Under the pieces are notes generated by a model. That model searched no databases. It saw nothing but the letters and a program-made list of their open reading frames with translations, and was not told where the DNA came from. Positions 1 through 64,000 of a stretch of DNA of 64,000 bases are shown here, in pieces. The stretch comes from Minisyncoccota bacterium (GTDB lineage: Bacteria > Patescibacteriota > Minisyncoccia > Phycocordibacterales > UBA5272), in contig JAXLZS010000001.1 of NCBI GenBank assembly GCA_046350775.1, forward strand, positions 416,342 through 480,341. The letters are read 5' to 3'. How positions within the stretch are numbered: the stretch's first letter is position 1; every line of letters begins with the position of its first letter. The translations under genes and the position numbers were made by a program.

Positions 1-265
1 AATATTTTTCTGAATTTTCTAATGCATATTGAAATTCTGAAAGATTGTCATGAGGATGAAGACCGACAGAATAAAAAATATTTTCATTTTTCATGGCCAA
101 ATCTTTAGCTAATTCGCTCTCTTTTAAATCAGTACCGATACAAATCGTAGCGATTTTATTTTTATTCATGTCTGATATTACCCTCTCTAGATCATCTTGA
201 TAATCTTTAAAATTTAAATGTGAATGAATATCTATGTATTCTATTTTTGACAGATCTAAGTACAT
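1..265 (-). CDS. TatD-family metal-dependent hydrolase/DNase, N-terminal part (runs off window start)
   Basis: Reverse translation from ATG at 263-265: MYLDLSKIEYIDIHSHLNFKDYQDD... The IDxHxH motif is typical of TatD. Classic position downstream of metG. Confidence 0.6.
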   Translation of the reverse strand, partial: MYLDLSKIEYIDIHSHLNFKDYQDDLERVISDMNKNKIATICIGTDLKESELAKDLAMKNENIFYSVGLHPHDNLSEFQYALENSEKY

Positions 266-266
266 A

Positions 267-899
267 TTATTTGTTATTTATTAAATAATTTTCTTTAACA
301 AAGATCTTAACATTATTATTTAATTCTATAATTTCTGGGAATTCTGAACCATATTTAGAATCTAAAATATTATGCTTGTCGTCTAAAAAATTAAAAAAAT
401 AATCTTTGCCTAAACCGCTATTATTAATATAGGAAAAATCACTCAAAAAATGAGAAGTTTCTGGTAATATTTTATCTACCAATTTTATAAATCTAGCTTC
501 TTTTGTGTCTTGCGACTCATATTTTTCTATCATCTCATGAATATATGGAAACTCAAAACCAAATTCTTCTTTAATTCTTTCAAAAGATTCTTTTTCTCTT
601 TCTTGTTTTTCTTTTTTTGATTCTTCTGATGTGTTAACAAAAGAATTTGTATCTCCAGCATAGACCTCAACCAGATCATGGACTAAAGCAAATTGAGAAA
701 CTAAGCCAATATCTAATTTATTTTTGTAAAAAGTGTCTGCAAGTGAGCAAGCAATTAAGGAAAGCATAAAAGTATGATCTGTGTCGGACTCATTTCTTAC
801 ACCATCTTCATGATGAGTAACTCTATTCACTTTGGCAAAAGTCAAAGATAATTTTGCTAAATCAAAAATCTTTTTTGTATAATCTTTTTTGTCTTTCAT
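267..899 (-). CDS. HD-domain phosphohydrolase (YfbR-like 5'-deoxynucleotidase family)
   Basis: H..HD..D metal-binding motifs (RVTHHEDGVRNESDTDH...HDLVEVYAGD), 210 aa. Confidence 0.55.
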   Translation of the reverse strand: MKDKKDYTKKIFDLAKLSLTFAKVNRVTHHEDGVRNESDTDHTFMLSLIACSLADTFYKNKLDIGLVSQFALVHDLVEVYAGDTNSFVNTSEESKKEKQEREKESFERIKEEFGFEFPYIHEMIEKYESQDTKEARFIKLVDKILPETSHFLSDFSYINNSGLGKDYFFNFLDDKHNILDSKYGSEFPEIIELNNNVKIFVKENYLINNK

Positions 900-902
900 A
901 TA

Positions 903-2378
903 TTAATCTTTTCTTGGAAAGAGTGGCGACTCTGGTTTTTTGTTTTCCCTAATTAATTCTTGAATCTTTTTTGAAGTCTCTGGCATCATTGGTTCTAAAG
1001 CGAGAGCTATGCCAAACAAGTGATAAAGTAAATAATGAACATCTTTTTTTGCTTCTTCTTCATCTATTTTCATCTTTTTAAATGGTTCATTTTTTGCAAT
1101 AAACTCATTTAAAGTTGAAATATTTTCCCAGATATTATTCATCTGTTATCAATTTCAAAACTATCCATCTCTTTAGAATAATCTATTTTTGGATAATAAT
1201 CTTCATTTGTATTTATGGGTTCACTTAAATATTTTTCTGAAAGAGTTAAAAATACGAGAAGTTAAATTCCCAAGACCATTTACAAGTCCAGAATTAGCAT
1301 CTTTAAATCTCTCCATGGTAATGGGACTATCTTCAAAACTCGAAACTTCTTTAATAAAAAATATCGAAGAGCATCGACTCCGTAGTTTTCTACAATGTCT
1401 TTTGGATCAACAGTATTTCCAAGACTTTTACTCATTTTTACCCCACCTTCTCCTGTAATAAATCCATTTATAATTATATTCGTAGAATTTCCAATTCCCG
1501 CAGACATTAGCATCGCCTGCCACGTAGCAGCTTGATAGCGAAGATTGTCTTTACCACAATATTGTACTACTTCTCTTGATATCCATTTTTTATATTTTCC
1601 GGCTGGTTCCAAAATTCGCTAAATTTTGTACCAGATAGTTGGGGCCATCCAAGTGTAGAAATATAATTTGTAAGAGCATCAAACCAAACATACATAACAT
1701 GCTCATCATCAGGCATGTGTATACCCCAACTCATTTTTGATTTTAATCTTGAAACAGAGAAATCTTGTAATCCTTTTTCTACAAAATTTTTAATTTCATT
1801 AAATCTAAAATCTGGTATCACAAGATTTGAGTTTTTTCATAAAATTTTAATAAATCATTTTGATATTTAGAAAATTTGAAAAAAATAATTTTCTTTCTTC
1901 ACGAATTTCCAAATTCCCTATTTGGGTGTATTGGACATTTTCCTTCGTCATTTAATTCCGAATCTTGTTTTTCATCTTCACAACCTACACAATATTTCAT
2001 TTTGTAATTTTTTTCTCTATATCACCTTTCGCTTTACATATTTTCCATAATTCTTGAGCCGCTTTAATATGATTTTCATCTGTGGTACGAATAAAAGTAT
2101 CATTTGAAATATTTAAAATATTCTCATTAAATCTTGAAATTTTTGAGCATTTTGATCTACATATTTTTGAGTTTCAATTCCAGCATCTTTTGGGTTGCCT
2201 CCAAAAGTTTTTGTCCATGCTCATCTGTACCAGTATTAAAAAACACTTCGTAACCTAAAAGGTTTTTATATCTAGCTATCGTGTCTGTACGAACAAATTC
2301 TAAAGCGTGACCTATATGAAGCGGAGCATTCACATAAGGCAAAGTAGTGGTGATGTAAAATTTCTTGTTATTTTCCAT
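903..2378 (-). pseudogene. metG: methionyl-tRNA synthetase broken into at least 5 frames (about 8 frameshifts, mostly at A/T homopolymers)
   Basis: Fragments carry the HIGH motif (PLHIGHALE), the zinc-knuckle CVGCEDE...[62 protein letters not shown] and an anticodon-binding C-terminus. They are in the right order but in different frames, so no single frame spans more than about 110 aa. Confidence 0.7.
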
Positions 2379-2383
2379 AATTC

Positions 2384-3448
2384 TTAATATAAGATAAACT
2401 GTTCATTTTCTTTCTTTTTTCTATAATCATCTAATATTTCCATAATAATAGTAGACACTGGTATAGCAATCAAAGCCCCCCAAAATCCAGCCACCATCGC
2501 ACCCATAATGACGGAAACGATGATCATAATTGGAGGTATACCTGCTAGTTTACCAACTATTTTAGGATAAATAAAGTATGAAGAAATTTGTGAAATTATA
2601 AAAAAACATACAAGAGTTATAATCATCAATGATAGGCCGCCAATATTCCAAGCTAAAAATAAAGCTGGGATAGAAGCGGAGACTATACCTAAAATTGGCA
2701 TCAACTCAAAAATGAAAGCCAGTATTGAAATAGAAAGAGCGAAAGGTATGCCAAGAATTAATAGAGTAATATAAACCATGATAGCCACAAAAAAAGCAGA
2801 GACTATTTGTCCTATAAACCAATTTGAAATTTTTATCTGACTTCTTGCCACCAGATCCTCAATATAGTTTTCATATTTTCTTGGAGAAACAAGACGTAGA
2901 AAGTTGTGTACCCCTTTTTCATTTATTGAGATATAAAATGATATAACCAAAGTCAGAACAAAATTAACTAAAAAGTCTATTAAGGATGAAGTGCTGGCAA
3001 TTATTCCACCAGTAGACAAGATCTTTGATTGGGCTATATTTGCCAATTCGCTTGTATCTAGATTATTTGCAAAACTAGAAAAAGCTGAAAGTTTATTAGA
3101 GTCTAAAAATTTAATAGAAGAATATTTTATAGAATCTAAGTTATTTAAGAAATCTGGAAGTTTCTTAATAGTTGAACCTATATATTCAATAGCTGTAGGT
3201 AAGAAAAAATAAAATAATAGAAATACTAGACCGAGTGATACTAAATAAAAAATAACAACTGATAATATTCTTGGGAATTTAAATCTTTTCAAAAGATTTA
3301 CTACCCTATCGACAACTGAAGCTATGATAACAGATAAAAACAAGACAAAAACTATTGATCTGAAATAATAAAGACCATAGAAAAACAATATCCAAAGAAT
3401 GACTCTTATTATAGACCTGTTGGAAATATCTATTTTATTTGTATGCAT
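2384..3448 (-). CDS. AI-2E family transporter (PerM/UPF0118-like permease)
   Basis: 354 aa with about 8 predicted TM helices and AI-2E-like topology and length. Confidence 0.5.
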   Translation of the reverse strand: MHTNKIDISNRSIIRVILWILFFYGLYYFRSIVFVLFLSVIIASVVDRVVNLLKRFKFPRILSVVIFYLVSLGLVFLLFYFFLPTAIEYIGSTIKKLPDFLNNLDSIKYSSIKFLDSNKLSAFSSFANNLDTSELANIAQSKILSTGGIIASTSSLIDFLVNFVLTLVISFYISINEKGVHNFLRLVSPRKYENYIEDLVARSQIKISNWFIGQIVSAFFVAIMVYITLLILGIPFALSISILAFIFELMPILGIVSASIPALFLAWNIGGLSLMIITLVCFFIISQISSYFIYPKIVGKLAGIPPIMIIVSVIMGAMVAGFWGALIAIPVSTIIMEILDDYRKKKENEQFILY

Positions 3449-3503
3449 AATAATTATTTATTTTTATAAATAAAGTATAGCATTAAAGAATATTTAATAA
3501 AAA

Positions 3504-4898
3504 TTAGTTATTTTTTACTACCCAAGATCTCTCAAAAGAGATATTTTGATCATTTGACACTTCTGTCTCAGATTTTCTTTCCCCTTTAGCAAAAATCTGT
3601 AAATTAATACTATTGTCTCCTGCCAGGTTTTTGACTGCCCTGATTTTTAATCTAATTTTACCTGTACTATTGGCACCAATCTGAGAAAATTCTGGTATGG
3701 TATTTTTATCCCAAATTGCAAGATTTAGATCTCCATCGTAAATACCATCTATGGCTTGAGTATAATTTTTATCTATTCCATCACCGTCAAGTTTAGCAGA
3801 TATTACTAAATTATCTATTGGATAATTAAGATTGTTTTTATAAGTAAAATCAAGCATAATAAGATCATTTGTAGAGACAATATTTTCACCATTTGTACTA
3901 TCTCCGACAAGAGAAATATCTATATATTGTCCAGAAATTAAAATACTTTTTTGCACTTGTGTATAAATATTGTCTAAATTTAGATTAAAATTATCATAAT
4001 TTCCTAAAGTAGAAGAACCGTTTGTGCTAGATGAATTATTTGGAGTACCAGCATAAAATGTAAACTGATCAGTAGCACCAATATCACCAGTCAACTTACC
4101 AGAAAAAGATATTTGCTTCTCTTGTCCGGCGGAAAGGTTTTGGATAAGCCAAGAAGGATTATTGTTGTACCTAGCTTGTGAAGATGAAGAGTAGACAAAG
4201 TCATTTGGAGGGCGGACTGTTACTATGAGATTTTTAATATCTTTTCTAGTATTGTTTTTTATTTTTAAATTTATAGTATTTATATTACCCTGATGAAATT
4301 CTTTTAGAGTTTCTACCGTTATGGTGACCGGTGAACTTTTTAGAGTTATAGAAATAGGATCTGCTAATTTATTAAATTCCGCATTTGAACCATTAATTTT
4401 ATAAAAAAAGGTAGCAGAGACTTGTCTATTTACGCCTTCATTACCAAACAAAACAACGGATACACTCTTATTGGAAAAATCATCAGCTAAAATCTGCCCA
4501 ATATCAATTTTTTGAGAAATAATATTTTTTGCACCAGAAACATTTTCGCCAGAGTCGTATTGAACTATAACGTAGGCCTCATATATTGGTGTCTTGTTTT
4601 TATTTTCTATTTTTAAATTTACTGACCCTGGCTCACCGCTCGACAAAGAAGAAGAACCCGATATTACAAAATTAATATTGTTCGCAGAAAAAGCTGAATT
4701 ATTTGAAAATAACGAGTAAAGTACAAAAGCTCCCACTAAAAAGAATATACTAAAAGATATTAAAAAAAATTTTAGAGAAAAACTCATGCCATGCTTTTCT
4801 TCTCCATGATATTTAAAATCACCAAGATCACTATCGTCCCAGCTTTCAGGAATTTTAACTGGCTCATTTTGAGTTTTAGCTTTAAGGTTTATATCCAT
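3504..4898 (-). CDS. hypothetical membrane-anchored extracellular protein
   Basis: One N-terminal TM segment (FFLISFSIFFLVGAFVLYSLF), then a beta-rich, N/S/T-rich extracellular region of 464 aa. No recognisable catalytic motif. Confidence 0.4.
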   Translation of the reverse strand: MDINLKAKTQNEPVKIPESWDDSDLGDFKYHGEEKHGMSFSLKFFLISFSIFFLVGAFVLYSLFSNNSAFSANNINFVISGSSSLSSGEPGSVNLKIENKNKTPIYEAYVIVQYDSGENVSGAKNIISQKIDIGQILADDFSNKSVSVVLFGNEGVNRQVSATFFYKINGSNAEFNKLADPISITLKSSPVTITVETLKEFHQGNINTINLKIKNNTRKDIKNLIVTVRPPNDFVYSSSSQARYNNNPSWLIQNLSAGQEKQISFSGKLTGDIGATDQFTFYAGTPNNSSSTNGSSTLGNYDNFNLNLDNIYTQVQKSILISGQYIDISLVGDSTNGENIVSTNDLIMLDFTYKNNLNYPIDNLVISAKLDGDGIDKNYTQAIDGIYDGDLNLAIWDKNTIPEFSQIGANSTGKIRLKIRAVKNLAGDNSINLQIFAKGERKSETEVSNDQNISFERSWVVKNN

Positions 4899-4906
4899 TT
4901 TATAAA

Positions 4907-5500
4907 TTATAACATAGTCTCTCGCAGTACATGTAGCACATGTTTTTTTACTTCTTTTTCATTTAAAATGAAATGGGTGTAAAAATCTTTTACAGAAAAA
5001 CTTTTATATTCTTCTATATCTTTTGCCCCTATAATACTAGCGTCCGCATATCCAGTATCTACTAATACCAAATAGTAAATTAGTATTTTAAAATTATTTA
5101 TTTCTAAAATATCCACGCCTTGATCCAGAAAAAATATTGATTTTATCTTATCAAATAATTTTTTATAAGTTTTCTTTTCTTCGATAAATTTAAAAATTAT
5201 CTCACTTATCACCTTTTTAGCTTTGAAAGACCAGGATTTGGTGATATTAGAATTTAGATCTAAAAATAATTCCTCAGCCCCTACCAATCTCCAAATATCT
5301 CTACCTTTTACCAGGGTGATAATAATAAAATCATTTTTCTTTATTATCGGTCTCAATTTGGCGTTTATTTTTCTTATGGATTTAGCTATAGCAAAAATAA
5401 TACCAAATTCTCTCGTCCATACTTTGTAGACAATATCATGCTCACCTTGCTCATATTCTCTTAAAATAAAAGCTTCTGTAGTGTATTTATCATGAGACAT
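4907..5500 (-). CDS. recO: DNA repair protein RecO-like
   Basis: N-terminal EAFILREYEQGEHDIVYKVWTREFGIIFAIAKSIRK matches the RecO OB-fold signature. 197 aa. Confidence 0.4.
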   Translation of the reverse strand: MSHDKYTTEAFILREYEQGEHDIVYKVWTREFGIIFAIAKSIRKINAKLRPIIKKNDFIIITLVKGRDIWRLVGAEELFLDLNSNITKSWSFKAKKVISEIIFKFIEEKKTYKKLFDKIKSIFFLDQGVDILEINNFKILIYYLVLVDTGYADASIIGAKDIEEYKSFSVKDFYTHFILNEKEVKKHVLHVLRETML

Positions 5501-5510
5501 TGTTGGTCAT

Positions 5511-8500
5511 TTAGTTAATTAAGATAATTTCCTCCTTTTGAGATTCTTCAAATTTTATATCAGACAATTTACAGTCTTTAATTAATTCTTCTTTAAAGCT
5601 TTCGATAAAATCTTTTCTTTCTGAATTGGTTTTAATCAAAAGAGAAACAACATCACTGGCGACAAGATTGTTTTCTTTTCTTAGATCTTTTATCTTTCTT
5701 GTGAGCTCACGATAATCCCCTTCTTTTTTTAATTCTGGAGTTATCTCAAGATCTAGAATTATATTTTTACCTTCTTCATAATTTTGTTTTTCATCTATCT
5801 TTATATCTTTGACATTGATTTCTTCTTTTAGAATTTCAAAATATTTTTCGTCTATTTTTATTTTTGTAGTTAAAGAAGATAGCGGCTGACGGACTGGAAT
5901 ATTATTTTTTTGTCTTACCATGAGAGCTTCGGTGACTACATCTCTCACTTTTTGCATGTCTAGTAATATTTCTTCTTTATTTGATCGAAGAGAAAAGAAT
6001 TTTTCTGGCCACTTTTCAAGATGTACACTTTCTTTTTTGTCTTTATTATTTTTATTTATTGACTGATAAATTCTTTCAGCCAAAAATGGCATAAAAGGAG
6101 CAATGACTAGAGAGAATTTATTCAAGACAAAATACAATGTATACAAAGTCTCATCGTCATCATTTTTTAATTTTTCCCTTGATCTACGCAAATACCAAGT
6201 AGATAGATCATCTATAAACTTTTCAAAAGGACGAGTTGCTTGATCGAGTCTATACTGATCCATAGACTTTGTAGTATTTTCTAAAATCTCATTTAGTCTG
6301 ACTAATATCCAGAGATTGAGAGGATCTTTTATCTCAATATTCTTTGGCATATCTATATCTAACATTTCATAAAAGCTTAAAATATTTTCCAATTTTGAAA
6401 CTATTTTCTTATAACTTTCTTCTACGAGCGAATCAGGAAAAGCTACATTTTCAGCGCACATGAGTGGAGAGGAAAGTAGAGAATATCTAAACGCGTCTGC
6501 TCCAAATTTTTCTGCCAAAATCAGTGGATCTGTGTAATTATTTTTACTCTTACTCATTTTTTCCCCATCACCAGCCAATACTAGTCCATTGACTATGACA
6601 TTTTTATAAGAAGCTTTATCAAATATACCTACAGACAAGTTGAGTAAAGAGTAAAACCATCCTCTGGTCTGATCAAGACCTTCAGCTATAAAATCTGCTG
6701 GGAAAGTTTTTTCAAACAATTCTCTGTTTTCAAATGGATAGTGAAGTTGACCATAAGGCATAGATCCAGATTCAAACCAACAGTCAAACACATACTCAAC
6801 TCTTGTCATCTCTTTACCATTTTTACTTAAGAGTTTTACCTGATCTATGTATGGACGATGTAAATTGATTCTTCCTTTTTCATCTCTTGGCACCAGGCTT
6901 AGATTTAATTTTCTTATCTCAGCATTTCTTGGATAAAGTCTAGTATCATTAGATAACTCATCTTTTATCACCTCTTCTTCTGTGATCAGTTCACTACCGG
7001 CGATCATCATCCTCATTGGACCACCATGAGTGACTATCAATATTTTTTTACCATTATACCTTTCTTCTAAATTATAGATTCCAGCCATGACTCTATCCAT
7101 GACTTCTTGATGACTTTCCCCTCCACCTATCTTTACTTTAAATTTTAAATAATCAATACCTAAATCCTGGTGAAGTTTTTCTGATGTTTGACCACTATAC
7201 ACTCCAAGATCTATTTCTACAAAATGCTCATCTATCAATATTTCTTTGTCTCCGGCCATTATAGATGCTGTCTCTTTAGCTCTGGGATATGGTGAAGATA
7301 TTATAATATCGAAGTCTACGTTATTTTTCTTTTTAGCATCTTCCACTTGTATTACACCGAGATCTGTTAAAATATTTTCAGGGTCCATTTTAGTTTCTTC
7401 AATACCTTTCACATTATGCATAGCTTCTCCATGACGCATAACATAATATTCATTTTTGGGTTTTGCTATATTGGATTCTGTCAACTCTTTTAATGATCCG
7501 ATTATTCTTACTTCATCACCGTCCACCTCTTTCCAGATTGGTAGAGGAGCACCCCAGTAGCGACTTCTTGAGACAGCCCACTCACGAGCCCCCTCTAGCC
7601 ATTTTCCAAATCTTCCGTCACGTATATTTTCTGGAGTCCAATTTATTTTTTGATTTTCAGACAAATTTTTTTCTTTAATTTTTGGAACGTTTACAAACCA
7701 AGAGCTGGTAGCATAATTTAAAAGTGGAGTATCACATCTCCAGCAAGTTGGATATGCGTGAACTAATTTTTCTTTTGCAAAAAGAAGTTTCTTTTCTGCT
7801 AAATATTTTATGATACCAATATCAGCTGATTGGTTGTCTCTGGATGTCTTTACTTTTATACCAGCAAAATCTGTTACTTCTTTTGTAAATTCACCATTCA
7901 TCCCGACATGTTTGATAATAGGAAGTTTCTTTTCTTTTCCGAGATTAAGATCGTCTTCACCAAAAGCTGGGGCAATATGTACAACTCCAGTACCAGTATC
8001 AAGTGTCACAAATTCAGCATCCACTATGGTGTAAATATTTTCTTTATTTTCAAGATTTGCATCAAGATAATAATCAAAGACTGGTTTATATTTTTTACCA
8101 ACCAATTCTTCACCATTAAATTCTGAAATTATTTCAAATTCTAAATTTTCTTTTTTAAATACATCTTCTAACCTATCTTTTGCTAAGATAAAATTTTCTC
8201 CAGAATTTATTTTCACCTTCGCATATTCAAAATTTTTATTTACAGCGAGAGCTACATTTCCTGGTAAAGTCCAAGGAGTGGTGGTCCAAGCAAGCACAAA
8301 AGTGCCAAGCTCATCTACCAATTCAAATTTTACTGTCACAGAAATATCTGTCAGATCTTTATAATTTTGAGCAACCTCGGATTGAGCGAGAGTAGTCTCA
8401 CATCTTGGGCAGATATGCATACTTTTATGACCTTCAAAAACTAATCCTTTTTTATCGAGCTCTTTAAATGCCCACCAGACAGATTCAGTATAAGTATAAT

Positions 8501-8963
8501 CCAGAGTCTTGTAAGAATTATCCATATCTATCCAGCGACCAAATCTAGGTATTACATGCTTCCACTCCTCTTCATATGCAAAAACACTGGCTTCTGCAGC
8601 TTTATTAAAATTATCAATACCAAAATCCTCAATATCTTTTTTGGATTCCAAATCAAATTTTTTCTCGACTAGATTTTCTATTGGCAAACCATGACAATCC
8701 CAACCCCAGACTCTTCTGACATAATTTCCTTTCATTGTCTCATATCGAGGGATGGTATCCTTTATAGTACCAGCCAAAAGATGGCCATGATGTGGGAGAC
8801 CTGTCGCAAATGGAGGGCCGTCATAAAAACTAAAATTACCTTTTGGATTTTCTCCGGCTGGCTTTTCGAGAGATTTTTCAAAAATTTTATTCTTCTGCCA
8901 GAATTCTAAAACTTCTAACTCTTTTTCATTTATAGTTTTATCTTTGTTTTGATTTGGATTCAT
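5511..8963 (-). CDS. ileS: isoleucyl-tRNA synthetase (type 2) with an inserted histidine-phosphatase-like domain
   Basis: HIGH motif (PHHGHLLAG), KMSKS, WRCDTPL, WAVSRSRYWGAPLPIW and NLHRPYID. The ATG at 8961-8963 (MNPNQ) is the likely start; the ORF-track start at 8990 is a TTG. A roughly 200-aa block containing RHGEAMHN...THGG lies between PIW and LHRP. Confidence 0.85.
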   Translation of the reverse strand: MNPNQNKDKTINEKELEVLEFWQKNKIFEKSLEKPAGENPKGNFSFYDGPPFATGLPHHGHLLAGTIKDTIPRYETMKGNYVRRVWGWDCHGLPIENLVEKKFDLESKKDIEDFGIDNFNKAAEASVFAYEEEWKHVIPRFGRWIDMDNSYKTLDYTYTESVWWAFKELDKKGLVFEGHKSMHICPRCETTLAQSEVAQNYKDLTDISVTVKFELVDELGTFVLAWTTTPWTLPGNVALAVNKNFEYAKVKINSGENFILAKDRLEDVFKKENLEFEIISEFNGEELVGKKYKPVFDYYLDANLENKENIYTIVDAEFVTLDTGTGVVHIAPAFGEDDLNLGKEKKLPIIKHVGMNGEFTKEVTDFAGIKVKTSRDNQSADIGIIKYLAEKKLLFAKEKLVHAYPTCWRCDTPLLNYATSSWFVNVPKIKEKNLSENQKINWTPENIRDGRFGKWLEGAREWAVSRSRYWGAPLPIWKEVDGDEVRIIGSLKELTESNIAKPKNEYYVMRHGEAMHNVKGIEETKMDPENILTDLGVIQVEDAKKKNNVDFDIIISSPYPRAKETASIMAGDKEILIDEHFVEIDLGVYSGQTSEKLHQDLGIDYLKFKVKIGGGESHQEVMDRVMAGIYNLEERYNGKKILIVTHGGPMRMMIAGSELITEEEVIKDELSNDTRLYPRNAEIRKLNLSLVPRDEKGRINLHRPYIDQVKLLSKNGKEMTRVEYVFDCWFESGSMPYGQLHYPFENRELFEKTFPADFIAEGLDQTRGWFYSLLNLSVGIFDKASYKNVIVNGLVLAGDGEKMSKSKNNYTDPLILAEKFGADAFRYSLLSSPLMCAENVAFPDSLVEESYKKIVSKLENILSFYEMLDIDMPKNIEIKDPLNLWILVRLNEILENTTKSMDQYRLDQATRPFEKFIDDLSTWYLRRSREKLKNDDDETLYTLYFVLNKFSLVIAPFMPFLAERIYQSINKNNKDKKESVHLEKWPEKFFSLRSNKEEILLDMQKVRDVVTEALMVRQKNNIPVRQPLSSLTTKIKIDEKYFEILKEEINVKDIKIDEKQNYEEGKNIILDLEITPELKKEGDYRELTRKIKDLRKENNLVASDVVSLLIKTNSERKDFIESFKEELIKDCKLSDIKFEESQKEEIILIN

Positions 8964-9215
8964 AGTTTTTAAAATAATAAAATCGCCCAAGATTTATAAA
9001 TCAAGGGCGATTCTAAAAATTTATTGTCGCGGTACCACCTTGTTCACAAAATACTTTGATATTTTGCCTTATTTATCGGGCTCTACTCGTCTTTTCGACT
9101 TTCTTCCCAAAGCTCGAGAGTGATTAGTTCTGTCGTCGCTTTTATAAGATAATAATATCACAAAAAATAAAAGCCACAAAATTTGTGTTTTCATATAATA
9201 ATGCTATTATCAAAG
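8964..9215 (-). promoter_or_regulatory. T-box riboswitch leader of ileS (Ile/AUC specifier likely; terminator/antiterminator)
   Basis: Minus-strand GGTGGTACCGCG at 9028-9039 matches the T-box consensus AAnnnGGGUGGnACCGCG. Terminator hairpin aatcgccc...gggcgatt at 8981-9012 is followed by a U-run. Candidate AUC specifier around 9150. Confidence 0.55.
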
Positions 9216-9231
9216 CAGAAAAACATTTTAT

Positions 9232-9714
9232 ATGGAAAAATTCTTTAGGGATAATTGTTTAAAAAACTTCGTCATATTAAATAATCTTGCAAAGAATGGA
9301 AAGTTTGATGATATAAACCAACTTATTTTTGAAACAAAAAAAATAATAGGCTACAAAATAGAATTAAATCTATTAGATACTACTTTTTCATTACTTGGAA
9401 GAGTTGTTCCAAAATCAGGAGGTTTTACTATTTATTTGAATAGAAATATGGATAATGACCTATATAGATTTGTCTTAGGTCATGAGATAGGGCATATATT
9501 AAATTCTTTTGAATATACAAGACCTTGGCCAACAATTATTTCATACATAGAAAATCTTGAGGAAAAAATTTGTGACTATATAGGTTTAGAATTATCAAAT
9601 TCTAAAATAGATTTTTTAAATAAGATAAAAATGTATGAAAAACTTTCCAATAAGAGATTAATTGATGAGTTGGTTTTAAACGAATATGTTAAACGAAACA
9701 ATTTAAGAATGTAA
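9232..9714 (+). CDS. ImmA/IrrE-family (DUF955-like) putative zinc metallopeptidase
   Basis: HEXXH in LGHEIGHIL. 160 aa. Confidence 0.4.
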   Translation: MEKFFRDNCLKNFVILNNLAKNGKFDDINQLIFETKKIIGYKIELNLLDTTFSLLGRVVPKSGGFTIYLNRNMDNDLYRFVLGHEIGHILNSFEYTRPWPTIISYIENLEEKICDYIGLELSNSKIDFLNKIKMYEKLSNKRLIDELVLNEYVKRNNLRM

Positions 9715-9740
9715 ATATTTTATTTGCATTCTTTTTGTTT

Positions 9741-11525
9741 TTACATTCTCTCCACTTCATCTATACCAATCATATTCATTCCTTTTTTGAGAACTTTAGC
9801 AAAAGATTCCACTAGATAAAGATTTAATTTTGTCTGATCATGATTTTCCATATCTATAATTTTTACCTTTCCATAAAAAGTATTAAATGCTTGAGTCAAT
9901 TCAAATAAATATTTGATCACGAGTTGTGGAGCGATTTCTTCAATAGCTTTTTTAGCTAAAGATTCAAACTCTACTACTTTTTTCATTAGAGGAAGATGTG
10001 AGTCAGAAACATTATTATTAAGCTCTGGTTTTATCTCAGATTTTTCTAATAAAGAATTGGCGCGAGCATAAGTATAAAGAAGATATGGACCAGTCGCCCC
10101 CTCAAAGCTAATAGAAGTGTCGAGATCAAAAACAATATTTAATCCTGGCTTTGATTTTAAAATTGCCACACGAAGAGCTGAGAGAGAAATATTTTTTATT
10201 AGATTATTTAAATCTTTATCATTTAGATCTTTGACTTTTTCAGACAATCTCTCAGCTACTCTCGTATTCACTATTTGAAGAGTATCTTCGACAGTCAAAA
10301 CATTACCAAGTCTACTTGATAATCTTTGTCCTTGAAGATTAAGTCTTCCGTGAGATATGTGAGTACTTTTTTCTACTATACTTTTCCATTCTTCATTGAG
10401 CTGTCTTGCTGCTTCGAGTACAATCTCAAAATGAGGTACTTGTTCATTGTCTGTTATAAAAAGATTAAAATCAAAATCAAAATAATTATACTTTAAGGCA
10501 AGCAATCCTAAATCTTTAGCTTCATAAGTCGGATGTCCTTCACTGTTTATAAATACAGACTTGATTGTCTCATCACTCTCATTATTCTTTTTTCTTTTTG
10601 TATCAAAAACTATTGCGCCACCCTCTCCGATCTGAAACACTTCCCCTTCTCCTTCGAGATTCATATTTTCTTTGACTATCTCTTCACCTTTGACTCCTGC
10701 TTCAGACTCGTAAATAAATTTATCAAAATGAGATCCGAGCTCGGCTAAAATTTTCTCAAAATATTCTATATTGATTTTTTTAGAAGTTTCAAAAATTTTC
10801 CAATCCTCAGTCTCTTTATTTTTTTCAAAAAGATTTCTAGCGATTGAGACTATTTCTTCTCTCAAGTTTTCATTTTCATCGTAGATTTTTACACCTTCCA
10901 CATAAGCGTCTCCCAAAATTTTAATAATATTAGGATCAGAAAAATCTAAATCTGGTTTATTTTTTAATACAAATATTGCTTTTGCTATACCGATAGAAAT
11001 ATCAGACGGGAAAGCCATAACTTTTAGATCTGCCTTGGTAGATCTCATCATCTTTACGATAGATTCACCTATCACATTATTCATAAGGTGGCCAATATGA
11101 AATGGCTTGAAAAGATTTATAGCACTGTGCTCGACTAATACTTTTTTATTTGTAAATTTTGTTTCAATGAAATCTAGATTAGAGACTCTGGCTAATTCGT
11201 CACTTAAATATTCTTTTTTCAAAAAAATATTTATAAATCCGTTTGGAGCGACCTCTACACTTTCGATAATATTTAAAAACTCACCTTTTTCTTCTATATT
11301 TATATTTATTTGTCTTACGATCTCTTCCGCTATATCTTTAAAATTTTTACCAGTCTTTTTTGTGAGTATTAGAGATATATTTGTGGCAATATCACCAAAT
11401 CTACTATTGGACTCATCTATAAATGAGACGTCGAACTTAAAATCCAAAATCTCAGCTTCATTTATAAAGCCTATATCGACACAAATCTCAACTATTTCCT
11501 TTTTAATTGTTTCAAGTATTGTCAT
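9741..11525 (-). CDS. argS: arginyl-tRNA synthetase
   Basis: 594 aa with class I HIGH-like FHIGHLMN, a DALR-type anticodon-binding C-terminus and a terminal ...ERM end typical of ArgRS. Confidence 0.85.
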   Translation of the reverse strand: MTILETIKKEIVEICVDIGFINEAEILDFKFDVSFIDESNSRFGDIATNISLILTKKTGKNFKDIAEEIVRQININIEEKGEFLNIIESVEVAPNGFINIFLKKEYLSDELARVSNLDFIETKFTNKKVLVEHSAINLFKPFHIGHLMNNVIGESIVKMMRSTKADLKVMAFPSDISIGIAKAIFVLKNKPDLDFSDPNIIKILGDAYVEGVKIYDENENLREEIVSIARNLFEKNKETEDWKIFETSKKINIEYFEKILAELGSHFDKFIYESEAGVKGEEIVKENMNLEGEGEVFQIGEGGAIVFDTKRKKNNESDETIKSVFINSEGHPTYEAKDLGLLALKYNYFDFDFNLFITDNEQVPHFEIVLEAARQLNEEWKSIVEKSTHISHGRLNLQGQRLSSRLGNVLTVEDTLQIVNTRVAERLSEKVKDLNDKDLNNLIKNISLSALRVAILKSKPGLNIVFDLDTSISFEGATGPYLLYTYARANSLLEKSEIKPELNNNVSDSHLPLMKKVVEFESLAKKAIEEIAPQLVIKYLFELTQAFNTFYGKVKIIDMENHDQTKLNLYLVESFAKVLKKGMNMIGIDEVERM

Positions 11526-11560
11526 GTATTTATTTTGTTTATTTTAACAGAAAATTGGAA

Positions 11561-11590
11561 ATAAAAAAACAGAGAACTTGTCTCTGTTCT
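11561..11590 (-). terminator. rho-independent terminator after tmk
   Basis: Hairpin aacagaga-acttg-tctctgtt followed by a U-run on the minus strand. Confidence 0.5.
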
Positions 11591-11614
11591 TAAATTCCCA
11601 AAATCAAAGAGATC

Positions 11615-12244
11615 TCAGCTGTAGATAATGTTTTGAATGATTGTTTTTATTTTAAAGGCTAATTGGTGGATATTTTCACCGCCGTCTACACGATAAACAT
11701 TTTCACCATTTCTCTTCTCTAAAATATCAAAAAACTCAATATATCTATCTCTTCTCCCTTTGATTTCTTCATATACCGCTGCATCAAAATGATTTAAATC
11801 TCTACCTTTTGCAAGGTTGCGACGATTTAAACTTTCTTCAGGTGTTATATCTAAAAAGATATAGTGCGGCTCTACTCGACCTTCAACAATTTCTGCTCGC
11901 AAATCCCAAAACAATTTTCTCAATTCTGGTGTTTTAATTTGATAAGCAAAAGAGGAAGCATCAAAGCGATCGGAAATCACATCGACACCCTTTTTGAGAG
12001 TTGGAATGACTTTTTCTACCAGGTGGATTTCTCTGGATTTAAAAAACAATCCTAGCCTTTCAAAATCCGAAATTTTTCCACCTTCGTCGCTCAGCAAAAA
12101 ATTTCTGATTTCTTCTGCTCTTGGTGTACCACCAGGCTCTCGAGTCCAGATAGATTTTTGAAAAGTTTCTTTTGTAAAACCAATTTGCGTACCTTTTCCG
12201 GAATAATCTATTCCTTCAAATACGATTAACTTACCTTTTTTCAT
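11615..12244 (-). CDS. tmk: thymidylate kinase
   Basis: P-loop KGKLIVFEGIDYSGKGTQ matches the dTMP kinase signature. ATG at 12244. Confidence 0.8.
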   Translation of the reverse strand: MKKGKLIVFEGIDYSGKGTQIGFTKETFQKSIWTREPGGTPRAEEIRNFLLSDEGGKISDFERLGLFFKSREIHLVEKVIPTLKKGVDVISDRFDASSFAYQIKTPELRKLFWDLRAEIVEGRVEPHYIFLDITPEESLNRRNLAKGRDLNHFDAAVYEEIKGRRDRYIEFFDILEKRNGENVYRVDGGENIHQLAFKIKTIIQNIIYS

Positions 12245-12407
12245 ATAAAAGAATTTAAAAGATGACGAAATGAAATACAACTATAAAAATCATACAAAAA
12301 TGAAAATACAAAATCAATCTTGCAAAATAAGTGAAAAGTGTTAGTATTTAAAGTGATAGTTATAGTATTTTCTATAACAAAAGATCGTTCATTAAAAAAT
12401 TTAAGGT

Positions 12408-13340
12408 ATGGAAAAACAGTCTTTAATTGAAAAGTATGGGTGGGAATATCCATACCTTTCAGGAATGCAAGCTTGTTTAGAAACGGGAGATCGAAGACAA
12501 ACAAGAAACGCTGTAACTCATGCAAAATTTGTTCACCAAATGCGATTCGATTTAAAAAAAGGTTTTCCTTTGTTAACAACAAAGGAAGTTAATTTCGAAT
12601 TGGTCGTGGCTGAATTGCTCTGGTTCCTTGAAGGAGGAAGAAAACCTAACATTGAGCGGGGAGAATTGTTTGGCCGCATGTCATTAAAACGCCTTGAGGA
12701 AATTTATGGCAAAAAAATAACCCAAATGTGGGTTGGTGATGCTGAAAATTTTTCAAAAAGAGGTAAAGCAAAATTTGAAGGAGACAATGGAAGAATCTAT
12801 GGATCACAATGGACCAACTGGAACACGGCTGATGGTAAAGTTATAAACCAAATAGCCGATCTTATTGAAAAATTAAAAGCCGATCCATATGGTCGCTATG
12901 GTAGAGTTACCGCCTGGAATCCTGGGGAAATTTTTGATATGTCCCTTCCAGCATGCCACACAGACTTTCAATGCTTCGTAAGAACCGGTCATGATAAAAA
13001 CTTTTTATCACTACACATGAACCAAAGAAGTTGTGATATGTTTTTAGGCGTACCATTTAACATTGCAAGTTACGCCTTGTTAACTTATATGCTTGCCCAG
13101 GTTTGTGATCTGTATGTGGACGAACTTATCGTAACTCTAAACGATTATCATGTTTATGAAGACCATATACCAATGGTAAAAGAACAACTTACTCGTACGG
13201 CCGGCGAAATGCCAAAATTATGGATTAATCCCGAAATTCTCGACATAGATTCATTTAATATGGCGAGTTTTAAATTAGCGGATTATAATCCACAATCCAA
13301 AATTAAGGCAAAAGTTTTGACAGCAAATGTAAAACCTTAA
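12408..13340 (+). CDS. thyA: thymidylate synthase (canonical ThyA)
   Basis: RVTAWNP, catalytic PACH, QRSCDMFLGVPFNIASYALL, DYHVYEDH. Confidence 0.9.
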   Translation: MEKQSLIEKYGWEYPYLSGMQACLETGDRRQTRNAVTHAKFVHQMRFDLKKGFPLLTTKEVNFELVVAELLWFLEGGRKPNIERGELFGRMSLKRLEEIYGKKITQMWVGDAENFSKRGKAKFEGDNGRIYGSQWTNWNTADGKVINQIADLIEKLKADPYGRYGRVTAWNPGEIFDMSLPACHTDFQCFVRTGHDKNFLSLHMNQRSCDMFLGVPFNIASYALLTYMLAQVCDLYVDELIVTLNDYHVYEDHIPMVKEQLTRTAGEMPKLWINPEILDIDSFNMASFKLADYNPQSKIKAKVLTANVKP

Positions 13341-13345
13341 TTTAA

Positions 13346-13386
13346 GAAAAAATCCCTGACTAATTTTGTCAGGGATTTTTTATTTT
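13346..13386. terminator. bidirectional rho-independent terminator (thyA / rplK)
   Basis: Hairpin atccctgac-taattttgtcagggat flanked by an A-run and a T-run. Confidence 0.6.
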
Positions 13387-13812
13387 TTACTTCACTTCAA
13401 GACCCATACTTCTCGCAGATCCTTCAATAATTTTCATTGCTTGCTCGACAGTATTTGCATTTAAGTCTGCCATTTTCGCTGTTGCAATCTCTTTGATTTT
13501 ATCTTTAGTGATTGTACCAGCTCTTGAAACTTTATTTTTACTTGAACCTGTCTTGATACCAGCTCCTTCTTTTAAAAGATATGAGGCTGTAGGAGTCTTG
13601 ATATAAAAATCGTAAGTTCTATCTTCATAAACATATATTTTCACAGGAAGAATACCTTTCATTTCTTTTGTCGCAGCGTTGAATTTGTTTACAAAGTCAC
13701 CAATCTGAACACCGGCCTGACCAAGAGCAGGACCAAGTGGAGGAGCAGGCACAGCTTTACCAGCTTCAATCTCAACCTTTACGTATTTTAGTATTTTTTT
13801 TGCATTAGCCAT
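13387..13812 (-). CDS. rplK: 50S ribosomal protein L11
   Basis: PPLGPALGQAGVQIGDFVNKFN is an L11 signature. 141 aa. Confidence 0.9.
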   Translation of the reverse strand: MANAKKILKYVKVEIEAGKAVPAPPLGPALGQAGVQIGDFVNKFNAATKEMKGILPVKIYVYEDRTYDFYIKTPTASYLLKEGAGIKTGSSKNKVSRAGTITKDKIKEIATAKMADLNANTVEQAMKIIEGSARSMGLEVK

Positions 13813-13889
13813 ATTTTTATATTAGTTTGTGCATTCTAACACACTTTCTTTAAAAAATCAAAGATGTTTTTGGTGTTATTTTATAGATA

Positions 13890-14435
13890 TTATAATTTCT
13901 TTACTTGTAAAAAGTCCAACTCTAAAGGTGTCTCACGACCAAACATAGACACTAGGACTTTAAGCTTACCACGAGATCTGTCTACTTCTGCCACCTTTCC
14001 TTCATAATCTTTGAATGGTCCATCTGTGATGGATACGATCTCACCTTCTTCAATGGCAATATCATGTACAGTCTCAGCATCTTTCATACGTGAGAATATA
14101 TAGTCGAGCTCTTTTTGAGCAAGAGGAACAGGAGTAGTACCAGACCCTACGAATCCTGTGACGCGAGGAGTATTTCTCACCTGATACCAAGAGTCGTCAT
14201 CCACTATCATATCTACCAGCACATATCCTGGATATATCTTTTCCTCCACCTCCACCCTTTTTGTACCTTTAACTTTTATTTTTTTTTCTACAGGTACGAT
14301 AACATTAAAAATTTTATCTTCTAGACCGAGGGAATGAATTCTTTGTTTTAAATTACGAAGCACAGCATTTTCATATCCACTATAAGTGTGGACAGCATAC
14401 CAATGTCTGTCTCCTCCAAGTTCTTGTTTTGCCAT
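13890..14435 (-). CDS. nusG: transcription termination/antitermination factor NusG
   Basis: WYAVHTYSGYENAV NGN domain and a C-terminal KOW domain, in the secE-nusG-rplK context. Confidence 0.85.
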   Translation of the reverse strand: MAKQELGGDRHWYAVHTYSGYENAVLRNLKQRIHSLGLEDKIFNVIVPVEKKIKVKGTKRVEVEEKIYPGYVLVDMIVDDDSWYQVRNTPRVTGFVGSGTTPVPLAQKELDYIFSRMKDAETVHDIAIEEGEIVSITDGPFKDYEGKVAEVDRSRGKLKVLVSMFGRETPLELDFLQVKKL

Positions 14436-14455
14436 AATTTTATTTTTATTTAAAA

Positions 14456-14629
14456 TTATCTAAAAAATAAGAAAGTAAAAATATTATCGAATTCAAAAAG
14501 TAAGACTGCCACAAAAGCTGAGATTAGGATCACGAGTAATGTGTGATTAATTGTTGCTTTTTTAGTAGGCCAAACTACATGAACAAGTTCTGCTTTTACT
14601 GATTTTAGATAATTGATAAGACTATTCAT
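14456..14629 (-). CDS. secE: preprotein translocase subunit SecE (57 aa; below the ORF-track cutoff)
   Basis: Manual translation: MNSLINYLKSVKAELVHVVWPTKKATINHTLLVILISAFVAVLLFEFDNIFTFLFFR. Single TM, in the conserved position upstream of nusG. Confidence 0.55.
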   Translation of the reverse strand: MNSLINYLKSVKAELVHVVWPTKKATINHTLLVILISAFVAVLLFEFDNIFTFLFFR

Positions 14630-14670
14630 AAGATTTTTATTAATAAATTGATTTTAACACATTTTTTTTC

Positions 14671-14694
14671 ATTTTTAAAACGCCTCTCGGCGTC
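14671..14694 (-). terminator. rho-independent terminator
   Basis: Hairpin aagacgccgagaggcgtctt followed by a U-run on the minus strand, downstream of the 14740..15570 gene. Confidence 0.45.
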
Positions 14695-14739
14695 TTAAAA
14701 TTATTTATATAATATACTCCTTTATTTAAACAAAGTCAA

Positions 14740-15570
14740 TTAATCTTCGATTTGGAAAGTAATAGAAACATTTGAAGTAATCTTTTGCTCGCCTGTTGGT
14801 AAAGTAGCACTTTCAGCAGAACCAGAGACTGAAGAATCCATAGCTTTAGCATACATCATAGGATATACCGCTCCACCATTATCATCAGAATAAGAAATTA
14901 TTCTACTCAATTCTATTCCGAGGGATTTTGCTAAAACTTTTGCTTTTTCTTTAGCGTCTTTGATAGCTTTATCTCTGGCTTCATTTTTTAATTTTTCTGG
15001 ATCATCTATCTGGAAACTTGGACCTGAGACCTCTGTGATTTTAGCATCAGCCAGAGCTGCTAAAACTTTTCCAGAATTGTCAGTATTCCTGACCTTGACG
15101 CTAATACTCTCACTAACCTCATAGCCTACTACCTTACTTGTCTCGCAAGGAGTAGAAGGATAAATCATAGTACGTACAGCAGGACAAGCTTGAGATCCAT
15201 ATTTTGGATTTACTTGATAGTATTCTGTTTTAATATCTTTATCAGCTATACCAAAAGATTTTATTTTAGATAATACATTATCAACTTGACCCTTTACATC
15301 ATTTTGTAATTTTTGAGTATCCTTTGTGTCACTAGAAGATCTCACTGTAAAATTTATTACTGATATATCTGGAACAGCATTTACTTCACCTTTTCCTGAT
15401 ATCACGACTGTTCTTGGATTTGTATAGCTACTGTAAATCTTTACGGCATGAGTTATGCCGATATACAAAACTAAAAATCCTGCCAATAATATTAATAGCC
15501 ATTTCCCCATTTTTTTACAATTGCAATCCTTCATATCTAGACCGCAACGCTTACATAAATTTTGTTCCAT
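14740..15570 (-). CDS. SIMPL-domain (DUF541) periplasmic/membrane-anchored protein
   Basis: N-terminal Cys cluster plus TM, and a C-terminal PSFQIDDPEKLKNEARDKAIKDAKEKAKVLAKSLG typical of SIMPL/DUF541. Confidence 0.5.
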   Translation of the reverse strand: MEQNLCKRCGLDMKDCNCKKMGKWLLILLAGFLVLYIGITHAVKIYSSYTNPRTVVISGKGEVNAVPDISVINFTVRSSSDTKDTQKLQNDVKGQVDNVLSKIKSFGIADKDIKTEYYQVNPKYGSQACPAVRTMIYPSTPCETSKVVGYEVSESISVKVRNTDNSGKVLAALADAKITEVSGPSFQIDDPEKLKNEARDKAIKDAKEKAKVLAKSLGIELSRIISYSDDNGGAVYPMMYAKAMDSSVSGSAESATLPTGEQKITSNVSITFQIED

Positions 15571-15689
15571 AATTTTATTATATTTATTTTTAATAATTTA
15601 ATTATAACAAATTTCTGATTACTAGATTAATATGTTAAGATATTTCCTGATAACAATTCTTTTTAAAAAATTAAATAAAGGAGGTAAAT

Positions 15690-16010
15690 ATGAGTGATGC
15701 AGCCACCCATGCCGCGCAAGAACAAGCAGAAAAAGAACGTATTGAAAAAGTAGTTCTTAACTTTAAAGAAATTACTGACACTGATCATAAAAAAAGATTC
15801 CTGCAAGATTTATACAGGAGACTTGATGATGATCATGAACATCACACGTTCATACACAGAATGTGGAATGAAAAATCAACAGATGCAGATCTTGAAAAGA
15901 TTAAAAACTCGCTGCTCTCTACTACAGAAGATGAGCTTCTCAAAAAAGAAATAGAAAAGCAAGCTATGCAAAATATGAACTTTTTTGAAAAACTTTATGT
16001 AAAATGGTAG
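15690..16010 (+). CDS. hypothetical protein
   Basis: 106 aa, charged and helical. Followed by a strong terminator. Confidence 0.3.
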   Translation: MSDAATHAAQEQAEKERIEKVVLNFKEITDTDHKKRFLQDLYRRLDDDHEHHTFIHRMWNEKSTDADLEKIKNSLLSTTEDELLKKEIEKQAMQNMNFFEKLYVKW

Positions 16011-16016
16011 TAAATT

Positions 16017-16046
16017 AAAAAGACCCTTTCGGGTCTTTTGTTTTTA
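16017..16046 (+). terminator. rho-independent terminator
   Basis: Hairpin aaaagaccctttcgggtctttt followed by a T-run. Confidence 0.6.
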
Positions 16047-17147
16047 TTTATTTAATAAATTCAATACTGTCTTTTTATCTAGGCAGACATCAGTACTACT
16101 TGATATAGTAGCATTACTATCCCTAAAGCAGACACCTTGAGAATTTAAAATATTTAATATAGTTGTTGTTGAATAAGGTACTATACTACTTGTCTTATCT
16201 GTATAATTAATTACAAATCCTGTAGAAGTAGCGTCAATAGATACCACCCCTCTTCCAGCTGGTCCGACCGGTCCACGCTGAGAAAGATATTTTATTATTG
16301 TCTGTCCTGACTTGGTAGATTTTTGATAACTAGCGACCTGAGCCTTTAAATTATTTACCTCTTTTATAAGATCCTCTATTTGAGAGGAAGACAGATTGGC
16401 ATATTGACTATCAACTATTGATGAAGATGAAGTATCTTGTGATGCACTTTGGTCTAAATAATTGACTGTATTTTGTATTTCTTGAGGATTTTGGCCAATG
16501 TTTGTATTTTGTGAATTATTTGATGTGTTGTTTATATTATCTTTAGATGAAAAAGAACTGTAAAAATAAAATAAACCAAAAGTTAAAACTAAAACCAAAA
16601 GTATAAAGAAGATAATTTTTCCAAGATTATTTTTTGGTTTCTCTATCATTATATTTGTAGCGGAATTATTTACAGATTGAGGAGGGACAGAAATCTCATT
16701 TTGAATGATACCAGATGTGGGAGCAACAGGAATATCTGATATCGTATTATTTATAATAGTATCAATAGCTCCTTTTGTATTTACATCTTTAGCGCTTTCC
16801 CCTTTTCCGCCAATATTTAAAGAGTAACTATTGTCTTCTGTTGGTTCAGTTTTTGGAGTAGTAATAATCGGTTCTGATACAGGTTTTGGAATATCTGAAG
16901 ACTGTGAAGAGTCTACTACTGGCTGAGCTGATATAGTAGGAGCGACTACTTTACTTAGTACTTCATTTTGAATTGGAGCAAATGGCTGAATATTTCCTCT
17001 GTTAGATTTAAATATATGAAGACCCTCTAAAATATCTTCTTTATCCCAGCCACTGGCTGATAGCAAAGTCCTAAGAGAATCTTCTGTGAGATTCTTATTT
17101 AGACTCATTATGCGATCCATCACATCCTCTATATTTTGTATAGTCAT
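16044..17147 (-). CDS. hypothetical single-pass membrane protein
   Basis: Central TM (IIFFILLVLVLTFGLFYFY), S/T/N/Q-rich low-complexity regions and a short collagen-like GPVGPAGRG stretch. Confidence 0.35.
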   Translation of the reverse strand: MTIQNIEDVMDRIMSLNKNLTEDSLRTLLSASGWDKEDILEGLHIFKSNRGNIQPFAPIQNEVLSKVVAPTISAQPVVDSSQSSDIPKPVSEPIITTPKTEPTEDNSYSLNIGGKGESAKDVNTKGAIDTIINNTISDIPVAPTSGIIQNEISVPPQSVNNSATNIMIEKPKNNLGKIIFFILLVLVLTFGLFYFYSSFSSKDNINNTSNNSQNTNIGQNPQEIQNTVNYLDQSASQDTSSSSIVDSQYANLSSSQIEDLIKEVNNLKAQVASYQKSTKSGQTIIKYLSQRGPVGPAGRGVVSIDATSTGFVINYTDKTSSIVPYSTTTILNILNSQGVCFRDSNATISSSTDVCLDKKTVLNLLNK

Positions 17148-17292
17148 AGATTATAATTATATTCACATTATAGCTCAAATTTTAGAGAGATTTTTAAAAA
17201 AAATAAAAAATGTGGATAAAAAACAACAAACATTTACATGTACAAAAATCAAATTAATCAAATATATGATAAGATAATATTAACAAATATAT

Positions 17293-18045
17293 ATGTTTAC
17301 AAAATATTTTTACCTAGTAAGACACGGAGAGACTATATTAAATAAAGAAAAAATAAGACAAGGAGAGGAAGGTAAACTTTCTCCTGTAGGAGTAGAAGAG
17401 GTAGAAGAGCTGAGCAAAAGACTCCTAAATATGAATATAGATAAAATTCTTGTCTCGCCTTTTGAGAGAACTCGTGAGACAGCGCAAATAATAAATAGCT
17501 ATCTTAAATTACCAGAAAATAAAATAATCATAACAAAACTAATTGGTGAAAGAAAAAATCCTACAATAATAGTAGGAAAACATTATGATGACCCTGTAGC
17601 AAAATCTTTTATAGATAAGATGGACAAGACTATACACGATCCAGATCTGCGCATCTATGATGAGGAAAATTTCACAGATTTAAGAGATAGAGCCATCAAA
17701 GCACAAAAATTTTTAATTAGAAATGGATCTCATCACACACTCTGTGTAACTCATGGAATATTTTTAAAAATGTTTTTATCTACTCTGTTGTATGGAAAAG
17801 ATTTAACTGTAAAACAATATGCTGAGATGGCACTATACAATCCAGCTGACAATGCTGGAGTGACACTTGTAAAATATGACCCAATAAAAAAGCTTACCAG
17901 ACCGTTTAAAAAATTTATATCAAATATATTTAATGATGATATAAATAATTTAGACACAAACAATAAAATAGACAAATATTCTCCTTGGTCCATACTCGCC
18001 TATAATGACTATACTCGTGATGGATTTAAAAAACTCCACATATAG
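17293..18045 (+). CDS. histidine phosphatase (phosphoglycerate mutase) family protein
   Basis: LVRHGETILN (RHG motif), SPFERTRETAQ and a second His in VTHG. Confidence 0.7.
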   Translation: MFTKYFYLVRHGETILNKEKIRQGEEGKLSPVGVEEVEELSKRLLNMNIDKILVSPFERTRETAQIINSYLKLPENKIIITKLIGERKNPTIIVGKHYDDPVAKSFIDKMDKTIHDPDLRIYDEENFTDLRDRAIKAQKFLIRNGSHHTLCVTHGIFLKMFLSTLLYGKDLTVKQYAEMALYNPADNAGVTLVKYDPIKKLTRPFKKFISNIFNDDINNLDTNNKIDKYSPWSILAYNDYTRDGFKKLHI

Positions 18046-18126
18046 ACTATTGCATTTATTTTTATTTATGGTAAGATATTTATCTTATAGTTCTTAACAT
18101 TTTAAAAACATTAAATTAATTTGGCT

Positions 18127-18291
18127 ATGGCTAAAGAAGCAGCTGGTGCAAAGAAAAAGATTGCACCAAAAAAGAAAGACTCGATCAACAGTTGTGAACA
18201 TTTAAATGGGCCATGTCCTTGCACAAATCTAAATGGTGCAGGATGCAAAGACAGACAAAATGATGGTCGCTGCTTAAAAAAAGCAACATAA
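18127..18291 (+). CDS. small Cys-rich hypothetical protein (54 aa)
   Basis: Manual translation MAKEAAGAKKKIAPKKKDSINSCEHLNGPCPCTNLNGAGCKDRQNDGRCLKKAT, followed by a terminator. Confidence 0.3.
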   Translation: MAKEAAGAKKKIAPKKKDSINSCEHLNGPCPCTNLNGAGCKDRQNDGRCLKKAT

Positions 18292-18310
18292 TTTGAAAAA
18301 TTATTTCACA

Positions 18311-18345
18311 AAAAAACGGACGATATTTATCATCCGTTTTTATTT
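18311..18345. terminator. bidirectional rho-independent terminator
   Basis: Hairpin acggacgata-tt-tatcatccgt flanked by an A-run and a T-run. Confidence 0.6.
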
Positions 18346-18389
18346 TTTATAAAATAAAAAAACAATCGTCCTGATAAAACGATTGTCAA

Positions 18390-18932
18390 TTAGTTGCTTT
18401 CTGAATCCGTGTTGGGGACACGTAAATCAAAAGCCTCTGAAAAGAGTCTGTCTTTATGCTGCGGATGTTCTTTAAGATATTCAATCACATGTTCATCTCC
18501 CAGCAAATCTTTTTTACTAGGAAAAACTCCATACACTTCATCCTTGGTCACAAGACAAACTCCTGCCTCAAATGGAGGAAAAACAAATTTCGGCAGACCT
18601 TTTTCCGTTTCAGAAAGAGTCATCCTTCTTATGACGGACTGTTTTCTAAGGATTTCTTCTTCTGCCTCAGTCTTTATCTTTTCTATCTCCTCCTCATCTT
18701 TTCCTATCTTATAAGTGATAGAAATATCCGGATTTGAAATAATCTCACAAATCAAATCATAAGCATTACACTTTGTGATTTGATCATCTTCTATGAGACT
18801 TACTAACAAGTTTCCACCTTCTTCCTTGGTAGAAAATGTCTCCTCTCCACGGTATCGATTATCAGTCGACGTCGTGAAATAATATTCCGAACCAGAAATT
18901 AACCCTTTTAAAAAATATTTTTCTTTTTTCAA
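18390..18932 (-). CDS. hypothetical protein
   Basis: 180 aa acidic protein with no recognised motif. Confidence 0.3.
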   Translation of the reverse strand: MKKEKYFLKGLISGSEYYFTTSTDNRYRGEETFSTKEEGGNLLVSLIEDDQITKCNAYDLICEIISNPDISITYKIGKDEEEIEKIKTEAEEEILRKQSVIRRMTLSETEKGLPKFVFPPFEAGVCLVTKDEVYGVFPSKKDLLGDEHVIEYLKEHPQHKDRLFSEAFDLRVPNTDSESN

Positions 18933-19043
18933 ATATAAAAAATTTAATCTGTGAAAAATAAAATATATACAAACTAATTATAGTATATAACATATATAAA
19001 TATAAGTCAATACAAATGAAATTATAAAACCGCCTTACAAATT

Positions 19044-19076
19044 AAGGATTGAATATTAAAAATTTACGTGTGTGCC
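19044..19076. repeat. 33-bp direct repeat copy 1 (aaggattgaatattaaaaatttacgtgtgtgcc)
   Basis: Near-identical (30/33 plus a 1-nt indel) to 20173..20206, which abuts the tRNA-His 3' end. Confidence 0.7.
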
Positions 19077-19179
19077 ACAGTAGAGCTGGTCAGAAAGGTT
19101 TTTGTAAGATTGAATGATACGACAATATATACTCCACTATAATTCTTACTATATTTAGTATATGTAGTATAATAACAAT

Positions 19180-20142
19180 ATGGAAGGACTTAGAAAAAAT
19201 ATCAAAGTAAAAATAACAAAAATACCAGAAGATTATAAAAAATCTGATACTGAAAATTGGAAAGAAATAAAAAATGATGAATTAGATATTGAAAATAATA
19301 AAGAAACTAAAAAAACAGAGATGGAAAAAAAGATGATAGCTTTATCTGGAAAGATAATAAAAGATTGGACAGAAAATAATTTAAAATTAAAAGACATAGA
19401 CATACCAAATGAAACTGATTTCCAGAACAGACTACCCCCTCCTTTTCATGTGGCAAGTGGATCATATAATCCAGAAGAAGACGTGATAGAGATTGGATCC
19501 TTAAATAAAATTAAGCCTTTTAGATATTTATCAGAAATATTAAAATCTGACATTGATAATTACAAAAAATTTAAAAAATTTTCGACTATTTTACATGAAG
19601 CGTTACATTATGCTAGTTTTAATATGAGACGATACAAAGAATATAATAATGCGATAATCAGTACAGGAGATATGGTTGGTTATGAAGTTGGACACGAAGA
19701 TGAAGATGGGTATATGTCTTATTTCAAAGCGTTAAACGAAGCTATCACAGAGTTTATAAAAGACGAGATTATAAAAAGGAATTTTGATGAAATTCAAAAA
19801 GAATTAAAAATAAAAAATACATTAGGAATAAGAAAAGATTTATTTATAAAATTAAAACTAATATTAAGTAAAAGTTATAGCAAAGAAATATATTTAATAA
19901 ATAAAATAATTAAAAATTGCAATATAGACAAGCAAAAATTATTCCATGATTATTTTACTGGTGACATTAAATATCTAACTCAAAAACTAGAAAGTGTATA
20001 CGGTCCAGGATCAACAAAAATATTAGCGTCTATAGATAAAATGAATGGTATAAGCGACTTAGATAAACAAATATATTTTGATTTAAATACAGAGGAAAAA
20101 TTAAGACTGAAAATAAAAGAAAGTATAATGAAAAATTTATAA
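19180..20142 (+). CDS. hypothetical HEXXH zinc-metallopeptidase-like protein
   Basis: HEALH motif at ILHEALHYASF. 320 aa, Lys-rich. Confidence 0.35.
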   Translation: MEGLRKNIKVKITKIPEDYKKSDTENWKEIKNDELDIENNKETKKTEMEKKMIALSGKIIKDWTENNLKLKDIDIPNETDFQNRLPPPFHVASGSYNPEEDVIEIGSLNKIKPFRYLSEILKSDIDNYKKFKKFSTILHEALHYASFNMRRYKEYNNAIISTGDMVGYEVGHEDEDGYMSYFKALNEAITEFIKDEIIKRNFDEIQKELKIKNTLGIRKDLFIKLKLILSKSYSKEIYLINKIIKNCNIDKQKLFHDYFTGDIKYLTQKLESVYGPGSTKILASIDKMNGISDLDKQIYFDLNTEEKLRLKIKESIMKNL

Positions 20143-20172
20143 AACGTTAGAACCAAAACTATTTTAAATCAT

Positions 20173-20206
20173 AAGGATAAAATATTAAAAAATTTACGTG
20201 TGTGCC
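20173..20206. repeat. 33-bp direct repeat copy 2, overlapping the 3' terminus of tRNA-His
   Basis: aaggataaaatattaaaaaatttacgtgtgtgcc. The last 6-7 nt are the tRNA-His acceptor 3' strand. Confidence 0.7.
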
Positions 20207-20273
20207 TATCCGGATTCGAACCGGAACTGAGGGCTCCACAAACCCTAGTGCTAACCATTACACCATAGGCACC
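20201..20273 (-). tRNA. tRNA-His (GUG) with encoded G-1
   Basis: Cloverleaf with 8-bp acceptor stem including G-1, anticodon loop TTGTGGA, T-arm TCCGG-TTCGAAT-CCGGA. Confidence 0.8.
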
Positions 20274-20374
20274 ATACACAATTTCGCACTCACCTCCTTA
20301 ATTTATTAGGGAGGTCTGTTTTTTAAATTTTTATAAAATAAAAATTTGTTAAAACAGGGTGGGTTCCCACCGTG

Positions 20375-20456
20375 TGCCCGAGACTGGAGTTGAACCAGCA
20401 TGGGTCGCCCCGCTACCACCTCAAGGTAGTGCGTCTACCAATTTCGCCACCCGGGC
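20375..20456 (-). tRNA. tRNA-Leu (GAG), long variable arm
   Basis: Acceptor GCCCGGG/CTCGGGC, anticodon stem CTACC/GGTAG, loop TTGAGGT, about 82 nt. Confidence 0.8.
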
Positions 20457-20625
20457 AAATACAGTGTAATGTTGTAAGGAAGATTCCTCATGACGTTCCG
20501 TAGGAACGGCTTTCTCGTCACAAACACTACACTCCTTGAGAGATCTGGAAGGTCTTTTAATAACCGTTCTTCATTGATCTCTTTCGGACTTATATAATAA
20601 CAGAAATTTTGATTTTTATCAATTT

Positions 20626-20653
20626 AAAACCCCTCTTTGATCTGAGGGGTTTT
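20626..20653. terminator. rho-independent terminator after rplS
   Basis: Hairpin aaaacccctctttgatctgaggggtttt. Confidence 0.6.
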
Positions 20654-20658
20654 AAAAA

Positions 20659-21084
20659 TTATTCTGTACCTTCTTCTAGTACTTCGTCTTTCAATTCTGC
20701 TGTAGTGACACCGTCTTTCTTTACGAATTTTGTGTCAGCTTTTAATTTTCTTCTTACATCTCTCACTGCTTTTTCACGAACATAGTAGAGCTTGCTTCTC
20801 TTTGTCTTTGCATGTCTGACTATTTCGATCTTATCGATATTTGATGAATATAGAGGATAAATTTTTTCTACTCCCACCCCTGAAGCAACTTTTCTTACAG
20901 TAAATGTAGCAGAGATATCTGTACCATGCTTTCTAGCAAGTACGAGACCCTCGAAAGCCTGGAGACGAATTTTTCCGTCTTTATCTTTCAATTTATTCCA
21001 AACTCTGACAGTGTCTCCACTTGCAAAGTTTAGAGATTTTCTCTCTTCCATATCCACCTTTGATAATTTGATATTTGTTTTCAT
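20659..21084 (-). CDS. rplS: 50S ribosomal protein L19
   Basis: GDTVRVWNKL...RLQAFEGLVLARK...FTVRKVASGVGVEKIYPLYSSNIDKIEIV matches L19, with a short C-terminal extension. Confidence 0.85.
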   Translation of the reverse strand: MKTNIKLSKVDMEERKSLNFASGDTVRVWNKLKDKDGKIRLQAFEGLVLARKHGTDISATFTVRKVASGVGVEKIYPLYSSNIDKIEIVRHAKTKRSKLYYVREKAVRDVRRKLKADTKFVKKDGVTTAELKDEVLEEGTE

Positions 21085-21258
21085 ATTTTAATATTAATAA
21101 AAAATCTTTTACAAAATTTAAAGTTATTTTTTGTGAGAAACTACCGCGACAATTAATATTTTTGTTCTAATAAATGCGATCTAAACTCAGATTTTTTACC
21201 TTAAATATTTCCTATTTAATTCATAGATATTAACACAAAATAGGATTAAAGGCAAACC

Positions 21259-22071
21259 TTATATTTTGTAATTTAATTCTTCCAATACCTTTTTCATATC
21301 AGGATGCTCTTTGGCGACAAAAGTCTTTTGTGAAGTAGAATTATCATCTTCCACGATTTTTATAGATAAAGAATAAGCGTGTAGCATCGGACGAGTGAGT
21401 TTAGTTTTAAATTCTGATTGGATTTTTTCTTGCTGCATCTCTCCTACACCATAGAGATCATCCCCAAGTATTGGATGACGGATTGATTTGAGATGAACTC
21501 TAATCTGATGAGTTCTACCTGTCTCTGGATAACACTCAACAAGAGTGAAAGGATTTCCTTTTTTATTACGAAGTCTAGCTATGACTTTGTATCTAGTCAC
21601 CGCATCCCTCTCCTTTCCCCTCACATCACCTTTTCCGTCATTTGTAAAAATATCTTTAGTATTCTTTTTTCTGAAATCAGATTTACTTCTTGCTATCGGA
21701 GCATCAATGATACCAGTCTCATTTTTTACATGACCGACTACGATAGCATGATAAATCTTTTTGGTTGTGTGTGCTTGAAATTGCTTTTTTAGAAAACCAA
21801 AAGAAGCTCTATTGAGAGCAAAGATCATGACGCCTGTTGTCCCTGTGTCGAGACGATGAACAACCCCTTCTCTATCTTCATCACCTACACCTTTTAAGAT
21901 AGTCTGCCAAGTTTTCTTTTTAAACTTTGTTTTGACAAAATCTTTTAACCAATCAGCCAGAGTATATTCATCCTTTCTGCCATCAGAGTGTGTCATAATA
22001 CCAGCTGGCTTGTCTATTACCAGTTCATTTTTATTTTCAAATATTATCTTGATTTTGGGGATTTTCTTCAT
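21259..22071 (-). CDS. RluA-family pseudouridine synthase
   Basis: Catalytic HRLDTGTTGVMIFA motif (Asp in HRLD). 270 aa. Confidence 0.75.
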   Translation of the reverse strand: MKKIPKIKIIFENKNELVIDKPAGIMTHSDGRKDEYTLADWLKDFVKTKFKKKTWQTILKGVGDEDREGVVHRLDTGTTGVMIFALNRASFGFLKKQFQAHTTKKIYHAIVVGHVKNETGIIDAPIARSKSDFRKKNTKDIFTNDGKGDVRGKERDAVTRYKVIARLRNKKGNPFTLVECYPETGRTHQIRVHLKSIRHPILGDDLYGVGEMQQEKIQSEFKTKLTRPMLHAYSLSIKIVEDDNSTSQKTFVAKEHPDMKKVLEELNYKI

Positions 22072-22128
22072 AAAAAAGATTTGCGAAAAATTTAAATTTA
22101 GGGTATTATATCATAATAAAAAATAAAA

Positions 22129-22204
22129 GGGAGATTAGCTCAGTTGGTAGAGCAACTCGTTTACACCGAGAAGGTCAGAGGTTCGAGTCCTCTATCTCCC
22201 ACCA
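22129..22204 (+). tRNA. tRNA-Val (UAC); integration target of the downstream element
   Basis: 7-bp acceptor GGGAGAT/ATCTCCC, D-arm TAGCTCAGTTGGTAGAGCA, anticodon loop TTTACAC, T-arm GGTTCGAGTCC, 3' CCA. Confidence 0.85.
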
Positions 22205-23711
22205 GAATAGTACTTAGCGGTTTCTTCGAAACCAAGGTATGGGACGCACGAAGTGCGTCCCACTGTGTTTGCCCTGATTTTGCGGGGGAATTCTGAAATG
22301 CGGGTGCGCTTACGCGCACCTGTTTTTCGCCAAGAGAAAGGTTCGAGCCAAAGATTTCTTTGGCTTTGACCTTTTTAGCAAAAAGGTCAGTATCCCGTGC
22401 GATTCCGTCTAGTGTTTGCGCGTCTTTTATCCATTCTTTCATCGGTTCGAGCCAATCATTCTGTTTTTGTAGAACTGAAGATATTTTGTCTTCGAGCGAC
22501 TTCTTTTCGGATAACAATTTAGCTTTTTGTACACGATATATTTCCTGTTCAATCACTTGGTCTAAATATCCATTAAGAAGTCGCTCTAGTTTCACATTGA
22601 TTTTCAAAATATCTTTTTTCACTTCTTCTACAAAAACAGAATTAGACTGGGCAGAATTGTTGAAATCCTTTTCCGCCATTTTCAACAATTCTTTTGCCCA
22701 GTCTTTAGGCAAAGAAACTTTTTGAATTTCGGATGATATCTGCTGATCCAAAATTTCACTGCGAATATATCCTTGTGTACATTTGATACTTTTGTTTTTC
22801 TTGGAACAACGATAGTACACATGACCTTTTTGGATTTCAGCAGTTATCATCATTCCGCATTCGGTGCAGTGAAGTAGTCCGCAAAATGGTTGTGGCTCAT
22901 TTTTTGGTTTTCTATCGGGTTGTCCTCTAAATTTCAACATCGACTGCGCCGAATCAAAAAGTTTCTTTGCTATGATTGGCTCGTGCTTACCTTCGTGGAT
23001 TTCACCACCATATTTGAATAGTCCGATGTAAAATGGATTTGAAAGAATAAAAGACGCTTTGGTTTTTGAGATTCTCTTTCCGGTTCTTGTTGTAACGCCG
23101 GATTTCGCCAAAAAATTTGCAATATCTTCCAGTCGTTGATTACCTTTTACATATCGTTCAAAAGCCAAGCGCACAATTTTAGATTTTTTCTTGTCCACGA
23201 CTATGGTCTTGGTACGACTGTCATTCATATAACCGAGTGGCGCTTGGCTTGGAAATATTCCCATTCTCACTTTTTGGCGAAGTCCTCGTCTCGTATTTTC
23301 TGAAAGAAAATCTACATAGTATTTGCTTTGCACAAATGCCATGGAAAGTGAAAATTTCCCTTGTGATGTATTTTCAAACCAAAAAGTGGGAAATTTTAAC
23401 ATCGCAAGAGTACCGATGTCGATAAAATACACTATCTGTCCGCCGTCCACAGAATTGCGCGCTAGTCTGTCGGGATGCCAAGCCAAAATTCCTGAAGCTA
23501 CCCCTTGCTCAATTTTTTTCATCATACTGTTAAATATTGGACGACCTGGAATTTTGGCGGATTGTTTCTCGACCAACTCCTCAACTATCTCTAAACTTTG
23601 TTCACGAGCAAACGCGCGCAATTCCGTTAACTGTGCCTCAATACTCAAAACCTGCTTATCCTCGACATCGGTACTCTTGCGAGCATACAAAAAGAATTTT
23701 TGTGATGACAT
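22161..23711 (-). CDS. large serine recombinase (resolvase/invertase catalytic domain + recombinase domain + zinc ribbon)
   Basis: N-terminal FFLYARKSTDVEDKQVLSIEAQ (catalytic Ser), a Cys cluster CGLLHCTECG...YYRCSKKNKSIKC and a coiled-coil C-terminus. The last ~55 codons run through repeat A and the tRNA-Val 3' end and may be non-coding read-through. Confidence 0.8.
   Translation of the reverse strand: MSSQKFFLYARKSTDVEDKQVLSIEAQLTELRAFAREQSLEIVEELVEKQSAKIPGRPIFNSMMKKIEQGVASGILAWHPDRLARNSVDGGQIVYFIDIGTLAMLKFPTFWFENTSQGKFSLSMAFVQSKYYVDFLSENTRRGLRQKVRMGIFPSQAPLGYMNDSRTKTIVVDKKKSKIVRLAFERYVKGNQRLEDIANFLAKSGVTTRTGKRISKTKASFILSNPFYIGLFKYGGEIHEGKHEPIIAKKLFDSAQSMLKFRGQPDRKPKNEPQPFCGLLHCTECGMMITAEIQKGHVYYRCSKKNKSIKCTQGYIRSEILDQQISSEIQKVSLPKDWAKELLKMAEKDFNNSAQSNSVFVEEVKKDILKINVKLERLLNGYLDQVIEQEIYRVQKAKLLSEKKSLEDKISSVLQKQNDWLEPMKEWIKDAQTLDGIARDTDLFAKKVKAKEIFGSNLSLGEKQVRVSAPAFQNSPAKSGQTQWDALRASHTLVSKKPLSTILVGDRGLEPLTFSV
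22202..22331. repeat. inverted repeat A (left copy, about 130 bp, hairpin-dense)
   Basis: Its reverse complement matches 23901..24030 at about 93% identity. Differences fall in a hairpin and are compensatory (ggtgcgc...gcgcacc vs gtacgcgc...gcgcgc). Confidence 0.8.
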
Positions 23712-23728
23712 ATATTTTTCTATAAAGC

Positions 23729-23797
23729 AGAAATGGCTACTCCAGTGCTGTAACCTTAACGTAAGTTAAGATATCTGAAATAGCCATTTCTGCTAAC
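23729..23797. promoter_or_regulatory. imperfect palindrome upstream of the recombinase gene (candidate operator/recombination-site-like)
   Basis: agcagaaatggcta ... tagccatttctgct is a 14-bp outer stem, with an inner cttaac-gtaa-gttaag palindrome, immediately 5' of the recombinase start. Confidence 0.35.
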
Positions 23798-23900
23798 TTA
23801 CTAATAAAATGGTTACAGCAAATATATTCTACCAAAAATTCTTTTTGTATCCAAAGCAAATACTGAATTTGTATCGCACGGGATTCCGAACCTCCTCCTC

Positions 23901-24030
23901 GGCGAAAAACAGGTACGCGCAAGCGCGCCCGCATTTCCGAATTCCCACGCAGAATCAGGGCAAACACAGTGGGACGCACTTCGTGCGTCCCATACCTTGG
24001 TTTCGAAGAAACCGCTAAGTACTATTCTGG
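23901..24030. repeat. inverted repeat A' (inverted copy of A)
   Basis: See repeat A. Directly abuts repeat B. Confidence 0.8.
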
Positions 24031-24262
24031 TGTCTCTATTGTACCAAGCTCGAACGATTTTCCAAAACCGAACCTAATCGCACATCCGTGCGCTAAAGCG
24101 CCTCTGTGCGAAACACAGAGCTTTTGCAAAGCAAAAGGACGGATATGCGAAATGCAAATGCGGAACGCGAGCGAAATTTTGCGAAATACTGGGGGTGTGG
24201 GGGAAAGTATTTCGCAAAATTCGCTTCGCGTGCTTTGGGATTTTTTTGGCGGGGCGGGCGGT
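24031..24262. repeat. inverted repeat B (232 bp, 100% identical inverted copy at 25870..26101)
   Basis: A perfect match over 232 bp containing at least 5 hairpins, e.g. ctctgtg-cgaaa-cacagag, cttttgc-aaa-gcaaaag and a 19-bp stem gcgaaattttgcgaaatact/agtatttcgcaaaattcgc. Confidence 0.85.
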
Positions 24263-24293
24263 ATCAAATAGAAAAAACCAATTCTGTTTTTTT

Positions 24294-25725
24294 CTATTCA
24301 ACATCAACAATCAAAACATCATAAGGATTAAAAGCAATATAATCAAAAAGATTCACTTTAGTATCCGTTCTTGTTTCTTCGTTTTCATTTTGCTTTACCC
24401 ACACACCGTCATATTTACCTCTCCATTCTTGTGAATCTTTTGGATTAGCCCAATAGTTTGGTTTGGAATCAAAAATTTTGAAATTTCTACCATTAACAAA
24501 AACTTTATACGGTTTAGAAGTCTTACCTTCAATTTTTCTACCCTCGTGATGATGCTTTGCTTCTTCTTCATTTCCGAAAAATACACCAACTTCAAATTCA
24601 TTTCCGTCTATTTTCTTTTTTAGAAACAAATTCTTTAAATTTTTCAATATCAGTTTTTGAGCCAAGGATAGAAATTTGATCTGGATGAAAAACACTGATA
24701 ATTTTTTGTTTTGGTAATCCAAATTCTCGTCCTGAAACTGGATGTTTTTCAATATATTCTTCTCCCGAGATATTATTTATCACTGCATCTGTATTTTCTA
24801 ATTTTTCATCGAACTTTGGGGCTAATATATTCTTTTCTTTTTGCTTACCTATTTTAAACAAAGCTTCAGACAAAGGCCTGTCCATATCATCCACATATTC
24901 ACCTGAAGTATTGACCTCAATAGGATTATTGATATTCAAAATTACAGCATACGCATTTTTTCCGTATCTTTTAACAAAATTCTGACTTGTACTGAAATTA
25001 TAAACACCTTCAATGCTATTAAGCGTATCAAAGTTGGGCTTTGTTGGTTTAAAATTCTCATCTTTAAATTCATTATCAGAATAGTGCCAGACAATATCTT
25101 GCACTTTGCTTTCAGGAAAAATAGTTTTTAGATATTCACAATAAAGCTCAACTGCTTCTTTTGTCTCAAATTGTTTAACTTTTTCTTTTATTTGTTCTTT
25201 GGCTTTTTGTAAGTTCTCAAAATTACCAACTTTATCTTGAACATCATCAAGGTTAATATAATTTCGTTCTATATTTTCGGGAATAATATAGTTATCATTT
25301 TCAACATCCATTTGCGAAGCGATTGGATGTTTACTTACATGTAGATTTTCAAATTCTTCTTTTGGCACTTTTACAACTACCAAATTTGCACCCTCAACTC
25401 GCTTCGCCTCTGTGCCAAATGTCTGTTGTGATTTTCGTAAATATACAAGAGCAGTTTCTAAATCTGGCGAAAACCATTGACCCTTTAAATCTTTATGGGA
25501 AGTTACTCCATCAGGTTCTTTCTCAATATTTTTATTTTCAATACGATAAAGGGAAATGGTTTCGCCAGATTTTGTTGCTTCTACTGCAATACTCTCAAGT
25601 TCAGGGCTAAGTTTAAAAACCTCTTGTATATTTTTCTCCTGTTCAGAAAGCGGAAAATGCTCAAGCGGTTGCTCGGTTTTTGGCAATTCAATTTTATCAA
25701 CAGGATTAACTGGTGACTTTTCCAT
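24294..25725 (-). CDS. cargo protein of unknown function, about 475 aa if a +1 frameshift in an A6 run at ~24614 is corrected (ORF track splits it into 375 aa and 152 aa)
   Basis: The ...EFVSKKENRRK* frame and the FLKKKIDGNEFEV... frame differ by one nt inside ctaaaaaag. No recognisable catalytic motifs. Confidence 0.45.
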
Positions 25726-25869
25726 AAAGTGATTTTAACATTTTTCGCTTTCTTTTTCTAGTTATTTTAGGGAGCAGAATTTGTGCGCGAACGGGAGGGT
25801 GGGTCAAGCACAAACTGATTTTTGTATCTCGGCTTCGCCGAGATTTCAATGTTATGTATTTGAATTATA

Positions 25870-26101
25870 ACCGCCCGCCCCGCCAAAAAAATCCCAAAGC
25901 ACGCGAAGCGAATTTTGCGAAATACTTTCCCCCACACCCCCAGTATTTCGCAAAATTTCGCTCGCGTTCCGCATTTGCATTTCGCATATCCGTCCTTTTG
26001 CTTTGCAAAAGCTCTGTGTTTCGCACAGAGGCGCTTTAGCGCACGGATGTGCGATTAGGTTCGGTTTTGGAAAATCGTTCGAGCTTGGTACAATAGAGAC
26101 A
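25870..26101. repeat. inverted repeat B' (right terminus of the element)
   Basis: Reverse complement of 24031..24262. Ends at ...caatagagaca, followed by chromosomal caaaaatac. Confidence 0.85.
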
Positions 26102-26110
26102 CAAAAATAC

Positions 26111-26138
26111 AAATAAAAAAGCAAACCATAAGGTTTGC
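26111..26138 (-). terminator. rho-independent terminator
   Basis: Hairpin gcaaacc-ataa-ggtttgc preceded by an A-run on the plus strand (a U-run on the minus strand). Confidence 0.45.
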
Positions 26139-26156
26139 TGATCAGACAATTTTTTA

Positions 26157-26324
26157 TTAAATCCCTCTCCTGCGATTATATCTTACTGCCAGATTGTTTG
26201 CTAAGGATTCTCTGAATCCTTTACTAGAAACCTGACCTTTTTGATGGTTTGTGATTTCATCCTTCAGTTTATGAAGAAGCACATCACTAGGTGAAAGATT
26301 AAAATATTTTTTTTTGTTAGCCAT
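26157..26324 (-). CDS. small hypothetical protein (55 aa)
   Basis: Manual translation MANKKKYFNLSPSDVLLHKLKDEITNHQKGQVSSKGFRESLANNLAVRYNRRRGI. Confidence 0.3.
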   Translation of the reverse strand: MANKKKYFNLSPSDVLLHKLKDEITNHQKGQVSSKGFRESLANNLAVRYNRRRGI

Positions 26325-26414
26325 TAACTAATTGGTTTATATGTTAAAAAATATAAATAGTCTATTTATTAATAGTAGCACATATAAAATTAAAAGTCAA
26401 TAGCTAAAAGCCTT

Positions 26415-26963
26415 TTATTTCTTAGCTGTTTTTACTGTGTAATCTAGAGGATTTTTACTAGTAAAAATATCCAGAGCGAGTCCTACAGCAAAATCACCAT
26501 AGCTATATCTGTCCCCTTTTCTTATCTTTTCTGTGAGGAATCTGATATCTACCCCGGCTTTTACAAGAGATCTCATCCAAATATCAATAGCTGACATTGT
26601 AGCGTTGTGAGAAAGGGTTCTGGCTGTATCTTTATCTTTTAATTCAAGTTTATACCAAGTCAAATCACTTCTGTCTGCTGAAGCTGCTAATTCATGATCT
26701 ATAATACTTCTAAGATAATTGAAAGAATGCTTAACCACAGAGTTAAATGTTTTTTGTGTGACCTCTGAGACTTTACTAATATCCTTTAATTCTGATGCTC
26801 TTTTAGGAAGATTCTTAATCAATTTTTCTAACTCAGTATTAGGAGTTCTTAAAATCTTAGACACATCAGAGATGGTACCTTTTTGATGAGTACTCATTAG
26901 ATGATCGAACTTTCTAACCAAAACTTCTGGTGATTCGCTTTTTAAAAATGATTCTCTAAACAT
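26415..26963 (-). CDS. hypothetical protein
   Basis: 182 aa with no recognised motif. Confidence 0.3.
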   Translation of the reverse strand: MFRESFLKSESPEVLVRKFDHLMSTHQKGTISDVSKILRTPNTELEKLIKNLPKRASELKDISKVSEVTQKTFNSVVKHSFNYLRSIIDHELAASADRSDLTWYKLELKDKDTARTLSHNATMSAIDIWMRSLVKAGVDIRFLTEKIRKGDRYSYGDFAVGLALDIFTSKNPLDYTVKTAKK

Positions 26964-27047
26964 AATATGATTATATAATACTTTTTTAAAAATAAAAAAT
27001 ACAGCTTTATTTTTCTATCAAAATCTGTTATATTTATTAAATTCAAT

Positions 27048-27119
27048 GATCTCATAGTTCAATGGATAGAACGAGAGCCTTCTAAGCTCTAGATGATGGT
27101 CCGATTCCATCTGAGATCA
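27048..27119 (+). tRNA. tRNA-Arg (UCU)
   Basis: Acceptor GATCTCA/TGAGATC, D-arm TAGTTCAATGGATAGAAC, anticodon loop CTTCTAA, T-arm GATGG-TCCGATT-CCATC. Confidence 0.75.
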
Positions 27120-27137
27120 CAAACTTTAGCTTTTGTT

Positions 27138-27593
27138 TTACAAATGGAATTTGTATGACAATTCATTGTATTCTTTTGTATCATATAATTTAATTCCAGA
27201 TTCGTGCCATAAAGCAAAATATTTAACTCCGTTATCAAGTGCTAATCTACTACAGACCGTACAATAAGGCTCTCCAGATTTTAAAATATTATTTTGATCA
27301 TCAACTCTTGTAAAATATAAAATACTTCCAGATATATCTTTTTTGTTTTTAATCGCATCTATTATAGCTCTCCATTCTGCATGGATACAGCAAGTCCTAT
27401 CTGATTTTGGCTTAGAAGAGTTTATTAAATTTAAATGACATTTTCTATTAGCTATATCATTCACTGCTGGACCGTTAAAACCTCTTCCAATAATTTCATT
27501 ATTTAATGACACAATAGCTCCACATTTATCTTTGAGACAAAGAGCTTTTTCTGCTTCTTTGGCAGCTTCTTTAAAATAATCCTCTTTATTCAT
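27138..27593 (-). CDS. CMP/dCMP-type zinc deaminase (TadA/ComEB-like)
   Basis: CIHAEWRAI (HAE) and PYCTVCSRLAL (PCxxC) zinc-binding motifs. 151 aa. Confidence 0.65.
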   Translation of the reverse strand: MNKEDYFKEAAKEAEKALCLKDKCGAIVSLNNEIIGRGFNGPAVNDIANRKCHLNLINSSKPKSDRTCCIHAEWRAIIDAIKNKKDISGSILYFTRVDDQNNILKSGEPYCTVCSRLALDNGVKYFALWHESGIKLYDTKEYNELSYKFHL

Positions 27594-27607
27594 AATATTA
27601 TTTTAAC

Positions 27608-28168
27608 CTAAAATAATCCCCCTTTCAAATTTCTTCGGATATTCAAATAATCTGGTACTGTCTCCCTCACAAGATCCCAAAATTTTTTAGAATGATTAAA
27701 TTCTTTTAAATGACAAAGTTCGTGCACGATAATATAGTCAGAAATATTTTGTGGTAGTAATGCTATCTTATAATTAAAATTTAAATTCCCTTTTCTACTA
27801 CAACTCCCCCATCTCGTCTTTTGATTTTTAATAGTAATATTTTTGAAATGAAAATTATAATATTTATTAAAATAATCTATCCTCTCTTTCGCTATTTGTA
27901 GAGCTTTATCTTTATTTTCTAAATATTCCTTTTTTGAAGTTTTTAAAATTGGTAAACTTGGTCTATTTTTAAACCAATCGGACTTTTCAAAAATCCAATC
28001 CGATTTCTCTTTTACAAATTTTTCAACAGATTCTAGACTTGCTCTCTTTGGCTTTGTCACTACCACACTACCATCATGATGAATAGTGATGCGGATATTT
28101 TTTGCTCTGCTACTTTCTTTCAAAGAACACTCTAGATTTCTATCTTGAAAATTTAAAACTCTAGGCAT
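27608..28168 (-). CDS. YgjP-like (DUF45) metal-dependent hydrolase
   Basis: HELCHLKEFNHSKKFW motif. Confidence 0.6.
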   Translation of the reverse strand: MPRVLNFQDRNLECSLKESSRAKNIRITIHHDGSVVVTKPKRASLESVEKFVKEKSDWIFEKSDWFKNRPSLPILKTSKKEYLENKDKALQIAKERIDYFNKYYNFHFKNITIKNQKTRWGSCSRKGNLNFNYKIALLPQNISDYIIVHELCHLKEFNHSKKFWDLVRETVPDYLNIRRNLKGGLF

Positions 28169-28170
28169 AA

Positions 28171-28887
28171 TTAAAACTTCAAAAGCTTTACTTTGTCTTT
28201 ACTGGCTTTTATTTCTAGGACATCTCCACTATCCAGCTCCCATTTATTTGATTGGTTATCGGCAAATACATCGGCCACACCTCTTGTGATTTCTATTTTT
28301 ACAACCCTGTCTTTTTTTAAGACTATATGACTTACTTGATCTATAGCATTATTGAATGCGAGGCCAATCTGATCATCGCTCTCAAAATAGCTTCTAGTGA
28401 TAGATTTATAATATCCTGTTGATCCTATCTGAGTAGAGATTAATATTCCATCACCAATAATCTCAGAATTTTGAATTAGCTTATTATCAACTGAAACCTT
28501 CATACGAATAGCAGTAAACGGATTGTGATTATGTACAAGCACATCGGCCATGGCTGACATTTTTTTATTTTTATATTTTATTTCTAATTTTGTTTTCTCT
28601 TCTATAGTATATTCACCCTTTATGATATGTAAGATTATTTTTTCATTAGATTTATCGTGAGCAAGCTTTCCAATTCTACTATATTTTAGATAAACTTTTG
28701 GAATATTTGGATAAAAAAATTCTGATTTAAAAAATGTACCATCTCCACCAAAAGTGACTACGAGGTCAGGATTTTCTTTCACAATATAAATATGTTTTTT
28801 ATGTTTTAAAAAAAGCTTTTTAGCTTTTTCTGGATAATCACTGACTATTAAAATCTTAATTTTGTTTTTCTTGTTTTCTTTTTTCAT
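28171..28887 (-). CDS. nadK: NAD kinase
   Basis: GGDGT motif (VVTFGGDGTFF) and DGILISTQIGSTGY. Confidence 0.75.
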   Translation of the reverse strand: MKKENKKNKIKILIVSDYPEKAKKLFLKHKKHIYIVKENPDLVVTFGGDGTFFKSEFFYPNIPKVYLKYSRIGKLAHDKSNEKIILHIIKGEYTIEEKTKLEIKYKNKKMSAMADVLVHNHNPFTAIRMKVSVDNKLIQNSEIIGDGILISTQIGSTGYYKSITRSYFESDDQIGLAFNNAIDQVSHIVLKKDRVVKIEITRGVADVFADNQSNKWELDSGDVLEIKASKDKVKLLKF

Positions 28888-28890
28888 GTA

Positions 28891-29217
28891 TTAATATGTC
28901 ACCTCTCTCTTTAATCTATCTTCCAATTTTCTTCCAAGCATTCTTTTAGCCTTAGCTTCTCCGCAGATTATTATTTTTTTATTTTTATTTTCTTCATTTT
29001 GAATGATGTGTGTGATCTCATGCAAAATCTCATCTATCACTTGAGTCGTCTTATCTTCAATATCTTTTGCTCCAAAAGGTAATACTAAATCATTAAAAAT
29101 CACACAATCAGAATGAATGCAAATATGATTGACTCCTAACAACTTTTTGTCATTTAAAAATCCAGTTGCTGGAATATAATTATCATCTCTAAATCTATTT
29201 TTGAAGATATCGGACAT
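28891..29217 (-). CDS. hypothetical protein
   Basis: 108 aa, co-directional with nadK. Confidence 0.3.
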   Translation of the reverse strand: MSDIFKNRFRDDNYIPATGFLNDKKLLGVNHICIHSDCVIFNDLVLPFGAKDIEDKTTQVIDEILHEITHIIQNEENKNKKIIICGEAKAKRMLGRKLEDRLKREVTY

Positions 29218-29247
29218 ATTTATACTTTATATTTTAGCACGCAAAAC

Positions 29248-29823
29248 CTAAAAAAGTAAAAAGTAAACAACGAGACAAATAATAATAAAAGTAATGACCG
29301 ATGTCCAAAAACTATCCGTGAGAGAATCTTTGACTTTGACTCCGTATTTATGAGTGAAAAATGAAACACCTATAAATTTTATGCCTCTACCTAAAATAGA
29401 AGTCAAAATAAATAAAGGAAAATTTACCGCAAATACTCCTGAGGCAATAGCTGTAACTTTGAATGGTATCGGAGTCATAGCAGCTACAAGTAAAATCCAA
29501 AATTGATTATTTAATAATTTATCTCCAAATTTATTGAACTCATCTTGCAAGCTATAAAAATTTACTATCGGCTGACCTACAAGTTTAAATAAATAGAAAC
29601 CGATAAAGTATCCCAAGACACCTCCAAGTATAGATCCTAATGTCGCTATCCAAGCTACCTTTTTCCATGAATATTTGACTTTGTGTGCCAAAATAAATAA
29701 AACTAAGAAATAAGCAGGAAACGGTGAAATGCAAGACTCAGCAAAAGACACCCAAAAGAGACTTTTTAGAGCATGTTTGTGGTTGGCTACATTTTCTGAC
29801 CATTTTATAAATTTTTCTTTCAT
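29248..29823 (-). CDS. DedA/YqaA-family (VTT-domain) membrane protein
   Basis: Four TM segments and a FWVSFAESCISPFP motif. Confidence 0.45.
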   Translation of the reverse strand: MKEKFIKWSENVANHKHALKSLFWVSFAESCISPFPAYFLVLFILAHKVKYSWKKVAWIATLGSILGGVLGYFIGFYLFKLVGQPIVNFYSLQDEFNKFGDKLLNNQFWILLVAAMTPIPFKVTAIASGVFAVNFPLFILTSILGRGIKFIGVSFFTHKYGVKVKDSLTDSFWTSVITFIIICLVVYFLLF

Positions 29824-29830
29824 GTTTTAA

Positions 29831-30151
29831 TTATCTCATTTGTGACCCATTTTGGACCTCTATCGTAGGAGAAAGTAAAGCTAAAGATTCTTCTCCTGTC
29901 GCTAGTATCATGGCCTCAGAATCTAAACCCATCATTTTTCTAGGAGCAAGATTTGTAATAAAAGCAAACTGCTTATTTAATAAAAAATCTTTTTCAAAAA
30001 ATTTTTTAATACCAGATAGTACTTGCCTTGGTTTTTCTTCTCCAAAATCTACAGCTAGTTTATACAGCTTTTCACTACCCTCCACTTCTTCAATATTTAA
30101 AATTCGTCCAACCTTTATTTCTACTTTTTGTAAATCTTCAATAGTTATCAT
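29831..30151 (-). CDS. tRNA-binding protein (CsaA/Trbp111-like OB fold; EMAP/MetRS C-terminal domain homolog)
   Basis: VGRILNIEEVEGSEKLYKLAVDFGEEKPRQVLSGI...ITNLAPRKMMGLDSEAMIL. Confidence 0.7.
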   Translation of the reverse strand: MITIEDLQKVEIKVGRILNIEEVEGSEKLYKLAVDFGEEKPRQVLSGIKKFFEKDFLLNKQFAFITNLAPRKMMGLDSEAMILATGEESLALLSPTIEVQNGSQMR

Positions 30152-30192
30152 ATTATTTATAATTTTTTAAATAATTATATCATTTTAAAATG

Positions 30193-30226
30193 AAAAAAGC
30201 CTCACGGTATGGGCGAGGCTTTTTGG
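30193..30226. terminator. bidirectional rho-independent terminator
   Basis: Hairpin aagcctc-acggtatgggc-gaggctt flanked by an A-run and a T-run. Confidence 0.5.
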
Positions 30227-30444
30227 GATGGGCGAGTTAGGATTTATAGTCCTGCTCGCATCTTTTGTTGACATAAAATTTTGGCATACCATATCTGAGA
30301 AGGTAAGGAGCTTCGACTTTTTTACAGTTTGAAGACTTGCTTATTTCCAGAAATAAAATGATAGATCCAAAAATTATGTTGTGTAAAAGAACAATAATTT
30401 GCATACTGCAAGATTAAGGCTATAAATATACTACAGATAAAAAA

Positions 30445-30861
30445 TTAATGCAAATTATTATTTTTATTAATTTTATCTAAAAATCTTTGAAGGATAATTG
30501 CGGCAGCGGAGTCGTCTGCATCTCGCCTATCATCATATCTTCGAGCTTCTAAAGTGCTATACCACTCTTTTTCAAAATGGACACCACAATCTATATTTTT
30601 ATCCAAAAATATTTCCTCAAGATTAAAAGCGAACTCTCTAGCTGATAGAGCTATCTTATTTAGCTCTCCCTTTTGATTAACGCTCTCGCCTATGACAATG
30701 TTTTTTATTTTATTTTGAGTCACTATATTTAAAATTTCTTGTAGAGATTTTTCTTTGTCTTTGTTTAAAATGATTTGTAAAGGAAAAGCTAGCATATTCA
30801 TCTCGTCTGAGATAGCTACTCCGATTTTTTTTGAACCGTAATCAATACCTAAATATTTCAT
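30445..30861 (-). CDS. ruvX: Holliday-junction resolvase-like / pre-16S rRNA nuclease RuvX (YqgF)
   Basis: MKYLGIDYGSKKIGVAISDE N-terminal signature. Confidence 0.75.
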   Translation of the reverse strand: MKYLGIDYGSKKIGVAISDEMNMLAFPLQIILNKDKEKSLQEILNIVTQNKIKNIVIGESVNQKGELNKIALSAREFAFNLEEIFLDKNIDCGVHFEKEWYSTLEARRYDDRRDADDSAAAIILQRFLDKINKNNNLH

Positions 30862-30863
30862 AA

Positions 30864-32165
30864 TTAATTTTTGCTTTTCAATTCTCTCAACAATCTTCTA
30901 GATATCTCTCTATCATCGCTCTTTATCTTTTGACCTTTCCAGCTCATAGTATTGAGAGATCCTCGAGTAGCAAGCAAAACAACGTCTCCAGAATTTGCTA
31001 AAGAGATGGCTTTTCTTACAGCTTCTTCTCGATCTATAATAATGAAAAGATTTTCATCATACTTTTTCCCTTGCTTTTCTGCTTCATCTGCTATCTTTTT
31101 AGCCAAAGCTATCTCATCATCAAAATACGGATCGGAATTAGCGACTATCACTGTGTCTGCTTTTTTACCGACCACCTCACCCATATCATAAAGTCTTTGC
31201 TCATCTCTTCCTCCACCATCCCCACCGAGAACTATAATTATTTTGTTATTCTCGTTTCTTTTTAGATTCTTAGCAGAATCCAAAAGACTATTCATACTTA
31301 ATTTTTCGTGAGCATAATCAACCATAACCTTAAAATCTTGTCCCTCTTCTATCGATTCCATCCTTCCTGGTATAAGACTTAAGCTAGTTAATCTGTCTTT
31401 TATTTCCTGATTAGGGATATTGTATTTTTGACCCAAAATTATTGCAGGCAAAGCATTATAAATATTAAATATGCCTAAAATATTTATTTTATAAATTTCA
31501 TTTTTAAAATTAAAGACTACGCCAGACTCATCCTCTTTTATGCCGCTCACCTCATTTAGAGAATATTTTATCTGCTCCAAATCTTTTCCTTTTTCTAAAA
31601 AGAATTTACTATTTTCATCATCAGAATTGACTATAATGGTCTTTAATTTTCCAAAAATACCCTTCTTAAATATTTTCATCTTGGCGGATCTATATTTTTC
31701 AAAAGACCCTCCATGAGAAGCTAAATGCTCTGGTGAGAGATTTGTAAAAATTGCCACATCTAAAAAAAGCCCGACATGTCGAAATTGCTTTATACCTTCA
31801 CTAGTCACCTCTAGAATCACATATTTGCATCCAGCATCTTTCATTTGTTTTAAATATTTTTGCAAAACAAATCTTCCTGGCATACTCATATGATATTTAT
31901 TTGCAAAATCTTTTTCGTCGATTTTTATATTAGCTGTAGATATAAGTCCAGCTTTCTCATTTTCACTGTTTAAAACTTTATGTATAAAATTTACAGTAGA
32001 AGTTTTTCCTTTTGTGCCAGTGACCCCAATGATTGTCATTTTTCTAGCTGGAAAACCATAAATTAACATACCGATAACAGCTAAAGAGAAATGATAAATA
32101 GGCTGACCAAGTTTATAAACTTTCTTTGGTACCAACTTTTCTATGAATCTAAGAATTTTTTCCAT
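30864..32165 (-). CDS. Mur ligase family protein (MurE-like)
   Basis: ATP-binding GVTGTKGKTST and a C-terminal GGDGGGRDEQR...NSDP similar to the MurE GGDRD...DNPR. 433 aa. Confidence 0.5.
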   Translation of the reverse strand: MEKILRFIEKLVPKKVYKLGQPIYHFSLAVIGMLIYGFPARKMTIIGVTGTKGKTSTVNFIHKVLNSENEKAGLISTANIKIDEKDFANKYHMSMPGRFVLQKYLKQMKDAGCKYVILEVTSEGIKQFRHVGLFLDVAIFTNLSPEHLASHGGSFEKYRSAKMKIFKKGIFGKLKTIIVNSDDENSKFFLEKGKDLEQIKYSLNEVSGIKEDESGVVFNFKNEIYKINILGIFNIYNALPAIILGQKYNIPNQEIKDRLTSLSLIPGRMESIEEGQDFKVMVDYAHEKLSMNSLLDSAKNLKRNENNKIIIVLGGDGGGRDEQRLYDMGEVVGKKADTVIVANSDPYFDDEIALAKKIADEAEKQGKKYDENLFIIIDREEAVRKAISLANSGDVVLLATRGSLNTMSWKGQKIKSDDREISRRLLRELKSKN

Positions 32166-32296
32166 AATATATTTATTTAATACTATTTTATCATTTTAAC
32201 ACTTTTCCACAAATGTTAAGATTTTCATTTGCATTTTTTATTCAGTTTTATATAATACTAGAGTAAACTTAAATACCAGAGAAGTTTACGTAAGTT

Positions 32297-32322
32297 AAAA
32301 ACCCCCGATTTCGGGGGTTTTT
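32297..32322. terminator. bidirectional rho-independent terminator
   Basis: Hairpin aaaaacccccgatttcgggggttttt. Confidence 0.6.
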
Positions 32323-32345
32323 AACTGGTTGAGTTTTCTGGGTAT

Positions 32346-33251
32346 TTATTTAAATAGATTTTCAAAATAAGTAAAATTGTCACCCAATAAATACCTCCTC
32401 AGGTTATAGATATTCAACTCGTTATCTTCTTTTTTTGCCAGCACTCCTACAGCTCCGAGATATCCTAAATTTTTTACAATATTTTGCACCCTTTCATCAT
32501 TGGCACCAAAAGGATAAGCTAAAACATTTTCAACAGAAGAAGACCCGAAATTATTTATTAATTTATTTTGATTTTCAATTATTTCTTTTGAGATAATTTC
32601 ATCTTTATATTTTGGCAAATAAATATGATGTAATGTATGATTTCCCAATTTCATATTATTAGATAATAAATCTTTTATTTCTTTATTAGTCATACAGACA
32701 GGATATCTATCAATGCAGTCAGAATAAATAAAAAATGTAGCGCTAAAATTATACTTTTTGAGTATTGGTAGAGCTGAAATATATTGTGAAGCATAGCCAT
32801 CGTCAAAAGTTAAAATAAAAGATTTATTCAAATCGAAATTTTTGATGCCAAAATTTAAATAATTAAAATAATCTGTGAGAGAAATAGATTCATATCCCCT
32901 ATCAAAAAGATATTTCATTTCTTTTTCAAAAGTTTCTGGAGATGTTATAAATAATTTTACTTTCTGACTGTCAGTGTCTCTGTATTCTCTTATTTGGTGA
33001 TAACCTAAAATTATAATTTTATTTTTATTTGTGTCTTTTTTGTATAAATCATTTAAATCTTTATCCGAATAAAATTCCCTAAAAGAATCAGACTCCTCAT
33101 CTAGTGTGACTGGGCCAGATCTTTCAATCACAGCATAAGTAAAAATATAAGAAACAAAAAATGGCACCAAAAACAAAAAAGCTAGAGTGAAAAAGTTAAA
33201 AAATCCAAAATCTTTTTTGTGACCTATTTTAATTTGGATATTCTTTCCCAT
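32346..33251 (-). CDS. polysaccharide deacetylase (NodB homology) with N-terminal TM
   Basis: LTFDDGYASQY (TFDDG motif) and a His-rich NHTLHH. Confidence 0.7.
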   Translation of the reverse strand: MGKNIQIKIGHKKDFGFFNFFTLAFLFLVPFFVSYIFTYAVIERSGPVTLDEESDSFREFYSDKDLNDLYKKDTNKNKIIILGYHQIREYRDTDSQKVKLFITSPETFEKEMKYLFDRGYESISLTDYFNYLNFGIKNFDLNKSFILTFDDGYASQYISALPILKKYNFSATFFIYSDCIDRYPVCMTNKEIKDLLSNNMKLGNHTLHHIYLPKYKDEIISKEIIENQNKLINNFGSSSVENVLAYPFGANDERVQNIVKNLGYLGAVGVLAKKEDNELNIYNLRRYLLGDNFTYFENLFK

Positions 33252-33301
33252 ATTTATGGGATATTATAGATTAAATAAAAAGAAAATACTAATTTTAAAA
33301 A

Positions 33302-33841
33302 TTAATAATCAGCCCCTTTCTTTTGGGAATGTTTTTCTAAAAAGAGATCTTTTTTAAGATTTTTATATTTGTCGCCAATATAATATTTATGTACATTTTG
33401 TAAAAATGGGACCTCACCCTTTTCTCCAAACCTAGCAACTTTAAAATCTTTATCTATAAAAATATTCAAATTTACTATTATCAAAATAATACTCATTAAT
33501 AAAATTAAAATTACATACAAAATATTTTTTCTGTAAACAAAAGAATACTCACTTACTAGATGATATAAGGAAAATAAAAATAAAATAATTAATAGTAAAA
33601 TTATAACTGGAATAGTCTTAAGAAAATCAGTAAAGGCCATACTTGGTACAAATTTTTGATGCTCGTGGAAAATAAAAAATACAAAATCAGTTAGGTAAAT
33701 TGTTATCAAAAATAAAATCAAAGAAAAAGACATTATCAGAATAGTTTTTAATACAAAATACCATCTAGGCCTCATCTTTAGTTTTTTACTTTTTATTACT
33801 TCTTCTATTTTTTTTACGATCTTTTCTTTATTGATTTCCAT
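33302..33841 (-). CDS. membrane protein, candidate anti-sigma factor (by position downstream of the ECF sigma gene)
   Basis: Several TM helices, with an 8-bp gap after the sigma gene. Confidence 0.3.
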   Translation of the reverse strand: MEINKEKIVKKIEEVIKSKKLKMRPRWYFVLKTILIMSFSLILFLITIYLTDFVFFIFHEHQKFVPSMAFTDFLKTIPVIILLLIILFLFSLYHLVSEYSFVYRKNILYVILILLMSIILIIVNLNIFIDKDFKVARFGEKGEVPFLQNVHKYYIGDKYKNLKKDLFLEKHSQKKGADY

Positions 33842-33851
33842 AAATTTATTT

Positions 33852-34454
33852 TTATCTACTATCTATTCCCTTTTCATTTAAAATCTTTTTTATCTGCTCT
33901 TTTCCTCTTTGGATTCTTACGCCAACTAGAGAGATTGGTATTTTTAATATGTCAGATATATCCTTATAAGATAGCTCTTCATAGAAATAAAGTATTATTA
34001 TTTCTTTATATTTTTGATCGAGATCATTTAATATTTCATCTAGATGATTTTTCAAAATCTCCCTCTCCGCTTCACTTTCACTATCCTCTTTTGCTTTTGG
34101 ATGAATAAAAAAAGTATCATCAAAAATATCAAAACTAAACACCTTGATAGAATTCTTTTTTAAAAGATTTACGGCTTCATTGTGAGCTATACGATAAATC
34201 CATGGAGAAAATTTTTGACTAGTATCAAAACTTTTAATATTTACAAAACATTTTATAAAAATATCTTGCAATATATCTTCAACGTCTTCTCTTCTTGATA
34301 GAAATTTTCTAATATAGCGACCAAGCTTGTCACTATAACGATCTATCAGGATTTCAAAAATATCAACATTACCTTTTTGGATAAAAGAAGCTATCTCCTC
34401 ATCAGTAAGATTTTGGTATCGGTCAAAAGTGTCCATAAAATTAGTCAGAGGCAT
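33852..34454 (-). CDS. RNA polymerase sigma-70 family (ECF-type) sigma factor
   Basis: Region 2 (DILQDIFIKCFVNIKSF...WIYRIAHNEAVNLLKK) and region 4 HTH (ELSYKDISDILKIPISLVGVRIQRGKEQI). Confidence 0.75.
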   Translation of the reverse strand: MPLTNFMDTFDRYQNLTDEEIASFIQKGNVDIFEILIDRYSDKLGRYIRKFLSRREDVEDILQDIFIKCFVNIKSFDTSQKFSPWIYRIAHNEAVNLLKKNSIKVFSFDIFDDTFFIHPKAKEDSESEAEREILKNHLDEILNDLDQKYKEIIILYFYEELSYKDISDILKIPISLVGVRIQRGKEQIKKILNEKGIDSR

Positions 34455-34558
34455 ATTTCTCTCTTGACCTTCAGTATATAATACAAATGAATTTTTAAAA
34501 AATTACATCTTAAACTTATTATAAGAGGCACCTTGATGCCTCCTAAATAATTTTAAAA

Positions 34559-34765
34559 TTATTTCTTAGCTAATTTACTAAGACTGAATAACACATAAAC
34601 CGCAGATAGACCTACAAGAATGTAGATTATTCTTGATAACATAGACATGACACCAAAGATGGTAGATACTAAGTCGAAATCAAATAGGCCAACTAGTAAC
34701 CAATTTAATCCTCCAACGATTACTAAAATCATTGCGACCCAGTCTAATGTACTTAAGTTTTTCAT
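34559..34765 (-). CDS. DUF378-family small membrane protein
   Basis: Two TM helices with GGLNWLLVGLFDFDLVSTIFG. Confidence 0.55.
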   Translation of the reverse strand: MKNLSTLDWVAMILVIVGGLNWLLVGLFDFDLVSTIFGVMSMLSRIIYILVGLSAVYVLFSLSKLAKK

Positions 34766-34868
34766 ATATTTTAATTTTAAAATGTAGCTCTATAGATCAT
34801 ATAGAACTATCTATATTTTATCATATACAAAAACAAAAGACCTGTATTGACAGATCTTTTGTTTTTTG

Positions 34869-34953
34869 CGGAAGTGGTGAGATTCGAACTCACGAAGAGT
34901 TTCCCCTTGCCGGTTTTCAAGACCGGTGCCTTCAACCACTCGGCCACACTTCC
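34869..34953 (-). tRNA. tRNA-Ser (UGA), long variable arm
   Basis: Acceptor GGAAGTG/CACTTCC, anticodon stem CCGGT/ACCGG, loop CTTGAAA, 85 nt. Confidence 0.8.
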
Positions 34954-35026
34954 ATATTTAATTGTTTTAAAATAATAGCATAAAAATCTTTTTTTTAAAA
35001 GTTTTTAAAATTATATTAAAACAACA

Positions 35027-36094
35027 TTATTCTTCAAATTTCTCTAAATAAGTAGTTAATTGTCTATTAACTTTTATAAAAGTAGCTCTTTTTGAAAACT
35101 CTTTTAATCTTCTAGCTCCTATGTATGTACCAGTGCTACGAAGAGACCCAAACAGATCTTGCAAAAAGATGTCCAACTTTCCCTTGTATGGCATAAGTAC
35201 ATATCTTCCCTCACTGGCCCTATGACTATCTTTTTTACCATAAAATTCTTCTAGGGCTTTGTTGGAAGATGATCCAAAATATTCTTTAAATTTTTTGCCA
35301 TTTTTTTCTACGAGATCTCCAGCGCTCTCATCAAATCCAGAAAAAAGAGATCCGCACATATTAAAATCTGCTCCACCACAAAAGGCTTTTGCAATACAAG
35401 ATGGATACTGTTGACCACCGTCAGCGATAACTAGTCCAGATCTGCCCTCTCCACTTGAAAGTCCGTGTGCAGCATCAGAGCATTCTATGACAGCCGACAG
35501 TTGAGGATATCCTACTCCTGTCATCTTTCTTGTAGTACAAACAGAGCCTGGGCCAATACCAACTTTTACAATATCTGCTCCAGCTAATATTATCTCTTCT
35601 GTCATCTCATTGGTTACCACATTTCCAGCTATGACTATGTGATCAGGACACATATTTCTTATTATCTTTATCGTTTCAACAAATCTATTAAGATATCCAT
35701 TTGGTACATCAATACAAATAAATGAAAAATATTTATCTATTCCTCTTTTAATTATCTCTTTCAACTTTTCAATGTCTTCATCTCTTATACCTAGAGTATA
35801 AATAATGTAATCAGGATTATTAAACTCTTTTAAATTATTTTCTAACTCTTCTATATTATAGTATTTATGAAGAGCCGTCAGCATTTTATTTTTTGATAAA
35901 GCTTTAGCCATTTCAAAAGTGCCACATGTCGCCATATTGGCAGCAATAATTGGTATACCTGTCCAAGTCTTTGGAGAATGATAAAATTTAAAAGATCTTT
36001 CCAGGTCGACTTCTTTTCTACTAGAAATAGTGCTTCTCTTTGGCCTTAATAATACATCAGCGTAGTCTAATTTTATATCTTCATCTATTCTCAT
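35027..36094 (-). CDS. guaC: GMP reductase (IMPDH/GuaC family without a CBS insert)
   Basis: TIM-barrel motifs [11 protein letters not shown] and IADGGQQYP. 355 aa. Confidence 0.65.
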
Positions 36095-36155
36095 ACCCTA
36101 GAAGTATATCACGTGAATTAATATCTAAAATATGCTAGTATTTAAAGGATAAAAT

Positions 36156-36644
36156 ATGAAAATAGTCATTCTTGATAATGTGCGCAGCAGCCTCAATGTT
36201 GGCTCTATATTCAGAACCAGCTCTGGGATTGGTATCGATAAAATCTATCTCTGCGGTATCACTCCTACCCCATTTGAAACTGCTAAAAAATTTGAAGGAC
36301 AAAATAAAAAAAGAAAAGATTTTATAAAAACTTCTCTCGGATCTGAAGATGAAATAGAGTGGGAATATAAAGAAAATATTTTAGATCTTATAAAAGAATT
36401 GAAAAAAGTAAATTTTGAAATAATAGCTCTCGAGCAAGATGAAAGAAGTACAGACTATAAAAGTCTAAAAACAGAAAATGAAAATATAGCAGTGATTATC
36501 GGTAGTGAGACAGATGGAGTACAAAAAGAAGTACTAGACTTATGTGACAAAATCACAGAAATACCAATGCTTGGTTTAAAAGAATCGTTAAACGTGACCA
36601 TCGCCTACGCAATATTAGTTTATAGACTTTTTGATACTAACTAA
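36156..36644 (+). CDS. SpoU-family RNA 2'-O-methyltransferase (TrmL/TrmH-like)
   Basis: RSSLNVGSIFRTS and IIGSETDGV...NVTIAYAILVYRL SPOUT motifs. Confidence 0.65.
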   Translation: MKIVILDNVRSSLNVGSIFRTSSGIGIDKIYLCGITPTPFETAKKFEGQNKKRKDFIKTSLGSEDEIEWEYKENILDLIKELKKVNFEIIALEQDERSTDYKSLKTENENIAVIIGSETDGVQKEVLDLCDKITEIPMLGLKESLNVTIAYAILVYRLFDTN

Positions 36645-37032
36645 AAAATACAATGAGTCCAGAAACTATTCCGGCAAAGATATGAAACCAAGGATGAAAT
36701 TTATGATAAGAAATAGTCTTTTTGTATCCTAATATAAAGAATAAAAGTGAGACGGAAAGTAGTGTGGTTAATAATATTTTCAAATTATCAAATGAAAACA
36801 TATAAATAAAATAAAACATATAAGTGTAACAAATAGCAGCCACCAACCAATCTCCATCTTTTAAAAAGATAGTCTGCCAATGATTAATATTTTGTTTAAA
36901 GTATAAATGATAAAGCGTACTAAAAATAAAAATCAAAAAGGCTAAAACAAAATAGATCCATTCGCTTTTATAAAAAGCTATTATTGTCGGAAATAAAAAT
37001 ATAAAACTAGAGACTACATAAAAATTTTTCAT
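36637..37032 (-). CDS. hypothetical polytopic membrane protein
   Basis: 131 aa with 4 TM helices. Confidence 0.3.
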   Translation of the reverse strand: MKNFYVVSSFIFLFPTIIAFYKSEWIYFVLAFLIFIFSTLYHLYFKQNINHWQTIFLKDGDWLVAAICYTYMFYFIYMFSFDNLKILLTTLLSVSLLFFILGYKKTISYHKFHPWFHIFAGIVSGLIVFFS

Positions 37033-37055
37033 ATAGCTATATTATATTATAAGAA

Positions 37056-37130
37056 TGGTGCTCTCGTGAGGAATCGAACCTCAATCGCAGGTACCGCAAA
37101 CCTGAATTCTATCCGTTGAACTACGAGAGC
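37056..37130 (-). tRNA. tRNA-Arg (anticodon read as GCG)
   Basis: Acceptor GCTCTCG/CGAGAGC plus ACCA, anticodon stem CAGGT/ACCTG, loop TTGCGGT, T-arm TGAGG-TTCGATT-CCTCA. Confidence 0.65.
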
Positions 37131-37135
37131 AAAGA

Positions 37136-37161
37136 TTAGCGGCGCGGCTGTGCCGCGCCGC
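37136..37161. terminator. GC-rich hairpin terminator
   Basis: agcggcgcgg-ctgt-gccgcgccgct between the tRNA and rpsT. Confidence 0.5.
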
Positions 37162-37168
37162 TACTTTA

Positions 37169-37435
37169 TTATTTTTCTAACTTTGCGATAGCTTTTACCA
37201 ATCTTGATTTTTTTCTATCTGCTGTACCTTTTTTAATAACTCCTCTTTTTGCAGCTTTATCAAGTGCAGCGAAAGTTTTTGGAAGATTCTTTTCTGCTTC
37301 TTTTTTATTTTTACCAAGTATCAAAGATTTGGTTAATTTCACCTCTTCTTTCATTGTCTTTTTTCTCTTGTCATTTACGACTTTTCTTTTTTCTGCTGAG
37401 CGGAGTGCTCTTTTTGCTGTTTTGGTTACTGCCAT
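37169..37435 (-). CDS. rpsT: 30S ribosomal protein S20
   Basis: MAVTKTAKRALRSAEKRKVVN... Confidence 0.75.
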   Translation of the reverse strand: MAVTKTAKRALRSAEKRKVVNDKRKKTMKEEVKLTKSLILGKNKKEAEKNLPKTFAALDKAAKRGVIKKGTADRKKSRLVKAIAKLEK

Positions 37436-37775
37436 ATATTATTTATAATTGTTTTATTTATATTAAATTATTTTCTATATAATACTACATTATGACAAAA
37501 AAATAAAGCCGACAAAATACAGTGTATACTTTATAAAAGTAGTAAAAAATTAAGGCAATTTTCCTATCAAGATATTATGGAATTAATATATAGACCAGAA
37601 AATACTATTTTTATTTTAAAGAAATATAAATTACTCTTGAAATAAATTTTTTAAGTATTCACACTAACACACTTACTATATTTATTCAATATTAAAAATA
37701 ATGTAACGTTGATATATAATATCAGCATCAAAAGTGCATATTAATAAAATATATAAATAATAACTTACAATTTCT

Positions 37776-38357
37776 ATGAGAAAAAATTTATCAAAAATCG
37801 GAATTAGTATGATCGCTACTGTAGCGATCGTTGGTGGAATCTTTTTTGCCGGAGCACAAAATGCGCCAGCAACAAGTACTCAAGTGGACCAAGGTCAAGT
37901 AGTTTTACAAAAAGGAGAAGGACTTGGTATGATGGGCGGATATGGAATGATGAATAGAGATGAAAATGGTAATTGGTCAATGAAAGGACAATGGGGTGGC
38001 GCTGGTGAAAATGCAAAAGATTTCGGAATGCTTAAAAGTATCTTCCCGGCTTTAGCTTTAGGATTCATCGGTGCTGGAATAGTTTTGACTATAATTGCTT
38101 TATTATTAATAGCTTTCTGGATATGGATGCTAGTACACGCAATCAAGCATGATATAGAATACAAGCCAATATGGATTTTGGTATTAGGAATTATGGGTAT
38201 ACTTGGAGCTATCATCTATTACTTCGCAGTAAAGAGACAATATGTTTGCTATTGCGGACAAGAAGGTATGTGTGATTGCGAGGATTGTACTTGTGGCAAA
38301 AAAGAAGGAGAGAAATGTGGAGTGTGTGGTGAAGGAGAGTGTAAATGTGAAAAATAA
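37776..38357 (+). CDS. membrane protein with a PLDc_N-like domain and a C-terminal Cys-rich (metallothionein-like) tail
   Basis: LLLIAFWIWMLVHAIKHDIEYKPIWILVLGIMGILGAIIYYF is PLD-nuclease-N-terminal-like. The tail CYCGQEGMCDCEDCTCGKKEGEKCGVCGEGECKCEK has 12 Cys in 36 aa. Confidence 0.45.
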   Translation: MRKNLSKIGISMIATVAIVGGIFFAGAQNAPATSTQVDQGQVVLQKGEGLGMMGGYGMMNRDENGNWSMKGQWGGAGENAKDFGMLKSIFPALALGFIGAGIVLTIIALLLIAFWIWMLVHAIKHDIEYKPIWILVLGIMGILGAIIYYFAVKRQYVCYCGQEGMCDCEDCTCGKKEGEKCGVCGEGECKCEK

Positions 38358-38406
38358 ATAAAAATTAAAAAATAAAAACGCCCGAGAAATCGAGCGTTTT
38401 TATTTT

Positions 38407-39408
38407 TTATTTATAATTTACTGACCTGATACTGTCTATCACAGTAAAGCATTGATATCCAGCATCATGCTTTTGCCAAAAATAACTATTGATACTATTT
38501 GCCCTGTCAGAAGATAAATGAAAATGGGTGCATAATTTATAAGAAAAATATAATAAATTATCCTTTTCACTAAAAGATAATACCTGATAATCATATTTAT
38601 TTCTTGTCTCTTTATCATAAATGCTTGATTTATCATACAGATCTTCTAGCGAGTTAGGTAATTTATTATGATCTTGCATATAGGCTTGTATGGCATATTT
38701 TATGTTATTTATATCTTGCAACTTTTGCTCATCCAATTTTAAAGATCTGACTTTAGAAGGAGAGCCTGATATATTGATACTCCAGATTATGCCTGCCAAC
38801 ACTATAATGCTACTCAATACGGCTATCATCACAGGATATATTGTCTTCTTTGAATAATCTCTTTTTAAAGAATAAAAGAAATATACAAACAAAAATACAG
38901 CCAAAGCAGAAATAGCTAAAGACTTTAAAAAGAAAGCTGTATCTGTCGATCCCATCAGCCATGTATAAATAACTGTGACCAAAGTAGAAACTATGGTTAT
39001 GATAGACGACGCAAATAAAGTGTAAATAGAAGCCAGCCTAATAGAAAGATTTTTCTTGATAATATTTTTCTTTATTTCTTTTGATACTAGAAAAGCAAAA
39101 ACTAAAAACAATGGAAATACGACTATCATGATAGATATCATCAAAGCTTGATCACTAGCTAGTGAACTCGTAAAGTATTCATATTGATTTGATAATGGAT
39201 CTAAAAATTTAGCATCTATAGAATTAAATATCATGTTTAAAAAAGCTCCGATCGATATAAGAAGTGTCAAAAACATTCCGATATTTAAAACCATATCTTT
39301 ACCAGTAGAATACTCTTCTACTTCGGACTTTGTTTTTAAATTCTTTTTAATAGCAAACAAGACAATCAGTGATATTACAAAGTACCAAAAAAATCCAAAT
39401 ATATACAT
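38407..39408 (-). CDS. hypothetical polytopic membrane protein
   Basis: 333 aa with about 7 TM helices and an extracytoplasmic C-terminal domain. Confidence 0.3.
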   Translation of the reverse strand: MYIFGFFWYFVISLIVLFAIKKNLKTKSEVEEYSTGKDMVLNIGMFLTLLISIGAFLNMIFNSIDAKFLDPLSNQYEYFTSSLASDQALMISIMIVVFPLFLVFAFLVSKEIKKNIIKKNLSIRLASIYTLFASSIITIVSTLVTVIYTWLMGSTDTAFFLKSLAISALAVFLFVYFFYSLKRDYSKKTIYPVMIAVLSSIIVLAGIIWSINISGSPSKVRSLKLDEQKLQDINNIKYAIQAYMQDHNKLPNSLEDLYDKSSIYDKETRNKYDYQVLSFSEKDNLLYFSYKLCTHFHLSSDRANSINSYFWQKHDAGYQCFTVIDSIRSVNYK

Positions 39409-39503
39409 ATAATTTTTTATTATTTAATAATATCTATATTATATCGTATTTTGATCTTGTTTTTAAATAAGCCAAAAAATGCTAAAATTAAGCTATAAAA
39501 TAT

Positions 39504-40109
39504 ATGATCAGCTTATTGGCCGGTAAAGTAAAAAATATAAATGAAAAATCTTTGACCATAATGACTTTTGGTGGAGTAGGATACAAAGTCTTTACTCCTT
39601 TAAACACATTATTGTCATTGGAAGAAAATCAAGAAGTAGAAATGTTAATCTATACATCTATAAAAGAAGATGCTATGGACCTTTTTGGTTTTACAAATAA
39701 AAATGAATTATCATTATTTGAAAAATTGATCACAGTCTCAGGTATCGGACCAAAATCTGCCCTGACTATGCTATCAGTATCAAGTGTTGAACATATTGCT
39801 CTAGCTGTAGAAAATGGTGACGCCTCCCTCCTCTCCGGAATACCAGGAGTTGGTAGGAAAAGTTGTGAGAAAATAATAATCGAGCTAAAAGGTAAACTTT
39901 CACAATTTATAAAATCTAATAAAGATGAAAAAAATGCTGATCAGTATTTACAAGAAGAAAATGACGCTCGCCTCGCACTCACCTCTTTAGGGTACAACGA
40001 AAAGGACATAAATTCATCTATAAAAGAAATAAAAGATAAAATACCAGACAAATTTAAAAATATGAAAGCTAACGAAATAATAAAAGAAGCTTTAAAAAAT
40101 TTAAGATAA
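39504..40109 (+). CDS. ruvA: Holliday junction branch-migration protein RuvA
   Basis: MISLLAGKV...GVGYKVF OB domain and HhH motifs (LITVSGIGPKSALTMLS). Confidence 0.8.
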   Translation: MISLLAGKVKNINEKSLTIMTFGGVGYKVFTPLNTLLSLEENQEVEMLIYTSIKEDAMDLFGFTNKNELSLFEKLITVSGIGPKSALTMLSVSSVEHIALAVENGDASLLSGIPGVGRKSCEKIIIELKGKLSQFIKSNKDEKNADQYLQEENDARLALTSLGYNEKDINSSIKEIKDKIPDKFKNMKANEIIKEALKNLR

Positions 40110-40112
40110 ACT

Positions 40113-41012
40113 ATGCCAGAATTACCAGAAGTAGAAGCCTTACGACTCGGACTAGAGAAAAAGATAATAGGTAGCAAAATATTAGATTGTAAAATTTTAA
40201 AACCAAAAATAGTCTCAGGAAAAAGTACAAATCGAAAAGTTAAAAAAAATACAGTCTTAGATTTTATAGAAAATATAAAAAATAAAAAAATCTCAAAGAT
40301 TGAGAGAGTGGCAAAAAATCTAATAGTCGAATTGTCTGATAAAAGTGTATTAGTTATCCATCTAAAAATGACTGGCCAACTCGTCTTTGTTGGAAATAAA
40401 AAAGAAAAAGTCCTGGGAGGCCATCCGATAACTGATAGCTACATAAACTCTCTACCAAACAAACACACATGTATAATTTTTAAACTAGACAATGGTGAGC
40501 TTTTTTATAATGATGTACGCATGTTTGGCTATGTACTTTTTTATAAAAATCTAGATACAGCTAAAAATTCTGGGCACTTTTCCAAGATAGGGCTAGAGCC
40601 TTTTAGTAAAGATTTTACTCTCGCCTACTTTAAAAAAGAGATGAAAAATAAAAACAAAAATATTAAAAGCATACTCCTAGATCAATCTATAGTAAATGGT
40701 GCTGGGAATATTTATAGTGATGAGATTTGCTTTGCGTCCAAAGTTTTACCAAGTAGAATTTGTAAGACTTTAGACGATAAAGAGATGTCTGCTATTTATA
40801 AAAATACAAAAAAGATTTTAGATCTAGCCATCAAGCATGGCGGATCATCTATCTCAGACTATCTATTAGCTGACGGCAGTCGTGGAAATTATGCGAGACT
40901 TCACAAAGTCTACGGTAGATCTGGTAAGAAATGTTTAGTTTGTAAAAATATATTACAAAAAGAAAAAATTGCTGGCAGAACTACAGTCTTTTGCTCACAC
41001 TGCCAAAAATAA
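40113..41012 (+). CDS. mutM: formamidopyrimidine-DNA glycosylase
   Basis: N-terminal MPELPEVE and a C-terminal zinc finger CLVCKN...CSHCQK. Confidence 0.85.
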   Translation: MPELPEVEALRLGLEKKIIGSKILDCKILKPKIVSGKSTNRKVKKNTVLDFIENIKNKKISKIERVAKNLIVELSDKSVLVIHLKMTGQLVFVGNKKEKVLGGHPITDSYINSLPNKHTCIIFKLDNGELFYNDVRMFGYVLFYKNLDTAKNSGHFSKIGLEPFSKDFTLAYFKKEMKNKNKNIKSILLDQSIVNGAGNIYSDEICFASKVLPSRICKTLDDKEMSAIYKNTKKILDLAIKHGGSSISDYLLADGSRGNYARLHKVYGRSGKKCLVCKNILQKEKIAGRTTVFCSHCQK

Positions 41013-41014
41013 AA

Positions 41015-41293
41015 TTAATTTTGCACTTCTATCGTATTAGTTCCTGGACTGTTACTAAAAGTTTTTTTGTCTAAATTGTTTTTAATAGACCCGTCTATTT
41101 CTTTTGCTGTATCTATTGGAAGAATCTCTTTGACTCCTGTCTGGAGATCAATATTTGAGCCATTTATAGTATTAGTATCATAATCATACTTAACATATGG
41201 TTTTATAGACTCTGTTCTCTGTGGACCGCCAGTAAAATACCAAACCAACCATATCACCCAAAACCCAGCAAATATTTTCCAAAATGTAGACAT
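41015..41293 (-). CDS. hypothetical small membrane-anchored protein
   Basis: 92 aa with an N-terminal TM helix. Confidence 0.3.
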   Translation of the reverse strand: MSTFWKIFAGFWVIWLVWYFTGGPQRTESIKPYVKYDYDTNTINGSNIDLQTGVKEILPIDTAKEIDGSIKNNLDKKTFSNSPGTNTIEVQN

Positions 41294-41336
41294 GTTAGTT
41301 ATAACTTTATTTATAAAATTATAACATGAACTTTGT

Positions 41337-41409
41337 GCCCCCAGCAGGAATCGAACCTGCGACCTTCTGCTTAAAAGGCAGCTGCTCTACCGACTGAGCT
41401 ATAGGGGCA
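41337..41409 (-). tRNA. tRNA-Lys (UUU)
   Basis: Acceptor GCCCCTA/TGGGGGC, D-arm TAGCTCAGTCGGTAGAGC, anticodon loop CTTTTAA, T-arm GCAGG-TTCGATT-CCTGC. Confidence 0.8.
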
Positions 41410-41589
41410 AAAAATGTGTGAACTTTGCAGTGATATCCGCTCTTTAGATTTTCCTCGCTTCTGAGAAATTTCTGAGTCCACACATAGAAATATATGATAC
41501 CAAATTTTTCTAAAAAAGTCTATAAAAACAAAAAGAGCTAAAAGCTCCTTTTATTTTTAGAGATTGGTTTTTATATATTATTAAAGTAT

Positions 41590-41982
41590 TTATCTTCTTA
41601 TAAATGTAAATCCAAGATTGATTGACATTCCACCATTATATCCATACCCAGATGCATAGCCACCATAATAAGGATAAGAGTATGAGCCATAATTATATGG
41701 CTGAGAATATGAATAACAATTATAACTACAACCATAAGAATTATAACTGTTGTAATTATTATAACCACTTCCCCATGTTGTAGGATATGTAGTACCCCAA
41801 GTCACAGGATAAGATGTGCCCCAAGTAGTTGGATAGCTTGTGCCCCAAGTTGATCCATTACCATACCAATTATAAAGATCATTACAATATGAAGTGCCAT
41901 AACACATAGCACTGGCTTTTAAAGATGAGATTCCTACAAAAGCTACTGTAAATATAAACATTGTAAATAAAGCTTTTTTCAT
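41590..41982 (-). CDS. small secreted Tyr/Gly/Trp/Ser/Asn-rich repetitive protein
   Basis: Signal peptide, then a four-fold [TS]WGT[ST]YP[TV]T repeat and a YNSYN/YGYG low-complexity tail. Confidence 0.4.
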   Translation of the reverse strand: MKKALFTMFIFTVAFVGISSLKASAMCYGTSYCNDLYNWYGNGSTWGTSYPTTWGTSYPVTWGTTYPTTWGSGYNNYNSYNSYGCSYNCYSYSQPYNYGSYSYPYYGGYASGYGYNGGMSINLGFTFIRR

Positions 41983-42096
41983 ATATTTTTGACTAATAAT
42001 TTTAATAAAAACCTATTAATATATATATTATATTCCTTTATTTTAGACTTGTCAAGATATAAAATAGATTGTCTAATAACGTCTTATTAAATAAGA

Positions 42097-42825
42097 TTAA
42101 ATACTTAAAATAAACTTTTCTATTTCTCGCATGAGATTTGTCTCGCCATTGTTAGCTCTCATAGCCATAAGAGACAATTCAAAACCAAATTTTTCTAATT
42201 CTTCTTTACTATATCTTATTTCCCTGTCAGACAATCTCCAAATTTTAAAATAATTAAATTTGTTACCATCGATAGATGCAGACCAGATATTTTTCCATTT
42301 CCACCAGATAGCCCCATGAAGAGCTTGGGCCTCACTATCCCCCCATTCCAAATAAATCTTTTCCCATTCTTGCCAAGCTAGCTTTTTGTTTCTCTTTTCT
42401 ATCAATTCACAAAGATAAAAAGGCTCGATATCTTTTTCAATTTTTTCTTCTTTTGCGTCAAAAATATTTTTAAGCAAATCTTTCTTTTCCATATCTCGAT
42501 AAAGCTTTTGAAAAGATGGACCAGAAATAAAAGGCTCGTCTAAGATAAAAACATTTTCACTCTTTATAAAGTTTTCAAAATTATCATAAAAATATTCTCT
42601 AGACTCTTCTCTTCCAAAAAGATCTTCAATATTTATCAAAATCTTTTCTCCAAAAAGAGAAACCGATCCAAAATAATTTTGTAATAAAGTATAATTTTCT
42701 TTATTTATTTTTGGCACAGATAAAAGCTCTGCAAGATTTATCTTTTGCTTTTTTAAATCTTGCTCTATTTTAGATCTTGCATTTTCTCTTTTTTTAAAAT
42801 CAGTACCACAAATTATATAAAGCAT
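42097..42825 (-). CDS. DNA polymerase III delta subunit-like (HolA-like)
   Basis: N-terminal MLYIICGTDFKKRE resembles the HolA start. 242 aa, downstream of polA. Weak similarity only. Confidence 0.3.
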   Translation of the reverse strand: MLYIICGTDFKKRENARSKIEQDLKKQKINLAELLSVPKINKENYTLLQNYFGSVSLFGEKILINIEDLFGREESREYFYDNFENFIKSENVFILDEPFISGPSFQKLYRDMEKKDLLKNIFDAKEEKIEKDIEPFYLCELIEKRNKKLAWQEWEKIYLEWGDSEAQALHGAIWWKWKNIWSASIDGNKFNYFKIWRLSDREIRYSKEELEKFGFELSLMAMRANNGETNLMREIEKFILSI

Positions 42826-42829
42826 AATT

Positions 42830-45316
42830 TTATTTTAATTCATATAAATTATCACCTATCTTTGAATCACATCTTATTGAAACTTTTTCAATGGCTGTAT
42901 CAGATAAAAACATATCTTGCCAATCCTTATCGTGATATCTATTTGACAAGACACTTTCTAAAATATTTTTAATATTATCTTTTTCTTTATTTACTATTTC
43001 TTGATCAATTTCCAAAATCAATTCATCATGAATTTGAAGTAGTATCTTTATTTTATTTTCTAAATTATTTTTAGCAATATATTCATCTATATCTATCATG
43101 GCCAATTTTAATATGTCTGCTGTAGTACCTTGAATTGGAGCGTTGATAGCTATCCTTTCTCCTTGAGCAAGTAAGAATGGAAGCTTTGATTTTAGTAGTG
43201 GTATTTGTCTTCTTCTTTTTAAGATAGTCTCTGTGTAATTTTTACTTTTAGCTTCTACTTTTACTCTTTCAAGATAATCCATCAAAACAGAAAATGTCAC
43301 TTTGTATTGATCGTAAAATTCTTGAGCCTCTTTCCTTTCCACTCCCATAGAATCTTTTAATGCGGACACGCCCATACCATAAAGTATTCCAAAGTTTATA
43401 ACTTTAGCTTTTCTGCGCATATCACTTGTGACTTTATCTTCTTCGACATTAAATACTCTAGCAGCCACAGCGGTGTGTACATCATTACTACCAGATAATA
43501 TTTCTAGCAAATTTGGATCTTTTGATAATATTGCGGCACTACGAAGATCAATCTGAGAATAATCAAAAGAAATTAATTTAGTATTTTTTTCGGCAATAAA
43601 AGCTTTGCGCACCAAAAGCCCCTCTCCACTTTTAGCTGGAAGATTTTGCAAATTTGGATTTTCACTTGAAAATCTGCCAGTCGCTGCCCCTGTTTGTATA
43701 AAGTCAGAATGTATTTTTCCATCACTTTCTACAAAATCACCTAATGTGTCTATATATGTAGAAAGCAGTTTGCTTGTCTCGCGATATTCTAATATATCGC
43801 CGATTATTGGATGACTAGATTTTAATTTTTCCAGTTGGGCAGCATTGGTAGAAAGTGCTCCACCCGCAGTCTTTTTTATTTTCTGTCCAAGCTTTAATTT
43901 TTCATAGAGTATGACCCCTAACTGCTTTGGTGAAGAGATGTTAAATTCCTCTTCTGCATGCTCGTAGATTTTTTGCTCTACAGCCTTTAATTTTTCATGT
44001 AAATACTTGCTTTGCTCTAAAAGAATATCTTTATCAAGACGAATACCATTTAGCTTCATCTTTTTTAAGATTTTTATTATAGGCTCTTCGACTAATTCAT
44101 ACAATTTAAAAAGATTTTCTTTTTTAAGATTTTCAATTAAAATTTCTTCTGCTTCTTTTAAATTATTCGCTTCTGTGAAATCTAAAATAGTCTCAAGACT
44201 TGGATTAGTCAATTCGCTATTTAAAAGATTGACCATGACTTTTAATTTTAAAAATAAATCATTATCTGAAACAATTGCTTCTTTTGAAGTATTTTCTTGT
44301 ATTTCTTCTTCACCTTTTTCATTGAGATCAAGGCCTCCGATATTTAAATCTTGATTATTGTTTTCTTTTCCACTTTCATTTTTTCTAAAAATATTTTTAA
44401 AACTTCTAAATTCAAACTCTTGGCAGATTTTCACAAATTCTGTATCATCAAAATTTTCTAACCACTCTTTTTTTGGTAATTTAAAATTAATCGGAGCATC
44501 TTTTATGATGGTCGCTATAGTTTTTGAAAAGAGAGCCTCTTCTTCTCCTTCTATTATTAAATTAATTATTCTATCTGTGATCTTATTTTCTTTTTTCGAT
44601 TTACAGATTTTTATAAATTCTTCTTTGTCTTTATGTATAATCTCATACATTTTTTCAATGCTTCCAAAAAGATTTATAAGTACAGTGGCTGTCTTTTCGC
44701 CGATACCCTTTATACCGACAATATTATCAGATGAGTCACCCCTTAGACCTTTGTAGTCAGGTATCTGATCTGGAGTAAAACCATATCTTTTTATCACATC
44801 TTCATATTTATACACTATTGTCTCTCCAAGACCTTTTTTGAGGGTATAAACTTTTACATGATTACCTTTGTCTATGAGCTGCATAGTATCCATATCTCCA
44901 GAAGCGATGAAAACTTCTAACTCATCATCACCTATAGTAAAATTTTCTTTTGTCAGTTCTTCTACTATTGTGCCTAAAAGATCATCGGCCTCATAGCCAG
45001 CTAGAGAATAAACTGGAATATTGAGAGCCTCACAGATTTTTGGTGCCAATACTATCTGAGAAATAAGATCATCATCTGACTTTGCTCTGTGAGCTTTATA
45101 ATTTTCATAAGCTTCATGACGAAATGTCGCCTCTTTTCTATCAAAGCAGGCTATGACATAGTCTGGCTTTAATTCTTCTTTTATCTTTAGTATCATTTTC
45201 ACAAAACCAAAAAGTGCGCCAGTCGGTCTACCATCATAAGTAGAAAAACCTACCATAGCATGATAAGCTCTATGGAGTAATGCGTGTGAATCTAGCAAGA
45301 CCAATCTTTTCTTCAT
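42830..45316 (-). CDS. polA: DNA polymerase I (5'-3' exonuclease + polymerase domains)
   Basis: 5' nuclease N-terminus (LLDSHALLHRAYHA), polymerase motifs RRKAKVINFGILYGMG (motif B) and QIHDELILE (motif C). Confidence 0.85.
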   Translation of the reverse strand: MKKRLVLLDSHALLHRAYHAMVGFSTYDGRPTGALFGFVKMILKIKEELKPDYVIACFDRKEATFRHEAYENYKAHRAKSDDDLISQIVLAPKICEALNIPVYSLAGYEADDLLGTIVEELTKENFTIGDDELEVFIASGDMDTMQLIDKGNHVKVYTLKKGLGETIVYKYEDVIKRYGFTPDQIPDYKGLRGDSSDNIVGIKGIGEKTATVLINLFGSIEKMYEIIHKDKEEFIKICKSKKENKITDRIINLIIEGEEEALFSKTIATIIKDAPINFKLPKKEWLENFDDTEFVKICQEFEFRSFKNIFRKNESGKENNNQDLNIGGLDLNEKGEEEIQENTSKEAIVSDNDLFLKLKVMVNLLNSELTNPSLETILDFTEANNLKEAEEILIENLKKENLFKLYELVEEPIIKILKKMKLNGIRLDKDILLEQSKYLHEKLKAVEQKIYEHAEEEFNISSPKQLGVILYEKLKLGQKIKKTAGGALSTNAAQLEKLKSSHPIIGDILEYRETSKLLSTYIDTLGDFVESDGKIHSDFIQTGAATGRFSSENPNLQNLPAKSGEGLLVRKAFIAEKNTKLISFDYSQIDLRSAAILSKDPNLLEILSGSNDVHTAVAARVFNVEEDKVTSDMRRKAKVINFGILYGMGVSALKDSMGVERKEAQEFYDQYKVTFSVLMDYLERVKVEAKSKNYTETILKRRRQIPLLKSKLPFLLAQGERIAINAPIQGTTADILKLAMIDIDEYIAKNNLENKIKILLQIHDELILEIDQEIVNKEKDNIKNILESVLSNRYHDKDWQDMFLSDTAIEKVSIRCDSKIGDNLYELK

Positions 45317-45332
45317 GCTTATATTTTAGCAT

Positions 45333-45821
45333 TTATGAAAAATTTACAGAAATGTCTCTTTCCTCCTCATTTGCATGCTTAAAATCTATACTTATATCAG
45401 GGTTTAAATTATAATAAGATACAAATCTTTCTGGCCATTCTATCAAGATTACTTTATTTTTTTCTTGAAGCTCTTTGTCGAGCTCAAGTGCTGCGCCCTC
45501 TTCTATCTTTTCAAATCTGTATCCATCAATATGGATCAATTTACCATCAGCATAATCTTTTCTTAAAATAAAAGTTGGGGAAATAATTGTCTCACTAATA
45601 TCTAAAATCTTTGCTAAAGATTTTGTAAATGTTGTTTTACCTGCACCAAGATCTCCATTTAAAAATATCACACAAGCTCTATCTTGTCTTTTAAAAAAAG
45701 CAGAAATCAAATCAGATACTTCTCTGGCTACATTATCCAGATCTTCTAATTTTACATTTTTAAATTCTTTAATCATAAAAATATGATAACAAAAAAATAG
45801 TAAAAATAAAAACAATCTCAT
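45333..45821 (-). CDS. tsaE: tRNA t6A biosynthesis ATPase TsaE (YjeE)
   Basis: P-loop GDLGAGKTTFTK and SPTF motif. The real start is probably the internal Met (MIKEF). Confidence 0.7.
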   Translation of the reverse strand: MRLFLFLLFFCYHIFMIKEFKNVKLEDLDNVAREVSDLISAFFKRQDRACVIFLNGDLGAGKTTFTKSLAKILDISETIISPTFILRKDYADGKLIHIDGYRFEKIEEGAALELDKELQEKNKVILIEWPERFVSYYNLNPDISIDFKHANEEERDISVNFS

Positions 45822-45852
45822 ATTTTATGAGATTGTTTTTAAATTTTAATTT

Positions 45853-47682
45853 TTATGCTATGTGATGATGAATAGCATGCTCCTCTTTTTCTTTTTTTCT
45901 ATCTTTTATCCACTTGTTAATATTCATGACGAGGACAATTATAATCAAAATTATCGCAAATAATACCAACCAACCAAGCAATGTTTGTGGGAATAATATC
46001 GAAGCGAGAGATGATGACTTACCATTTGAATCTGTGCTCTTTGTACCATCAGCACTGACTACATTTGCCACCATGTATGAAGACACTTCATCTTTAACTA
46101 CTGTAGATCCTGTCACAGGCAAATTGTAAGATACATAGACTGTAGTCATGATAGCTTTGCCGATCTGTGCGTCATTTGCGACTTTAGCAGGAAGAATAAA
46201 TGTCTTTACCTCTTTAGCATTCAGATTTCCAATTGGTACAGTCATGATATTTTCTTTTATTGTTATACCACCTGTTGTAGTAGCATCCACAAATGACATT
46301 TCTGTTGGTAATACTATCTTTTCTTCTACACCGGTCACGGCTGTATCTGCATTATTTGTGATAGTAATCCTATAATTTACAATTTTTCCTTGTACCAGAT
46401 CTGGATTATTTCTTTCTATATTTATAGAGATAAGTTTACCACCAGAGTTGATAGTGTCTGCTACCAAGACTGTCCTAGCTACCGCTAATGATCCATCAGA
46501 ACAGACAAACTCTGTTTTAGTTTTTGGCTTTACTGTAGGCTTTTTAGTTGGAGTAGCGTAGACGACTTTTTTATCCTTAATAGTAGTAAAAGATACTATT
46601 TTTCCTTTGTATGTACCATCAGCATTAGACATCACAGCTCTACAATAATAAGTAGTGCCCGGCTTTAATCCTGTGATGAGATTTGAAAAATTAGAAGTCT
46701 CATCTGATCCAATATTAGCTGAATTTGTAGTATTTCCAAGGTTTACTGTAGTACCGTACTCAAACCATCCAACAGAAGACATTTTGCTTGATATTAAAGC
46801 TGTACCATTACAGACGGCTGATGTTGCGCCTACTTGAGTAGCGAGATTTGTCACTACAGAGTGAGTCCTAATCTCTACATTTTTTATTATGACAGTAGTG
46901 ATAGTCTTCACCGGACAAGTCTGAGAAACAGGTATAACTGTACCATTCCAGCAGGTCTGATATTGAGGAGGACATTGTTGATTAGCTAACACAGTTGCGC
47001 CATTCCAACATACTTGATACTGATTTGGACATGTCTGATTGATAGGAATAGATACTCCGTTTGGACAAGTTTGATATTGGATTTTACAAAGATTGTTGTA
47101 ATCTGATTGTGATAAATACCAATTTCCATTGTACGCACAGTAGAATTTTGGACAAGACTGGGTCATTGGTATCACGTCTCCATTTTGGCATGTCTGAGTT
47201 TGTACTGGACATTGAGATAAATTATATACCCATGTTCCATTCCAACATTGATATGATGGTTGCTGTGGTTGAGTTGGGTATGTTGGATAGTTGTAGATTG
47301 GATAATTATAAGATGGTTGAGTATATGTCGTAGGATAATTGTATACAGGCGTTATGTATGGTGTAGGAGTATAAGGCTGATAGGTCATTGTGCTTGATGT
47401 AGGGCACTCTGATTGAGAATATAAATATTGATGATATCCATCTGGACACCAATTATATTGAACTTGTTGCTGTGGTTGTGGTTGTTGAGTAGAAGGACAC
47501 TCTGATTGGCTATAGTAATACTGATGAACTCCGTCTGGACACCAATAAACACAGCTTGGACAATCGCCGTTTGTATTGTTCCAAGAATTATCCCATTGAG
47601 CAAAAGAATGCTTTATAAAATTTTGATTACTTGCAAACAAAACTATTGCTACTAAAATTATACCTAATAATATTTTTTTCAT
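45853..47682 (-). CDS. large secreted surface protein with Cys-bracketed repeats, an FN3-like domain and a C-terminal membrane anchor
   Basis: Signal peptide. About 6 repeats of C-x-NG-x2-[IV]P-x2-Q-x-CP (CQNGDVIPMTQSCP, CPNGVSIPINQTCP, CWNGATVLANQQCP, CWNGTVIPVSQTCP...), Y/P/T-rich linkers, an FN3-like GLKPGTTYYCRAV and a C-terminal TM followed by KDRKKEKEE. Confidence 0.45.
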   Translation of the reverse strand: MKKILLGIILVAIVLFASNQNFIKHSFAQWDNSWNNTNGDCPSCVYWCPDGVHQYYYSQSECPSTQQPQPQQQVQYNWCPDGYHQYLYSQSECPTSSTMTYQPYTPTPYITPVYNYPTTYTQPSYNYPIYNYPTYPTQPQQPSYQCWNGTWVYNLSQCPVQTQTCQNGDVIPMTQSCPKFYCAYNGNWYLSQSDYNNLCKIQYQTCPNGVSIPINQTCPNQYQVCWNGATVLANQQCPPQYQTCWNGTVIPVSQTCPVKTITTVIIKNVEIRTHSVVTNLATQVGATSAVCNGTALISSKMSSVGWFEYGTTVNLGNTTNSANIGSDETSNFSNLITGLKPGTTYYCRAVMSNADGTYKGKIVSFTTIKDKKVVYATPTKKPTVKPKTKTEFVCSDGSLAVARTVLVADTINSGGKLISINIERNNPDLVQGKIVNYRITITNNADTAVTGVEEKIVLPTEMSFVDATTTGGITIKENIMTVPIGNLNAKEVKTFILPAKVANDAQIGKAIMTTVYVSYNLPVTGSTVVKDEVSSYMVANVVSADGTKSTDSNGKSSSLASILFPQTLLGWLVLFAIILIIIVLVMNINKWIKDRKKEKEEHAIHHHIA

Positions 47683-47775
47683 ATTTTTAATAAAATAACC
47701 TTATAATAATTAAACTAATTATATATAGATATAAACATATTGTCAAGTTTATATCTACCTTTACCTATTTATTTT

Positions 47776-48993
47776 CTACCCATTATCGTAGGTAGAACCT
47801 GGGGTTGTATTAGGAGGACAAATTGTATGATTCACTACCCAAGGATTTACACATGGACCTGTAGCAACAATTCTTCCGTTGACGTCAACTATTACTAGGG
47901 TACCTTTTTTAATTATGACCAACCGTGCATATTCTAAACCATCTTTGACACTAAATTTTGAGACTACCAGATTATCAAATTTTAATTTTTCTAGTCTTTC
48001 TCCTGGCCTGAGAGGCATCCTCGTATCATAAGCATCTCTTCCTAACTCAATATTTCTCTGTCTCCAAAAAGAACTATTAACACCTTTAAACTCGTCTTTT
48101 ACTTCATGATATTTAAAAAATTTAGGACCCTTATTATAATTTTTCATAGCCAGAGTACTGTCAGCATTGCGTAATCTCCAAGCATCTTCCGCACTATAAA
48201 ATTCAAAATTATCAATCTTTGGTCCTGTGTATTCTGGCCCTCCATCTAGATTGTTTTTTTTATTTTCAGATTTTTTTTTATTTAAATCTTCAGTATATTT
48301 TAAATTAGGATCTTGAATCAACTTGCCATGTTCATCTACATAGATAGTATCTGGCGTGACGGCCACTTTGGCAGTGTCATATAGGGCTGTATTGTTTTTT
48401 TTATTTTCGGTTTCATTATTATCATGATTAAAATCTTTACTGTGATCGTTTTTGTATTTATCATAAGATATTTCAGTCTCGTGTCTATCCTTATGATCAC
48501 CTCCTTTAAAAGAGGACCATCCAGCAAAAAGTCCTAAAGATACTAATGCTGCCGTGACTGCTCTTCTCGCTTTAGTTGGCACATCTTCAAGATAAGCACG
48601 ATAACCCTTATGTACAACATTTATTTTTCGATTTCGAATTTGCTCTTCGTTGTTTCTTACAAACTGAACATGCTCTTTTGTTTTAATATGATCGTTTTTA
48701 TCTTTATGCTTTTTACTTCTTATAGCAACTAAAATTGCTACAGCTTTATCAATATTTTGTATTTCAAGATCTGTTGCCGCCAAAAGATTTGTATATTCTT
48801 TTATCTTTTGAGTGTCAGTCGTTGGCGTCTCTCTTAATTTGGCATTGATTTCATCCTTTGTCTTAATTAAATTCTGTTTTCTTTTTTCTTCTTTTTTTAT
48901 TCCTTTATCTATTTTAGAATATTCGCTACCTGATTTTTCAGCAGCCTTTTTCTCTCTTATTATATCTTTATGGAAAGCTTTAAATCTTGGCAT
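47776..48993 (-). CDS. hypothetical Lys-rich protein with one TM segment
   Basis: 405 aa with a central TM (VTAALVSLGLFAGW). Confidence 0.3.
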   Translation of the reverse strand: MPRFKAFHKDIIREKKAAEKSGSEYSKIDKGIKKEEKRKQNLIKTKDEINAKLRETPTTDTQKIKEYTNLLAATDLEIQNIDKAVAILVAIRSKKHKDKNDHIKTKEHVQFVRNNEEQIRNRKINVVHKGYRAYLEDVPTKARRAVTAALVSLGLFAGWSSFKGGDHKDRHETEISYDKYKNDHSKDFNHDNNETENKKNNTALYDTAKVAVTPDTIYVDEHGKLIQDPNLKYTEDLNKKKSENKKNNLDGGPEYTGPKIDNFEFYSAEDAWRLRNADSTLAMKNYNKGPKFFKYHEVKDEFKGVNSSFWRQRNIELGRDAYDTRMPLRPGERLEKLKFDNLVVSKFSVKDGLEYARLVIIKKGTLVIVDVNGRIVATGPCVNPWVVNHTICPPNTTPGSTYDNG

Positions 48994-49010
48994 GATATTA
49001 GATTTAAAAA

Positions 49011-50063
49011 TTAACTAACGCGTTTTTCCCAGCCACCAGATGCGGTTTTTCTATATCCATCTTTTATTTTACCTTGAGCATCTAAAGGTCTCTCGTTTGG
49101 TGTTATATAAAATGGTACCCATTTTTCATTATTTGTATCTCTTTCTATATTATTAGAATAATTTGAACCTAAAGGATCACCTTTTTTTCTTTTTATGTTA
49201 GTTTTTGTCTCGCCTGGCAGATTTGAATTATCAGAACTTACAGACCCAACCAACTTATACCAATTTTTATTTTGGTATTTATAATTAGATTTTACATTAC
49301 CATTAGTATCAGTAGGATGCTCGTCTGATGTTGGATAAAATATCTCATATTTTTTTCCATCTATTAATATAAATTTTTCATCTGTGTTTTTTTCTGTAAC
49401 ACTCTCTCCGACAACATGATACCAATTATTATTAAACAATCTGAATCCTGGTTTAATAGTTCCATCTGGATTTTTTGGGGCGACAGAGCCATGATATGGT
49501 TCATATTGTTTACCATCAAACTCAACAATATTACCAGACTTTTTCTCTTGTTTTTGATATGGTTGATTAATAACAGTATCTTGGCCATCATTATTATTAT
49601 CTTCAATATTATTTTGATCATTTTTATTCAAAACTTCATACGTGCCGCCTTCTTTAATTTTAATTTTTTTACCTTTATGATTAATACTTATCAGAGTGGC
49701 AGTATTATCTTTGTTTACAACAACACCTTTTGATTTTCCTTCCTTTTTCATAATAGATCCTATTGGCACATCTTCTACAGGACTGCTTTTTTGTGCATCC
49801 ACACCTTTCATTGATAACATAGCAATGGAGGCCGCTAAGGCTGGCTTTCCTATTTTTCTTAAATTGTCGGCAACTTCTGGTGTAGCTTTTTTTAGAAAGT
49901 TTTTTAAAGCTTCAAAAGCTGATTTAGATTTAGTTTTCAAAGCTTCTATTGAAGCTTTTATGATGTTTTCAGTTTGTTTTTTGGTTTCTAGTTTTTTATC
50001 AATACTTTCTGGTGAAGGAAAAAGATTTGGAGTTTTTTTATTAAGTTTTGAAAATAAAGACAT
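49011..50063 (-). CDS. secreted repeat protein, paralog 1 (three ~38-aa GKxYxP[FY]...KxG[FY]...NxW[YK] repeats)
   Basis: Repeats DGKQYEPYHGSVAPKNPDGTIKPGFRLFNNNWYHVVGES, DGKKYEIFYPTSDEHPTDTNGNVKSNYKYQNKNWYKLVGS and EKWVPFYITPNERPLDAQGKIKDGYRKTASGGWEKRVS. Confidence 0.45.
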   Translation of the reverse strand: MSLFSKLNKKTPNLFPSPESIDKKLETKKQTENIIKASIEALKTKSKSAFEALKNFLKKATPEVADNLRKIGKPALAASIAMLSMKGVDAQKSSPVEDVPIGSIMKKEGKSKGVVVNKDNTATLISINHKGKKIKIKEGGTYEVLNKNDQNNIEDNNNDGQDTVINQPYQKQEKKSGNIVEFDGKQYEPYHGSVAPKNPDGTIKPGFRLFNNNWYHVVGESVTEKNTDEKFILIDGKKYEIFYPTSDEHPTDTNGNVKSNYKYQNKNWYKLVGSVSSDNSNLPGETKTNIKRKKGDPLGSNYSNNIERDTNNEKWVPFYITPNERPLDAQGKIKDGYRKTASGGWEKRVS

Positions 50064-50164
50064 AGTTTATAATATTAAATAAAGTTTTTCTAATGAAAAT
50101 ATTATATCATGAAAAACAAAAAGCAACTCAAATCGAGTTGCTTTTTCCGATTGAAATCGGAATC

Positions 50165-50809
50165 TTACTTCACCTCTTTCCACCATTTTCCGTTTTGGAA
50201 AGCATATCCATCTTTTATCTGACCTCCAGCATCCATTGGATGCTCATTGGCGGTCGGATAAAATGGTGAATATTTTTTACCATTTAAAATGATGGCTTCC
50301 CCGGACACTTCTCCGGTAATCTTGTACCACTTACCACCCTGCACAAGAAATCCGGGTTTCGCAACACCGGGCGCTGAAGCGGGAGCTTCGGACCCAGTGT
50401 ACGGTGCGTACTCCACACCATTTACCATGATATTGCCGGCTGGCAGTATTCTTGGTTTAACTGGTAGCATTGGTGGCCCAGGTACTGTAGTCAGTACAGA
50501 ATCAGAAGATCCTGTAGTTGACACAGACCCTGTTGTTGTTGTCGTAACTACAACATTTTCTTTTGTTACCGGGGCAGGCGGCGCTTTTACCACATCACCC
50601 TTTACTGTGTGTTTGGTCCCAAATTCTTTTATTTTCAGAGTCTGGCCAGACATTTTTACACGCACTGTCTGAATAGTGCTGTCATCGATCTGCAACTCAG
50701 TTTTGCCCTTACCGGCCAAACTTTTTATAGTCTCAAGACTGTATGTCCTTTGACCAAAAGAAAAATTAACGAATAAAAAACTGATTGCTAAGAAAATAAT
50801 TTTTTTCAT
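50165..50809 (-). CDS. secreted repeat protein, paralog 2 (start placed at MKKIIFLAISF)
   Basis: Signal peptide. Repeats NGVEYAPYTGSEAPASAPGVAKPGFLVQGGKWYKITGE and NGKKYSPFYPTANEHPMDAGGQIKDGYAFQNGKWWKEVK. Confidence 0.45.
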   Translation of the reverse strand: MKKIIFLAISFLFVNFSFGQRTYSLETIKSLAGKGKTELQIDDSTIQTVRVKMSGQTLKIKEFGTKHTVKGDVVKAPPAPVTKENVVVTTTTTGSVSTTGSSDSVLTTVPGPPMLPVKPRILPAGNIMVNGVEYAPYTGSEAPASAPGVAKPGFLVQGGKWYKITGEVSGEAIILNGKKYSPFYPTANEHPMDAGGQIKDGYAFQNGKWWKEVK

Positions 50810-50984
50810 TTTCTGAAATTTTAAGTGTGATTGAAAAATTGTGAATGAATTGATTTTAGAATTAGTTTTGTGATAAATGAATATCACCTAAATACAGTAT
50901 ATCATACTGTATTTAATATGTCAATAGACACAAATAACAAACCCCACAATTAAGTGGGGTTTTTAAAAGGTTAAAAATAATTTT

Positions 50985-51536
50985 TTACGATCCGGTCTTT
51001 TTGTACCACATGGAATCTGTGGCATTAAAGTAGTACCCGGGTTTTGCAACACCTGGAGCGCTCGCAGGAGCTTCTTCACCGTGATATTCCCGATATTCTT
51101 CACCATTAAGATAAAGAACTTTTCCTGTACCACAAGTGGCACAAGGAGGTTTTACGGGAGTTACTGTCGGTGGGCAAGTTGGACAAGGAGGTTTAATTCC
51201 TTTTTTATGTCCACCCTTTTTTGCTGGTGTTGGGCATGGTTGCTGCGGTACAACCACAACAACCACCTGAGGACAACAAGTGTCCTTTACTGCCGGTTCA
51301 TCGTTTTTTTTTTCAGGCACAGCATCACAATCGCTGTACCTTTCCCACATGTCCTGCAATTTCTTACGTTCCATGCGGAGTTTGTATTCATTTTTTATCG
51401 CCGCTTTTTGGTCGGCGATTTCTTCCATCTGCTGATCATAATACTGGTCGGTAGATGTTTTCGGCTTCTCGCTACTGCAAGAAGTTAAAAAAGAAATTAA
51501 AAAAACGATACCGATTGCTAAAAATACTTTTTTCAT
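50985..51536 (-). CDS. lipoprotein repeat protein, paralog 3
   Basis: Lipobox LTSC, a Pro/Cys-rich linker, and the repeat NGEEYREYHGEEAPASAPGVAKPGYYFNATDSMWYKKTGS. Confidence 0.45.
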   Translation of the reverse strand: MKKVFLAIGIVFLISFLTSCSSEKPKTSTDQYYDQQMEEIADQKAAIKNEYKLRMERKKLQDMWERYSDCDAVPEKKNDEPAVKDTCCPQVVVVVVPQQPCPTPAKKGGHKKGIKPPCPTCPPTVTPVKPPCATCGTGKVLYLNGEEYREYHGEEAPASAPGVAKPGYYFNATDSMWYKKTGS

Positions 51537-51844
51537 GATAATTGTTTTATTTTTTAAAAAATTTGGGTTTCAAGTATACATTTGAAAGAATAAATATAAT
51601 TAAACCCTCAAATGTATACTCAAACTTCTTTTTTTTTTAAATAAAAAACTTAAAATGAAAAGTATTCTTATTTCTTAACCTTTTTCAAAGAACTATATTT
51701 AACTGACTACAGTATAGCAGATTAAAATATTTTGTCAAGATATAAAGAGAGAATTTTATGTAAATAAAGTAAAAAATCCTTGAAAATCAAGGATTTTTTA
51801 GAATAAGTCCAAAAATGAACGTATTTAAAAATGTGTGTTTTAGC

Positions 51845-52147
51845 CTATTCTGTGATCAGATTGCCAGTGCGACACTCTACAAGAGCACCAAGATTTGTCT
51901 GACAGACTTGCTGATAGCTTTTACAAGAGACATGATTGAGAGGATTGTTGAAATTTGTACCGACTTTAAAGCAAACTCCCGGATCACCATTGGGTACAGG
52001 CGCATAAGCCGCCTGCTCTGCTCTCACTTGTGAGAGACCGTAGACCGCGAGCATGACTATGATTGCAAAAATTACAAGTGAAAGTACTCTGTGTGTAAGA
52101 TGATGCTTGTGATGCAATTCGTGAAAAGTTTTTAAATGTTTGTTCAT
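51845..52147 (-). CDS. small membrane-anchored Cys-containing protein
   Basis: His-rich N-terminus, one TM helix (VLSLVIFAIIVMLAVYGL) and 4 Cys in the C-terminal domain. Divergent from pilB. Confidence 0.3.
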   Translation of the reverse strand: MNKHLKTFHELHHKHHLTHRVLSLVIFAIIVMLAVYGLSQVRAEQAAYAPVPNGDPGVCFKVGTNFNNPLNHVSCKSYQQVCQTNLGALVECRTGNLITE

Positions 52148-52268
52148 ATATTTATATATTAAATTATAAGATAGAAAAATCTGAAATGCAATAAAGTTAT
52201 CAACTTTTTCATAAATTTTCTAAAAAAACATACTTTTAAATGATATAATACAAGAAATTTAAGCACTT

Positions 52269-54044
52269 ATGGATGATACAAATCAAAAATTAAAAGCTAA
52301 TGAAGAAAATCCCGAGCTACATCATGGTCTAAAATTTCAAAAAGATGATGAAGATAAAAAAAATGAAGACATTTTGGATCTTGTTCATCAACAAGAAGAG
52401 GAAGAATATGTAAAATTGCAATCTGACAAATACAATCTCCCATATATAGATCTCAAAGGTATAGCCCCAGAGCCTGACGCTATAAAACAAATCAAAGAAG
52501 AAGATGCTAAAAAAGCCGAAATCGCAGCATTTAAGCAAATAGGTGAAAAACTTTATGTGGCTATGTTTTCTCCTGAAAATATAAACGTGGACATCATCTT
52601 TAAAAATCTAGAAAGTCACGGTTTAACTTTAATTAAATTTTTAGCATCACACTCATCATTGAAGCATGTCTGGAGCAGATATGCTGATGTGGTAGAAGCT
52701 ACTGAAACTGTATCGGGAATGCTCGATTTAAATTCAAATATTTTAAAAGAAATGATGTCTCATGTAGTGACACTAGACGACCTTCGCAATGTCATCATCA
52801 CTGTCGCAAATGGATCAAAAAATTTTAGAATATCAAGAATTATAGAATTAATTATTGCGGGAGCACTTCATTTTAAAGTATCTGATATACATATTGAGCC
52901 GGAAAAAGAAAAGGTAAGATTTCGCTACAGAATAGATGGAGCATTGGTAGATATTTGTTTTGTAGATTTTCCAACTATGAAATTGATAAATTCTAGATTA
53001 AAACTTTTGTCTGGAGTGAAATTGTCTGTGACGAAAAATGCTCAAGATGGAAGATTTTCTATCACTGACGGAAATATTGAGATCGAGGTCCGCGTATCTG
53101 TCATCCCGGACAACTATGGAGAGAGTTTTGTGATGAGAATACTTGATCCGAGAAACATAATGGCAAATATAGAGTCTCTTGGTATGAGCTCACAACTCTA
53201 TGAGATAGTAGAGAGAGCCATAGAAAAGCCAAATGGTATCATCTTGACTACAGGACCGACAGGATCAGGAAAAACTACCACTCTCTATGCTTTTATAAAT
53301 AAACTTTACACTCCTGAAATAAAAATAATCACAATTGAAGATCCAATAGAGTATCACTTGAAAGGAATTGTACAAACTCAAATTGAAGAGGAAAAGGGAT
53401 ATACATTTTTATCTGGCCTTCGTGCCGCTATGCGTCAAGATCCAGATATTATAATGGTCGGTGAAATCCGTGATCAAGATACCGCCAAGGTGGCCGTCAA
53501 CGCTGCTCTTACTGGACATCTTGTATTTTCAACACTTCACACCAATAATGCTGCTGGCACTATACCACGCCTTCTCGAGCTTGGGGCTAATCCTGGCATC
53601 CTAGCCTCCGCCCTTTCACTTTCTTTAGCTCAAAGACTAGTCAGAAAACTTTGCCCAAATTGTAAAGAAGAAATCTCAGCAAATGAAAAACAAACTAAAC
53701 AAATCACAAACATACTAGGATTGATGATAGCAAACAACAAACAAGCAAGTATGCAAGACATCAAGCCAGCTAATGAATACAAAATATTTAAAGCTAATGA
53801 GGCTGGTTGTGAAAAATGTCATGGTGGATACAAAGGAAGAATGGGTATATTTGAAGCTATAAAAATGGATGGTCCTATAGCAGATTTACTCTCTTCAGAA
53901 AAAATAGTAAATGAAAGAAAAATAAAAGAGCTAGCAATACCTCAAGGGATACCCACTATGAGAGAAGACGGTATAATAAAAGTCTTGAAAGGTGAAACTA
54001 GCTATGAGGAAGTAGCGACAGTAGTCGATCTTTACGAAGAATAA
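52269..54044 (+). CDS. type IV pilus assembly / type II secretion ATPase (PilB/GspE family)
   Basis: Walker A TTGPTGSGKTTT, Asp box, His box (VFSTLHTNNAAGT) and a tetracysteine CPNC...CEKC. Confidence 0.85.
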   Translation: MDDTNQKLKANEENPELHHGLKFQKDDEDKKNEDILDLVHQQEEEEYVKLQSDKYNLPYIDLKGIAPEPDAIKQIKEEDAKKAEIAAFKQIGEKLYVAMFSPENINVDIIFKNLESHGLTLIKFLASHSSLKHVWSRYADVVEATETVSGMLDLNSNILKEMMSHVVTLDDLRNVIITVANGSKNFRISRIIELIIAGALHFKVSDIHIEPEKEKVRFRYRIDGALVDICFVDFPTMKLINSRLKLLSGVKLSVTKNAQDGRFSITDGNIEIEVRVSVIPDNYGESFVMRILDPRNIMANIESLGMSSQLYEIVERAIEKPNGIILTTGPTGSGKTTTLYAFINKLYTPEIKIITIEDPIEYHLKGIVQTQIEEEKGYTFLSGLRAAMRQDPDIIMVGEIRDQDTAKVAVNAALTGHLVFSTLHTNNAAGTIPRLLELGANPGILASALSLSLAQRLVRKLCPNCKEEISANEKQTKQITNILGLMIANNKQASMQDIKPANEYKIFKANEAGCEKCHGGYKGRMGIFEAIKMDGPIADLLSSEKIVNERKIKELAIPQGIPTMREDGIIKVLKGETSYEEVATVVDLYEE

Positions 54045-54190
54045 AAACCACACAGATCTCTAAACAACCTCTTGGTGAAGAAAACTTTTACATAAGGATA
54101 GATGCAGAATAGAATAAATCTAACCAAATCGTCCTCTGTGAATAAAGTATGAGAGCGAGGCTCTCAATTGTTTAGAGATCTATGTGGTTT
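54045..54190. repeat. 23-bp inverted repeat arms (22/23 match) separated by 100 nt, giving a large stem-loop just after pilB
   Basis: aaaccacacagatctctaaacaa at 54045-54067 pairs with ttgtttagagatctatgtggttt at 54168-54190. An internal hairpin gagagc-gag-gctctc sits between them. Confidence 0.6.
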
Positions 54191-54227
54191 TAAAATAACT
54201 TTAAGTTGACAGTAGTGTATCATATAG

Positions 54228-54243
54228 TTGACAATCTTGTCAA
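54228..54243. promoter_or_regulatory. perfect palindrome TTGACAATCTTGTCAA overlapping a candidate -35/-10 promoter upstream of ruvB (candidate operator)
   Basis: 7-2-7 palindrome. The TTGACA is followed about 15 nt later by TATATT, about 60 nt upstream of the ruvB ATG. Confidence 0.35.
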
Positions 54244-54310
54244 GTACCTATATTCGAGCCACAATTCTCATTACTTTTCCTTTTGTGATAAAATTAAGAC
54301 AAGAAAAAAT

Positions 54311-55309
54311 ATGGAAAACTCACATCTTGAACCAGAAGAGATAAAAAAAGAAGAAGGGTACCTCGATAACGCACTGAGACCAAGTGTCTGGGAAGACTAT
54401 ATTGGACAAAAAGTCATCAAAGAAAATCTAGAGATTTTGATAAAGGCCGCCAAAGAAAGAAAAAATTCTCCCGAACATATTCTTTTTTATGGCCCCCCAG
54501 GACTTGGAAAGACCACTCTTGCAAATTTGGTCGCCAAAGAACTCAATACAAACATGCGCGTCACCTCAGGTCCAGCTATCATGAAAGTTGGAGATCTTGC
54601 AGCAATACTTACCAATCTTGGTGAAGGTGATGTGCTTTTTATAGATGAGATTCATAGACTTAATAAATTGATAGAAGAGGTACTTTACCCTGCTATGGAG
54701 TCTGGTAAACTCGATATTATTATCGGCAAAGGCCCATCGGCTCGCACAATACAGCTAGATCTTCCAAATTTTACATTGATTGGAGCGACCACAAGAATTT
54801 CTTTACTGTCATCCCCTCTTCGCTCTCGCTTTTCTGGAGGTATACACAGACTACAATATTATAATGAAAAAGAAATTGCTCAGATTGTAAAAAATTCTGC
54901 AAAAATTTTAAATACTAAAATCACAGACGAAGCAGCAAATGAAATAGCAAAAAGATCTCGCTTCACTCCACGTATAGCAAATTATTTTTTGAAAAGATGT
55001 CGTGACTATGCTCAAGTCAATAAGGCTATCATAGATATAGATGTAGTAAACAACACCCTAAAAATGCTAGAAATAGACGAGCTTGGTCTTGGTATAGCAG
55101 AAAGAATGTTATTAAACACACTGGTAAATACTTTTGCAGATAAACCTGTCGGGCTAAACACTCTTGCCGCTTCCATAGGAGAAGAAGAAAATACTATTGA
55201 AGATGTGATAGAGCCGTATCTACTACAAATCGGATTTATAGATCGTACTAGCCGTGGTCGCATCACTACAGAAAAAGCTAAAGAGCATTTAAAGAAAAAT
55301 GAAAAATAA
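54311..55309 (+). CDS. ruvB: Holliday junction DNA helicase RuvB
   Basis: Walker A GPPGLGKTTLA, Walker B LFIDEIHRL and a sensor region. ATG at 54311 (MENSH...). Confidence 0.85.
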   Translation: MENSHLEPEEIKKEEGYLDNALRPSVWEDYIGQKVIKENLEILIKAAKERKNSPEHILFYGPPGLGKTTLANLVAKELNTNMRVTSGPAIMKVGDLAAILTNLGEGDVLFIDEIHRLNKLIEEVLYPAMESGKLDIIIGKGPSARTIQLDLPNFTLIGATTRISLLSSPLRSRFSGGIHRLQYYNEKEIAQIVKNSAKILNTKITDEAANEIAKRSRFTPRIANYFLKRCRDYAQVNKAIIDIDVVNNTLKMLEIDELGLGIAERMLLNTLVNTFADKPVGLNTLAASIGEEENTIEDVIEPYLLQIGFIDRTSRGRITTEKAKEHLKKNEK

Positions 55310-55793
55310 TCCAAAAATAATTCTCGGTATTGACCCAGGATACGACAGAATGGGTGTCTGTGTTTTAGAAAAAATAAATAACACAGAAAATAAAATTTTA
55401 TTTTCTGTTTGTCTCGAATCAAATAAAAAAGATGATTTAAATGAGAGAATTTTTCAAATTGGAAAAGAATTAGAAAAAATAATTATCAAATACAGTGTTG
55501 ATGAACTTGCGATAGAAAAATTATTTTTCACTACCAATCAAAAGACAGCTATGGGTGTCGCAGAATCAAGAGGTGCTGTAATATTTTTATGTAAAAATCT
55601 AAAAGTAAAAATATTTGAATACACACCACTACAAATAAAAAATGCTCTGACAGGATACGGAAAAGCTGATAAAAATCAAGTCTACTTTATGCTAGATAAA
55701 ATCTTAAAACTAAACAATAAATTAAACAAAAAATACGATGACGAATATGATGCTATAGCTATTGCCTATACACACTCAATATCAATAAAATAA
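55299..55793 (+). CDS. ruvC: crossover junction endodeoxyribonuclease RuvC
   Basis: ILGIDPGYDRMGVCVLE N-terminus with the catalytic Asp. 164 aa, overlapping the ruvB stop. Confidence 0.8.
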   Translation: MKNNPKIILGIDPGYDRMGVCVLEKINNTENKILFSVCLESNKKDDLNERIFQIGKELEKIIIKYSVDELAIEKLFFTTNQKTAMGVAESRGAVIFLCKNLKVKIFEYTPLQIKNALTGYGKADKNQVYFMLDKILKLNNKLNKKYDDEYDAIAIAYTHSISIK

Positions 55794-55912
55794 CCATACA
55801 AAATATAGACACTACCAGTTATCAACATTTTAATAAAAACACCCTTGAAAAATTTTTTAAATTCTTTATAATACCCTTCATAATCAAAATAGATTTATAT
55901 TTAAAATAAAAT

Positions 55913-56152
55913 ATGAAAAATAAAAAAAATAATGATTCGTTTGATAAGAGAGACGATGACGATATGGAGGATGAGGAAGGGATGGAAAATGAAAAAAGCT
56001 TTAATCCTGATGCTCTCGATGAGGCTCTTGATGAAGATGAATCCGATGAAGATGAGAGTCTTGATGAGTTAGAAGAAAAGGAAATTGAAGAAGACAATGA
56101 AGATGACATCTTTGGAAATAATGAAGATGAAAATCCACTTTGGAAATTATAA
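55913..56152 (+). CDS. small highly acidic (D/E-rich) hypothetical protein
   Basis: 79 aa, more than 45% Asp/Glu. Confidence 0.3.
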   Translation: MKNKKNNDSFDKRDDDDMEDEEGMENEKSFNPDALDEALDEDESDEDESLDELEEKEIEEDNEDDIFGNNEDENPLWKL

Positions 56153-56175
56153 GATTATTTAAAATTTAATATCCA

Positions 56176-56205
56176 AAAAAATAAAAACCCCTAAATTTTA
56201 GGAGT
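56176..56205. terminator. bidirectional rho-independent terminator
   Basis: Hairpin aaaacccctaaattttaggagtttt. Confidence 0.5.
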
Positions 56206-56212
56206 TTTTATT

Positions 56213-57130
56213 TTATATAGCAACAGGAAAATAAATTTTCTCTCCATATTTATAATCTTTAAACTCTGTGTCTGTATAACTCCAATCAAGAATTGATTTA
56301 AAATTATTAGTTACTATAATAGGAGATTTTTCACTTTCTCTTTTTATTAATTCTTTTGCACCTTCTAAATGATTTTCATATAGTTCAACTTGTCCAAATA
56401 TTCCAGTAACTTTACCTGGTTTATATCCAGTTTCTAGACAAAACAAATGAAGAAGTAGTGCGTGTTGAGCAAAATCGTTCGGTACTCCAAGACAAATATC
56501 TCCACTTCTTTGATAAAAAATCAAATTTAATTTTTCTCCATATTTAATAAGCTGAAAAGCAAACGGACATGGTGGTATAGCTTGTTGATCTATATCTTTT
56601 GGATTCCATTGGGACACAATCAATCTTTTACTATCTGGGTCTTTTTTAAGTTCTTCTAAAATCCACTTAATCTGATCTTTGCCTTGTCCTTCATAATCTC
56701 CTATACCTTTATATTCTGTTCCAAAATTTCTCCATTCAAATCCATATGTGGGACCAAGATCATTTTTATTATGATATTTTTTACTAGACCAATGATCCCA
56801 AAAGTGACACCCTCTATCTATGAGCCACTGTTTATCAGTATAACCTTTTAGATAAAATTCTGTTTCTACTCTCATACTCTTTTCTGGCATTTTTCTTAAT
56901 GAAGATAAAGGGAAGCCATTTTCCATATCATGCTCCAAAGTCTTACCTATCAAACTATATGCTGGTATACCAGTTCTAGTTGGTCTTAAAAAACCTTCTT
57001 CTAAAATTTCACTTATCACCTGTTTATATTGGGTATCAAAATTCTTAATAATTTTCTTTTCTTCTTTACTTTCAAATTTTGATGAAGGTTTGTCCAAATT
57101 ATCAGATTTATTTACATTAAATTTTTCCAT
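56213..57130 (-). CDS. thymidylate synthase-family paralog with a cytosine-type active site (putative (d)CMP hydroxymethylase/methylase)
   Basis: Conserves the ThyA core: TRTG, WDHW, SKRLIVSQWN, catalytic Cys in PPCPFAF, YQRSGD. The uracil-recognising Asn of LPFNIASY is replaced by Asp (GVPNDFAQHA), as in dCMP/CMP hydroxymethylases. Canonical thyA sits elsewhere (12408..13340). Confidence 0.65.
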   Translation of the reverse strand: MEKFNVNKSDNLDKPSSKFESKEEKKIIKNFDTQYKQVISEILEEGFLRPTRTGIPAYSLIGKTLEHDMENGFPLSSLRKMPEKSMRVETEFYLKGYTDKQWLIDRGCHFWDHWSSKKYHNKNDLGPTYGFEWRNFGTEYKGIGDYEGQGKDQIKWILEELKKDPDSKRLIVSQWNPKDIDQQAIPPCPFAFQLIKYGEKLNLIFYQRSGDICLGVPNDFAQHALLLHLFCLETGYKPGKVTGIFGQVELYENHLEGAKELIKRESEKSPIIVTNNFKSILDWSYTDTEFKDYKYGEKIYFPVAI

Positions 57131-57140
57131 AATTTTATTT

Positions 57141-57800
57141 TCATAAATTATTTTTTAAATTCTTTATTAGTATTTCAAAATCTTCTATTGAAGACACAAA
57201 ATATAGCCAATCTTTATGATTTTCTAAAGATTTAGAAGAAGTATCTAATATTTGCATTTTTGTAGTTATTAAAGATTTCCAATCTGTGCCATTTTTAGTC
57301 TGAAAGAAAATTAATGGGGTTAATTTTTCATTATATTTTTCATTACCATATTTATTCATGCCTGTCTTAACTATATTTTCATGAAAAATAACATTTTGTT
57401 CAAGATCTGTACCGTCTCCACCAAGTGGGCTGACGACTACAATATCAGCAGAAGTAACAGCTTCCAATCTCTCAAAGATATTTTTTGCAACGTTTGTAAA
57501 TCTTGCATTTTTCACTCTATCCCACAAACCATCATGCTGCTCTTGAGGTACACCAATATTAAGATTTTTTGATAAATTATTTTCATTAATAAAATTATTT
57601 GCGGTATCACTAACGGCCTGCATAATTCCTCCAGCATATCCACCATGCACAACCCCAAATCCTTCTTTTAATAAAAATTTAGTTAATTGCTCTGTAGCTT
57701 TATATTCTTCGCTTTCTTTATTTACAGTAGATTTTCCTACTACAGAAGCAAAATATTTTGCTCTGGATTCTTTTTTAATATTTTCTATATTTAATTTCAT
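57141..57800 (-). CDS. LOG-family (lysine-decarboxylase-like) Rossmann-fold nucleotide N-glycosidase/phosphoribohydrolase-like protein
   Basis: GGYAGGIMQA matches the LOG GGGxxGxMG motif and SPLGGDGTDLE matches PGGxGTxxE. Confidence 0.5.
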   Translation of the reverse strand: MKLNIENIKKESRAKYFASVVGKSTVNKESEEYKATEQLTKFLLKEGFGVVHGGYAGGIMQAVSDTANNFINENNLSKNLNIGVPQEQHDGLWDRVKNARFTNVAKNIFERLEAVTSADIVVVSPLGGDGTDLEQNVIFHENIVKTGMNKYGNEKYNEKLTPLIFFQTKNGTDWKSLITTKMQILDTSSKSLENHKDWLYFVSSIEDFEILIKNLKNNL

Positions 57801-57842
57801 ATTTTTAATTATTAATTTTATTATTTTTAATTCTTTTAAAAC

Positions 57843-58526
57843 TTATGTTTTCTCAAGAATTAAAATTAAAGCACTTGGAGATATCGGGCTAGAATATTCT
57901 TTAATTGGACGATTTAGTATCTCTTCAAAATACACTATTTTAAAACCTGTTTCTAATATGGTTTGTATCCACTCAGTCATAGTGTGATGATATTCATTTA
58001 TTATCTTTTTATCTACTGTTGGATAATTTATCAACTCTCCTTTTTGAAAATAATTTTTACTATTAACATAATTTACCGATCTCATGGGGTGGGTAAATTG
58101 TATAAAGGCTTTACTTTTCTTTTTTAAAACTCTATATATCTCATTTAAAGAAACCGAGATATTTTTATCGTGTTGTAAAGCATATTTACTCCAAACTATA
58201 TCAAAGTAATTATTTTTCCATGGTAAATAATTAAAATTACCCTCTAATATGTCTGCTTTAGTGAATCTGTTTTTTGTAATATTTATAAGTTCTGATGATA
58301 TATCTAGACCGTGAATAATAGCGCCGTTTTTATGAAAGTAATCTAAATCTATGCCAGAACCACATCCAACATCTAATACTCTCTTATTATCTAAAGATAC
58401 AGTATTTAAGAGTATTTTTCTCATAGTATTTGCTGCTGGATATTTCTTTGTGTATTCATTTTGGAAAAAATGAAAATCTTTTTTATATTTCATAATAGGG
58501 TTATTATAAATAACCAATATTGACAT
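57843..58526 (-). CDS. class I SAM-dependent methyltransferase
   Basis: Motif I VLDVGCGSGIDL, and an acidic residue ending the beta2 strand (HGLD). Confidence 0.7.
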   Translation of the reverse strand: MSILVIYNNPIMKYKKDFHFFQNEYTKKYPAANTMRKILLNTVSLDNKRVLDVGCGSGIDLDYFHKNGAIIHGLDISSELINITKNRFTKADILEGNFNYLPWKNNYFDIVWSKYALQHDKNISVSLNEIYRVLKKKSKAFIQFTHPMRSVNYVNSKNYFQKGELINYPTVDKKIINEYHHTMTEWIQTILETGFKIVYFEEILNRPIKEYSSPISPSALILILEKT

Positions 58527-58604
58527 GTAAAGAAATATGTTACATTGTATGTAATACTAAACAAAAAGTTTATTATGATATAATAATATTTATATTAAAA
58601 CATT

Positions 58605-59432
58605 ATGTTATATACAAAAAAAGAATCTTTAGAAGATAAAATAGTTCGTTATCTGACAGATAATAATAAGACTATATATGGAATAAAAGAAGAATTGAAA
58701 AGAGAAAGAAATATAGTTACAGATCAAGGAATTTATAAATCTATTAGACTTTTAATTAAAGAGGAAGTAGTAATAAAAAATAAGGATATATTTTCTTTAA
58801 ATGAAGAGTGGAAAAATAAAATAATAGAAGGATTTCAAAAAAACATAGAATTTGATTTATCAGAAAAAGAACAAATACAATTTGATCTGAGTTCCTTAAT
58901 ACACTTAGATCAACAGTGGAAAAATATCACTATATCTATACAAAAAAATATAAAAGGGTTCCCTGTCTTTTTTTATAATCCTCATGATATCTGGTCATTT
59001 TTGAGTGATTCTCGTAAGCAAAGTGAGGCTTTATATTATAAAAATTTATATAAAAATAAAACATATTCTTTTTGTGTTAACGCAGGAAACACAGAATTTG
59101 ATAAAATAATAAGAAGAGAAAGAGAAACTGAATATAATAGGATAAATATAAATGAAGAATTATTTAAAAATACAGACTATATAACAATAATTGGGGATTA
59201 TATTACTATAGTTAGAATATCTAAAAAAACAGCAGAACTTATAGAGAAAATTTATAAAGAATCAAAAGATTATCAAGATTTTCAAAAACAGATTCAGAAA
59301 TTAGGGATAGAAAAAAAGAAAGTAAAATTAATAATCGAAAAAAATAAAGAAAAAGCAAAAATGCTTCGTAAAAAATTATCTAAAAACTTTTATATTCCTA
59401 AAGATCTAATAGAAAAATACGATCTATTTTAA
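58605..59432 (+). CDS. hypothetical protein, divergent from the MTase operon (possible winged-helix regulator)
   Basis: 275 aa, Lys-rich. The N-terminal KIVRYLTDNNKTIYGIKEEL has an HTH-like character. Weak. Confidence 0.25.
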   Translation: MLYTKKESLEDKIVRYLTDNNKTIYGIKEELKRERNIVTDQGIYKSIRLLIKEEVVIKNKDIFSLNEEWKNKIIEGFQKNIEFDLSEKEQIQFDLSSLIHLDQQWKNITISIQKNIKGFPVFFYNPHDIWSFLSDSRKQSEALYYKNLYKNKTYSFCVNAGNTEFDKIIRRERETEYNRININEELFKNTDYITIIGDYITIVRISKKTAELIEKIYKESKDYQDFQKQIQKLGIEKKKVKLIIEKNKEKAKMLRKKLSKNFYIPKDLIEKYDLF

Positions 59433-60664
59433 ATAATTATCTTTACAAATTTCTTTTTACCAACCTTGAAGATACCAGCAAAAACTTTGACTTTGTAATC
59501 AGTCAGAGTTTTTTCTTCTATTGATTCACCATCTTTTATTATTTCTTTTATAGAATTCGTTTCTACCAACCTTTTCCATTCTGACTTAGATTTTACAAAA
59601 TCATTTTGAGTGATTATCTCACCTAATTCTTTTTCTTTATCTTCTTCTTTTACTATTATTTCAAAAATATCTTCTGGGATTCCACCTTTTTGAAAAGCTT
59701 CAATAAAGCTATTTTCAGCTCTGGCTGCGGCTTGTTCTCCATGATAAATCTCTACTATAGCCTTTGCTAGTTTTATTTTTAAATCTCTAGGATTATTATT
59801 TTTATCTGACAAAAATCTTTCAGCTTCTTCAAGTTCTTCTTTTGTAGCATCTGTACAAAGCTTCATATATTTTACAATCAACCCATCACGCATAGACATG
59901 ATTTTGCCAAACATATCTCCTGGCTCATCGACGATAGATATGATATTTCCTTGAGATGTACTCATCTTGTCACCATTGGTACCCTCAAGCATCTCACAAG
60001 TTATAATGTGCTGCTTTTTCATATCACTAAAATCTTGAATTATACGGCCCGCTTTCAAATTAAAAAGTTGATCAAATCCACCAATCTCAACATCAGATCT
60101 GACAGCCACAGAGTCATACCCTTGCATTATTGGGTATAAAAACTCGCGAAGTGATATTTCTTTTCCACTTTCAAATCTGTCTTTAAAATTTCTACGAGCA
60201 AGCATCTGTTGCACAGTAAAACATTCTGCTAATTTTATTAGCTCTCCAAATGTTAATCTTCCGAGCCAGTCATTGTTGTAAACAAATTCTGTCTTTGAGA
60301 GATCTAGTATTTTACCGATCTGATTTTTATAATCTTTTAGATTTTCATCTATTTGAGCACGTGTCAGCATTGGACGCTTATCACTCTTATCAGAAGCATC
60401 ACCAATCTGAGCCGTAAAATCTCCTATTATCAAAACTATTTGATGGCCAAGTTTTTGAAATTCTCTTATCTTTCTTATTGGTACAGCTCTACCTAGATGA
60501 ATTTTTGGTCCAGTAGGATCGATGCCAAATTTTATTCTTAATTGTGTACCACTCATTAAATCTTTTTTCAATTCTTCTTTATCAATAATATCTTCAACAT
60601 TTCTCTCTAATAAATTATTGATCTTTTCCTCATCTGTTATTATTTTTGTGTTTTTGATAGCCAT
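59429..60664 (-). CDS. tyrS: tyrosyl-tRNA synthetase
   Basis: GIDPTGPKIHLGRA (HIGH-like), KMSTS (KMSKS-like) and a C-terminal S4-like domain. Confidence 0.8.
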   Translation of the reverse strand: MAIKNTKIITDEEKINNLLERNVEDIIDKEELKKDLMSGTQLRIKFGIDPTGPKIHLGRAVPIRKIREFQKLGHQIVLIIGDFTAQIGDASDKSDKRPMLTRAQIDENLKDYKNQIGKILDLSKTEFVYNNDWLGRLTFGELIKLAECFTVQQMLARRNFKDRFESGKEISLREFLYPIMQGYDSVAVRSDVEIGGFDQLFNLKAGRIIQDFSDMKKQHIITCEMLEGTNGDKMSTSQGNIISIVDEPGDMFGKIMSMRDGLIVKYMKLCTDATKEELEEAERFLSDKNNNPRDLKIKLAKAIVEIYHGEQAAARAENSFIEAFQKGGIPEDIFEIIVKEEDKEKELGEIITQNDFVKSKSEWKRLVETNSIKEIIKDGESIEEKTLTDYKVKVFAGIFKVGKKKFVKIII

Positions 60665-60737
60665 ATATTTAACATTATACGATTATATCATAATGATTTA
60701 TGATAAACTATACTTATAAAATAATCAAATTAAAAAA

Positions 60738-62921
60738 ATGAACCATATAAATCACCACATAAACAAACCCTCTCACAGCAGCACAAGCACCGGCCACCAC
60801 CATAAAAAAAAGTCTAAAAAGCAAAAAATATATAAAATTATAAGAAATGCGGTGTTGATAATTATTGGTCTTTTTTTGATTGGAGCTGCGGTTTTGGCTT
60901 TTTATATATCAACTATCACAATACCTGACTTTTCAAATTTTGCAAACAGGAGAATTGATAACTCCACTCAATTGTATGACAGGACTGGCGAAATACTACT
61001 TTATGATGTACATAGTAATGTAAAAAGGACTCAAATTTCTGGAGATAAAATTTCTCCTTATATAAAAAAAGCTACAATTGCTATCGAAGATAAATATTTT
61101 TATAGTCATCATGGTATACGACCAACTTCAATATTGAGAGCTTTGATTGCTAATATAAAAGCTGGATCTTTTGTTCAAGGTGGATCAACTATTGATCAAC
61201 AGCTCATTAAAAATGCATTATTAACTCAAGATAAAAGTATAATTCGTAAAGTCACTGAGTGGGCTATGGCCATAAAACTAGACACCCAAGTCTCAAAAGA
61301 CGACATTTTGACAATGTATCTTAACGAATCATCCTATGGGGGAAATATTTATGGTGTAGAGACTGCTGCTCAATATTTTTTTGGTATGCACGCTAGTGAT
61401 ATAAGTCTCGCTCAGTCAGCATATTTGGCAGCTCTACCAAATGCACCATCATACTATTCACCTTATGGAAATCATGTGTCTGAGCTAGACGCAAGAAAAA
61501 ATTTAATACTAAGAGAACTATATAATCAAAATTTAATATCTGGAGATGAGTATCAAAAAGCTTTAAATGAAAAAGTTGTTTGGCAAAAAAATGCTACAGA
61601 AGGAAAAGCTTTGCATTTTGTGTTTTTTGTTAGAGGTTATTTAGAGAACAAATACGGAAAAGATGTGGTAGATAAGGGAGGATTAAAAGTTGTCACAACT
61701 ATTGATTATGACTTACAATCACAAGCAGAGAGTATCGTTAAAAAATATGCATTAGAAAATGCTAAAAAATATCATGCTACAAACGCAGGTCTTGTGACTA
61801 TAGATGTAAAAACCGGTCAAATATTAACAATGGTTGGATCTCGTGATTATTTTGATAATGAAATACCAGGCAATTTTAATGTGACGACTGCTCTACGCCA
61901 GCCAGGATCATCTTTTAAACCTATAGTATACGCTACCGCTTTTATGGATGGATATACTCCATCTACTGTTATTTTTGATGTACCTACAGAATTTAGTACT
62001 ACATGTGATCCAGAAGGAAATCCTTTACCAGGATATACAAATTCAAAATGTTATTCACCAGAAAACTATGATGGTAAATTTAGAGGTCCTGTGACAATTA
62101 AAAACGCACTCGCTCAATCTTTAAATATTCCAGCAGTAAAAACTTTATATTTGGCTGGTGTAAAAAATTCTATAGAGACAGCACAAAAAATGGGTATAAC
62201 TAGTCTTGATCCAAAAGGAGACTATGGTCTGTCATTAGTTCTTGGATCTGGTGAGGTATCACTACTTCAAATGACAAATGCTTATGCTGTTTTTGGTAAT
62301 CAAGGAAATTATAACCCTACATCATTTATTTTATCTGTCACAGATAAGGACGGTAATGTCTTAGAAAAATTTAACCAAAATACTTCTTCTGTTTTACCAA
62401 GCTACATAGCTGATGAAATAAATGATATTCTTTCTGACAATAAAGCCAGGACACCCCTTTACGGTCCAAATTCAGGCCTTTATTTTGGAGATAGACCTGT
62501 AGCTGACAAGACAGGTACAACAAATAGCTATCGTGATACCTGGACAATAGGATACACACCCTCTATAGCTGTCGGTGTCTGGGCAGGAAATAATGACAAT
62601 ACTCCAATCAATAAACAATTATCTGGAATGATAGCTGTGCCAATGTGGAATGAATTCATGAATTATGCTTTAAAAGATAAACCTATAGAGCAATTCGTAT
62701 CCCCAGATCCTACTCTTGTAAATTCAAACATAAAAAATCTTCCGCCAGTTAAGGGTATTTATTGCTACAATGATGGAGGAATAAATTATAGCTACTCAAT
62801 ACTTCCAGAGAATGACTCTCAATATATTTTATGGAAGATTCCTGCTGACAACTGGGTACAAAATAATGGATGCCCTTTTGTTAATACAAATCAAACCACC
62901 GCTCCTATAATTATAAATTAG
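60738..62921 (+). CDS. class A penicillin-binding protein (PBP1A; glycosyltransferase GT51 + transpeptidase)
   Basis: GT51 motifs (EDKYFYSHHGI, GGSTIDQQL), transpeptidase SSFKP (SxxK) and KTGTT. N-terminal His-rich tail plus TM. Confidence 0.85.
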   Translation: MNHINHHINKPSHSSTSTGHHHKKKSKKQKIYKIIRNAVLIIIGLFLIGAAVLAFYISTITIPDFSNFANRRIDNSTQLYDRTGEILLYDVHSNVKRTQISGDKISPYIKKATIAIEDKYFYSHHGIRPTSILRALIANIKAGSFVQGGSTIDQQLIKNALLTQDKSIIRKVTEWAMAIKLDTQVSKDDILTMYLNESSYGGNIYGVETAAQYFFGMHASDISLAQSAYLAALPNAPSYYSPYGNHVSELDARKNLILRELYNQNLISGDEYQKALNEKVVWQKNATEGKALHFVFFVRGYLENKYGKDVVDKGGLKVVTTIDYDLQSQAESIVKKYALENAKKYHATNAGLVTIDVKTGQILTMVGSRDYFDNEIPGNFNVTTALRQPGSSFKPIVYATAFMDGYTPSTVIFDVPTEFSTTCDPEGNPLPGYTNSKCYSPENYDGKFRGPVTIKNALAQSLNIPAVKTLYLAGVKNSIETAQKMGITSLDPKGDYGLSLVLGSGEVSLLQMTNAYAVFGNQGNYNPTSFILSVTDKDGNVLEKFNQNTSSVLPSYIADEINDILSDNKARTPLYGPNSGLYFGDRPVADKTGTTNSYRDTWTIGYTPSIAVGVWAGNNDNTPINKQLSGMIAVPMWNEFMNYALKDKPIEQFVSPDPTLVNSNIKNLPPVKGIYCYNDGGINYSYSILPENDSQYILWKIPADNWVQNNGCPFVNTNQTTAPIIIN

Positions 62922-62934
62922 TATAATTAATACC

Positions 62935-63201
62935 TTATATAAAAATCTTATAATTTAGATCTTTATTTACTTTATTTTCCAAATCTTTTTCTAAAAATTT
63001 ATTTTTTAATATAAATTTACTACTAGATCCTAAATTAATAATAGAAATATTTTTATCTTTTTGATTAATTTTAATATTCTCCTTTTTAATTTCAAGATTT
63101 ACTTCCTTTTTAATCAAATCTATAATTTTATTTTCTATTTCATTTTTAGAACTAATCTTAGATTTATATTTTAAAAATAAATCCTGTATATTATTTATCA
63201 T
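62935..63201 (-). CDS. hypothetical low-complexity protein
   Basis: 88 aa, K/N/I-rich. Possibly not expressed. Confidence 0.2.
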   Translation of the reverse strand: MINNIQDLFLKYKSKISSKNEIENKIIDLIKKEVNLEIKKENIKINQKDKNISIINLGSSSKFILKNKFLEKDLENKVNKDLNYKIFI

Positions 63202-63225
63202 AAAATAGTAAATAGACTTATTTTT

Positions 63226-64000
63226 TTATTTATTTAATGGCATTAAAAGATAAGTAAAGCTTTCATCATTTAAATCTTTTATAAATACAGGCTTATTACT
63301 TGTTGTAAAAAACAATTCTACCTCATCACTACCAATATGGGATAATCCATCTAAAAAATAATTACTATTATAGCTAGCACCAATATCTTCACCCACACCA
63401 TCCAAAATAGATATTTCTTTTTCAAGAGATCCTATCTTATCATTTTTTGATTTTGATTTAATTAATTTATTTTCAATATCTATATCTATGTCTATATATG
63501 AATAATTATTCACAAAAATAGTAGATAAATTAAGGATATTTTTCAATTCATTTTTATTAACTGTTATTTTTGTATCAAAGTTTTTTGGAAAAAGTTGTTT
63601 ATAGTCAGGAAAATTTCCATTAATAGATCTAATGGCTAATGAAATATTTTCATTTTGAATTGTTAAAATATTTTCATTATTATAAAGCTCTATTTCTTCC
63701 ACTTCTTCTTCTAAAATACCTTCCAATATAGAAATCTTTTCATTAATATTTTTTTGAGAAATTAAAATATTAATATCTTCAGAATTGTTATTAAACACTA
63801 CTTTTTTTTCTGCCAATCTAAAAGAGTCTGTTGCAACAGAAAATAATTCTCTGTTTTTTGAATATAAATAAACAGATGATATTTCTGGCTTTATTTCAGA
63901 TGAAGCCGCACAAAATGAGACAGATCTTATAAGATTAATATAGGTCTTTAAATTTATATTAGTTAAAAAATGTCCAGCTTTTGGTATTTTTGGAAAATCT
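63226..64000 (-). CDS. dnaN: DNA polymerase III beta sliding clamp, C-terminal portion (runs off window end; the listed ORF start is an internal TTG)
   Basis: C-terminal ...NSNYFLDGLSHIGSDEVELFFTTSNKPVFIKDLNDESFTYLLMPLNK matches the DnaN end. The reading frame stays open up to position 64000. Confidence 0.65.
   Translation of the reverse strand, partial: DFPKIPKAGHFLTNINLKTYINLIRSVSFCAASSEIKPEISSVYLYSKNRELFSVATDSFRLAEKKVVFNNNSEDINILISQKNINEKISILEGILEEEVEEIELYNNENILTIQNENISLAIRSINGNFPDYKQLFPKNFDTKITVNKNELKNILNLSTIFVNNYSYIDIDIDIENKLIKSKSKNDKIGSLEKEISILDGVGEDIGASYNSNYFLDGLSHIGSDEVELFFTTSNKPVFIKDLNDESFTYLLMPLNK

Follow-up and report, generated by a model that had tools for sequence, protein, structure and literature searches.

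A shattered methionyl-tRNA synthetase gene in a Paceibacterota genome is probably a consensus artefact at a strain-variable locus

The gene for methionyl-tRNA synthetase (MetRS), metG, is interrupted by 11 frame-changing indels in the stretch of 64,000 nucleotides that we analysed (the window), and at this locus the deposited sequence has no uninterrupted open reading frame (ORF) for it. It is very probable that these frameshifts are a local artefact of consensus or assembly – an unpolished or patched consensus over a locus that varies among strains. The organism itself most likely possesses an intact metG. The argument is built on the mosaic structure of the gene, on the spectrum of its indels, on the existence of intact alleles in other assemblies and on the uniqueness of the broken version.

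As deposited, metG extends on the minus strand from a start ATG at position 2378 to a stop at position 903. Its six largest ORF pieces measure 73, 33, 84, 110, 31 and 79 aa and are accompanied by shorter ones; fragments of the gene were deposited as four separate CDS of 79, 110, 84 and 73 aa (MFO0743849-52). A Pfam search showed that the pieces match MetRS profiles in colinear order, and these matches, together with the motifs, bear out the sequence-only reading that the landmarks of MetRS are present in order on a fragmented gene. The recognisable pieces are as follows.

2157..2378, minus strand: piece of 73 aa with the HIGH motif, containing LHIGHALE (PF09334 positions 1-57, 65 bits)
1899..2000, minus strand: piece with the zinc knuckle of the connective peptide, KYCVGCEDEK...GKCPIHPN, which aligns with homologues
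1567..1821, minus strand: piece matching PF09334 positions 212-280
1280..1612, minus strand: piece with the KMSKS loop (PF09334 positions 271-358, 63 bits)
903..1142, minus strand: C-terminal helical anticodon-binding domain (Anticodon_3, 23.3 bits)

The zinc knuckle is a motif read from the letters, its metal binding being predicted only. The C-terminal piece scores just below the Anticodon_3 cut-off of 23.5 bits (the intact allele A described below scores 25.6), and aligns with MetRS homologues along its entire length. Every stop codon in metG is due to a change of frame and none was made by substitution; when all 13 indels relative to the intact allele are reverted, a single ORF of 492 codons without a stop is obtained. 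The pieces had been thought to occupy at least five reading frames, which cannot be, a single strand having three.

The remainder of the window, with a G+C content of about 30%, is densely filled with intact genes. The genes for the 1159-aa IleRS and the 828-aa PolA are whole, just as had been stated of the neighbouring genes at the outset; no other broken gene was found in the 64-kb window, and no second metG lies within it.

Exact protein look-ups matched the window to an NCBI metagenome-assembled genome (MAG) of Candidatus Paceibacterota, a single contig of 614,345 nt with locus tags U0469_. By the same look-ups the four metG fragment proteins occur in that NCBI record only, and the neighbouring AI-2E, PolA and tRNA_bind proteins are present in JGI and Logan assemblies too. 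Exact look-ups of the 73-aa and 79-aa metG fragments in the contig index gave no match. Comparison with related genomes had been proposed in the sequence-only reading: eight independent contigs have an intact or uninterrupted metG at the same position. In seven of them (L001-L007, of JGI and Logan origin and from several samples) the neighbour is an identical AI-2E protein and the MetRS, allele A, is whole at 492 aa. The eighth, L008 (from SRR26348422), is the sole independent contig with the exact HD-gene allele of the window, and it carries a different and diverged MetRS, allele B, of which it covers the last 233 codons in an uninterrupted reading frame. The disabling mutations are thus not reproduced in any of eight independent contigs with the same flanks, all of which have uninterrupted metG frames (in L008 over those last 233 codons).

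The two alleles are strikingly different: their metG cores are 54-69% identical at the nucleotide level, in genomes that elsewhere share about 99.99% identity. The HIGF-type family to which allele A belongs includes P0001-P0004, and allele B falls in the HIGH-type family of P0007-P0012; relatives above 57% were found for allele A nowhere in the genome collection, and relatives above 76% for allele B nowhere among the metagenome contigs. In one related MetRS, P0001, an A-like N-terminus is joined to a B-like C-terminus, making it a natural recombinant of the A and B types. An alignment of window positions 3000..13448 with allele A contig L003 shows one base different and zero indels, whereas positions 250..2900 contain about 158 differing columns – a 2.6-kb SNP block amid otherwise identical sequence. 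Within this block, positions 2450..2900 carry about 12 SNPs relative to the A contigs, all of them synonymous, the AI-2E protein being identical. Since the SNPs that reach into the AI-2E gene (to about 2900) are all synonymous, the B flanks are natural variation under selection.

Two metG alleles segregating at one locus is real biology and an already known kind of event. In genomes that are nearly identical, the polymorphism has the look of a natural event in which recombination replaced one allele of an essential synthetase with another. Subpopulations of Streptococcus pneumoniae reportedly have two distinct MetRS genes, and the likeness to such allelic replacement or horizontal transfer of aminoacyl-tRNA synthetases lies in the two deeply diverged MetRS alleles at the same locus of near-identical genomes. 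The comparison bears on the natural A/B polymorphism and not on the frameshifts. As an observation in its own right, 23 of 122 related MetRS have Phe (HIGF or HVGF) in place of the last His of the HIGH signature, a residue of class I synthetases that is usually regarded as catalytic; among the 23 are the intact allele A (L003:11071-12546) and P0001-P0005.

When set against these alleles the metG of the window is a B|A|B mosaic, flanked by two intact genes.

267..899, minus strand: HD-domain hydrolase, intact; allele of the B haplotype, with 8 SNPs relative to the A contigs and identical to L008
903..1145, minus strand: C-terminal 80 codons of metG, 100% identical to allele B of L008
1146..2193, minus strand: core of metG, differing from allele A of L001-L007 by 11 internal indels and 6 substituted bases and otherwise identical to it
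2194..2378, minus strand: N-terminal 62 codons of metG, of the B-like allele family, with the motif PYVNAPLHIGHALE as in P0007-P0012
2384..3448, minus strand: AI-2E family transporter (permease), intact

From position 1 to position 1145 the window is 100% identical to L008. In the last 145 nt of this stretch (1001..1145), where the window matches B, alleles A and B share just 53% identity; across the adjoining 1146..1289 the window is, indels aside, 100% allele A, and the two alleles are about 55% identical. The switch at about 1145 therefore has no supporting homology. Around 1144..1146 itself A and B are about 54% identical, their sole shared string is the 5-nt ATAAA, and a 1-nt deletion is found there. 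On the other side, 14 residues encoded by 2194..2378 differ from allele A, and the switch from B-like to A sequence at about 2194 coincides with a +2 indel. This N-terminal junction is partly resolved: with L008 covering the last 233 codons of B, the B-like side is placed by likeness to the P0007-P0012 family. An exact 26-mer of the B-like N-terminal patch had no match among JGI metagenome contigs.

Measured against intact allele A over the 1,056 nt of core compared, the window has 13 indel events and 6 substituted bases (about 1.8%). Eleven of the indels change the frame – in order +2, +2, -1, +1, +1, +1, -1, -1, -1, +1 and -1 – and two are in-frame deletions of 3 nt. The initial estimate of about eight single-nucleotide shifts was therefore too low, and some of the events are of +2 or -3. 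In the direction of the gene the changes are these.

2193..2195, minus strand: indel of +2, ACC in the window versus G in allele A, at the B-like/A switch
2124..2125, minus strand: indel of +2, GA, outside a homopolymer
2008..2015, minus strand: indel of -1, A8 in allele A to A7
1915..1917, minus strand: indel of +1, with an adjacent A-to-G substitution
1896, minus strand: indel of +1, AA to AAA
1879..1885, minus strand: indel of +1, T6 to T7
1829..1830, minus strand: indel of -1, CC to C
1711..1718, minus strand: indel of -3, one TGA-repeat unit, with 3 adjacent substitutions; WGIPVPDDDE becomes WGIHMPDDE
1577..1578, minus strand: indel of -1, AAA to AA
1352..1353, minus strand: indel of -1, A4 to A3, where alleles A and B agree
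1322..1323, minus strand: 2 substituted bases (or +C and -T); F353I results, within the conserved DSPFT motif
1295..1296, minus strand: indel of -3, loss of TAC, the Tyr codon of DAYNSG; TAC is present in both alleles A and B
1248..1252, minus strand: indel of +1, T4 to T5
1144..1146, minus strand: indel of -1, exactly on the A-to-B switch

The substitutions in the core lead to P219H and V220M (in WGIPVP) and F353I (in DSPFT), at positions that are conserved in every homologue aligned. The view that the shifts fall mostly at A/T homopolymers holds in part: just two events lie in runs of at least 5 nt, six in runs of 2-4 nt and five outside runs altogether, while two of the 14 core homopolymers of 5 nt or longer carry an indel. 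Such a spectrum, dominated by indels that depend weakly on run length, is what long-read noise typically gives and is unlike replication slippage. A block of 96 nt, in which A and B are 96% identical, contains a pair of substituted bases and two of the indels of the window; at the site of each of these indels allele A matches allele B. We rejected the idea that the indels come from A and B reads mixed position by position, given that the core is free of B-type substitutions wherever B is known, except possibly at 1323, and given the two indels at sites where A and B agree. A diversity-generating retroelement was ruled out by inspection, the changes being mostly indels and not adenine-specific substitutions.

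The contrast between core and flanks is extreme. Relative to the nearest relatives the flanks show one difference and no indel in 21,334 nt, against 19 changes in the 1,056 nt of core; at the flank rate 0.05 changes would be expected in the core, where the density of changes is about 200 times that of the flanks. With the flank rate set at its upper 95% bound, the Poisson probability of at least 19 changes in the core still falls below 1e-28, and it is about 1e-10 on the assumption that neutral sites change 10-fold faster. Both the amount and the spectrum of change in the core (13 indels to 6 substitutions) are inconsistent with neutral decay since divergence. Across the approximately 47 kb of the window that were compared, no indel discrepancy was found outside naturally diverged patches. 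In such natural variable patches, for example at 50000..51900, substitutions far outnumber indel columns and the gaps form compensating pairs in diverged sequence.

From these observations we infer a history of sequencing and polishing. A long-read draft, or a bridge made in gap filling, would have brought the allele A core into the contig. Polishing, or graph contigs, from reads in which B was the majority could then have corrected the alignable flanks inward from both sides. Correction derived from B would have been unable to cross the core, diverged by 30-45%, and may thus have left draft-level errors at about 1.8%. This proposed route would explain why the rest of the window is clean, why the junctions are arbitrary and bear indels, why the core is of A type and free of B-type substitutions, and why the broken allele is restricted to the NCBI record.

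Consensus polishing of long-read metagenomes is known to be hampered by localized heterogeneity within a population (proovframe preprint, 10.1101/2021.08.23.457338), and circular Patescibacteria MAGs from Nanopore reads with Illumina polishing are a common product (PMC8012365). The metG of the window resembles the residual frameshift errors of long-read and hybrid metagenome assemblies in that the changes are mostly indels, are confined to a heterogeneous patch and are absent from independent JGI and Logan contigs, and in that the gene is split into short CDS. It differs in that the errors occupy one 1.05-kb core of a clean window and coincide with an allele switch. Searches of the literature on the sample, the run and the protein accessions found no relevant paper.

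As an artefact would predict, the patch of errors coincides both with population heterogeneity and with a homology-free switch of alleles; the essentiality of MetRS, in a genome of just 614 kb, also speaks for this reading. Against it, the assembly is clean overall, so that a special local cause must be assumed, and relaxed selection, too, would be compatible with the two in-frame deletions and with the amino-acid changes at three conserved sites. The exact breakpoints are explained neither by a simple divergence threshold nor by any single known behaviour of assemblers.

The mosaic could have arisen in the cell. It is conceivable, although unlikely, that the B|A|B haplotype is a genuine recombinant, intact in the organism, in which the indels alone are erroneous – for example if the haplotype is rare and thinly covered at this locus. 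MetRS genes of recombinant origin exist in relatives, reversion of the indels does restore a full ORF, and the SNP block at 250..2900 marks the locus clearly as a recombination hotspot. However, the C-terminal join lies in sequence of about 54% identity with 5 nt of microhomology, where homologous recombination does not resolve; in a strain whose abundance sufficed for a clean 614-kb contig, metG should be covered equally well; and no independent copy of the junction was seen in a search that was indirect only. Were such a recombinant real, the verdict on the frameshifts would be unchanged. The further step, to a real and recently inactivated chimeric pseudogene, in which illegitimate recombination brought an A-type core into a B-type strain and indels then accumulated, strikes us as decidedly unlikely. 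It would take the 11 breaks of the deposited sequence at face value, it would account for P219H, V220M, F353I and the deleted conserved Tyr as changes that relaxed selection allows, it can point to P0001 as a natural A/B-type recombinant, and it would befit the reduced genomes and presumed dependence on partners of organisms in this group. Yet the core has about 200-fold more changes than its flanks, with indels predominant, both allele switches occur without homology and each with an indel, and the broken allele is in no independent assembly, whereas the same flanks do occur next to intact A and B alleles. Methionine charging would have to come from a second metG elsewhere or from a partner organism; the 64-kb window contains no second metG, and to our knowledge MetRS is universally essential, with no bypass known. 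In sum, the pseudogene demands two illegitimate joins, a local burst of mutation of at least 50-fold made up mostly of indels, and a second MetRS. Real decay is marked by substitutions alongside indels, by a pace that matches the divergence of the flanks, by a preference for long runs and by inheritance among related strains. Like homopolymer-frameshift pseudogenes of reduced AT-rich genomes, the metG of the window is a housekeeping gene with multiple frameshifts in a small AT-rich genome; none of those hallmarks of decay holds for it. Of the three options originally put forward, assembly or consensus error is therefore the one favoured, the comparative data being hard to square with a recent pseudogene or with decay in progress.

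It is very unlikely that the breaks are real in the full sense, such that a Paceibacterota cell with a 614-kb genome has only a shattered chimeric metG and relies for methionyl-tRNA charging on a cryptic second enzyme or on a host or partner; if true, the arrangement would be unprecedented for a cellular organism. We regard it as exceedingly improbable that the gene as deposited works by means of programmed recoding, whether by ribosomal frameshifting, by transcriptional slippage or by an alternative genetic code. In AT-rich endosymbionts, genes with frameshifts are reportedly rescued by transcriptional slippage at long poly(A) tracts, and the low G+C content of the window agrees with such a mechanism; but rescue would have to extend to 11 separate frame changes, which differ in sign and come in two sizes, and the majority of sites are runs of 1-4 nt or no run at all, which rules out rescue by slippage. 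In sister contigs metG is an ordinary single ORF, and the neighbouring genes read normally in code 11. Recoding of UGA, which had been dismissed from the start, or of any other codon is excluded in that the breaks are changes of frame and no break is an in-frame stop.

If the artefact is what it appears to be, the case is chiefly of practical value. The deposited 'complete' genome lists four bogus CDS for metG, and surveys would score an essential synthetase as missing; such apparent gaps in surveys of metabolism or completeness are easily taken for symbiotic dependence. The signature of the error is recognisable: an indel-only patch, bounded by non-homologous allele switches, in an otherwise perfect contig.

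A stand-alone protein corresponding to the domain often fused to the C-terminus of MetRS had been noted elsewhere in the window, and it is real.

29831..30151, minus strand: stand-alone tRNA_bind protein (PF01588; Trbp111/CsaA-like), intact, Pfam match

It has no connection with the breakage of metG, because the same protein is found on population contigs that cover its locus and the intact 492-aa MetRS of allele A is likewise without a fused C-terminal Trbp111 domain. The lineage normally carries the tRNA_bind protein, and loss of metG is not the reason for its presence.

Several other loci in the window deserve mention. The patch at 50000..51900 is a second strain-variable patch, with about 200 substitutions and compensating gaps relative to L131-L133 and L142; it holds genes of unknown function, adjoins a T2SSE-type ATPase (52269..54044) and, unlike metG, has intact ORFs. 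A large serine recombinase of 516 aa (22161..23711; Resolvase, Recombinase and Zn_ribbon_recom domains) overlaps the end of tRNA-Val (22129..22204), and an exact match to it was found in none of the other assemblies. The region 22129..26400 has a G+C content of 0.40 compared with about 0.30 elsewhere, its ORFs after the recombinase are without Pfam matches, and it is probably a strain-specific integrated element. Finally, the 1159-aa IleRS (5511..8990, minus strand) contains a histidine-phosphatase domain (PF00300 His_Phos_1, aa 516-666, 104 bits, E 9e-30). This domain (about 6993..7445) is inserted inside the class I catalytic core, the tRNA-synt_1 match being split around it. The same architecture is seen in an identical gene on L001, L003 and L006 and also in the form of 1150 aa that is called on L002, L004 and L005.

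What the first reader, a model, noticed from the sequence alone, without database searches (positions are those of the whole stretch)
6870..7480. Isoleucyl-tRNA synthetase with a complete histidine-phosphatase (PGAM-like) domain inserted in the catalytic core
Between the conserved WGAPLPIW and NLHRPYID segments, normally ~45-60 aa apart, ileS encodes an extra ~170-200 residues. They carry the full histidine-phosphatase catalytic signature: RHGEAMHN (RHGxxxxN), SSPYPRAKETA, GGES and THGG. A free-standing paralog of the same family sits at 17293..18045. A phosphatase grafted into an aaRS is an unusual architecture. It could hydrolyse a phosphorylated intermediate (for example proofreading-related or signalling nucleotides), or it could be a domesticated mobile insertion.
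Basis: seen in the sequence. Interest (0 to 1): 0.6.

Follow-up and report, generated by a model that had tools for sequence, protein, structure and literature searches.

The report
Phosphatase domain nested inside isoleucyl-tRNA synthetase
The gene for isoleucyl-tRNA synthetase, an essential translation enzyme, carries a complete and apparently active phosphatase domain spliced into one of its surface loops; the same arrangement is fixed in hundreds of species of tiny Patescibacteria, and I found no paper describing it.

Summary
ileS (window 5511..8963, minus strand) encodes a type-2 IleRS. About 200 residues (aa 506-708, window 6867..7475) replace a 2-10 residue loop of the CP3 subdomain. 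The insert is a histidine-phosphatase domain (Pfam PF00300, E=9e-30; AlphaFold pLDDT 92.6). Its nearest solved relatives are the small-molecule phosphatases PspA, PhoE and CobC, not phosphoglycerate mutases.

It is neither an artefact nor a recent mobile insertion. The identical protein occurs in independent assemblies. At least 314 species-level Patescibacteria genomes carry the insert, and so do all 120 nearest protein clusters, always at the same site with a uniform length (218-245 aa between flanking motifs). R519, H520, R570 and H655 are invariant in 81/81 sequences, E592 in 80/81 and N526 in 78/81. The IleRS KMSKS and editing motifs are invariant too, and the window's HIGH motif is canonical.

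Some relatives carry two phosphatase copies, some at a second site. One ValRS carries at least four. Every copy whose sequence is complete keeps the catalytic residues.

Best reading: a bifunctional IleRS/phosphomonoesterase acquired once and inherited vertically. The substrate is unknown. A small metabolite is most likely; a role coupled to tRNA or adenylate chemistry is not excluded. No paper describing this was found. I rate it a new variant of a known kind, of moderately high interest.

The parts
5511..8963 (-). ileS gene: type-2 isoleucyl-tRNA synthetase with nested phosphatase (1150 aa from ATG 8963; the mechanical ORF extends to a TTG at 8990)
   Evidence: TIGR00392 834.6 bits, above the 621.4 cutoff. 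Best solved relatives are human, yeast and P. megaterium type-2 IleRS. An identical 1150-aa protein, P0386, is in NCBI and in two Logan runs.
7476..8963 (-). N-terminal IleRS part (aa 10-505): Rossmann N-half, CP core, CP1 editing domain, CP2, and the first half of CP3 (beta-beta-alpha)
   Evidence: Pfam tRNA-synt_1 stretch 27-518. Aligns to human IleRS 15-495. CP3 boundaries come from PMC7191050 and PMC7955072.
8781..8792 (-). HIGH signature (HHGH, aa 67-70), canonical HxGH form
8268..8285 (-). Editing-site threonine-rich motif TTTPWT (aa 236-241)
   Evidence: Invariant in all 76 aligned sequences that cover it.
6867..7475 (-). Inserted segment (aa 506-708): linker, histidine-phosphatase domain, and return strand/linker
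   Evidence: It has no counterpart in solved IleRS. The AlphaFold model has pLDDT 92.6 and pTM 0.89. Foldseek top hits are PspA, PhoE, CobC and GpgP phosphatases.
6993..7445 (-). Pfam His_Phos_1 (PF00300) match, aa 516-666
   Evidence: E=9e-30, 104.2 bits against a cutoff of 21.7.
7413..7436 (-). RHGEAMHN: R519, nucleophile H520, N526
   Evidence: R519 and H520 are in 81/81 sequences and N526 in 78/81. Aligns with RHGE..N of PhoE and PspA.
7281..7283 (-). R570 (second phosphate-binding Arg, in SSPYPRAKETA)
   Evidence: 81/81 conserved.
7215..7217 (-). E592 (proton-donor Glu position, VEIDLG)
   Evidence: 80 Glu and 1 Asp among 81 sequences. Aligns with the 'REI(H/D)xG' Glu of PhoE and PspA.
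7026..7028 (-). H655 (second catalytic His, THGG)
   Evidence: 81/81 conserved.
5514..6866 (-). C-terminal IleRS part (aa 709-1159): second half of CP3, Rossmann C-half, KMSKS, anticodon-binding and type-2 C-terminal domains
   Evidence: Aligns to human IleRS 498-886. Pfam Anticodon_1 at aa 893-1038 and DUF5915 at aa 1025-1155.
6546..6560 (-). KMSKS signature (aa 811-815)
   Evidence: K811 and K814 are invariant in the 76 sequences that cover them.
17293..18045 (+). Free-standing His_Phos_1 paralog (250 aa). It belongs to the same superfamily but is not part of the fusion and not a recent duplicate.
   Evidence: PF00300 E=4e-26. 38% identity over 68 aa to the insert. Catalytic residues are present.

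Best explanation
The gene encodes one polypeptide with two enzymes. The host is a complete type-2 IleRS with synthetic and editing sites intact. A ~200-aa histidine phosphatase of the PhoE/PspA/CobC type is nested in a surface loop of the IleRS CP3 subdomain, between the CP3 beta-beta-alpha unit and its second helix.

The domain was inserted once in an ancestor of a large group of Patescibacteria (Paceibacterota / Parcubacteria-type lineages). It has been inherited vertically with ileS ever since, under selection for catalysis.

Inferred mechanism, from the chemistry of the superfamily: H520 attacks a phosphomonoester and forms a phospho-histidine intermediate. R519, R570, N526 and H655 hold the phosphate. 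E592 protonates the leaving group, and water then releases phosphate.

The substrate is not identified. I judge a small phosphorylated metabolite most likely. On that reading the fusion mainly ties a housekeeping phosphatase to an essential, constitutively expressed protein in a minimal genome, using a loop that tolerates insertions.

Shown: the architecture, fold, insertion site, distribution and residue conservation. Inferred: phosphatase activity, small-molecule substrate, and independence from aminoacylation.
For: - Domain identity: PF00300 E=9e-30 inside an IleRS that passes its equivalog cutoff.
- Delimitation: about 200 aa replace 2-10 aa.
- Site: CP3. Query 505 aligns with S. cerevisiae residue 490 and C. 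albicans residue ~497, inside CP3 as defined in PMC7955072 and PMC7191050.
- Fold: pLDDT 92.6. The best solved neighbours are all small-molecule phosphomonoesterases: PspA 4ij5, E. histolytica PSP, HFP 9mmh, PhoE 1h2e, GpgP and CobC.
95 of the 145 best 50%-identity representatives are embedded in an aaRS. All 120 nearest 90% clusters carry PF00300.
- Fixed position and length: 218-245 aa between W486 and H711 in all 81 sequences. At least 65 ORFs are uninterrupted.
- Catalytic residues: R519, H520, R570 and H655 in 81/81, E592 in 80/81, N526 in 78/81, at a mean insert identity of only 38%.
- Co-inheritance with the core: Mantel rho 0.27, p=0.001; same nearest neighbour in 20 of 66.
- IleRS function retained: KMSKS and the editing motif are invariant across the set; the window's HIGH motif is canonical, while relatives vary between HxGH and GxHH.
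- Charge: the insert is acidic (median pI 5.7; window net charge -11), unlike an RNA-binding module.
- Not an artefact: the identical protein occurs in an NCBI MAG and two independent runs.
Against: - No activity was measured.
- No known phosphatase subfamily cutoff is reached (CobC 68.7 vs 162.9, PspA 62 vs 350, dPGM 62.6 vs 225), so the substrate cannot be read from homology.
- The insertion lies only ~25 residues after the CP2-CP3 linker that lines the tRNA CCA / reveromycin pocket (PMC7955072). Homologous-site insertions recur in a ValRS, and a second site follows the KMSKS region. This could mean the position matters functionally, not just that the loop is permissive.
- Relatives with two copies, and one ValRS with at least four, all catalytically intact where complete, are not obviously explained by one housekeeping activity.
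- The tools return no model coordinates, so the orientation of the phosphatase active site relative to the IleRS cleft is unknown.
Confidence: 0.65

Rival explanations
1. The phosphatase is functionally coupled to aminoacylation. It would sit beside the synthetic cleft and act on something in the IleRS reaction path. Candidates are a tRNA-Ile 3' end blocked by a 3'-phosphate, 2',3'-cyclic phosphate or pyrophosphate (as left by nucleases or toxSAS-type toxins; this example rests on my own knowledge), or a nucleotide product such as PPi or AMP.
For: - The insertion point is ~25 aa downstream of the CP2-CP3 linker (AREWAVSRSRYWG in the window) that forms part of the tRNA CCA-end pocket in yeast IleRS (PMC7955072).
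- A His_Phos domain occurs at the homologous post-'WGxxIPxW' position in a ValRS (P0151), and at a second site just after the KMSKS region in several IleRS.
- Fixation across hundreds of species.
Against: - The insert is acidic (median net charge -6; window -11), so it is a poor RNA binder.
- It retains the cap segment typical of small-molecule members, and all structural neighbours are metabolite phosphatases.
- The ValRS version is rare: 3 fragments plus P0151.
- No precedent was found in the literature searched.
- The geometry is untested.
Confidence: 0.2
2. The domain is a cofactor-dependent phosphoglycerate mutase that supplies a glycolytic step, fused to IleRS.
For: It belongs to the same superfamily, and weak NCBIfam hits to dPGM models exist (dPGM_arch 62.6 bits, GpmB 35 bits).
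Against: - All dPGM models score far below their cutoffs.
- The profile matches solved dPGMs over only about the first 100 residues, while PspA, PhoE and CobC align end to end.
- After the catalytic Glu the window reads E-I-D-L-G. By my recollection of the dPGM motif, it reads E-R-x-Y-G there, so the mutase-type Arg and Tyr are missing (sequence inspection).
- The domain is short (Pfam positions 2-158 of 194), with no dPGM-type C-terminal tail.
Confidence: 0.05
3. The domain is a non-catalytic structural, regulatory or protein-interaction module: a pseudo-enzyme or phospho-ligand sensor on CP3.
For: CP3 is structurally variable among IleRS (PMC7191050). In human IARS1 it is a protein-interaction surface for LARS1 (PMC13439101).
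Against: The nucleophile His, both Arg and the second His are invariant in 81/81 sequences and the proton-donor Glu in 80/81, while the rest of the domain has drifted to 38% identity. Every complete extra copy in multi-copy proteins also keeps them. That pattern is typical of active enzymes, not pseudo-enzymes.
Confidence: 0.07
4. The insert is an assembly chimera, a recent mobile-element insertion or an intein-like element that does not reflect the functional protein.
For: Only one weak, probably chance, 14-nt imperfect direct repeat lies near the two boundaries (6796-6809 and 7481-7494; 12 of 14 bases).
Against: - The reading frame is uninterrupted.
- The insert has the same GC content as the rest of the gene (0.33-0.35).
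- There are no inverted repeats.
- The identical protein is found in three independent data sets.
- The insert is present at the same site in at least 314 species-level genomes.
- No intein or transposase family was detected in this protein.
Confidence: 0.02

Closest known systems
Type-2 (eukaryote/archaeon-like, mupirocin-resistant) isoleucyl-tRNA synthetase, e.g. P. megaterium IleRS2 (8C8U), S. cerevisiae IleRS (7D5C, 8WND), T. thermophilus IleRS (1ILE)
   Same: Same overall domain order, HIGH and KMSKS motifs, CP1 editing site, and type-2 C-terminal domains. These are the best sequence and fold matches.
   Different: None of the solved enzymes has anything at this CP3 loop. Only 2-10 residues separate the positions that flank the ~200-aa insert here.
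Broad-specificity histidine phosphatases: PhoE/YhfR (1H2E), PspA-type phosphoserine phosphatase (4IJ5), CobC alpha-ribazole phosphatase (6NRU, 6E4B)
   Same: Same fold, similar size and same catalytic residues. Profile E-values are 1e-26 to 1e-29, TM ~0.65-0.75 and ~26% identity.
   Different: Those enzymes are free-standing. The insert reaches none of their curated cutoffs. Its two ends are tied into IleRS, and its substrate is unknown.
NCBIfam NF040702 'isoleucine--tRNA ligase, N-acetyltransferase domain-containing' (ileS_w_GNAT)
   Same: A curated precedent that some IleRS carry an extra, unrelated catalytic domain. One relative found here (P0188) has both a His_Phos insert and a GNAT domain.
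   Different: The extra domain is a GNAT, not a His_Phos. The window protein scores 298 bits against a cutoff of 1999 and has no GNAT. No NCBIfam model specific to the His_Phos form appeared among the matches.
Other fusions of the histidine-phosphatase fold: PFK-2/FBPase-2, bifunctional RNase H/acid phosphatase (PRK07238, Rv2228c type)
   Same: A His_Phos domain is covalently joined to another enzyme. PRK07238 is among the best NCBIfam hits to the insert (66 bits).
   Different: Those are end-to-end fusions whose two activities are known or suspected to be linked. Here the domain is nested inside another domain of an aaRS, and no link is established.
Lineage-specific insertions in class Ia synthetases (Zn-binding motif in T. 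thermophilus CP3; INS in ARD2 of IleRS2; leucine-specific domain of bacterial LeuRS)
   Same: It uses a connective-peptide or loop position that varies between lineages (PMC7191050; bioRxiv 10.64898/2026.02.03.703510).
   Different: The insertions listed here are small modules without catalytic activity of their own that help bind tRNA or tune catalysis. This one is a full enzyme fold with an intact active site of its own.

Membership tests
Isoleucyl-tRNA synthetase (TIGR00392 ileS), type 2 | Whole-protein score above the curated equivalog cutoff | tested here: met
   834.6 bits against a cutoff of 621.4, matched in two stretches around the insert.
Isoleucyl-tRNA synthetase (TIGR00392 ileS), type 2 | Class I signatures HIGH and KMSKS | tested here: met
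   HHGH at aa 67-70 and KMSKS at aa 811-815. KMSKS is conserved in relatives.
Isoleucyl-tRNA synthetase (TIGR00392 ileS), type 2 | CP1 editing domain with Thr-rich motif and conserved His/Asp | tested here: met
   WTTTPWT, H338 and D347 are invariant in the 76 sequences that cover them. The isolated editing-domain structures 1WK8 and 1UE0 match aa 209-414.
Isoleucyl-tRNA synthetase (TIGR00392 ileS), type 2 | Type-2 C-terminal organisation (no C-terminal zinc-binding domain of IleRS1); closest to IleRS2 and eukaryotic enzymes | tested here: met
   Pfam DUF5915 at aa 1025-1155. Type-2 and eukaryotic structures score E~1e-200, against 1e-88 for S. aureus IleRS1. Foldseek ranks P. megaterium IleRS2 first.
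Isoleucyl-tRNA synthetase (TIGR00392 ileS), type 2 | Charges tRNA-Ile with isoleucine | not testable with these tools
   Needs an aminoacylation assay.
Histidine phosphatase superfamily, branch 1 (PF00300) | Profile match above the gathering score | tested here: met
   104.2 bits against 21.7, E=9e-30, aa 516-666.
Histidine phosphatase superfamily, branch 1 (PF00300) | Catalytic set: RHG His nucleophile, two Arg, second His, proton-donor Glu | tested here: met
   R519, H520, R570, E592 and H655 align with those of PhoE and PspA. They are invariant or nearly so in 81 sequences.
Histidine phosphatase superfamily, branch 1 (PF00300) | Alpha/beta fold of the superfamily | tested here: met
   AlphaFold pLDDT 92.6. 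288 PDB matches with E<=1e-3, and every one of the 50 listed is a member of the superfamily.
Histidine phosphatase superfamily, branch 1 (PF00300) | Phosphomonoesterase (or mutase) activity via phospho-histidine | not testable with these tools
   Needs an enzyme assay and an H520A control.
Cofactor-dependent phosphoglycerate mutase (dPGM) | Curated dPGM model cutoffs and full-length similarity including the C-terminal region | tested here: not met
   dPGM_arch 62.6 vs 225; GpmB 35.4 vs 261; PRK01295 33.9 vs 316. Solved dPGMs align over only ~100 N-terminal positions.
PspA-type phosphoserine phosphatase / CobC alpha-ribazole phosphatase | Curated equivalog cutoffs | tested here: not met
   PspA NF045917 62 vs 350; PRK13463 65.4 vs 277; CobC TIGR03162 68.7 vs 162.9. 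They are the nearest folds but membership is not shown.
IleRS with GNAT domain (NF040702) and mupirocin-resistance IleRS MupA/MupB (NF000257/8) | Curated exception-model cutoffs | tested here: not met
   298 vs 1999; 697 and 702 vs 1900. No GNAT family was found in the window protein.
Mobile element, intein or recent insertion | Terminal repeats, deviating composition, transposase or intein domains, patchy presence among close relatives | tested here: not met
   No inverted repeats, and only short chance-level direct repeats. GC equals the rest of the gene. No such Pfam family. Present in all 120 nearest clusters.

The most novel reading that the evidence does not exclude
The nested phosphatase is a new, built-in accessory activity of class Ia synthetases. 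It would be positioned next to the CCA-end pocket and would clean or drive the aminoacylation pathway itself. Examples are removing a 3'-phosphate or pyrophosphate that blocks tRNA-Ile (repair of toxin or nuclease damage), or hydrolysing PPi or a nucleotide product at source. On this reading, the recurrence at the homologous site in ValRS and next to the KMSKS loop reflects selection for that position.
Probability: 0.15. Interest if true: 0.85.

Novelty: new variant of a known kind. Interest (0 to 1): 0.6.

Why it matters
Aminoacyl-tRNA synthetases are among the most conserved enzymes. The accretion of extra domains onto them is a much-studied theme, mainly in eukaryotes, and those domains are usually not enzymes. 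Here a complete second enzyme with an intact active site is nested inside the catalytic body of IleRS. It is fixed across a large part of the Patescibacteria, organisms with minimal genomes and poorly understood metabolism.

If the phosphatase is independent, this is a clear case of how genome-reduced bacteria pack functions into essential genes. It would also serve as a lineage marker and an annotation pitfall: NCBI names the protein only 'class I tRNA ligase family protein'.

If the phosphatase is coupled to tRNA or adenylate chemistry, it would be a new kind of synthetase-associated activity.

Either way it is directly testable with one recombinant protein and one point mutant.

Tried and rejected
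- Assembly artefact or chimera: rejected. The identical protein is in an NCBI MAG (614-kb contig) and two independent Logan runs.
- Recent mobile insertion: rejected. There are no meaningful flanking repeats, the GC is the same, and the insert is present in all close and distant relatives.
- Recent duplication of the free-standing paralog at 17293..18045 into ileS: rejected. Identity is only 38% over 68 aa.
- 'Free-standing' close homologues P0001 and P0002 (221 aa, 56-57% identity): P0001 turned out to be a fragment of a syntenic ileS broken by in-frame TGA codons in a genome that reads UGA as Trp. P0002 has the same boundaries, so I read it the same way, but it was not checked. Several fragments that start inside the insert (P0007, P0012, P0013 and others) are probably the same effect.
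- Phosphoglycerate mutase: rejected on cutoffs, partial alignment and missing mutase-type residues.
- Names or taxonomy for the nearest free-standing phosphatases: the cluster look-up gave no names.
- AFDB Foldseek: that library was not available.
- Full-length AlphaFold model (pLDDT 81, pTM 0.66): it confirms two well-folded parts. The tools return no coordinates, so the distance and orientation between the phosphatase site and the IleRS cleft could not be measured.
- Literature searches for IleRS or aaRS with histidine phosphatase or phosphoglycerate mutase, and for CPR aaRS insertions, found nothing on this architecture. The 2026 IleRS evolution preprint mentions no phosphatase or Patescibacteria. 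The library covers only open-access papers and bioRxiv, so absence is not proof.
Full report
**1. The observation**

The region lies in a 1159-codon ORF on the minus strand (5511..8990). The public annotation of the identical protein starts at M10, window 8963, giving 1150 aa.

The protein is IleRS. TIGR00392 scores 834.6 bits against a cutoff of 621.4, matched in two stretches. The Pfam tRNA-synt_1 match is split in the same way. Between the two halves, Pfam finds His_Phos_1 (PF00300) at aa 516-666 with E=9e-30.

Alignment to solved IleRS delimits the insertion. Query 510 aligns with human IleRS 495 and query 709 with 498. Query 503 and 707 align with P. megaterium IleRS2 474 and 485. So about 200 residues (aa ~506-708, window 6867..7475) stand where ordinary type-2 IleRS have 2-10 residues.

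Two details need correction. The flanking motifs are normally about 25-30 aa apart, not 45-60. The proton-donor Glu is E592 (VEIDLG) rather than the Glu of GGES.

**2. Where in IleRS**

Query residue 505 aligns with S. cerevisiae residue 490 and C. albicans residue ~497. Published domain boundaries put CP3 at 459-526 in yeast (PMC7955072) and 473-534 in C. albicans (PMC7191050). The insert is therefore inside CP3, after its beta-beta-alpha unit and before the helix that starts at NLHRPYID.

CP3 is peripheral and differs in topology between IleRS from different lineages (PMC7191050). In human IARS1 it is a protein-binding surface (PMC13439101). The insertion point is nevertheless only ~25 residues after the CP2-CP3 linker, which forms part of the tRNA CCA-end / reveromycin pocket (PMC7955072).

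**3. What the insert is**

An AlphaFold model of aa 496-721, built with 39 homologues, is confident (pLDDT 92.6, pTM 0.89). Foldseek against the PDB returns only histidine-phosphatase folds among the listed matches. The best are:
- PspA-type phosphoserine phosphatase (4IJ5, E=7.5e-13)
- E. histolytica phosphoserine phosphatase
- the riboflavin-pathway phosphatase HFP
- PhoE
- glucosyl-3-phosphoglycerate phosphatase
- CobC

A profile of the insert family matches PspA (8.7e-30), PhoE (8.8e-28) and CobC (4.6e-26) end to end. It matches dPGMs over only about the first 100 positions. No curated subfamily cutoff is reached. The insert is thus a PhoE/PspA/CobC-like phosphomonoesterase of unknown specificity, not a mutase.

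A full-length model has pLDDT 81 and pTM 0.66, with 89-96 across the insert. It is closest to P. megaterium IleRS2 and yeast IleRS. No coordinates are available, so the relative orientation of the two active sites is unknown.

**4. Distribution and evolution**

The arrangement is widespread.
- The junction-spanning segment finds dozens of partial IleRS with both PF00133 and PF00300, named Patescibacteria, Nomurabacteria or Paceibacterota.
- An exhaustive search of 1.84 billion representatives with the insert gives 461 hits at E<=1e-10. Of the 145 best new proteins, 95 are embedded in an aaRS.
The best 80 loci are almost all labelled Patescibacteria: Paceibacterota, Nomura-, Taylor-, Zambryski-, Adler- and Vogelbacteria, Minisyncoccia and Parcubacteria. 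Many MAGs carry a generic 'Saccharibacteria' label, and one 1.3-kb contig is binned as Caldimicrobium.
- All 120 nearest 90% clusters of the full protein (55-100% identity) carry PF00300.
- The identical protein is in a Candidatus Paceibacterota MAG (614-kb contig) and in two independent sequencing runs.

In 81 sequences the segment between W486 and H711 is 218-245 aa, always at the same site. At least 65 ORFs are uninterrupted.

Conservation is striking. R519, H520, G521, S566, R570, E625, R633 and H655 are found in 81/81, E592 in 80/81 and N526 in 78/81. The insert as a whole has drifted to 38% mean identity, against 53% for the IleRS core. KMSKS and the editing-site motif are invariant too.

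Insert and core distances are correlated (Mantel rho 0.27, p=0.001; same nearest neighbour in 20 of 66). This fits one ancient insertion followed by vertical inheritance.

There are no meaningful flanking repeats, and composition matches the rest of the gene.

**5. Variants**

Some IleRS carry two His_Phos domains. In P0130, P0211, P0146 and P0175 the second lies between the KMSKS region and the anticodon-binding domain. P0123 and P0242 carry tandem copies (P0242 scored three Pfam stretches).

One ValRS (P0151, valS 410 bits against ileS 199) has at least four copies at two sites. One of those sites is homologous to the IleRS site. ValRS versions are rare.

Every complete copy keeps the catalytic residues. 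P0188 combines the His_Phos insert with a GNAT domain and an IS200-type Y1 transposase domain. NCBIfam already has a model for GNAT-bearing IleRS (NF040702), but no model specific to the His_Phos form appeared among the matches.

**6. Interpretation**

The conservation pattern argues for an active phosphatase using the standard phospho-histidine mechanism (inference from the family).

Three features favour a small phosphorylated metabolite as substrate: the nearest folds, the retained cap segment, and the acidic surface (median pI 5.7; window net charge -11). On that reading the activity does not depend on aminoacylation. The fusion would couple a housekeeping phosphatase to an essential protein through an insertion-tolerant loop.

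Coupling to tRNA or adenylate chemistry is not excluded (about 0.2). Three observations keep it open: the proximity to the CCA-pocket linker, the recurrence at the homologous ValRS site, and a second site near KMSKS.

The mutase, pseudo-enzyme and artefact/mobile-element readings are each unlikely, for the reasons given under the rival explanations.

**7. Novelty**

Both parts are well-known families. The nested combination is visible in databases but carries generic names such as 'class I tRNA ligase family protein'. Six literature searches found no description of it, and a 2026 preprint on IleRS domain evolution does not mention it. The searched library covers only open-access papers and bioRxiv.

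I rate it a new variant of a known kind, with moderately high interest. The function is open and easily testable.

Noticed in passing
L001 4495-7932 (NCBI GCA_964635125.1, contig CAZWMQ010000001.1); also fragments P0007, P0012, P0013, P0056, P0067, P0070: A syntenic relative (argS-ileS-recO block; IleRS 63% identical to the window's) has 12 in-frame TGA codons in ileS. Eleven align with Trp of the window protein and one with Tyr. A code-11 gene caller broke its ileS, argS and another class I synthetase gene into pieces. This looks like UGA=Trp, not the UGA=Gly of Gracilibacteria and Absconditabacteria, in a Patescibacteria-like genome. Several other relatives' gene calls start at the same internal position, just after a conserved Trp, which suggests the same recoding. 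The window itself uses the standard code: TGA ends 3 of 56 ORFs and all 164 Trp codons are TGG.
   Followed up: partly
loci L002-L081, IleRS N-terminal signature (window equivalent 8781..8792): Among the insert-bearing IleRS, 37 have the canonical HxGH motif and 21 have the swapped GxHH motif. One more has AIHH. Brkic et al. 2023 (PMC10485003) link G/AxHH to mupirocin hyper-resistance in IleRS2. A few have HxGS or HxGN. The window protein has HHGH.
   Followed up: partly
protein P0151 (ENA metagenome, 1161 aa, cut at the contig end): A valyl-tRNA synthetase with at least four histidine-phosphatase domains at two sites. One copy precedes the WCISRQ motif. Three lie in tandem after WGHRIPVW, the position homologous to the IleRS insert. 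All complete copies have intact catalytic residues. Three further ValRS fragments carry a His_Phos domain (P0266-P0268).
   Followed up: partly
proteins P0130, P0211, P0146, P0175 (IleRS, 979-1419 aa): These carry a second His_Phos domain at a different site, between the KMSKS / stem-contact region and the anticodon-binding domain, in addition to the CP3 copy. In three of them (P0130, P0211, P0175) the CP3 copy reads RHA instead of RHG.
   Followed up: partly
protein P0188 (1066 aa IleRS): Besides the His_Phos insert, this protein carries an IS200-like Y1 transposase domain (PF01797, aa 340-461) inside the editing-domain region and a C-terminal GNAT acetyltransferase domain. Patescibacterial IleRS appears to be a hot spot for domain accretion.
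   Followed up: no
window 22129..23711: A large serine recombinase (Resolvase + Recombinase + Zn_ribbon_recom, 516 aa, minus strand, 22161..23711) overlaps the 3' part of a tRNA-Val(TAC) gene (22129..22204, plus strand). This may be the edge of an integrated element.
   Followed up: no
window 9232..9714 (+): A 160-aa ORF lies between ileS and argS on the opposite strand and contains an HEIGH (HExxH-type) motif. The same 160-aa gene, with no Pfam hit on record, sits next to ileS in an independent assembly (L082 250-732).
   Followed up: no
window 17293..18045 (+): The free-standing histidine phosphatase has all catalytic residues and a ~50-aa C-terminal extension with no family match. The genome therefore encodes at least two potentially active members of the superfamily within 12 kb.
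   Followed up: partly

Follow-up and report, generated by a model that had tools for sequence, protein, structure and literature searches.

Among described elements, the ssrA islands of Dehalococcoides, with their CcrB-like large serine recombinase (LSR) DsiB, resemble the locus analyzed here in being LSR elements that enter a tRNA-like gene in its 3′ part, the T-loop region, in having an integrase gene that adjoins attL on the reverse strand with the att site embedded in it, and in carrying variable cargo without conjugation or replication functions (PMC3146451). The islands differ in their single fixed target (tmRNA), 20-bp direct repeats, tandem accretion and six-gene integration module that includes a second, small serine recombinase (PMC3146451), whereas the present element is characterized by one gene, by at least 24 targeted tRNA species and by an inverted duplicate of attP. 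Inverted repeats appear nowhere in the ssrA-island paper, in which the word 'inverted' has 0 occurrences (PMC3146451).

In the transposons Tn4451/Tn4453 (TnpX) and Tn5397 (TndX), as we suppose here, a single LSR is the only element protein needed, the crossover spans 2 bp and the intermediate is circular; they excise and integrate without a directionality factor and use many target sites (PMC5704250). Independence of a directionality factor is, for the present element, assumed by analogy with TnpX. These transposons differ: they lack long inverted repeats, their circle contains a single joint site, they choose loosely defined GA targets rather than tRNA ends, and they have mobilisation genes aboard. 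With the phage LSRs (phiC31, Bxb1, A118/LI and SPbeta SprA), the present enzyme shares the catalytic, recombinase and zinc ribbon domains and, to judge by a low-confidence model, possibly a coiled-coil-like insert; also shared are an attP that forms an imperfect palindrome about a central dinucleotide and an outer binding motif whose distance from the centre is greater in attP than in attB, by 4 bp here and by 5 bp in the LI integrase structures. In contrast to the phage systems, to whose integrases the recombinase is at most 27% identical, the present element is non-viral, targets a tRNA end rather than a protein gene, has two attPs and shows no evident directionality-factor gene.

The circle that can be inferred for the element, with two long inverted repeats that each bear a recombinase site and separate two unique segments, recalls the yeast 2-micron plasmid (FLP/FRT). 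FLP, however, is a tyrosine recombinase, and its plasmid replicates and uses inversion to amplify its copy number, whereas here the enzyme is a serine recombinase, the sites are integration sites, there is no replicon, and inversion, known for FLP, has only been proposed. Thus, the 2-micron likeness drawn in the preliminary description holds for the architecture and, given the lack of a replication function, for the architecture only. In Tn3/gamma-delta, the element's own res site adjoins the recombinase gene and carries promoter-like boxes, as does the site next to the recombinase gene here, so that recombinase binding could also regulate transcription; by this analogy, we conjecture that the recombinase might regulate its own gene. 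The Tn3 res is a three-subsite resolution site that forms a direct repeat within cointegrates, whereas the present site is an integration site in inverted duplicate, and a separate proximal promoter-like site lies in the leader of the recombinase gene. Finally, the tycheposons of Prochlorococcus are likewise small cargo-bearing integrative elements with highly variable cargo at tRNA genes of streamlined genomes; 910 of 937 have tyrosine recombinases, many have replication genes, and a duplicated inverted att site is absent from their description (bioRxiv 10.1101/2020.12.28.424599).

The element and its tRNA target

The window is a stretch of 64,000 nucleotides from a Minisyncoccota bacterium (GCA_046350775.1 JAXLZS010000001.1:416342-480341). 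Within it, an insert of ~3.9 kb (about 22203-26102) directly follows the end, at 22204, of a tRNA-Val(tac) gene placed by ARAGORN and Rfam (70.9 bits), and the CCA end of this tRNA is now supplied by the element (Table 1).

Table 1. Features of the integrated element and its target, in window coordinates
Feature	Coordinates	Strand	Evidence or content
tRNA-Val(tac)	22129..22204	+	left half of attB, made up of T-arm and acceptor 3′ strand
LSR gene (rec), 516-aa ORF	22161..23711	-	Pfam domains
attL crossover core CAC (C72-A73-C74)	22200..22202	+	junction sequence
Arm A, P′ arm at attL	22203..22345	+	inverted repeat I2; two covarying hairpins
rec leader	23712..23886	-	promoter scan, spacer alignment
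Arm A′, inverted counterpart of A and P′ arm of the intact internal attP	23887..24029	-	inverted repeat I2, 92%
Internal attP core, GTG on + / CAC on -	24030..24032	-	sequence, junction table
Arm B′, P arm of the internal attP	24033..24262	-	inverted repeat I1
Cargo segment S2	24263..25869	-	375-aa ORF 24598-25725; small ORF 24294-24752
Arm B, P arm at attR	25870..26099	+	inverted repeat I1, 99%
attR crossover core CAC	26100..26102	+	sequence
Right half of attB, A-rich tRNA trailer	26103..26140	+	hairpin at 26120-26139

Comparison of the junctions with uninterrupted sites demonstrates both the insertion and its core. The attL junction reads ..tctatctccCACcagaatagtac.., the internal site ..gtactattctgGTGtctctattgtac.. 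and the attR junction ..acaatagagaCACaaaaatac.., and the identity common to the three is exactly CAC and nothing more, as in a conservative exchange in which attL and attR share only 2-3 bp. The predicted empty site (…TCTCCCACAAAAAT…) was found in related genomes, where the sites read ..CTCCCACAAAAAT..; a syntenic tRNA-Val without the insert is present in L085-L088 and L093, and joining position 22202 to 26103 in silico reproduces the empty sites of L087 and L093. An empty target in relatives and a tRNA restored after insertion are what is expected of a tRNA-gene integrative element, and the earlier proposal of a serine-integrase element that entered at the tRNA 3′ terminus through a crossover of 2-3 bp is thereby borne out. 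The core is CAC or CTC in 15 other complete elements, and it covaries with the discriminator base: elements in U73 tRNAs have CTC in attP and attL alike. The right halves of attB in these 15 elements are A-rich and otherwise show no conservation. The quasi-palindrome described earlier at attP is indeed present, centred on CA with GTAC 8 nt to each side, and from this symmetry centre the exchanged dinucleotide is likely CA. The 26-nt core-proximal motif of attP has exactly two occurrences in the 64 kb, where 0 would be expected.

Two inverted repeat pairs, with lengths and identities far above chance, organize the insert. Pair I2 (22200-22345 and 23887-24032; 146 nt, 92% identity) encloses the recombinase gene and pair I1 (24023-24262 and 25870-26109; 240 nt, 99%) encloses the cargo; the inner arms meet at the GTG/CAC core and form a complete inverted attP. 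The internal block is thus, as had been noted, an inverted copy of both ends, so that a circular form would carry two inverted attPs, a prediction of the preliminary description with which rec genes accompanied by complete attPs at related loci (L005 and L066) agree. The same description called the insertion GC-rich, which applies to the arms (47-52%) and not to the rec segment (~39-41%) or the cargo (~30-37%); the host background is ~31%.

The recombinase contains Resolvase (PF00239, residues 7-151, 7.8e-19), Recombinase (PF07508, 4.1e-17) and Zn_ribbon_recom (PF13408, 1.4e-10) domains. The R-x-S-T nucleophile motif is present as R11-K12-S13-T14, invariant among 25 homologues, whose alignment also reveals the conserved cysteines C277, C282, C285, C302 and C311 of the recombinase and zinc-ribbon part. 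Matches in PDB include SPbeta YokA and A118 integrase. In an AlphaFold model that is poor as a whole (mean pLDDT 50.9), two long helices at residues 336-384 and 389-418 (pLDDT 60-85 in this block) resemble a coiled coil. The gene extends into its own att site: arm A overlaps its last ~48 codons, and the C-terminal residues are encoded by arm A and then by the antisense strand of the tRNA. Homologues likewise end in ..ILV followed by GxEP, the latter derived from different tRNAs, and 19 of 120 read across the core into a P arm.

The cargo is represented by the 375-aa ORF, related to ART-PolyVal ADP-ribosyltransferase proteins (homologues of 49-57% identity pass the PF18760 cut-off), and by the small ORF, whose counterpart is called as a 111-aa gene on other contigs. 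The S2 segment is also found on isolated contigs of 1.7-2.3 kb. No conserved second gene accompanies rec, and the cargo differs in all 16 elements compared; replication domains are absent from 30 cargo proteins, and the element accordingly does not qualify as an autonomous replicon.

Related elements and the evolution of their arms

Relatives are encoded in at least 583 species-level CPR genomes and are nearly absent from viral contigs; the family is large and apparently undescribed. The related loci all come from assemblies, mostly short-read metagenome bins, whose contigs often end at repeats. The flanking repeats that the preliminary description had suggested looking for in CPR genomes proved to be a hallmark of the family, and the comparison demonstrates both the family-wide architecture and pan-tRNA targeting: the rec-flanking repeat A/A′ was found in 53 of the 58 loci with enough upstream sequence, the complete cargo-flanking pair B/B′ in 13 of the 31 that extend 3 kb or more upstream, and a tRNA 3′ end, antisense, at the 3′ end of rec in 64/71 loci (~90%), with 24 isoacceptors covered. 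To judge by these loci, the LSR of the family targets nearly any tRNA gene and a second, intact and inverted attP copy is kept inside the element. A relative (L001; rec 93% identical) has the same architecture with a tRNA-Gly target and different cargo, and its attP differs from that of the tRNA-Val element at one base of 41.

Variants of this layout are informative. In L005, rec lies between two complete, different attPs that are only 90.6% identical and thus do not represent a collapsed repeat, and in L066 a complete attP follows rec. Rarely, rec is found between two convergent tRNAs (L008, L009, L020, L081 and L045, the last being record CP060229, titled a chromosome, of 994,774 bp). The arms of these two-tRNA forms are 83-89% identical or come from different lineages, with the exception of L045 (97.6%); such forms could therefore have arisen when two distinct elements recombined, with no involvement of the internal attP. 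The tRNA is on the 5′ side of rec in a few loci (L015, L049 and L082), of which L082 is a scrambled locus with rec fragments.

The hairpins of the P′ arm covary across the family, with 89% of cells paired against 33-46% in slid controls and both partners altered in 12 of 14 pairs, and their G-U bias runs in the core-to-P′ direction. Covariation of the hairpins is thereby demonstrated, as is the concerted evolution of A and A′, which is seen in 42 of 48 elements. The 'compensatory changes' that had been reported between the A and A′ hairpins of the present element are, however, absent: the ~10 differences all lie at least 80 nt from the core, and the third hairpin is weaker in the inner copy (-54.0 vs -60.2 kcal/mol). 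The distal part of arm B′ is a set of GC-rich hairpin modules, and the distal P arm is mosaic across the family (rho with rec = 0.12).

Interpretation of the two inverted attP sites

We interpret the locus, with a probability of about 0.6, as the integrated form of a small integrative element, neither viral nor replicative, that carries two complete inverted attPs. The LSR would recombine attP with the 3′ terminus of a tRNA gene by a crossover at C72-A73(-C74), the left half of attB being the T-arm and acceptor end common to all tRNAs (GGTTCGAnTCC, 9 nt, then CAC). This half is mimicked by the P arm of attP, in which the GTTCGA motif lies 4 bp farther from the core; such mimicry would explain the targeting of nearly any tRNA. 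One attP would have been consumed and is now split into attL (tRNA joined to A) and attR (B joined to the flank), and the other would still be whole between rec and cargo, so that inverted P′ arms enclose rec and inverted P arms enclose the cargo. The internal attP presumably remains recombination-competent and may react with a second tRNA or serve instead of the other site; reaction with a second tRNA would leave rec between two convergent tRNAs. The two-tRNA and two-attP variants fit activity at both sites, although the arm divergence of the two-tRNA forms also allows other origins. Because the conserved module holds only rec, excision would require no element-encoded directionality factor, as with TnpX, and a single conserved gene is compatible with a recombinase that performs both excision and insertion; canonical LSRs are not known to excise without a directionality factor, which counts against such excision here. 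A further point against two equivalent attPs is that both orientations would be expected to be common, whereas rec faces the tRNA in about 90% of loci.

The main competing explanation is that the two 362-bp copies in inverted orientation serve to flip the rec segment relative to the cargo segment, through the recombinase or homologous recombination, yielding isomers that differ in expression or copy number, as in the 2-micron plasmid. The topology, in which inverted repeats bracket each unique segment, suits this scheme, and the concerted evolution of the repeats is what recombining repeats would produce, although gene conversion suffices for it. Cargo genes do occur in either orientation relative to rec across the family, but no related pair has the same cargo in both orientations, since every cargo is different. 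The loci with the tRNA 5′ of rec and the frequent contig breaks at repeats are also consistent with flipping; against this, one of these loci is the scrambled L082, and the sole flip-like contig, the palindromic L083, is typical de Bruijn assembler output at identical inverted repeats. Considering, in addition, that the orientation of rec relative to the tRNA is fixed in most loci, that FLP-type copy amplification has no substrate where there is no replication gene, and that canonical LSRs are not known to recombine attP x attP or attP x attL, we regard flipping as possible but doubtful; of the earlier proposal of an integrative element that also inverts a segment, the integrative part stands and the inversion is less probable.

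It is quite unlikely, in our estimate, that the locus consists of two adjacent, independently mobile units bounded by terminal inverted repeats, a rec 'transposon' that is autonomous (A-rec-A′) and a foldback cargo unit that is not (B′-cargo-B), which merely meet at what looks like an internal attP. Cargo-free rec modules do exist between two tRNAs, the identical cargo has been observed with another arm and another flank, and the mosaic distal P arms are uncorrelated with rec. However, the two parts always join at the same 3-bp core, and the outer ends are complementary halves, such that attL + attR equals attP + attB exactly, which marks a single conservative exchange between attP and attB; moreover, a serine recombinase is unable to excise a segment between inverted sites. 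Still less credible is that the GC-rich arms encode a structured RNA which, like a bridge RNA or seekRNA, acts as guide or partner of the recombinase, with the duplication supplying a second RNA gene. The strong covariation, the G-U preference for one strand and the promoter-like boxes facing the core would all suit such an RNA, but the longest match of an arm to its own tRNA (7.45 nt) is hardly longer than that to other tRNAs (7.27 nt), attPs one base apart pair with tRNA-Val here and with tRNA-Gly in L001, the arms match no Rfam family, and the shared T-arm motif accounts for target choice. RNA guiding of the IS110/IS1111 type was rejected as well, the enzyme not being a DEDD transposase and the arms having no preference for their own tRNA. 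An assembly artefact, with one repeat copy duplicated or mis-joined, could be suspected from the 99% identity of B and B′ and from relatives' contigs that often stop in repeats, yet A and A′ differ at about 10 positions, the layout is repeated across numerous independent assemblies, some of them with contigs of 200-620 kb (L006 and L034), and the cargo and arms recur with 100% identity on two independent contigs (L098 and L099); the collapse that the preliminary description had considered is thus scarcely conceivable.

Returning to the integrative element with two attPs, we tentatively suggest, as a possibility that is far from assured, that it forms a natural two-site ('double-att') system, in which the retained attP reacts with any other tRNA gene, re-assorts rec and cargo modules and drives inversions or deletions between tRNA genes. 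If so, separated or re-assorted rec and cargo modules would amount to natural cassette exchange, the elements would be a major force behind gene flux and genome rearrangement in CPR bacteria at large, and the integrase would be a ready-made tool directed at the universal tRNA T-arm.

Predicted transcription signals in the leader and arms

The leader of rec contains a conserved promoter-like sequence, TTGGAT-17-TAGAAT (about 23853-23826, promoter scan), and a long covarying 5′UTR hairpin (23726-23794). The spacer alignment of 37 loci contains a conserved ACAAAAAGAATTTTTGC..TATAAT and a two-variant hairpin, and G-U pairs favour the rec-sense strand (229 vs 110). Arm A, whose inner end bears the GGTTCGAG motif, contains terminator-like stems in both directions (terminator scan), and the P′ arm may thus serve as a substitute tRNA trailer and as a bidirectional terminator or insulator. 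The proximal 45 nt of arm B′ contain the T-arm mimic (GTTCGAGC) and -35/-10-like boxes, which lie at 24065-24038 and face the core (promoter scan, consensus of 43 attPs). These boxes overlap the expected recombinase binding site and may be conserved for that reason alone; as predicted promoter elements, they would make the P arm a carrier of an outward promoter. In arm B, the same boxes are found at 26067-26094 (promoter scan), where they now face the chromosome.

Layout of the insert and the empty site

The insert at the 3' end of tRNA-Val(tac) has the order A, recombinase gene, A', B', cargo, B, where A and A' are the P' arms and B and B' the P arms of an attachment site for the large serine recombinase encoded between the first two. 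Because the tRNA/A junction (attL), the internal A'/B' junction and the B/flank junction (attR) have the sequences listed in the table, attL and attR resolve on paper exactly into attP and attB, with CAC as the sole common sequence. The internal block constitutes a full, inverted attP and, therefore, the layout had been described correctly in the preliminary description. Other details of that description require revision: the repeats, put at 130 and 232 nt, measure 146 and 240 nt; the supposed GC-richness of the insertion holds for the arms (47-52% GC, against a background of 31%) and not for the rest of the insert; and the roughly ten differences between A and A', regarded as compensatory, are not so. 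The observation itself is confirmed and extended to a large family, and its interpretation was partly right: this is an integrative element of the serine-recombinase type at a tRNA end, with attP duplicated in inverted orientation.

Coordinates of features in the window and, where an L-number is given, in loci or contigs from related CPR genomes or metagenomes
Feature	Position	Strand	Remarks
tRNA-Val(tac)	22129-22204	+	3' end passes directly into foreign sequence
Recombinase ORF	22161-23711	-	516 aa; domains Resolvase, Recombinase, Zn_ribbon_recom
Inverted repeat A/A'	22200-22345 and 23887-24032		146 nt, 92% complementary; flanks the 516-aa ORF
GGTTCGAG at the inner boundary of each A arm	22338-22347, 23885-23894		
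Recombinase 5'UTR stem	23726-23794		
Inverted repeat B'/B	24023-24262 and 25870-26109		240 nt, 99% complementary; flanks 1.6 kb
Segment enclosed by B'/B			1.6 kb; 375-aa ORF and a small ORF
Meeting point of A' and B'	24030-24032		GTG
attL			tctatctcc-CAC-cagaatagtac
Internal site		-	acaatagaga-CAC-cagaatagtac
attR			acaatagaga-CAC-aaaaatac
Cloverleaf-like module	24070-24145, 25985-26060; L001 5345-5420; L006		
Cargo protein	24598-25725	-	
55-aa ORF	26157-26324	-	
182-aa ORF	26415-26963	-	weak DUF3232 match
Cargo, L014	1905-2567, 5397-6390		Tyr/Trp-tRNA synthetase in two ORFs, aminotransferase, Glu/Leu dehydrogenase
Cargo, L067	1180-6302		HydE/G-like radical SAM enzymes, HydF, deoxyhypusine synthase

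Syntenic relatives were found by a metagenome scan that used the neighbouring pseudouridine synthase. In L085-L088 and L093, tRNA-His, tRNA-Leu, the synthase gene and tRNA-Val follow in this order with no recombinase; in L087 and L093, the post-tRNA sequence (...TATCTCCCACAAAAAT...) is that of the window minus 22203-26102, and L088 has a tRNA-Val identical to that of the window and, at equal distance beyond it, a homologue of the 182-aa neighbour. On this comparison of sequences, the element is a real insertion. Between the element and tRNA-Arg(tct) at 27048, the window contains two small minus-strand ORFs (26103-27047); the gap from tRNA-Val to tRNA-Arg is only 6-66 nt in L085-L087 and L093, and the 182-aa gene is common to the window and L088. 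An older insertion at this tRNA may account for the stretch.

Target recognition and spread of the family

Alignment of 43 internal sites yields the attP consensus ..TTTTGAAAAT-AGGTTCGAGCTTGGTACAATAGAGA-CAC-CAGAATAGAACTnnnCGG.., and in attB the left half consists of the T-arm and acceptor end of the tRNA, the right half being merely A-rich. The distance from GTTCGA to CAC is 13 nt in the tRNA versus 17 nt in the P arm; among serine integrases, for example the LI/A118 enzyme, the outer motif lies farther out in attP than in attB. At tRNAs with a U73 discriminator, CTC replaces CAC in both attL and the internal attP (L056, L059, L062, L064, L069), and therefore the core tracks the target in both copies. 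Given that the centre of the palindrome is CA, we infer strand exchange at C72-A73; as read from these sites, the CCA end is encoded by the element after integration. Serine integrases are normally restricted to one specific site, so that acceptance of nearly any tRNA 3' end via the universal T-arm is unusual, and such a pan-tRNA integrase could find use as a host-independent integration tool. The motif at the inner boundary of each A arm is the same as in the tRNA T-loop and the P arm, and the recombinase strand encodes an invariant G-S-N there; it could be an accessory site of recombinase binding, located about 140 bp away from the core.

More than 7000 relatives of the window recombinase are in the databases; the best 120 are all at least 67% identical and, where the source is named, come from CPR/Patescibacteria; an exact look-up of its own sequence found no record. 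At least 583 species-representative genomes encode a relative, and recombinases from different CPR classes are 60-93% identical. The CPR have tiny genomes and poorly understood routes of gene exchange, and the element is apparently among their commonest mobile elements. Among those of the 80 best loci that have sequence past the gene, a tRNA gene lies antisense over the 3' end of the recombinase ORF in 64 of 71, with 24 different isoacceptors represented. Because these tRNA genes cover the ORF ends, the homologues all end in ..ILV followed by GxEP-type tails of variable sequence.

The preliminary description had proposed to check whether related recombinases carry flanking inverted repeats; they do, A/A' being present in 53 of the 58 loci with at least 330 nt upstream (110-170 nt, mostly 95-100% identical). 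A complete adjacent B/B' pair, of 136-405 nt and enclosing 1.1-5.6 kb, is found in 13 of the 31 loci with at least 3 kb upstream, and several further loci have partial pairs interrupted by contig ends. In L001, the recombinase is 93% identical to that of the window and attP differs by one base; the element lies at tRNA-Gly(tcc) and carries a different cargo, of 574 aa. The alternative that the repeats result from assembly collapse is excluded because the same layout recurs on contigs of 200-620 kb (L006, L034) and the A arms of the window differ at ~10 positions. Across the sequences compared, the inverted-repeat layout thus appears as a family trait and no accident. The repeats systematically break short-read assemblies, which bears on the quality of CPR genome bins. 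In L002 (positions 6660-6700 and 8480-8503), the closest relative in the genome collection (Nomurabacteria, LacPavin; recombinase 93% identical), the internal repeat coincides exactly with a run of N, and both the acceptor strand of the tRNA and the core are missing from attL (..GGGGTTCGAATCCCCA|TAATAGAAC..); the copy is either degraded or has an aberrant junction.

The internal attP and its possible roles

With a complete attP retained after integration, the element permanently offers a substrate for further recombination, for which each genome has about 40 other sites. If the internal site is active, tRNA-to-tRNA rearrangements and modular exchange of cargo are predicted. Several observations bear on this possibility. 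The two copies evolve in concert, A and A' being mutually closest, relative to the arm of any other element, in 42 of 48 elements. In L005, the recombinase gene lies between two complete but differing attPs (90.6% identical), a topology that, judged from the sequence, is the one expected of a free circle; moreover, L066 has an attP after the recombinase gene, and 19 of 120 homologous ORFs cross the core into a P arm, mostly on contigs of 1.8-6 kb. We infer excision from such circle-type contigs only. Furthermore, in L008, L009, L020, L081 and L045 (the last from record CP060229, titled a chromosome), the recombinase module lies between two convergent tRNA genes without a cargo module, which would be the expected product of a reaction between the internal attP and a second tRNA. 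Four of the five loci, however, have arms that are diverged or belong to different lineages, so that these forms may instead have arisen by recombination between two elements; L035 likewise has arms from two lineages. In L045, whose module is flanked by tRNA-Tyr and tRNA-Leu(taa), the distance from arm A' to the start of the recombinase gene is about 1.35 kb (5648-7000 of CP060229.1), compared with ~175 nt elsewhere.

A plausible rival reading, proposed by analogy with the 2-micron plasmid, is that the inverted repeats would allow the recombinase or cargo segment to flip. However, the recombinase gene points towards the tRNA in about 90% of the loci, and the orientation of the cargo, which does vary among elements, is uninformative because every cargo is different. 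The apparent flip isomer on contig L083, a 1343-nt perfect palindrome, was rejected as an ambiguity of the assembly graph at identical inverted repeats; a seemingly clean flipped copy in L082 was likewise rejected, being a scrambled locus in which an attP is truncated and a recombinase fragment is inverted. A single-stranded fold-back attP, as in CTX phage, was dropped because double-strand exchange would leave the chromosome with hairpin-capped ends. The reading in which the internal attP is available for exchange between tRNA sites makes the testable prediction that modules, and chromosome segments flanked by tRNAs, are reshuffled by a live attP within an integrated element; this prediction, together with the breadth of the family and its pan-tRNA targeting, is the source of its interest. 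L082 (286-360 and 9990-10474) also has an attP beside clpB with its P' arm shortened to ~20 nt, and a recombinase fragment (inverted, 83% identical) joined to another attP 45 nt past the core; both point to elements that are nested or decayed and to rearrangement at such sites.

With respect to known systems, the best PDB matches of the enzyme are SPbeta YokA (4e-8) and the A118 integrase, and its identity to phage integrases does not exceed 27%; by sequence it is a divergent large serine recombinase. Structure prediction from a shallow alignment gave a poor model, of which the long helices alone were used. A viral origin is ruled against by the IMG/VR viral contigs, which gave only two partial matches, the element being essentially absent from them. 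Among described elements, the Dehalococcoides ssrA islands come closest: in them, a CcrB-like serine recombinase gene adjoins attL and overlaps the att sequence at the tmRNA T-loop; these, in contrast, have one target, flanking direct repeats and a multi-gene integration module, and inverted repeats are unmentioned in their description (PMC3146451). Tn4451-type serine transposons are alike in their single-protein logic and differ in having one joint only, whereas the likeness to the 2-micron plasmid is one of geometry only. In a literature search with incomplete journal coverage, we found no natural two-attP element and no account of the CPR family.

Structured arms and cargo

Two P'-arm hairpins covary strongly in 35 elements: 89% of cells are paired versus 33-46% with the partner column slid, both sides have changed in 12 of 14 pairs, and the covariation score is 0.459 versus at most 0.124 in controls. 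G-U pairs occur predominantly when the arm is read from core to P', as it would be in read-through from the tRNA or in any transcript initiated in the P arm, and T-rich tracts follow the hairpins in both directions. Because of these three features, the P' arm would serve as a replacement tRNA trailer and as a bidirectional terminator or insulator. Conserved -35/-10-like boxes in the core-proximal P arm face across the core; in the window, they are TTGGAA and TG-n-TACAAT with 16 nt between them. They may form a promoter or may simply be the recombinase binding site. Within its module, the recombinase gene is preceded by a separate conserved promoter-like site and by a long covarying hairpin in the 5'UTR. 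In the window and all related loci, this stem of ~30 bp lies directly upstream of the start codon, is preceded by an invariant ACAAAAAGAATTTTTGC box and occurs in two sequence variants with pairing kept (AGCAGAAATGG..CCATTTCTGCT and TTTTAATGGCCGTC..GGCGGCCATTTAAG); it is a likely regulatory leader.

In its distal part, the P arm is composed of GC-rich hairpin modules in a mosaic that does not track recombinase phylogeny (rho with the recombinase 0.12, versus 0.51 for the P' arm). One module is cloverleaf-like, with a closing stem CGCACATCCG / CGGATGTGCG around three hairpins, and is 91-96% identical among the window, L001 and L006, the recombinases being only 81-93% identical; the modules seem to move between elements. 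Rfam, searched with the region in E-value mode and with the whole window, had no family for the arms and matched the tRNAs alone. A guide RNA in the arms was rejected, the longest arm matches to the own tRNA being no better than those to other tRNAs, as were strand-marking UUCG tetraloops, the loops being of 3 nt (GAA/UUC).

The only conserved gene is that of the recombinase, each element having a different cargo, and no directionality factor is therefore conserved. Because of this and of the variable cargoes, the simplest assumption is that the enzyme is factor-independent like TnpX (PMC5704250). The cargoes include ART-PolyVal-like proteins, restriction enzymes, surface and membrane proteins and metabolic genes, among them a HaeII endonuclease with Vsr, HydE/F/G, a glycosidase and an aminoacyl-tRNA synthetase fragment. 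The window cargo protein has no Pfam match of its own; because its homologues, at 49-57% identity, exceed the ART-PolyVal (PF18760) cut-off, it is probably an ADP-ribosyltransferase-type conflict protein. Many of these homologues lie on ~2-kb contigs, as expected of repeat-bounded cargo modules, and the cargo segment itself has 100% identical copies in other samples on contigs of 1.7-2.3 kb, one of which differs from the window in both its mosaic arm and its flank. The same cargo is present in ENA ERZ27283041, ERZ27282978 and SRR14234074. Certain cargo segments contain housekeeping-type genes (L014 and L067 in the table), and L014 additionally has an IS-type DDE transposase.

Follow-up and report, generated by a model that had tools for sequence, protein, structure and literature searches.

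In the window, by which we mean the whole 64,000-nucleotide stretch of DNA that was analysed, a small element beside a tRNA-Val gene holds a large serine recombinase and one cargo gene and nothing more, with no virion or conjugation genes nearby (Table 1). The recombinase and the cargo are each bracketed by a pair of inverted repeats. The inner arms of the two pairs, A′ and B, are GC-rich (52% compared with 31% for the window), and an Rfam search of positions 21000–27500 returned two tRNAs and nothing else. The junctions of the element fit attL and attR sites around an AC dinucleotide, and the element contains, intact and inverted, a copy of the attP-like junction. An earlier note on this DNA, made from the letters alone, had described the B/B′ repeats as perfect, which they are, over 233 nt; they are inverted and not direct. 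It had also placed the gene in the cargo position of a serine-recombinase element, and this was borne out: ORF1 lies between the end junctions, beside the recombinase, in a slot whose genes vary. Two minus-strand open reading frames, of 375 and 152 aa, are present in the slot as the note had reported, and removing one A from a run of six (A6) does fuse them into a 476-aa frame; the run itself, which had been put at about 24612–24617, occupies 24616–24621. Upstream of ORF1, a weak promoter-like site was found at 25760–25732.

Table 1 Features of the recombinase element and its cargo slot in the window
Feature	Coordinates	Strand	Description
tRNA-Val	22129-22204		3′ end overlapped by arm A
Large serine recombinase	22161..23711	-	Resolvase + Recombinase + Zn_ribbon_recom; 3′ end runs through arm A into tRNA-Val
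Arm A	22200-22345	.	146-nt inverted repeat, 92% identical; overlaps tRNA-Val 3′ end by 5 nt
Arm A′	23887-24032	.	Partner of arm A; the pair flanks the recombinase gene
Arm B (inner)	24030-24262	.	Perfect 233-nt inverted repeat; contiguous with A′
Mechanical 152-aa ORF	24294..24752	-	First ~45 codons are the +1 frame of the ORF1 3′ end, without homologs
Third-module remnant	24294..24620	-	107 codons + stop; putative 5′-truncated ART-PolyVal-like domain
ORF1	24598..25725	-	375 aa; last three codons and stop (AGA CGG AAA TGA) are the remnant read out of frame
Deletion junction (proposed)	24608..24621	-	AAAAAAGAAAATAG; includes the A6 run at 24616-24621
Module 2	24610..25143	-	About residues 195-372; predicted ART-PolyVal/PARP-like ADP-ribosyltransferase fold
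Module 1	25231..25572	-	About residues 52-165; invariant YRIEN, F, HV and MDVExDN..P motifs (A5 alignment)
N-terminal leader	25582..25725	-	~48 aa (MEKSPVNPVDKIELPKTEQ...NIQEVFKLSPEL); common to proteins with unrelated downstream modules
Cargo-gene 5′ region	25726..25869	-	Within the invertible segment; conserved in L001, L004 and L094
Arm B′ (outer)	25870-26102	.	Abuts the chromosomal flank; attR-like junction ...gagacAC / aaaaata

The double-inverted-repeat layout of the recombinase element is common to most of the 80 loci that we examined among more than 500 recombinase relatives in Patescibacteria genomes. In about 60 loci a tRNA gene, whose identity varies, converges on the recombinase, most of the remaining contigs being too short to show one; in about 60, an A/A′ inverted pair flanks the recombinase (~77–200 nt, mostly 93–100% identical, a few lower). 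In these loci arm A overlaps the 3′ end of the recombinase gene and, where both are seen, the 3′ end of the tRNA gene by 4–5 nt. Roughly 25 loci with enough flanking sequence have a B/B′ pair (mostly ~110–405 nt and 97–100% identical, a few lower), with its inner arm against or near A′, bracketing a cargo segment of 1.0–3.7 kb. The cargo varies by locus and includes a LexA–DNA methylase fusion, DUF4238, Schlafen AlbA_2, methyltransferases, a glycosidase, a PPDK_N protein and unknowns; some cargo runs with the recombinase gene and some against it. No member of the ORF1 family turned up in the 80 loci at E ≤ 1e-5, and full-text literature searches returned no description of the layout. A family member does occupy the same slot in locus L094 (GenBank MFKC01000075.1), in the orientation opposite to that of the window, and the slot must therefore have been inverted during evolution. 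In L005–L011, the ortholog P0003 stands 11 nt after tRNA-Val, without recombinase or repeats and with the same downstream neighbours as in the window (pseudouridine synthase and L19), so the gene is not bound to the element.

To what extent the two reading frames belong together can be read from their homologs. The fused sequence, searched against 5.8 billion clustered proteins, gave 81 matches, in which residues 1–370 and residues 367–476 match two different sets of proteins. None of the 81 joins the two parts directly, and no in-frame protein of ~476 aa was found in the collection; this speaks against the earlier note's main proposal, that a single gene of ~475 aa had been broken by a one-base change in a homopolymer. 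ORF1 itself is 100% identical to a database protein, P0001, from an NCBI metagenome-assembled genome named 'Candidatus Paceibacterota bacterium'. In an alignment of 38 relatives (A2), most end 2–13 residues past '...ILGSKxDIEKFKEFVSK', with C termini such as ...FVSKN* (P0003, 370 aa), ...FVSKK* (P0059), ...FVSKNENN* (P0015) and ...FVSKNENKKDK* (P0053), a pattern that the C terminus of ORF1, '...FVSKKENRRK*', fits. Because it ends where most homologs end, we judge ORF1 to be a complete protein; by alignment, it has the commonest architecture in the family, consisting of a leader, module 1, an ART-PolyVal-like module and a short basic tail. We infer that ORF1 is the expressed, complete and functional product of the locus.

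As judged from its relatives, ORF1 is a new, small member of a known and highly mosaic family. When 1.84 billion representatives were searched exhaustively with phmmer, 635 relatives came up at E ≤ 1e-3. Both modules occur alone as well as inside proteins of ~0.7–5 kaa with ART-PolyVal, AAA_33/Zeta-like kinase or PD-(D/E)XK domains, a mix that has the appearance of the polyvalent-protein pattern. As for the leader, P0055, P0064, P0069, P0036 and P0070–72 match only query residues 1–48, and leader-bearing proteins include zincin-like ones and ones named GNAT by a source. By analogy, the leader resembles the constant N-terminal region of polymorphic effectors. Module 1, which gave no Pfam match, no PDB sequence match and no profile similarity to the ART module, is found alone (~140–160 aa) and inside proteins of 0.7–2.3 kaa (P0100, 735 aa, to P0095, 2,263 aa). 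Its YRIEN, WFS and DVENDN motifs would permit the guess that it is an ART of the R-S-E type, which we do not claim.

The earlier note saw no recognisable domain in the protein. That description stands for direct HMM scans: Pfam and PHROGs yielded nothing usable for ORF1 or the fused protein, PADLOC and NCBIfam nothing usable for ORF1 and family members (and no matching PADLOC system), and the profile of the C-terminal module found nothing above noise in the PDB. It does not stand for the homologs or for the predicted structure. ART-PolyVal (PF18760) is a domain of the 'polyvalent proteins' of phages and conjugative elements (Iyer et al. 2017, PMC5512222). The profile, whose curated cut-off is 31.2 bits, gives no match to ORF1 or the fused protein even at E ≤ 1, but it scores 32.2 bits in P0055, 34.2 in P0005, 31.6 in P0058, 40.2 in P0084 and 39.7 in P0095. 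An AF2 model of ORF1 (mean pLDDT 79) has, in order, disordered residues 1–20, a helical leader, an alpha/beta module 1 (about 52–165), a long helix (169–199) and an alpha/beta module 2 (about 205–372). Foldseek searches with the model against viral models retrieved phage proteins of the 'PolyVal ADP-ribosyltransferase' or ART-PolyVal-like kind (E 3e-6 to 1e-3), and against the PDB retrieved PARP4 (E 0.017), which is weak but in agreement. We assign the C-terminal half of ORF1 to the ART-PolyVal/PARP-like ADP-ribosyltransferase fold because the model and the relatives place module 2 there, and the assignment is a structural prediction.

The ART-PolyVal family is defined by a histidine in strand 1, a tyrosine in strand 2 and an aspartate in strand 5 (Iyer et al. 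2017, PMC5512222). In ORF1, the nearly invariant H214 (A2) sits in predicted strand 212–216 (VWHYS), at the place of the strand-1 histidine, and Y242 sits in predicted strand 242–245 (YNFS), where the family column reads [YF]F[ST] (A2), at the place of the strand-2 tyrosine. The third position is less clear-cut. By motif, 'TDAVINNIS' with D312 is the counterpart of the family's 'YDGVI' (DVDGVINNI in P0029), whereas MAFFT puts the family aspartate opposite E323 (E322/E323); D312 and E323 are both conserved within the subfamily of the window. The candidate triad is thus H214, Y242 and, probably, D312.

We then turn to the 152-aa frame, for which the note had counted a tail of ~105 aa as part of the protein. 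Homologs do exist for that tail, and they cover only the last 107 codons; the remaining codons have none. The 107-residue piece is the C terminus of a longer unit in 15 homologs (A3 alignment), carried by P0034–47 (~300–330 aa), P0043 and the fused P0004 (708 aa) and P0005 (554 aa), and in all 15 it is preceded by ~190–600 residues. A conserved region of ~215 residues before the piece ends in a nearly invariant 'LDENGEPLLLYRGTDFxPxxxGKFxIPKK', and the preceding residues include the nearly invariant LDENGEPLLLYRGTDF. PF18760 matches nine of ten intact third modules from profile position 1, beginning at DENGEPLLLYRG (best E 1.6e-5). The first residue of the remnant lies ~27 residues downstream of the start of that match, so the first strand and the conserved YRG motif are absent, and a fused third module would lack profile positions ~1–25. 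By these coordinates, the remnant appears to be an ART-PolyVal-like domain deprived of its first strand and YRG motif. The claim of truncation rests on HMM coordinates and conservation because the predicted structure of an intact homolog, P0037, is too poor (mean pLDDT 55, and 30–43 over the ART-like part). The remnant frame is still open; it also carries L37P, at a leucine that is invariant in the ten sequences of alignment A4 and to which the window is the sole exception in A3. The remnant would be untranslated or non-functional.

The nucleotide sequence around the frame change explains how such a remnant could have come about. At the junction, the window reads GAA TTT GTT TCT AAA AAA GAA AAT AGA CGG AAA TGA. 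The linker of P0005 (locus L098) reads AAA TTT GTT TCA AAA AAA GAA AAT AGT GTT (K F V S K K E N S V), and the corresponding downstream site of P0037 (L092) reads AAA TTT GTT ATT CCA AAA AAG AAA ATT GAT GGA AAT GAA (K F V I P K K K I D G N E). Linker and downstream site thus form an imperfect direct repeat of ~25 nt, a 2-nt indel (AT) apart, and share a 12-mer, AAAAAAGAAAAT, whose first base is the first of a codon in the linker and the third of a codon in the downstream site. The window junction lies within the 12–14-nt string AAAAAAGAAAAT(AG) that relatives carry at both endpoints of the inferred deletion. To the left, the window has the linker form (TCT, no AT); to the right, it has the downstream form, in which ATA GAC GGA AAT GAA is synonymous with ATT GAT GGA. 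A linker form on the left and a downstream form on the right place the crossover inside the 12–14-mer, with a product out of frame. Consistent with this, the window is shorter between fixed anchors by 605 nt than L001 and by 599 nt than L098, both 2 modulo 3; because the repeat copies are one base out of register, the deletion itself made the frameshift. By comparison with relatives, A6 appears to be native linker sequence (TCT AAA AAA GAA AAT, S K K E N, as in 'VSKKENS' of P0005) and not a slipped tract; the arithmetic of 'A6 read as A5' comes out only because the frame would be restored by the loss of any single nucleotide close to the junction.

We therefore propose the following course of events. 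The parent would have been a longer, three-part gene or gene pair of the P0004/P0005 kind, in which the FKEFVSK linker was followed by a helical region of ~200 aa and a second ART-PolyVal-like module. It would have held two near-identical strings, AAA TTT GTT TCx AAA AAA GAA AAT AG at the linker and AAA TTT GTT ATT CCA AAA AAG AAA AT. downstream. A crossover to the right of the 2-nt indel, within AAAAAAGAAAAT(AG), would have taken out ~600 nt and put frame +1 directly behind frame 0, after which ORF1 would stop past three out-of-frame codons and the leftover 107 codons would persist as a decaying remnant. The parent is inferred from two different relatives because no single sequenced relative has both perfect repeat copies. 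The same sequence may also have arisen if 606 nt were first lost in frame and one A was then inserted, a route that needs two events where one suffices. We consider it likely that a deletion of ~605 bases between short direct repeats left the locus with a complete ORF1 and, behind it, the dead tail of a third module now lost.

An independent assembly bears on several readings of the junction. Contig L004 (ENA assembly ERZ27282949) has the same junction, A6 and remnant as the window, which argues that the junction is no assembly error and tells against the consensus error at the A-run that the note had offered as one explanation. The two sequences differ at 104 positions, all at or above 25100 and none in 24030–25099 (1,070 nt), and the breakpoint falls at the start of module 2. 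Its sharpness indicates that the 3′ half was exchanged recently, which suits a mosaic family. Given that the window and L004 are identical across 24030–25099, the junction is shared by recent descent and is uninformative on later selection. Derived changes in the remnant number six synonymous and two non-synonymous in the window lineage and eight and none in the L001 lineage, an underpowered comparison, so that decay of the remnant is suggestive and not significant.

The reading of a single ~476-aa gene whose A-run changed by one base, through sequencing error, recent mutation or phase variation, has some arithmetic on its side: removal of one A restores the 476-aa frame, the 605-nt deficit plus one base gives 606, a multiple of 3, and the downstream frame is still open. 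Yet relatives have A6 as a native in-frame linker, the independent assembly has the same A6, and the in-frame version is absent from the protein collection, with the domain junction present in no homolog. Six bases are short for a contingency locus. Phase variation by slippage, which the note had raised, is further disfavoured in that the window and L004 both have A6, with no variation in tract length seen between these two sequences of the locus, and the 'ON' product would be a fusion with a domain lacking its first strand and YRG, which gains nothing obvious. We regard this reading as improbable.

About equally improbable is the idea that the repeat-flanked slot is an actively invertible, exchangeable cassette site, at which truncated modules would be raw material for diversifying leader-tagged ART effectors in episymbiotic Patescibacteria. 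If it were true, effector diversification would be shufflon-like, driven by the large serine recombinase or its long inverted repeats. A related reading, to which we assign a still smaller probability, takes the remnant to be a silent cassette and has module recombination, helped by inversion of the slot, reshuffle the C-terminal modules. The extreme mosaicism of the family, the sharp breakpoint between the window and L004 (104 differences at or above 25100, none below) and the opposite orientation of the cargo slot in the window and L094 would all suit it. The 64-kb window, however, holds a single remnant, with no second copy, donor or paralogous cassette elsewhere in it, and mosaicism can come from ordinary homologous exchange between strains.

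Two further readings would give the remnant a product, and both are very unlikely. Programmed +1 ribosomal frameshifting or transcriptional slippage on AAA AAA G could yield a minor 476-aa isoform beside the 375-aa product, given that re-pairing of tRNA-Lys from AAA to AAG is feasible, the stop lies just four codons downstream and the remnant frame is intact. The two-frame layout, however, occurs in the window and the near-identical L004 only and in no diverged relative, with homologs either ending at the linker or running on in frame; read in the ORF1 frame, the site does not form a canonical slippery heptamer, and the fused domain would be truncated. Alternatively, ORF1 could be followed by a second functional gene, for a protein of ~110 aa started from the TTG in 'TTG TTT CTA AAA AAG'. 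The gene caller did place a 111-aa gene at the equivalent position of L004, but all matches with this module are at least 300 aa long, and the piece starts inside a domain and carries L37P at an otherwise unvaried leucine. Frameshifting by −1 was dropped on account of immediate stops in that frame.

The most probable reading, a complete ORF1 with the dead tail of a lost module, leaves the question of what ORF1 does. The note's suggestion of a toxin- or effector-like function was a reasonable guess, and the gene belongs to a conflict-type (toxin/effector-like) family. That the predicted ART has real catalytic activity is a nearly balanced proposition on which we lean slightly to the negative side. 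Were it active, ORF1 would be an NAD+-dependent ADP-ribosyltransferase effector against a non-self or conflict-related target. The 1.6-kb slot holds no second gene, and no immunity-like partner was found here or in L005; the lack of an immunity gene beside the ART favours a target outside the essential machinery of the producer and suggests a non-self one. At the weakest step of the argument, we favour a phage component or a component of the host cell of these episymbionts.

For annotation, the locus is best entered as one intact 375-aa ART-PolyVal-like gene and a pseudogene fragment, with no 'repair' to a 476-aa protein. More broadly, ART modules of the polyvalent type, known from phages and conjugative elements, also circulate in Patescibacteria as small, highly mosaic, leader-tagged proteins, and in some cases one of them is the only cargo of a tiny tRNA-integrated recombinase element. 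The widespread double-inverted-repeat recombinase layout is probably a more valuable lead than the split gene.

Compared with ART-PolyVal proteins, ORF1 shares the predicted fold, the positions of the strand-1 histidine and the strand-2 tyrosine, and the modular build with one or several ART copies per protein. Its structural neighbours are phage PolyVal ARTs, and in its relatives of 1–5 kaa the modules stand beside AAA_33/Zeta-like kinase and PD-(D/E)XK domains. It differs in falling below the Pfam threshold, in its shortness (two modules), in its family-specific leader of ~48 aa with module 1, and in its location, away from virion or conjugation genes, on a recombinase element of ~4 kb within a Patescibacteria chromosome. 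Polyvalent proteins are encoded by phages or conjugative elements and delivered with the DNA, which does not apply to the window element, and they combine several unrelated effector domains in one polypeptide. The window protein has two modules, which its large relatives join to ART-PolyVal, AAA_33/Zeta and PD-(D/E)XK domains. ARTs of the PARP and diphtheria-toxin type (the H-Y-E clade), including AcrF11, have a sequence identity to ORF1 of 4–14%; in place of the PARP glutamate, the third acidic residue of ORF1 is probably the aspartate of a 'D[GSA]VI' motif, and ORF1 is without the helical regulatory domain or other accessory domains of PARPs.

The element resembles those of phage-type serine integrases in its Resolvase + Recombinase + Zn-ribbon recombinase beside a tRNA 3′ end and in its varying cargo; it differs in that the recombinase and cargo segments are each bracketed by long, nearly perfect inverted repeats. 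With homopolymer contingency genes, the locus has in common an A-run at the point of frame change, but the tract is only six bases long and native to the linker. The closest parallel to the junction is deletion between short direct repeats, by replication slippage or illegitimate recombination, which likewise leaves one copy of an identical string (here 12–14 nt) at the inferred endpoints, with ~600 nt lost. What sets the present case apart is that the repeat copies lie in different reading frames; a three-part protein would therefore have been trimmed to the common two-module form and its tail silenced in the same event.

The element has a layout that is conserved in Patescibacteria, both at most of the 80 loci that hold relatives of its recombinase (L012-L091) and at L094, where a member of the cargo family occupies the same slot. 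It runs from the 3' end of a tRNA gene through arm A, the large serine recombinase gene, the contiguous arms A'B and a cargo of 1.0-3.7 kb with variable content to arm B'. The target tRNAs are varied (Val, Leu, Arg, Gly, Met, Tyr, Thr, Ile, Ala, His, Gln, Lys, Glu and Asn). Arms are ~77-200 nt long in A/A', a pair seen at some 60 of these 80 loci, and mostly ~110-405 nt in B/B'; identity within both inverted pairs is mostly 93-100%, with a few lower.

At the recombinase 3' end, the reading frame continues across arm A into the antisense of tRNA-Val. Because protein similarity among the relatives reaches about residue 511, arm A encodes the final ~50 recombinase residues, and upstream of the gene is the inverted copy of this arm-encoded stretch. 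Inside the element, the A'|B junction repeats, intact and in inverted orientation, the attP-like junction reconstructed around an AC dinucleotide from the two ends of the element. The A'B unit is GC-rich (52% versus 31%) and contains several hairpins with loops of the UUCG and GAAA type; on each strand its folding far exceeds that of shuffled controls (z -4.8 and -7.0), and it has no match in Rfam. The unit may work as DNA sites or as RNA.

Two diverged recombinase copies were also seen on separate contigs within single small Patescibacteria genomes, in three cases. In the only pair with both tRNAs visible, the copies lie at different tRNA genes, tRNA-Leu (L019) and tRNA-Glu (L068).

Coordinates of the element and related features, with loci carrying paired recombinase copies
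Feature	Sequence	Position	Strand
Conserved layout	window	22129-26109	
Recombinase frame across arm A	window	22161-22345	
A'B unit	window	23880-24270	
Cargo segment	window	24030-26102	
Cargo segment	L094	1732-4497	
Recombination breakpoint	window	25100	
Promoter-like site	window	25760-25732	
Terminator-like hairpin and T-run	window	26120-26139	minus
55-aa ORF	window	26157..26324	
370-aa ortholog	L005	2681-3873	
Two recombinase copies	VGJV01	L019/L068	
Two recombinase copies	JAZDDW01	L078/L080	
Two recombinase copies	CAYXSS01	L042/L062	

In a related lineage (L005-L011), a 370-aa ortholog of the cargo protein (83% identical) starts 11 nt past tRNA-Val, with pseudouridine synthase and L19 as its downstream neighbours; recombinase and GC-rich repeat are both absent from this locus. 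The tRNA-Val-to-element block of the window is inverted relative to its flanks as these lie in L005-L011. The arrangement in L005 may be ancestral, or it may be what is left of an element that decayed.

The window and L004, a contig of an independent assembly with the same cargo gene, show 104 differences, none of them below position 25100. No difference occurs in the next 1,070 nt, which cover module 2 (the C-terminal ART-PolyVal-like part), the deletion-scar junction, the 107-codon remnant of a third module and arm B. The recombination breakpoint coincides with the start of module 2, marked by the conserved 'EYLKTIFPESKV'.

Chromosomal transcription is unlikely to read through into the cargo slot, because the terminator-like hairpin and T-run sit immediately outside arm B', downstream of the 55-aa ORF. 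Expression of the cargo gene probably depends on a promoter-like site of its own within the invertible segment. Relative to the recombinase, the cargo segments of the window and L094, which share a gene family and a conserved 5' region, lie in opposite orientations, and orientation is mixed among other loci, indicating that the repeat-flanked slot inverts. Our literature search found no description of a double-inverted-repeat recombinase layout. Inversion of the slot would proceed either by homologous recombination between its arms or through the recombinase.
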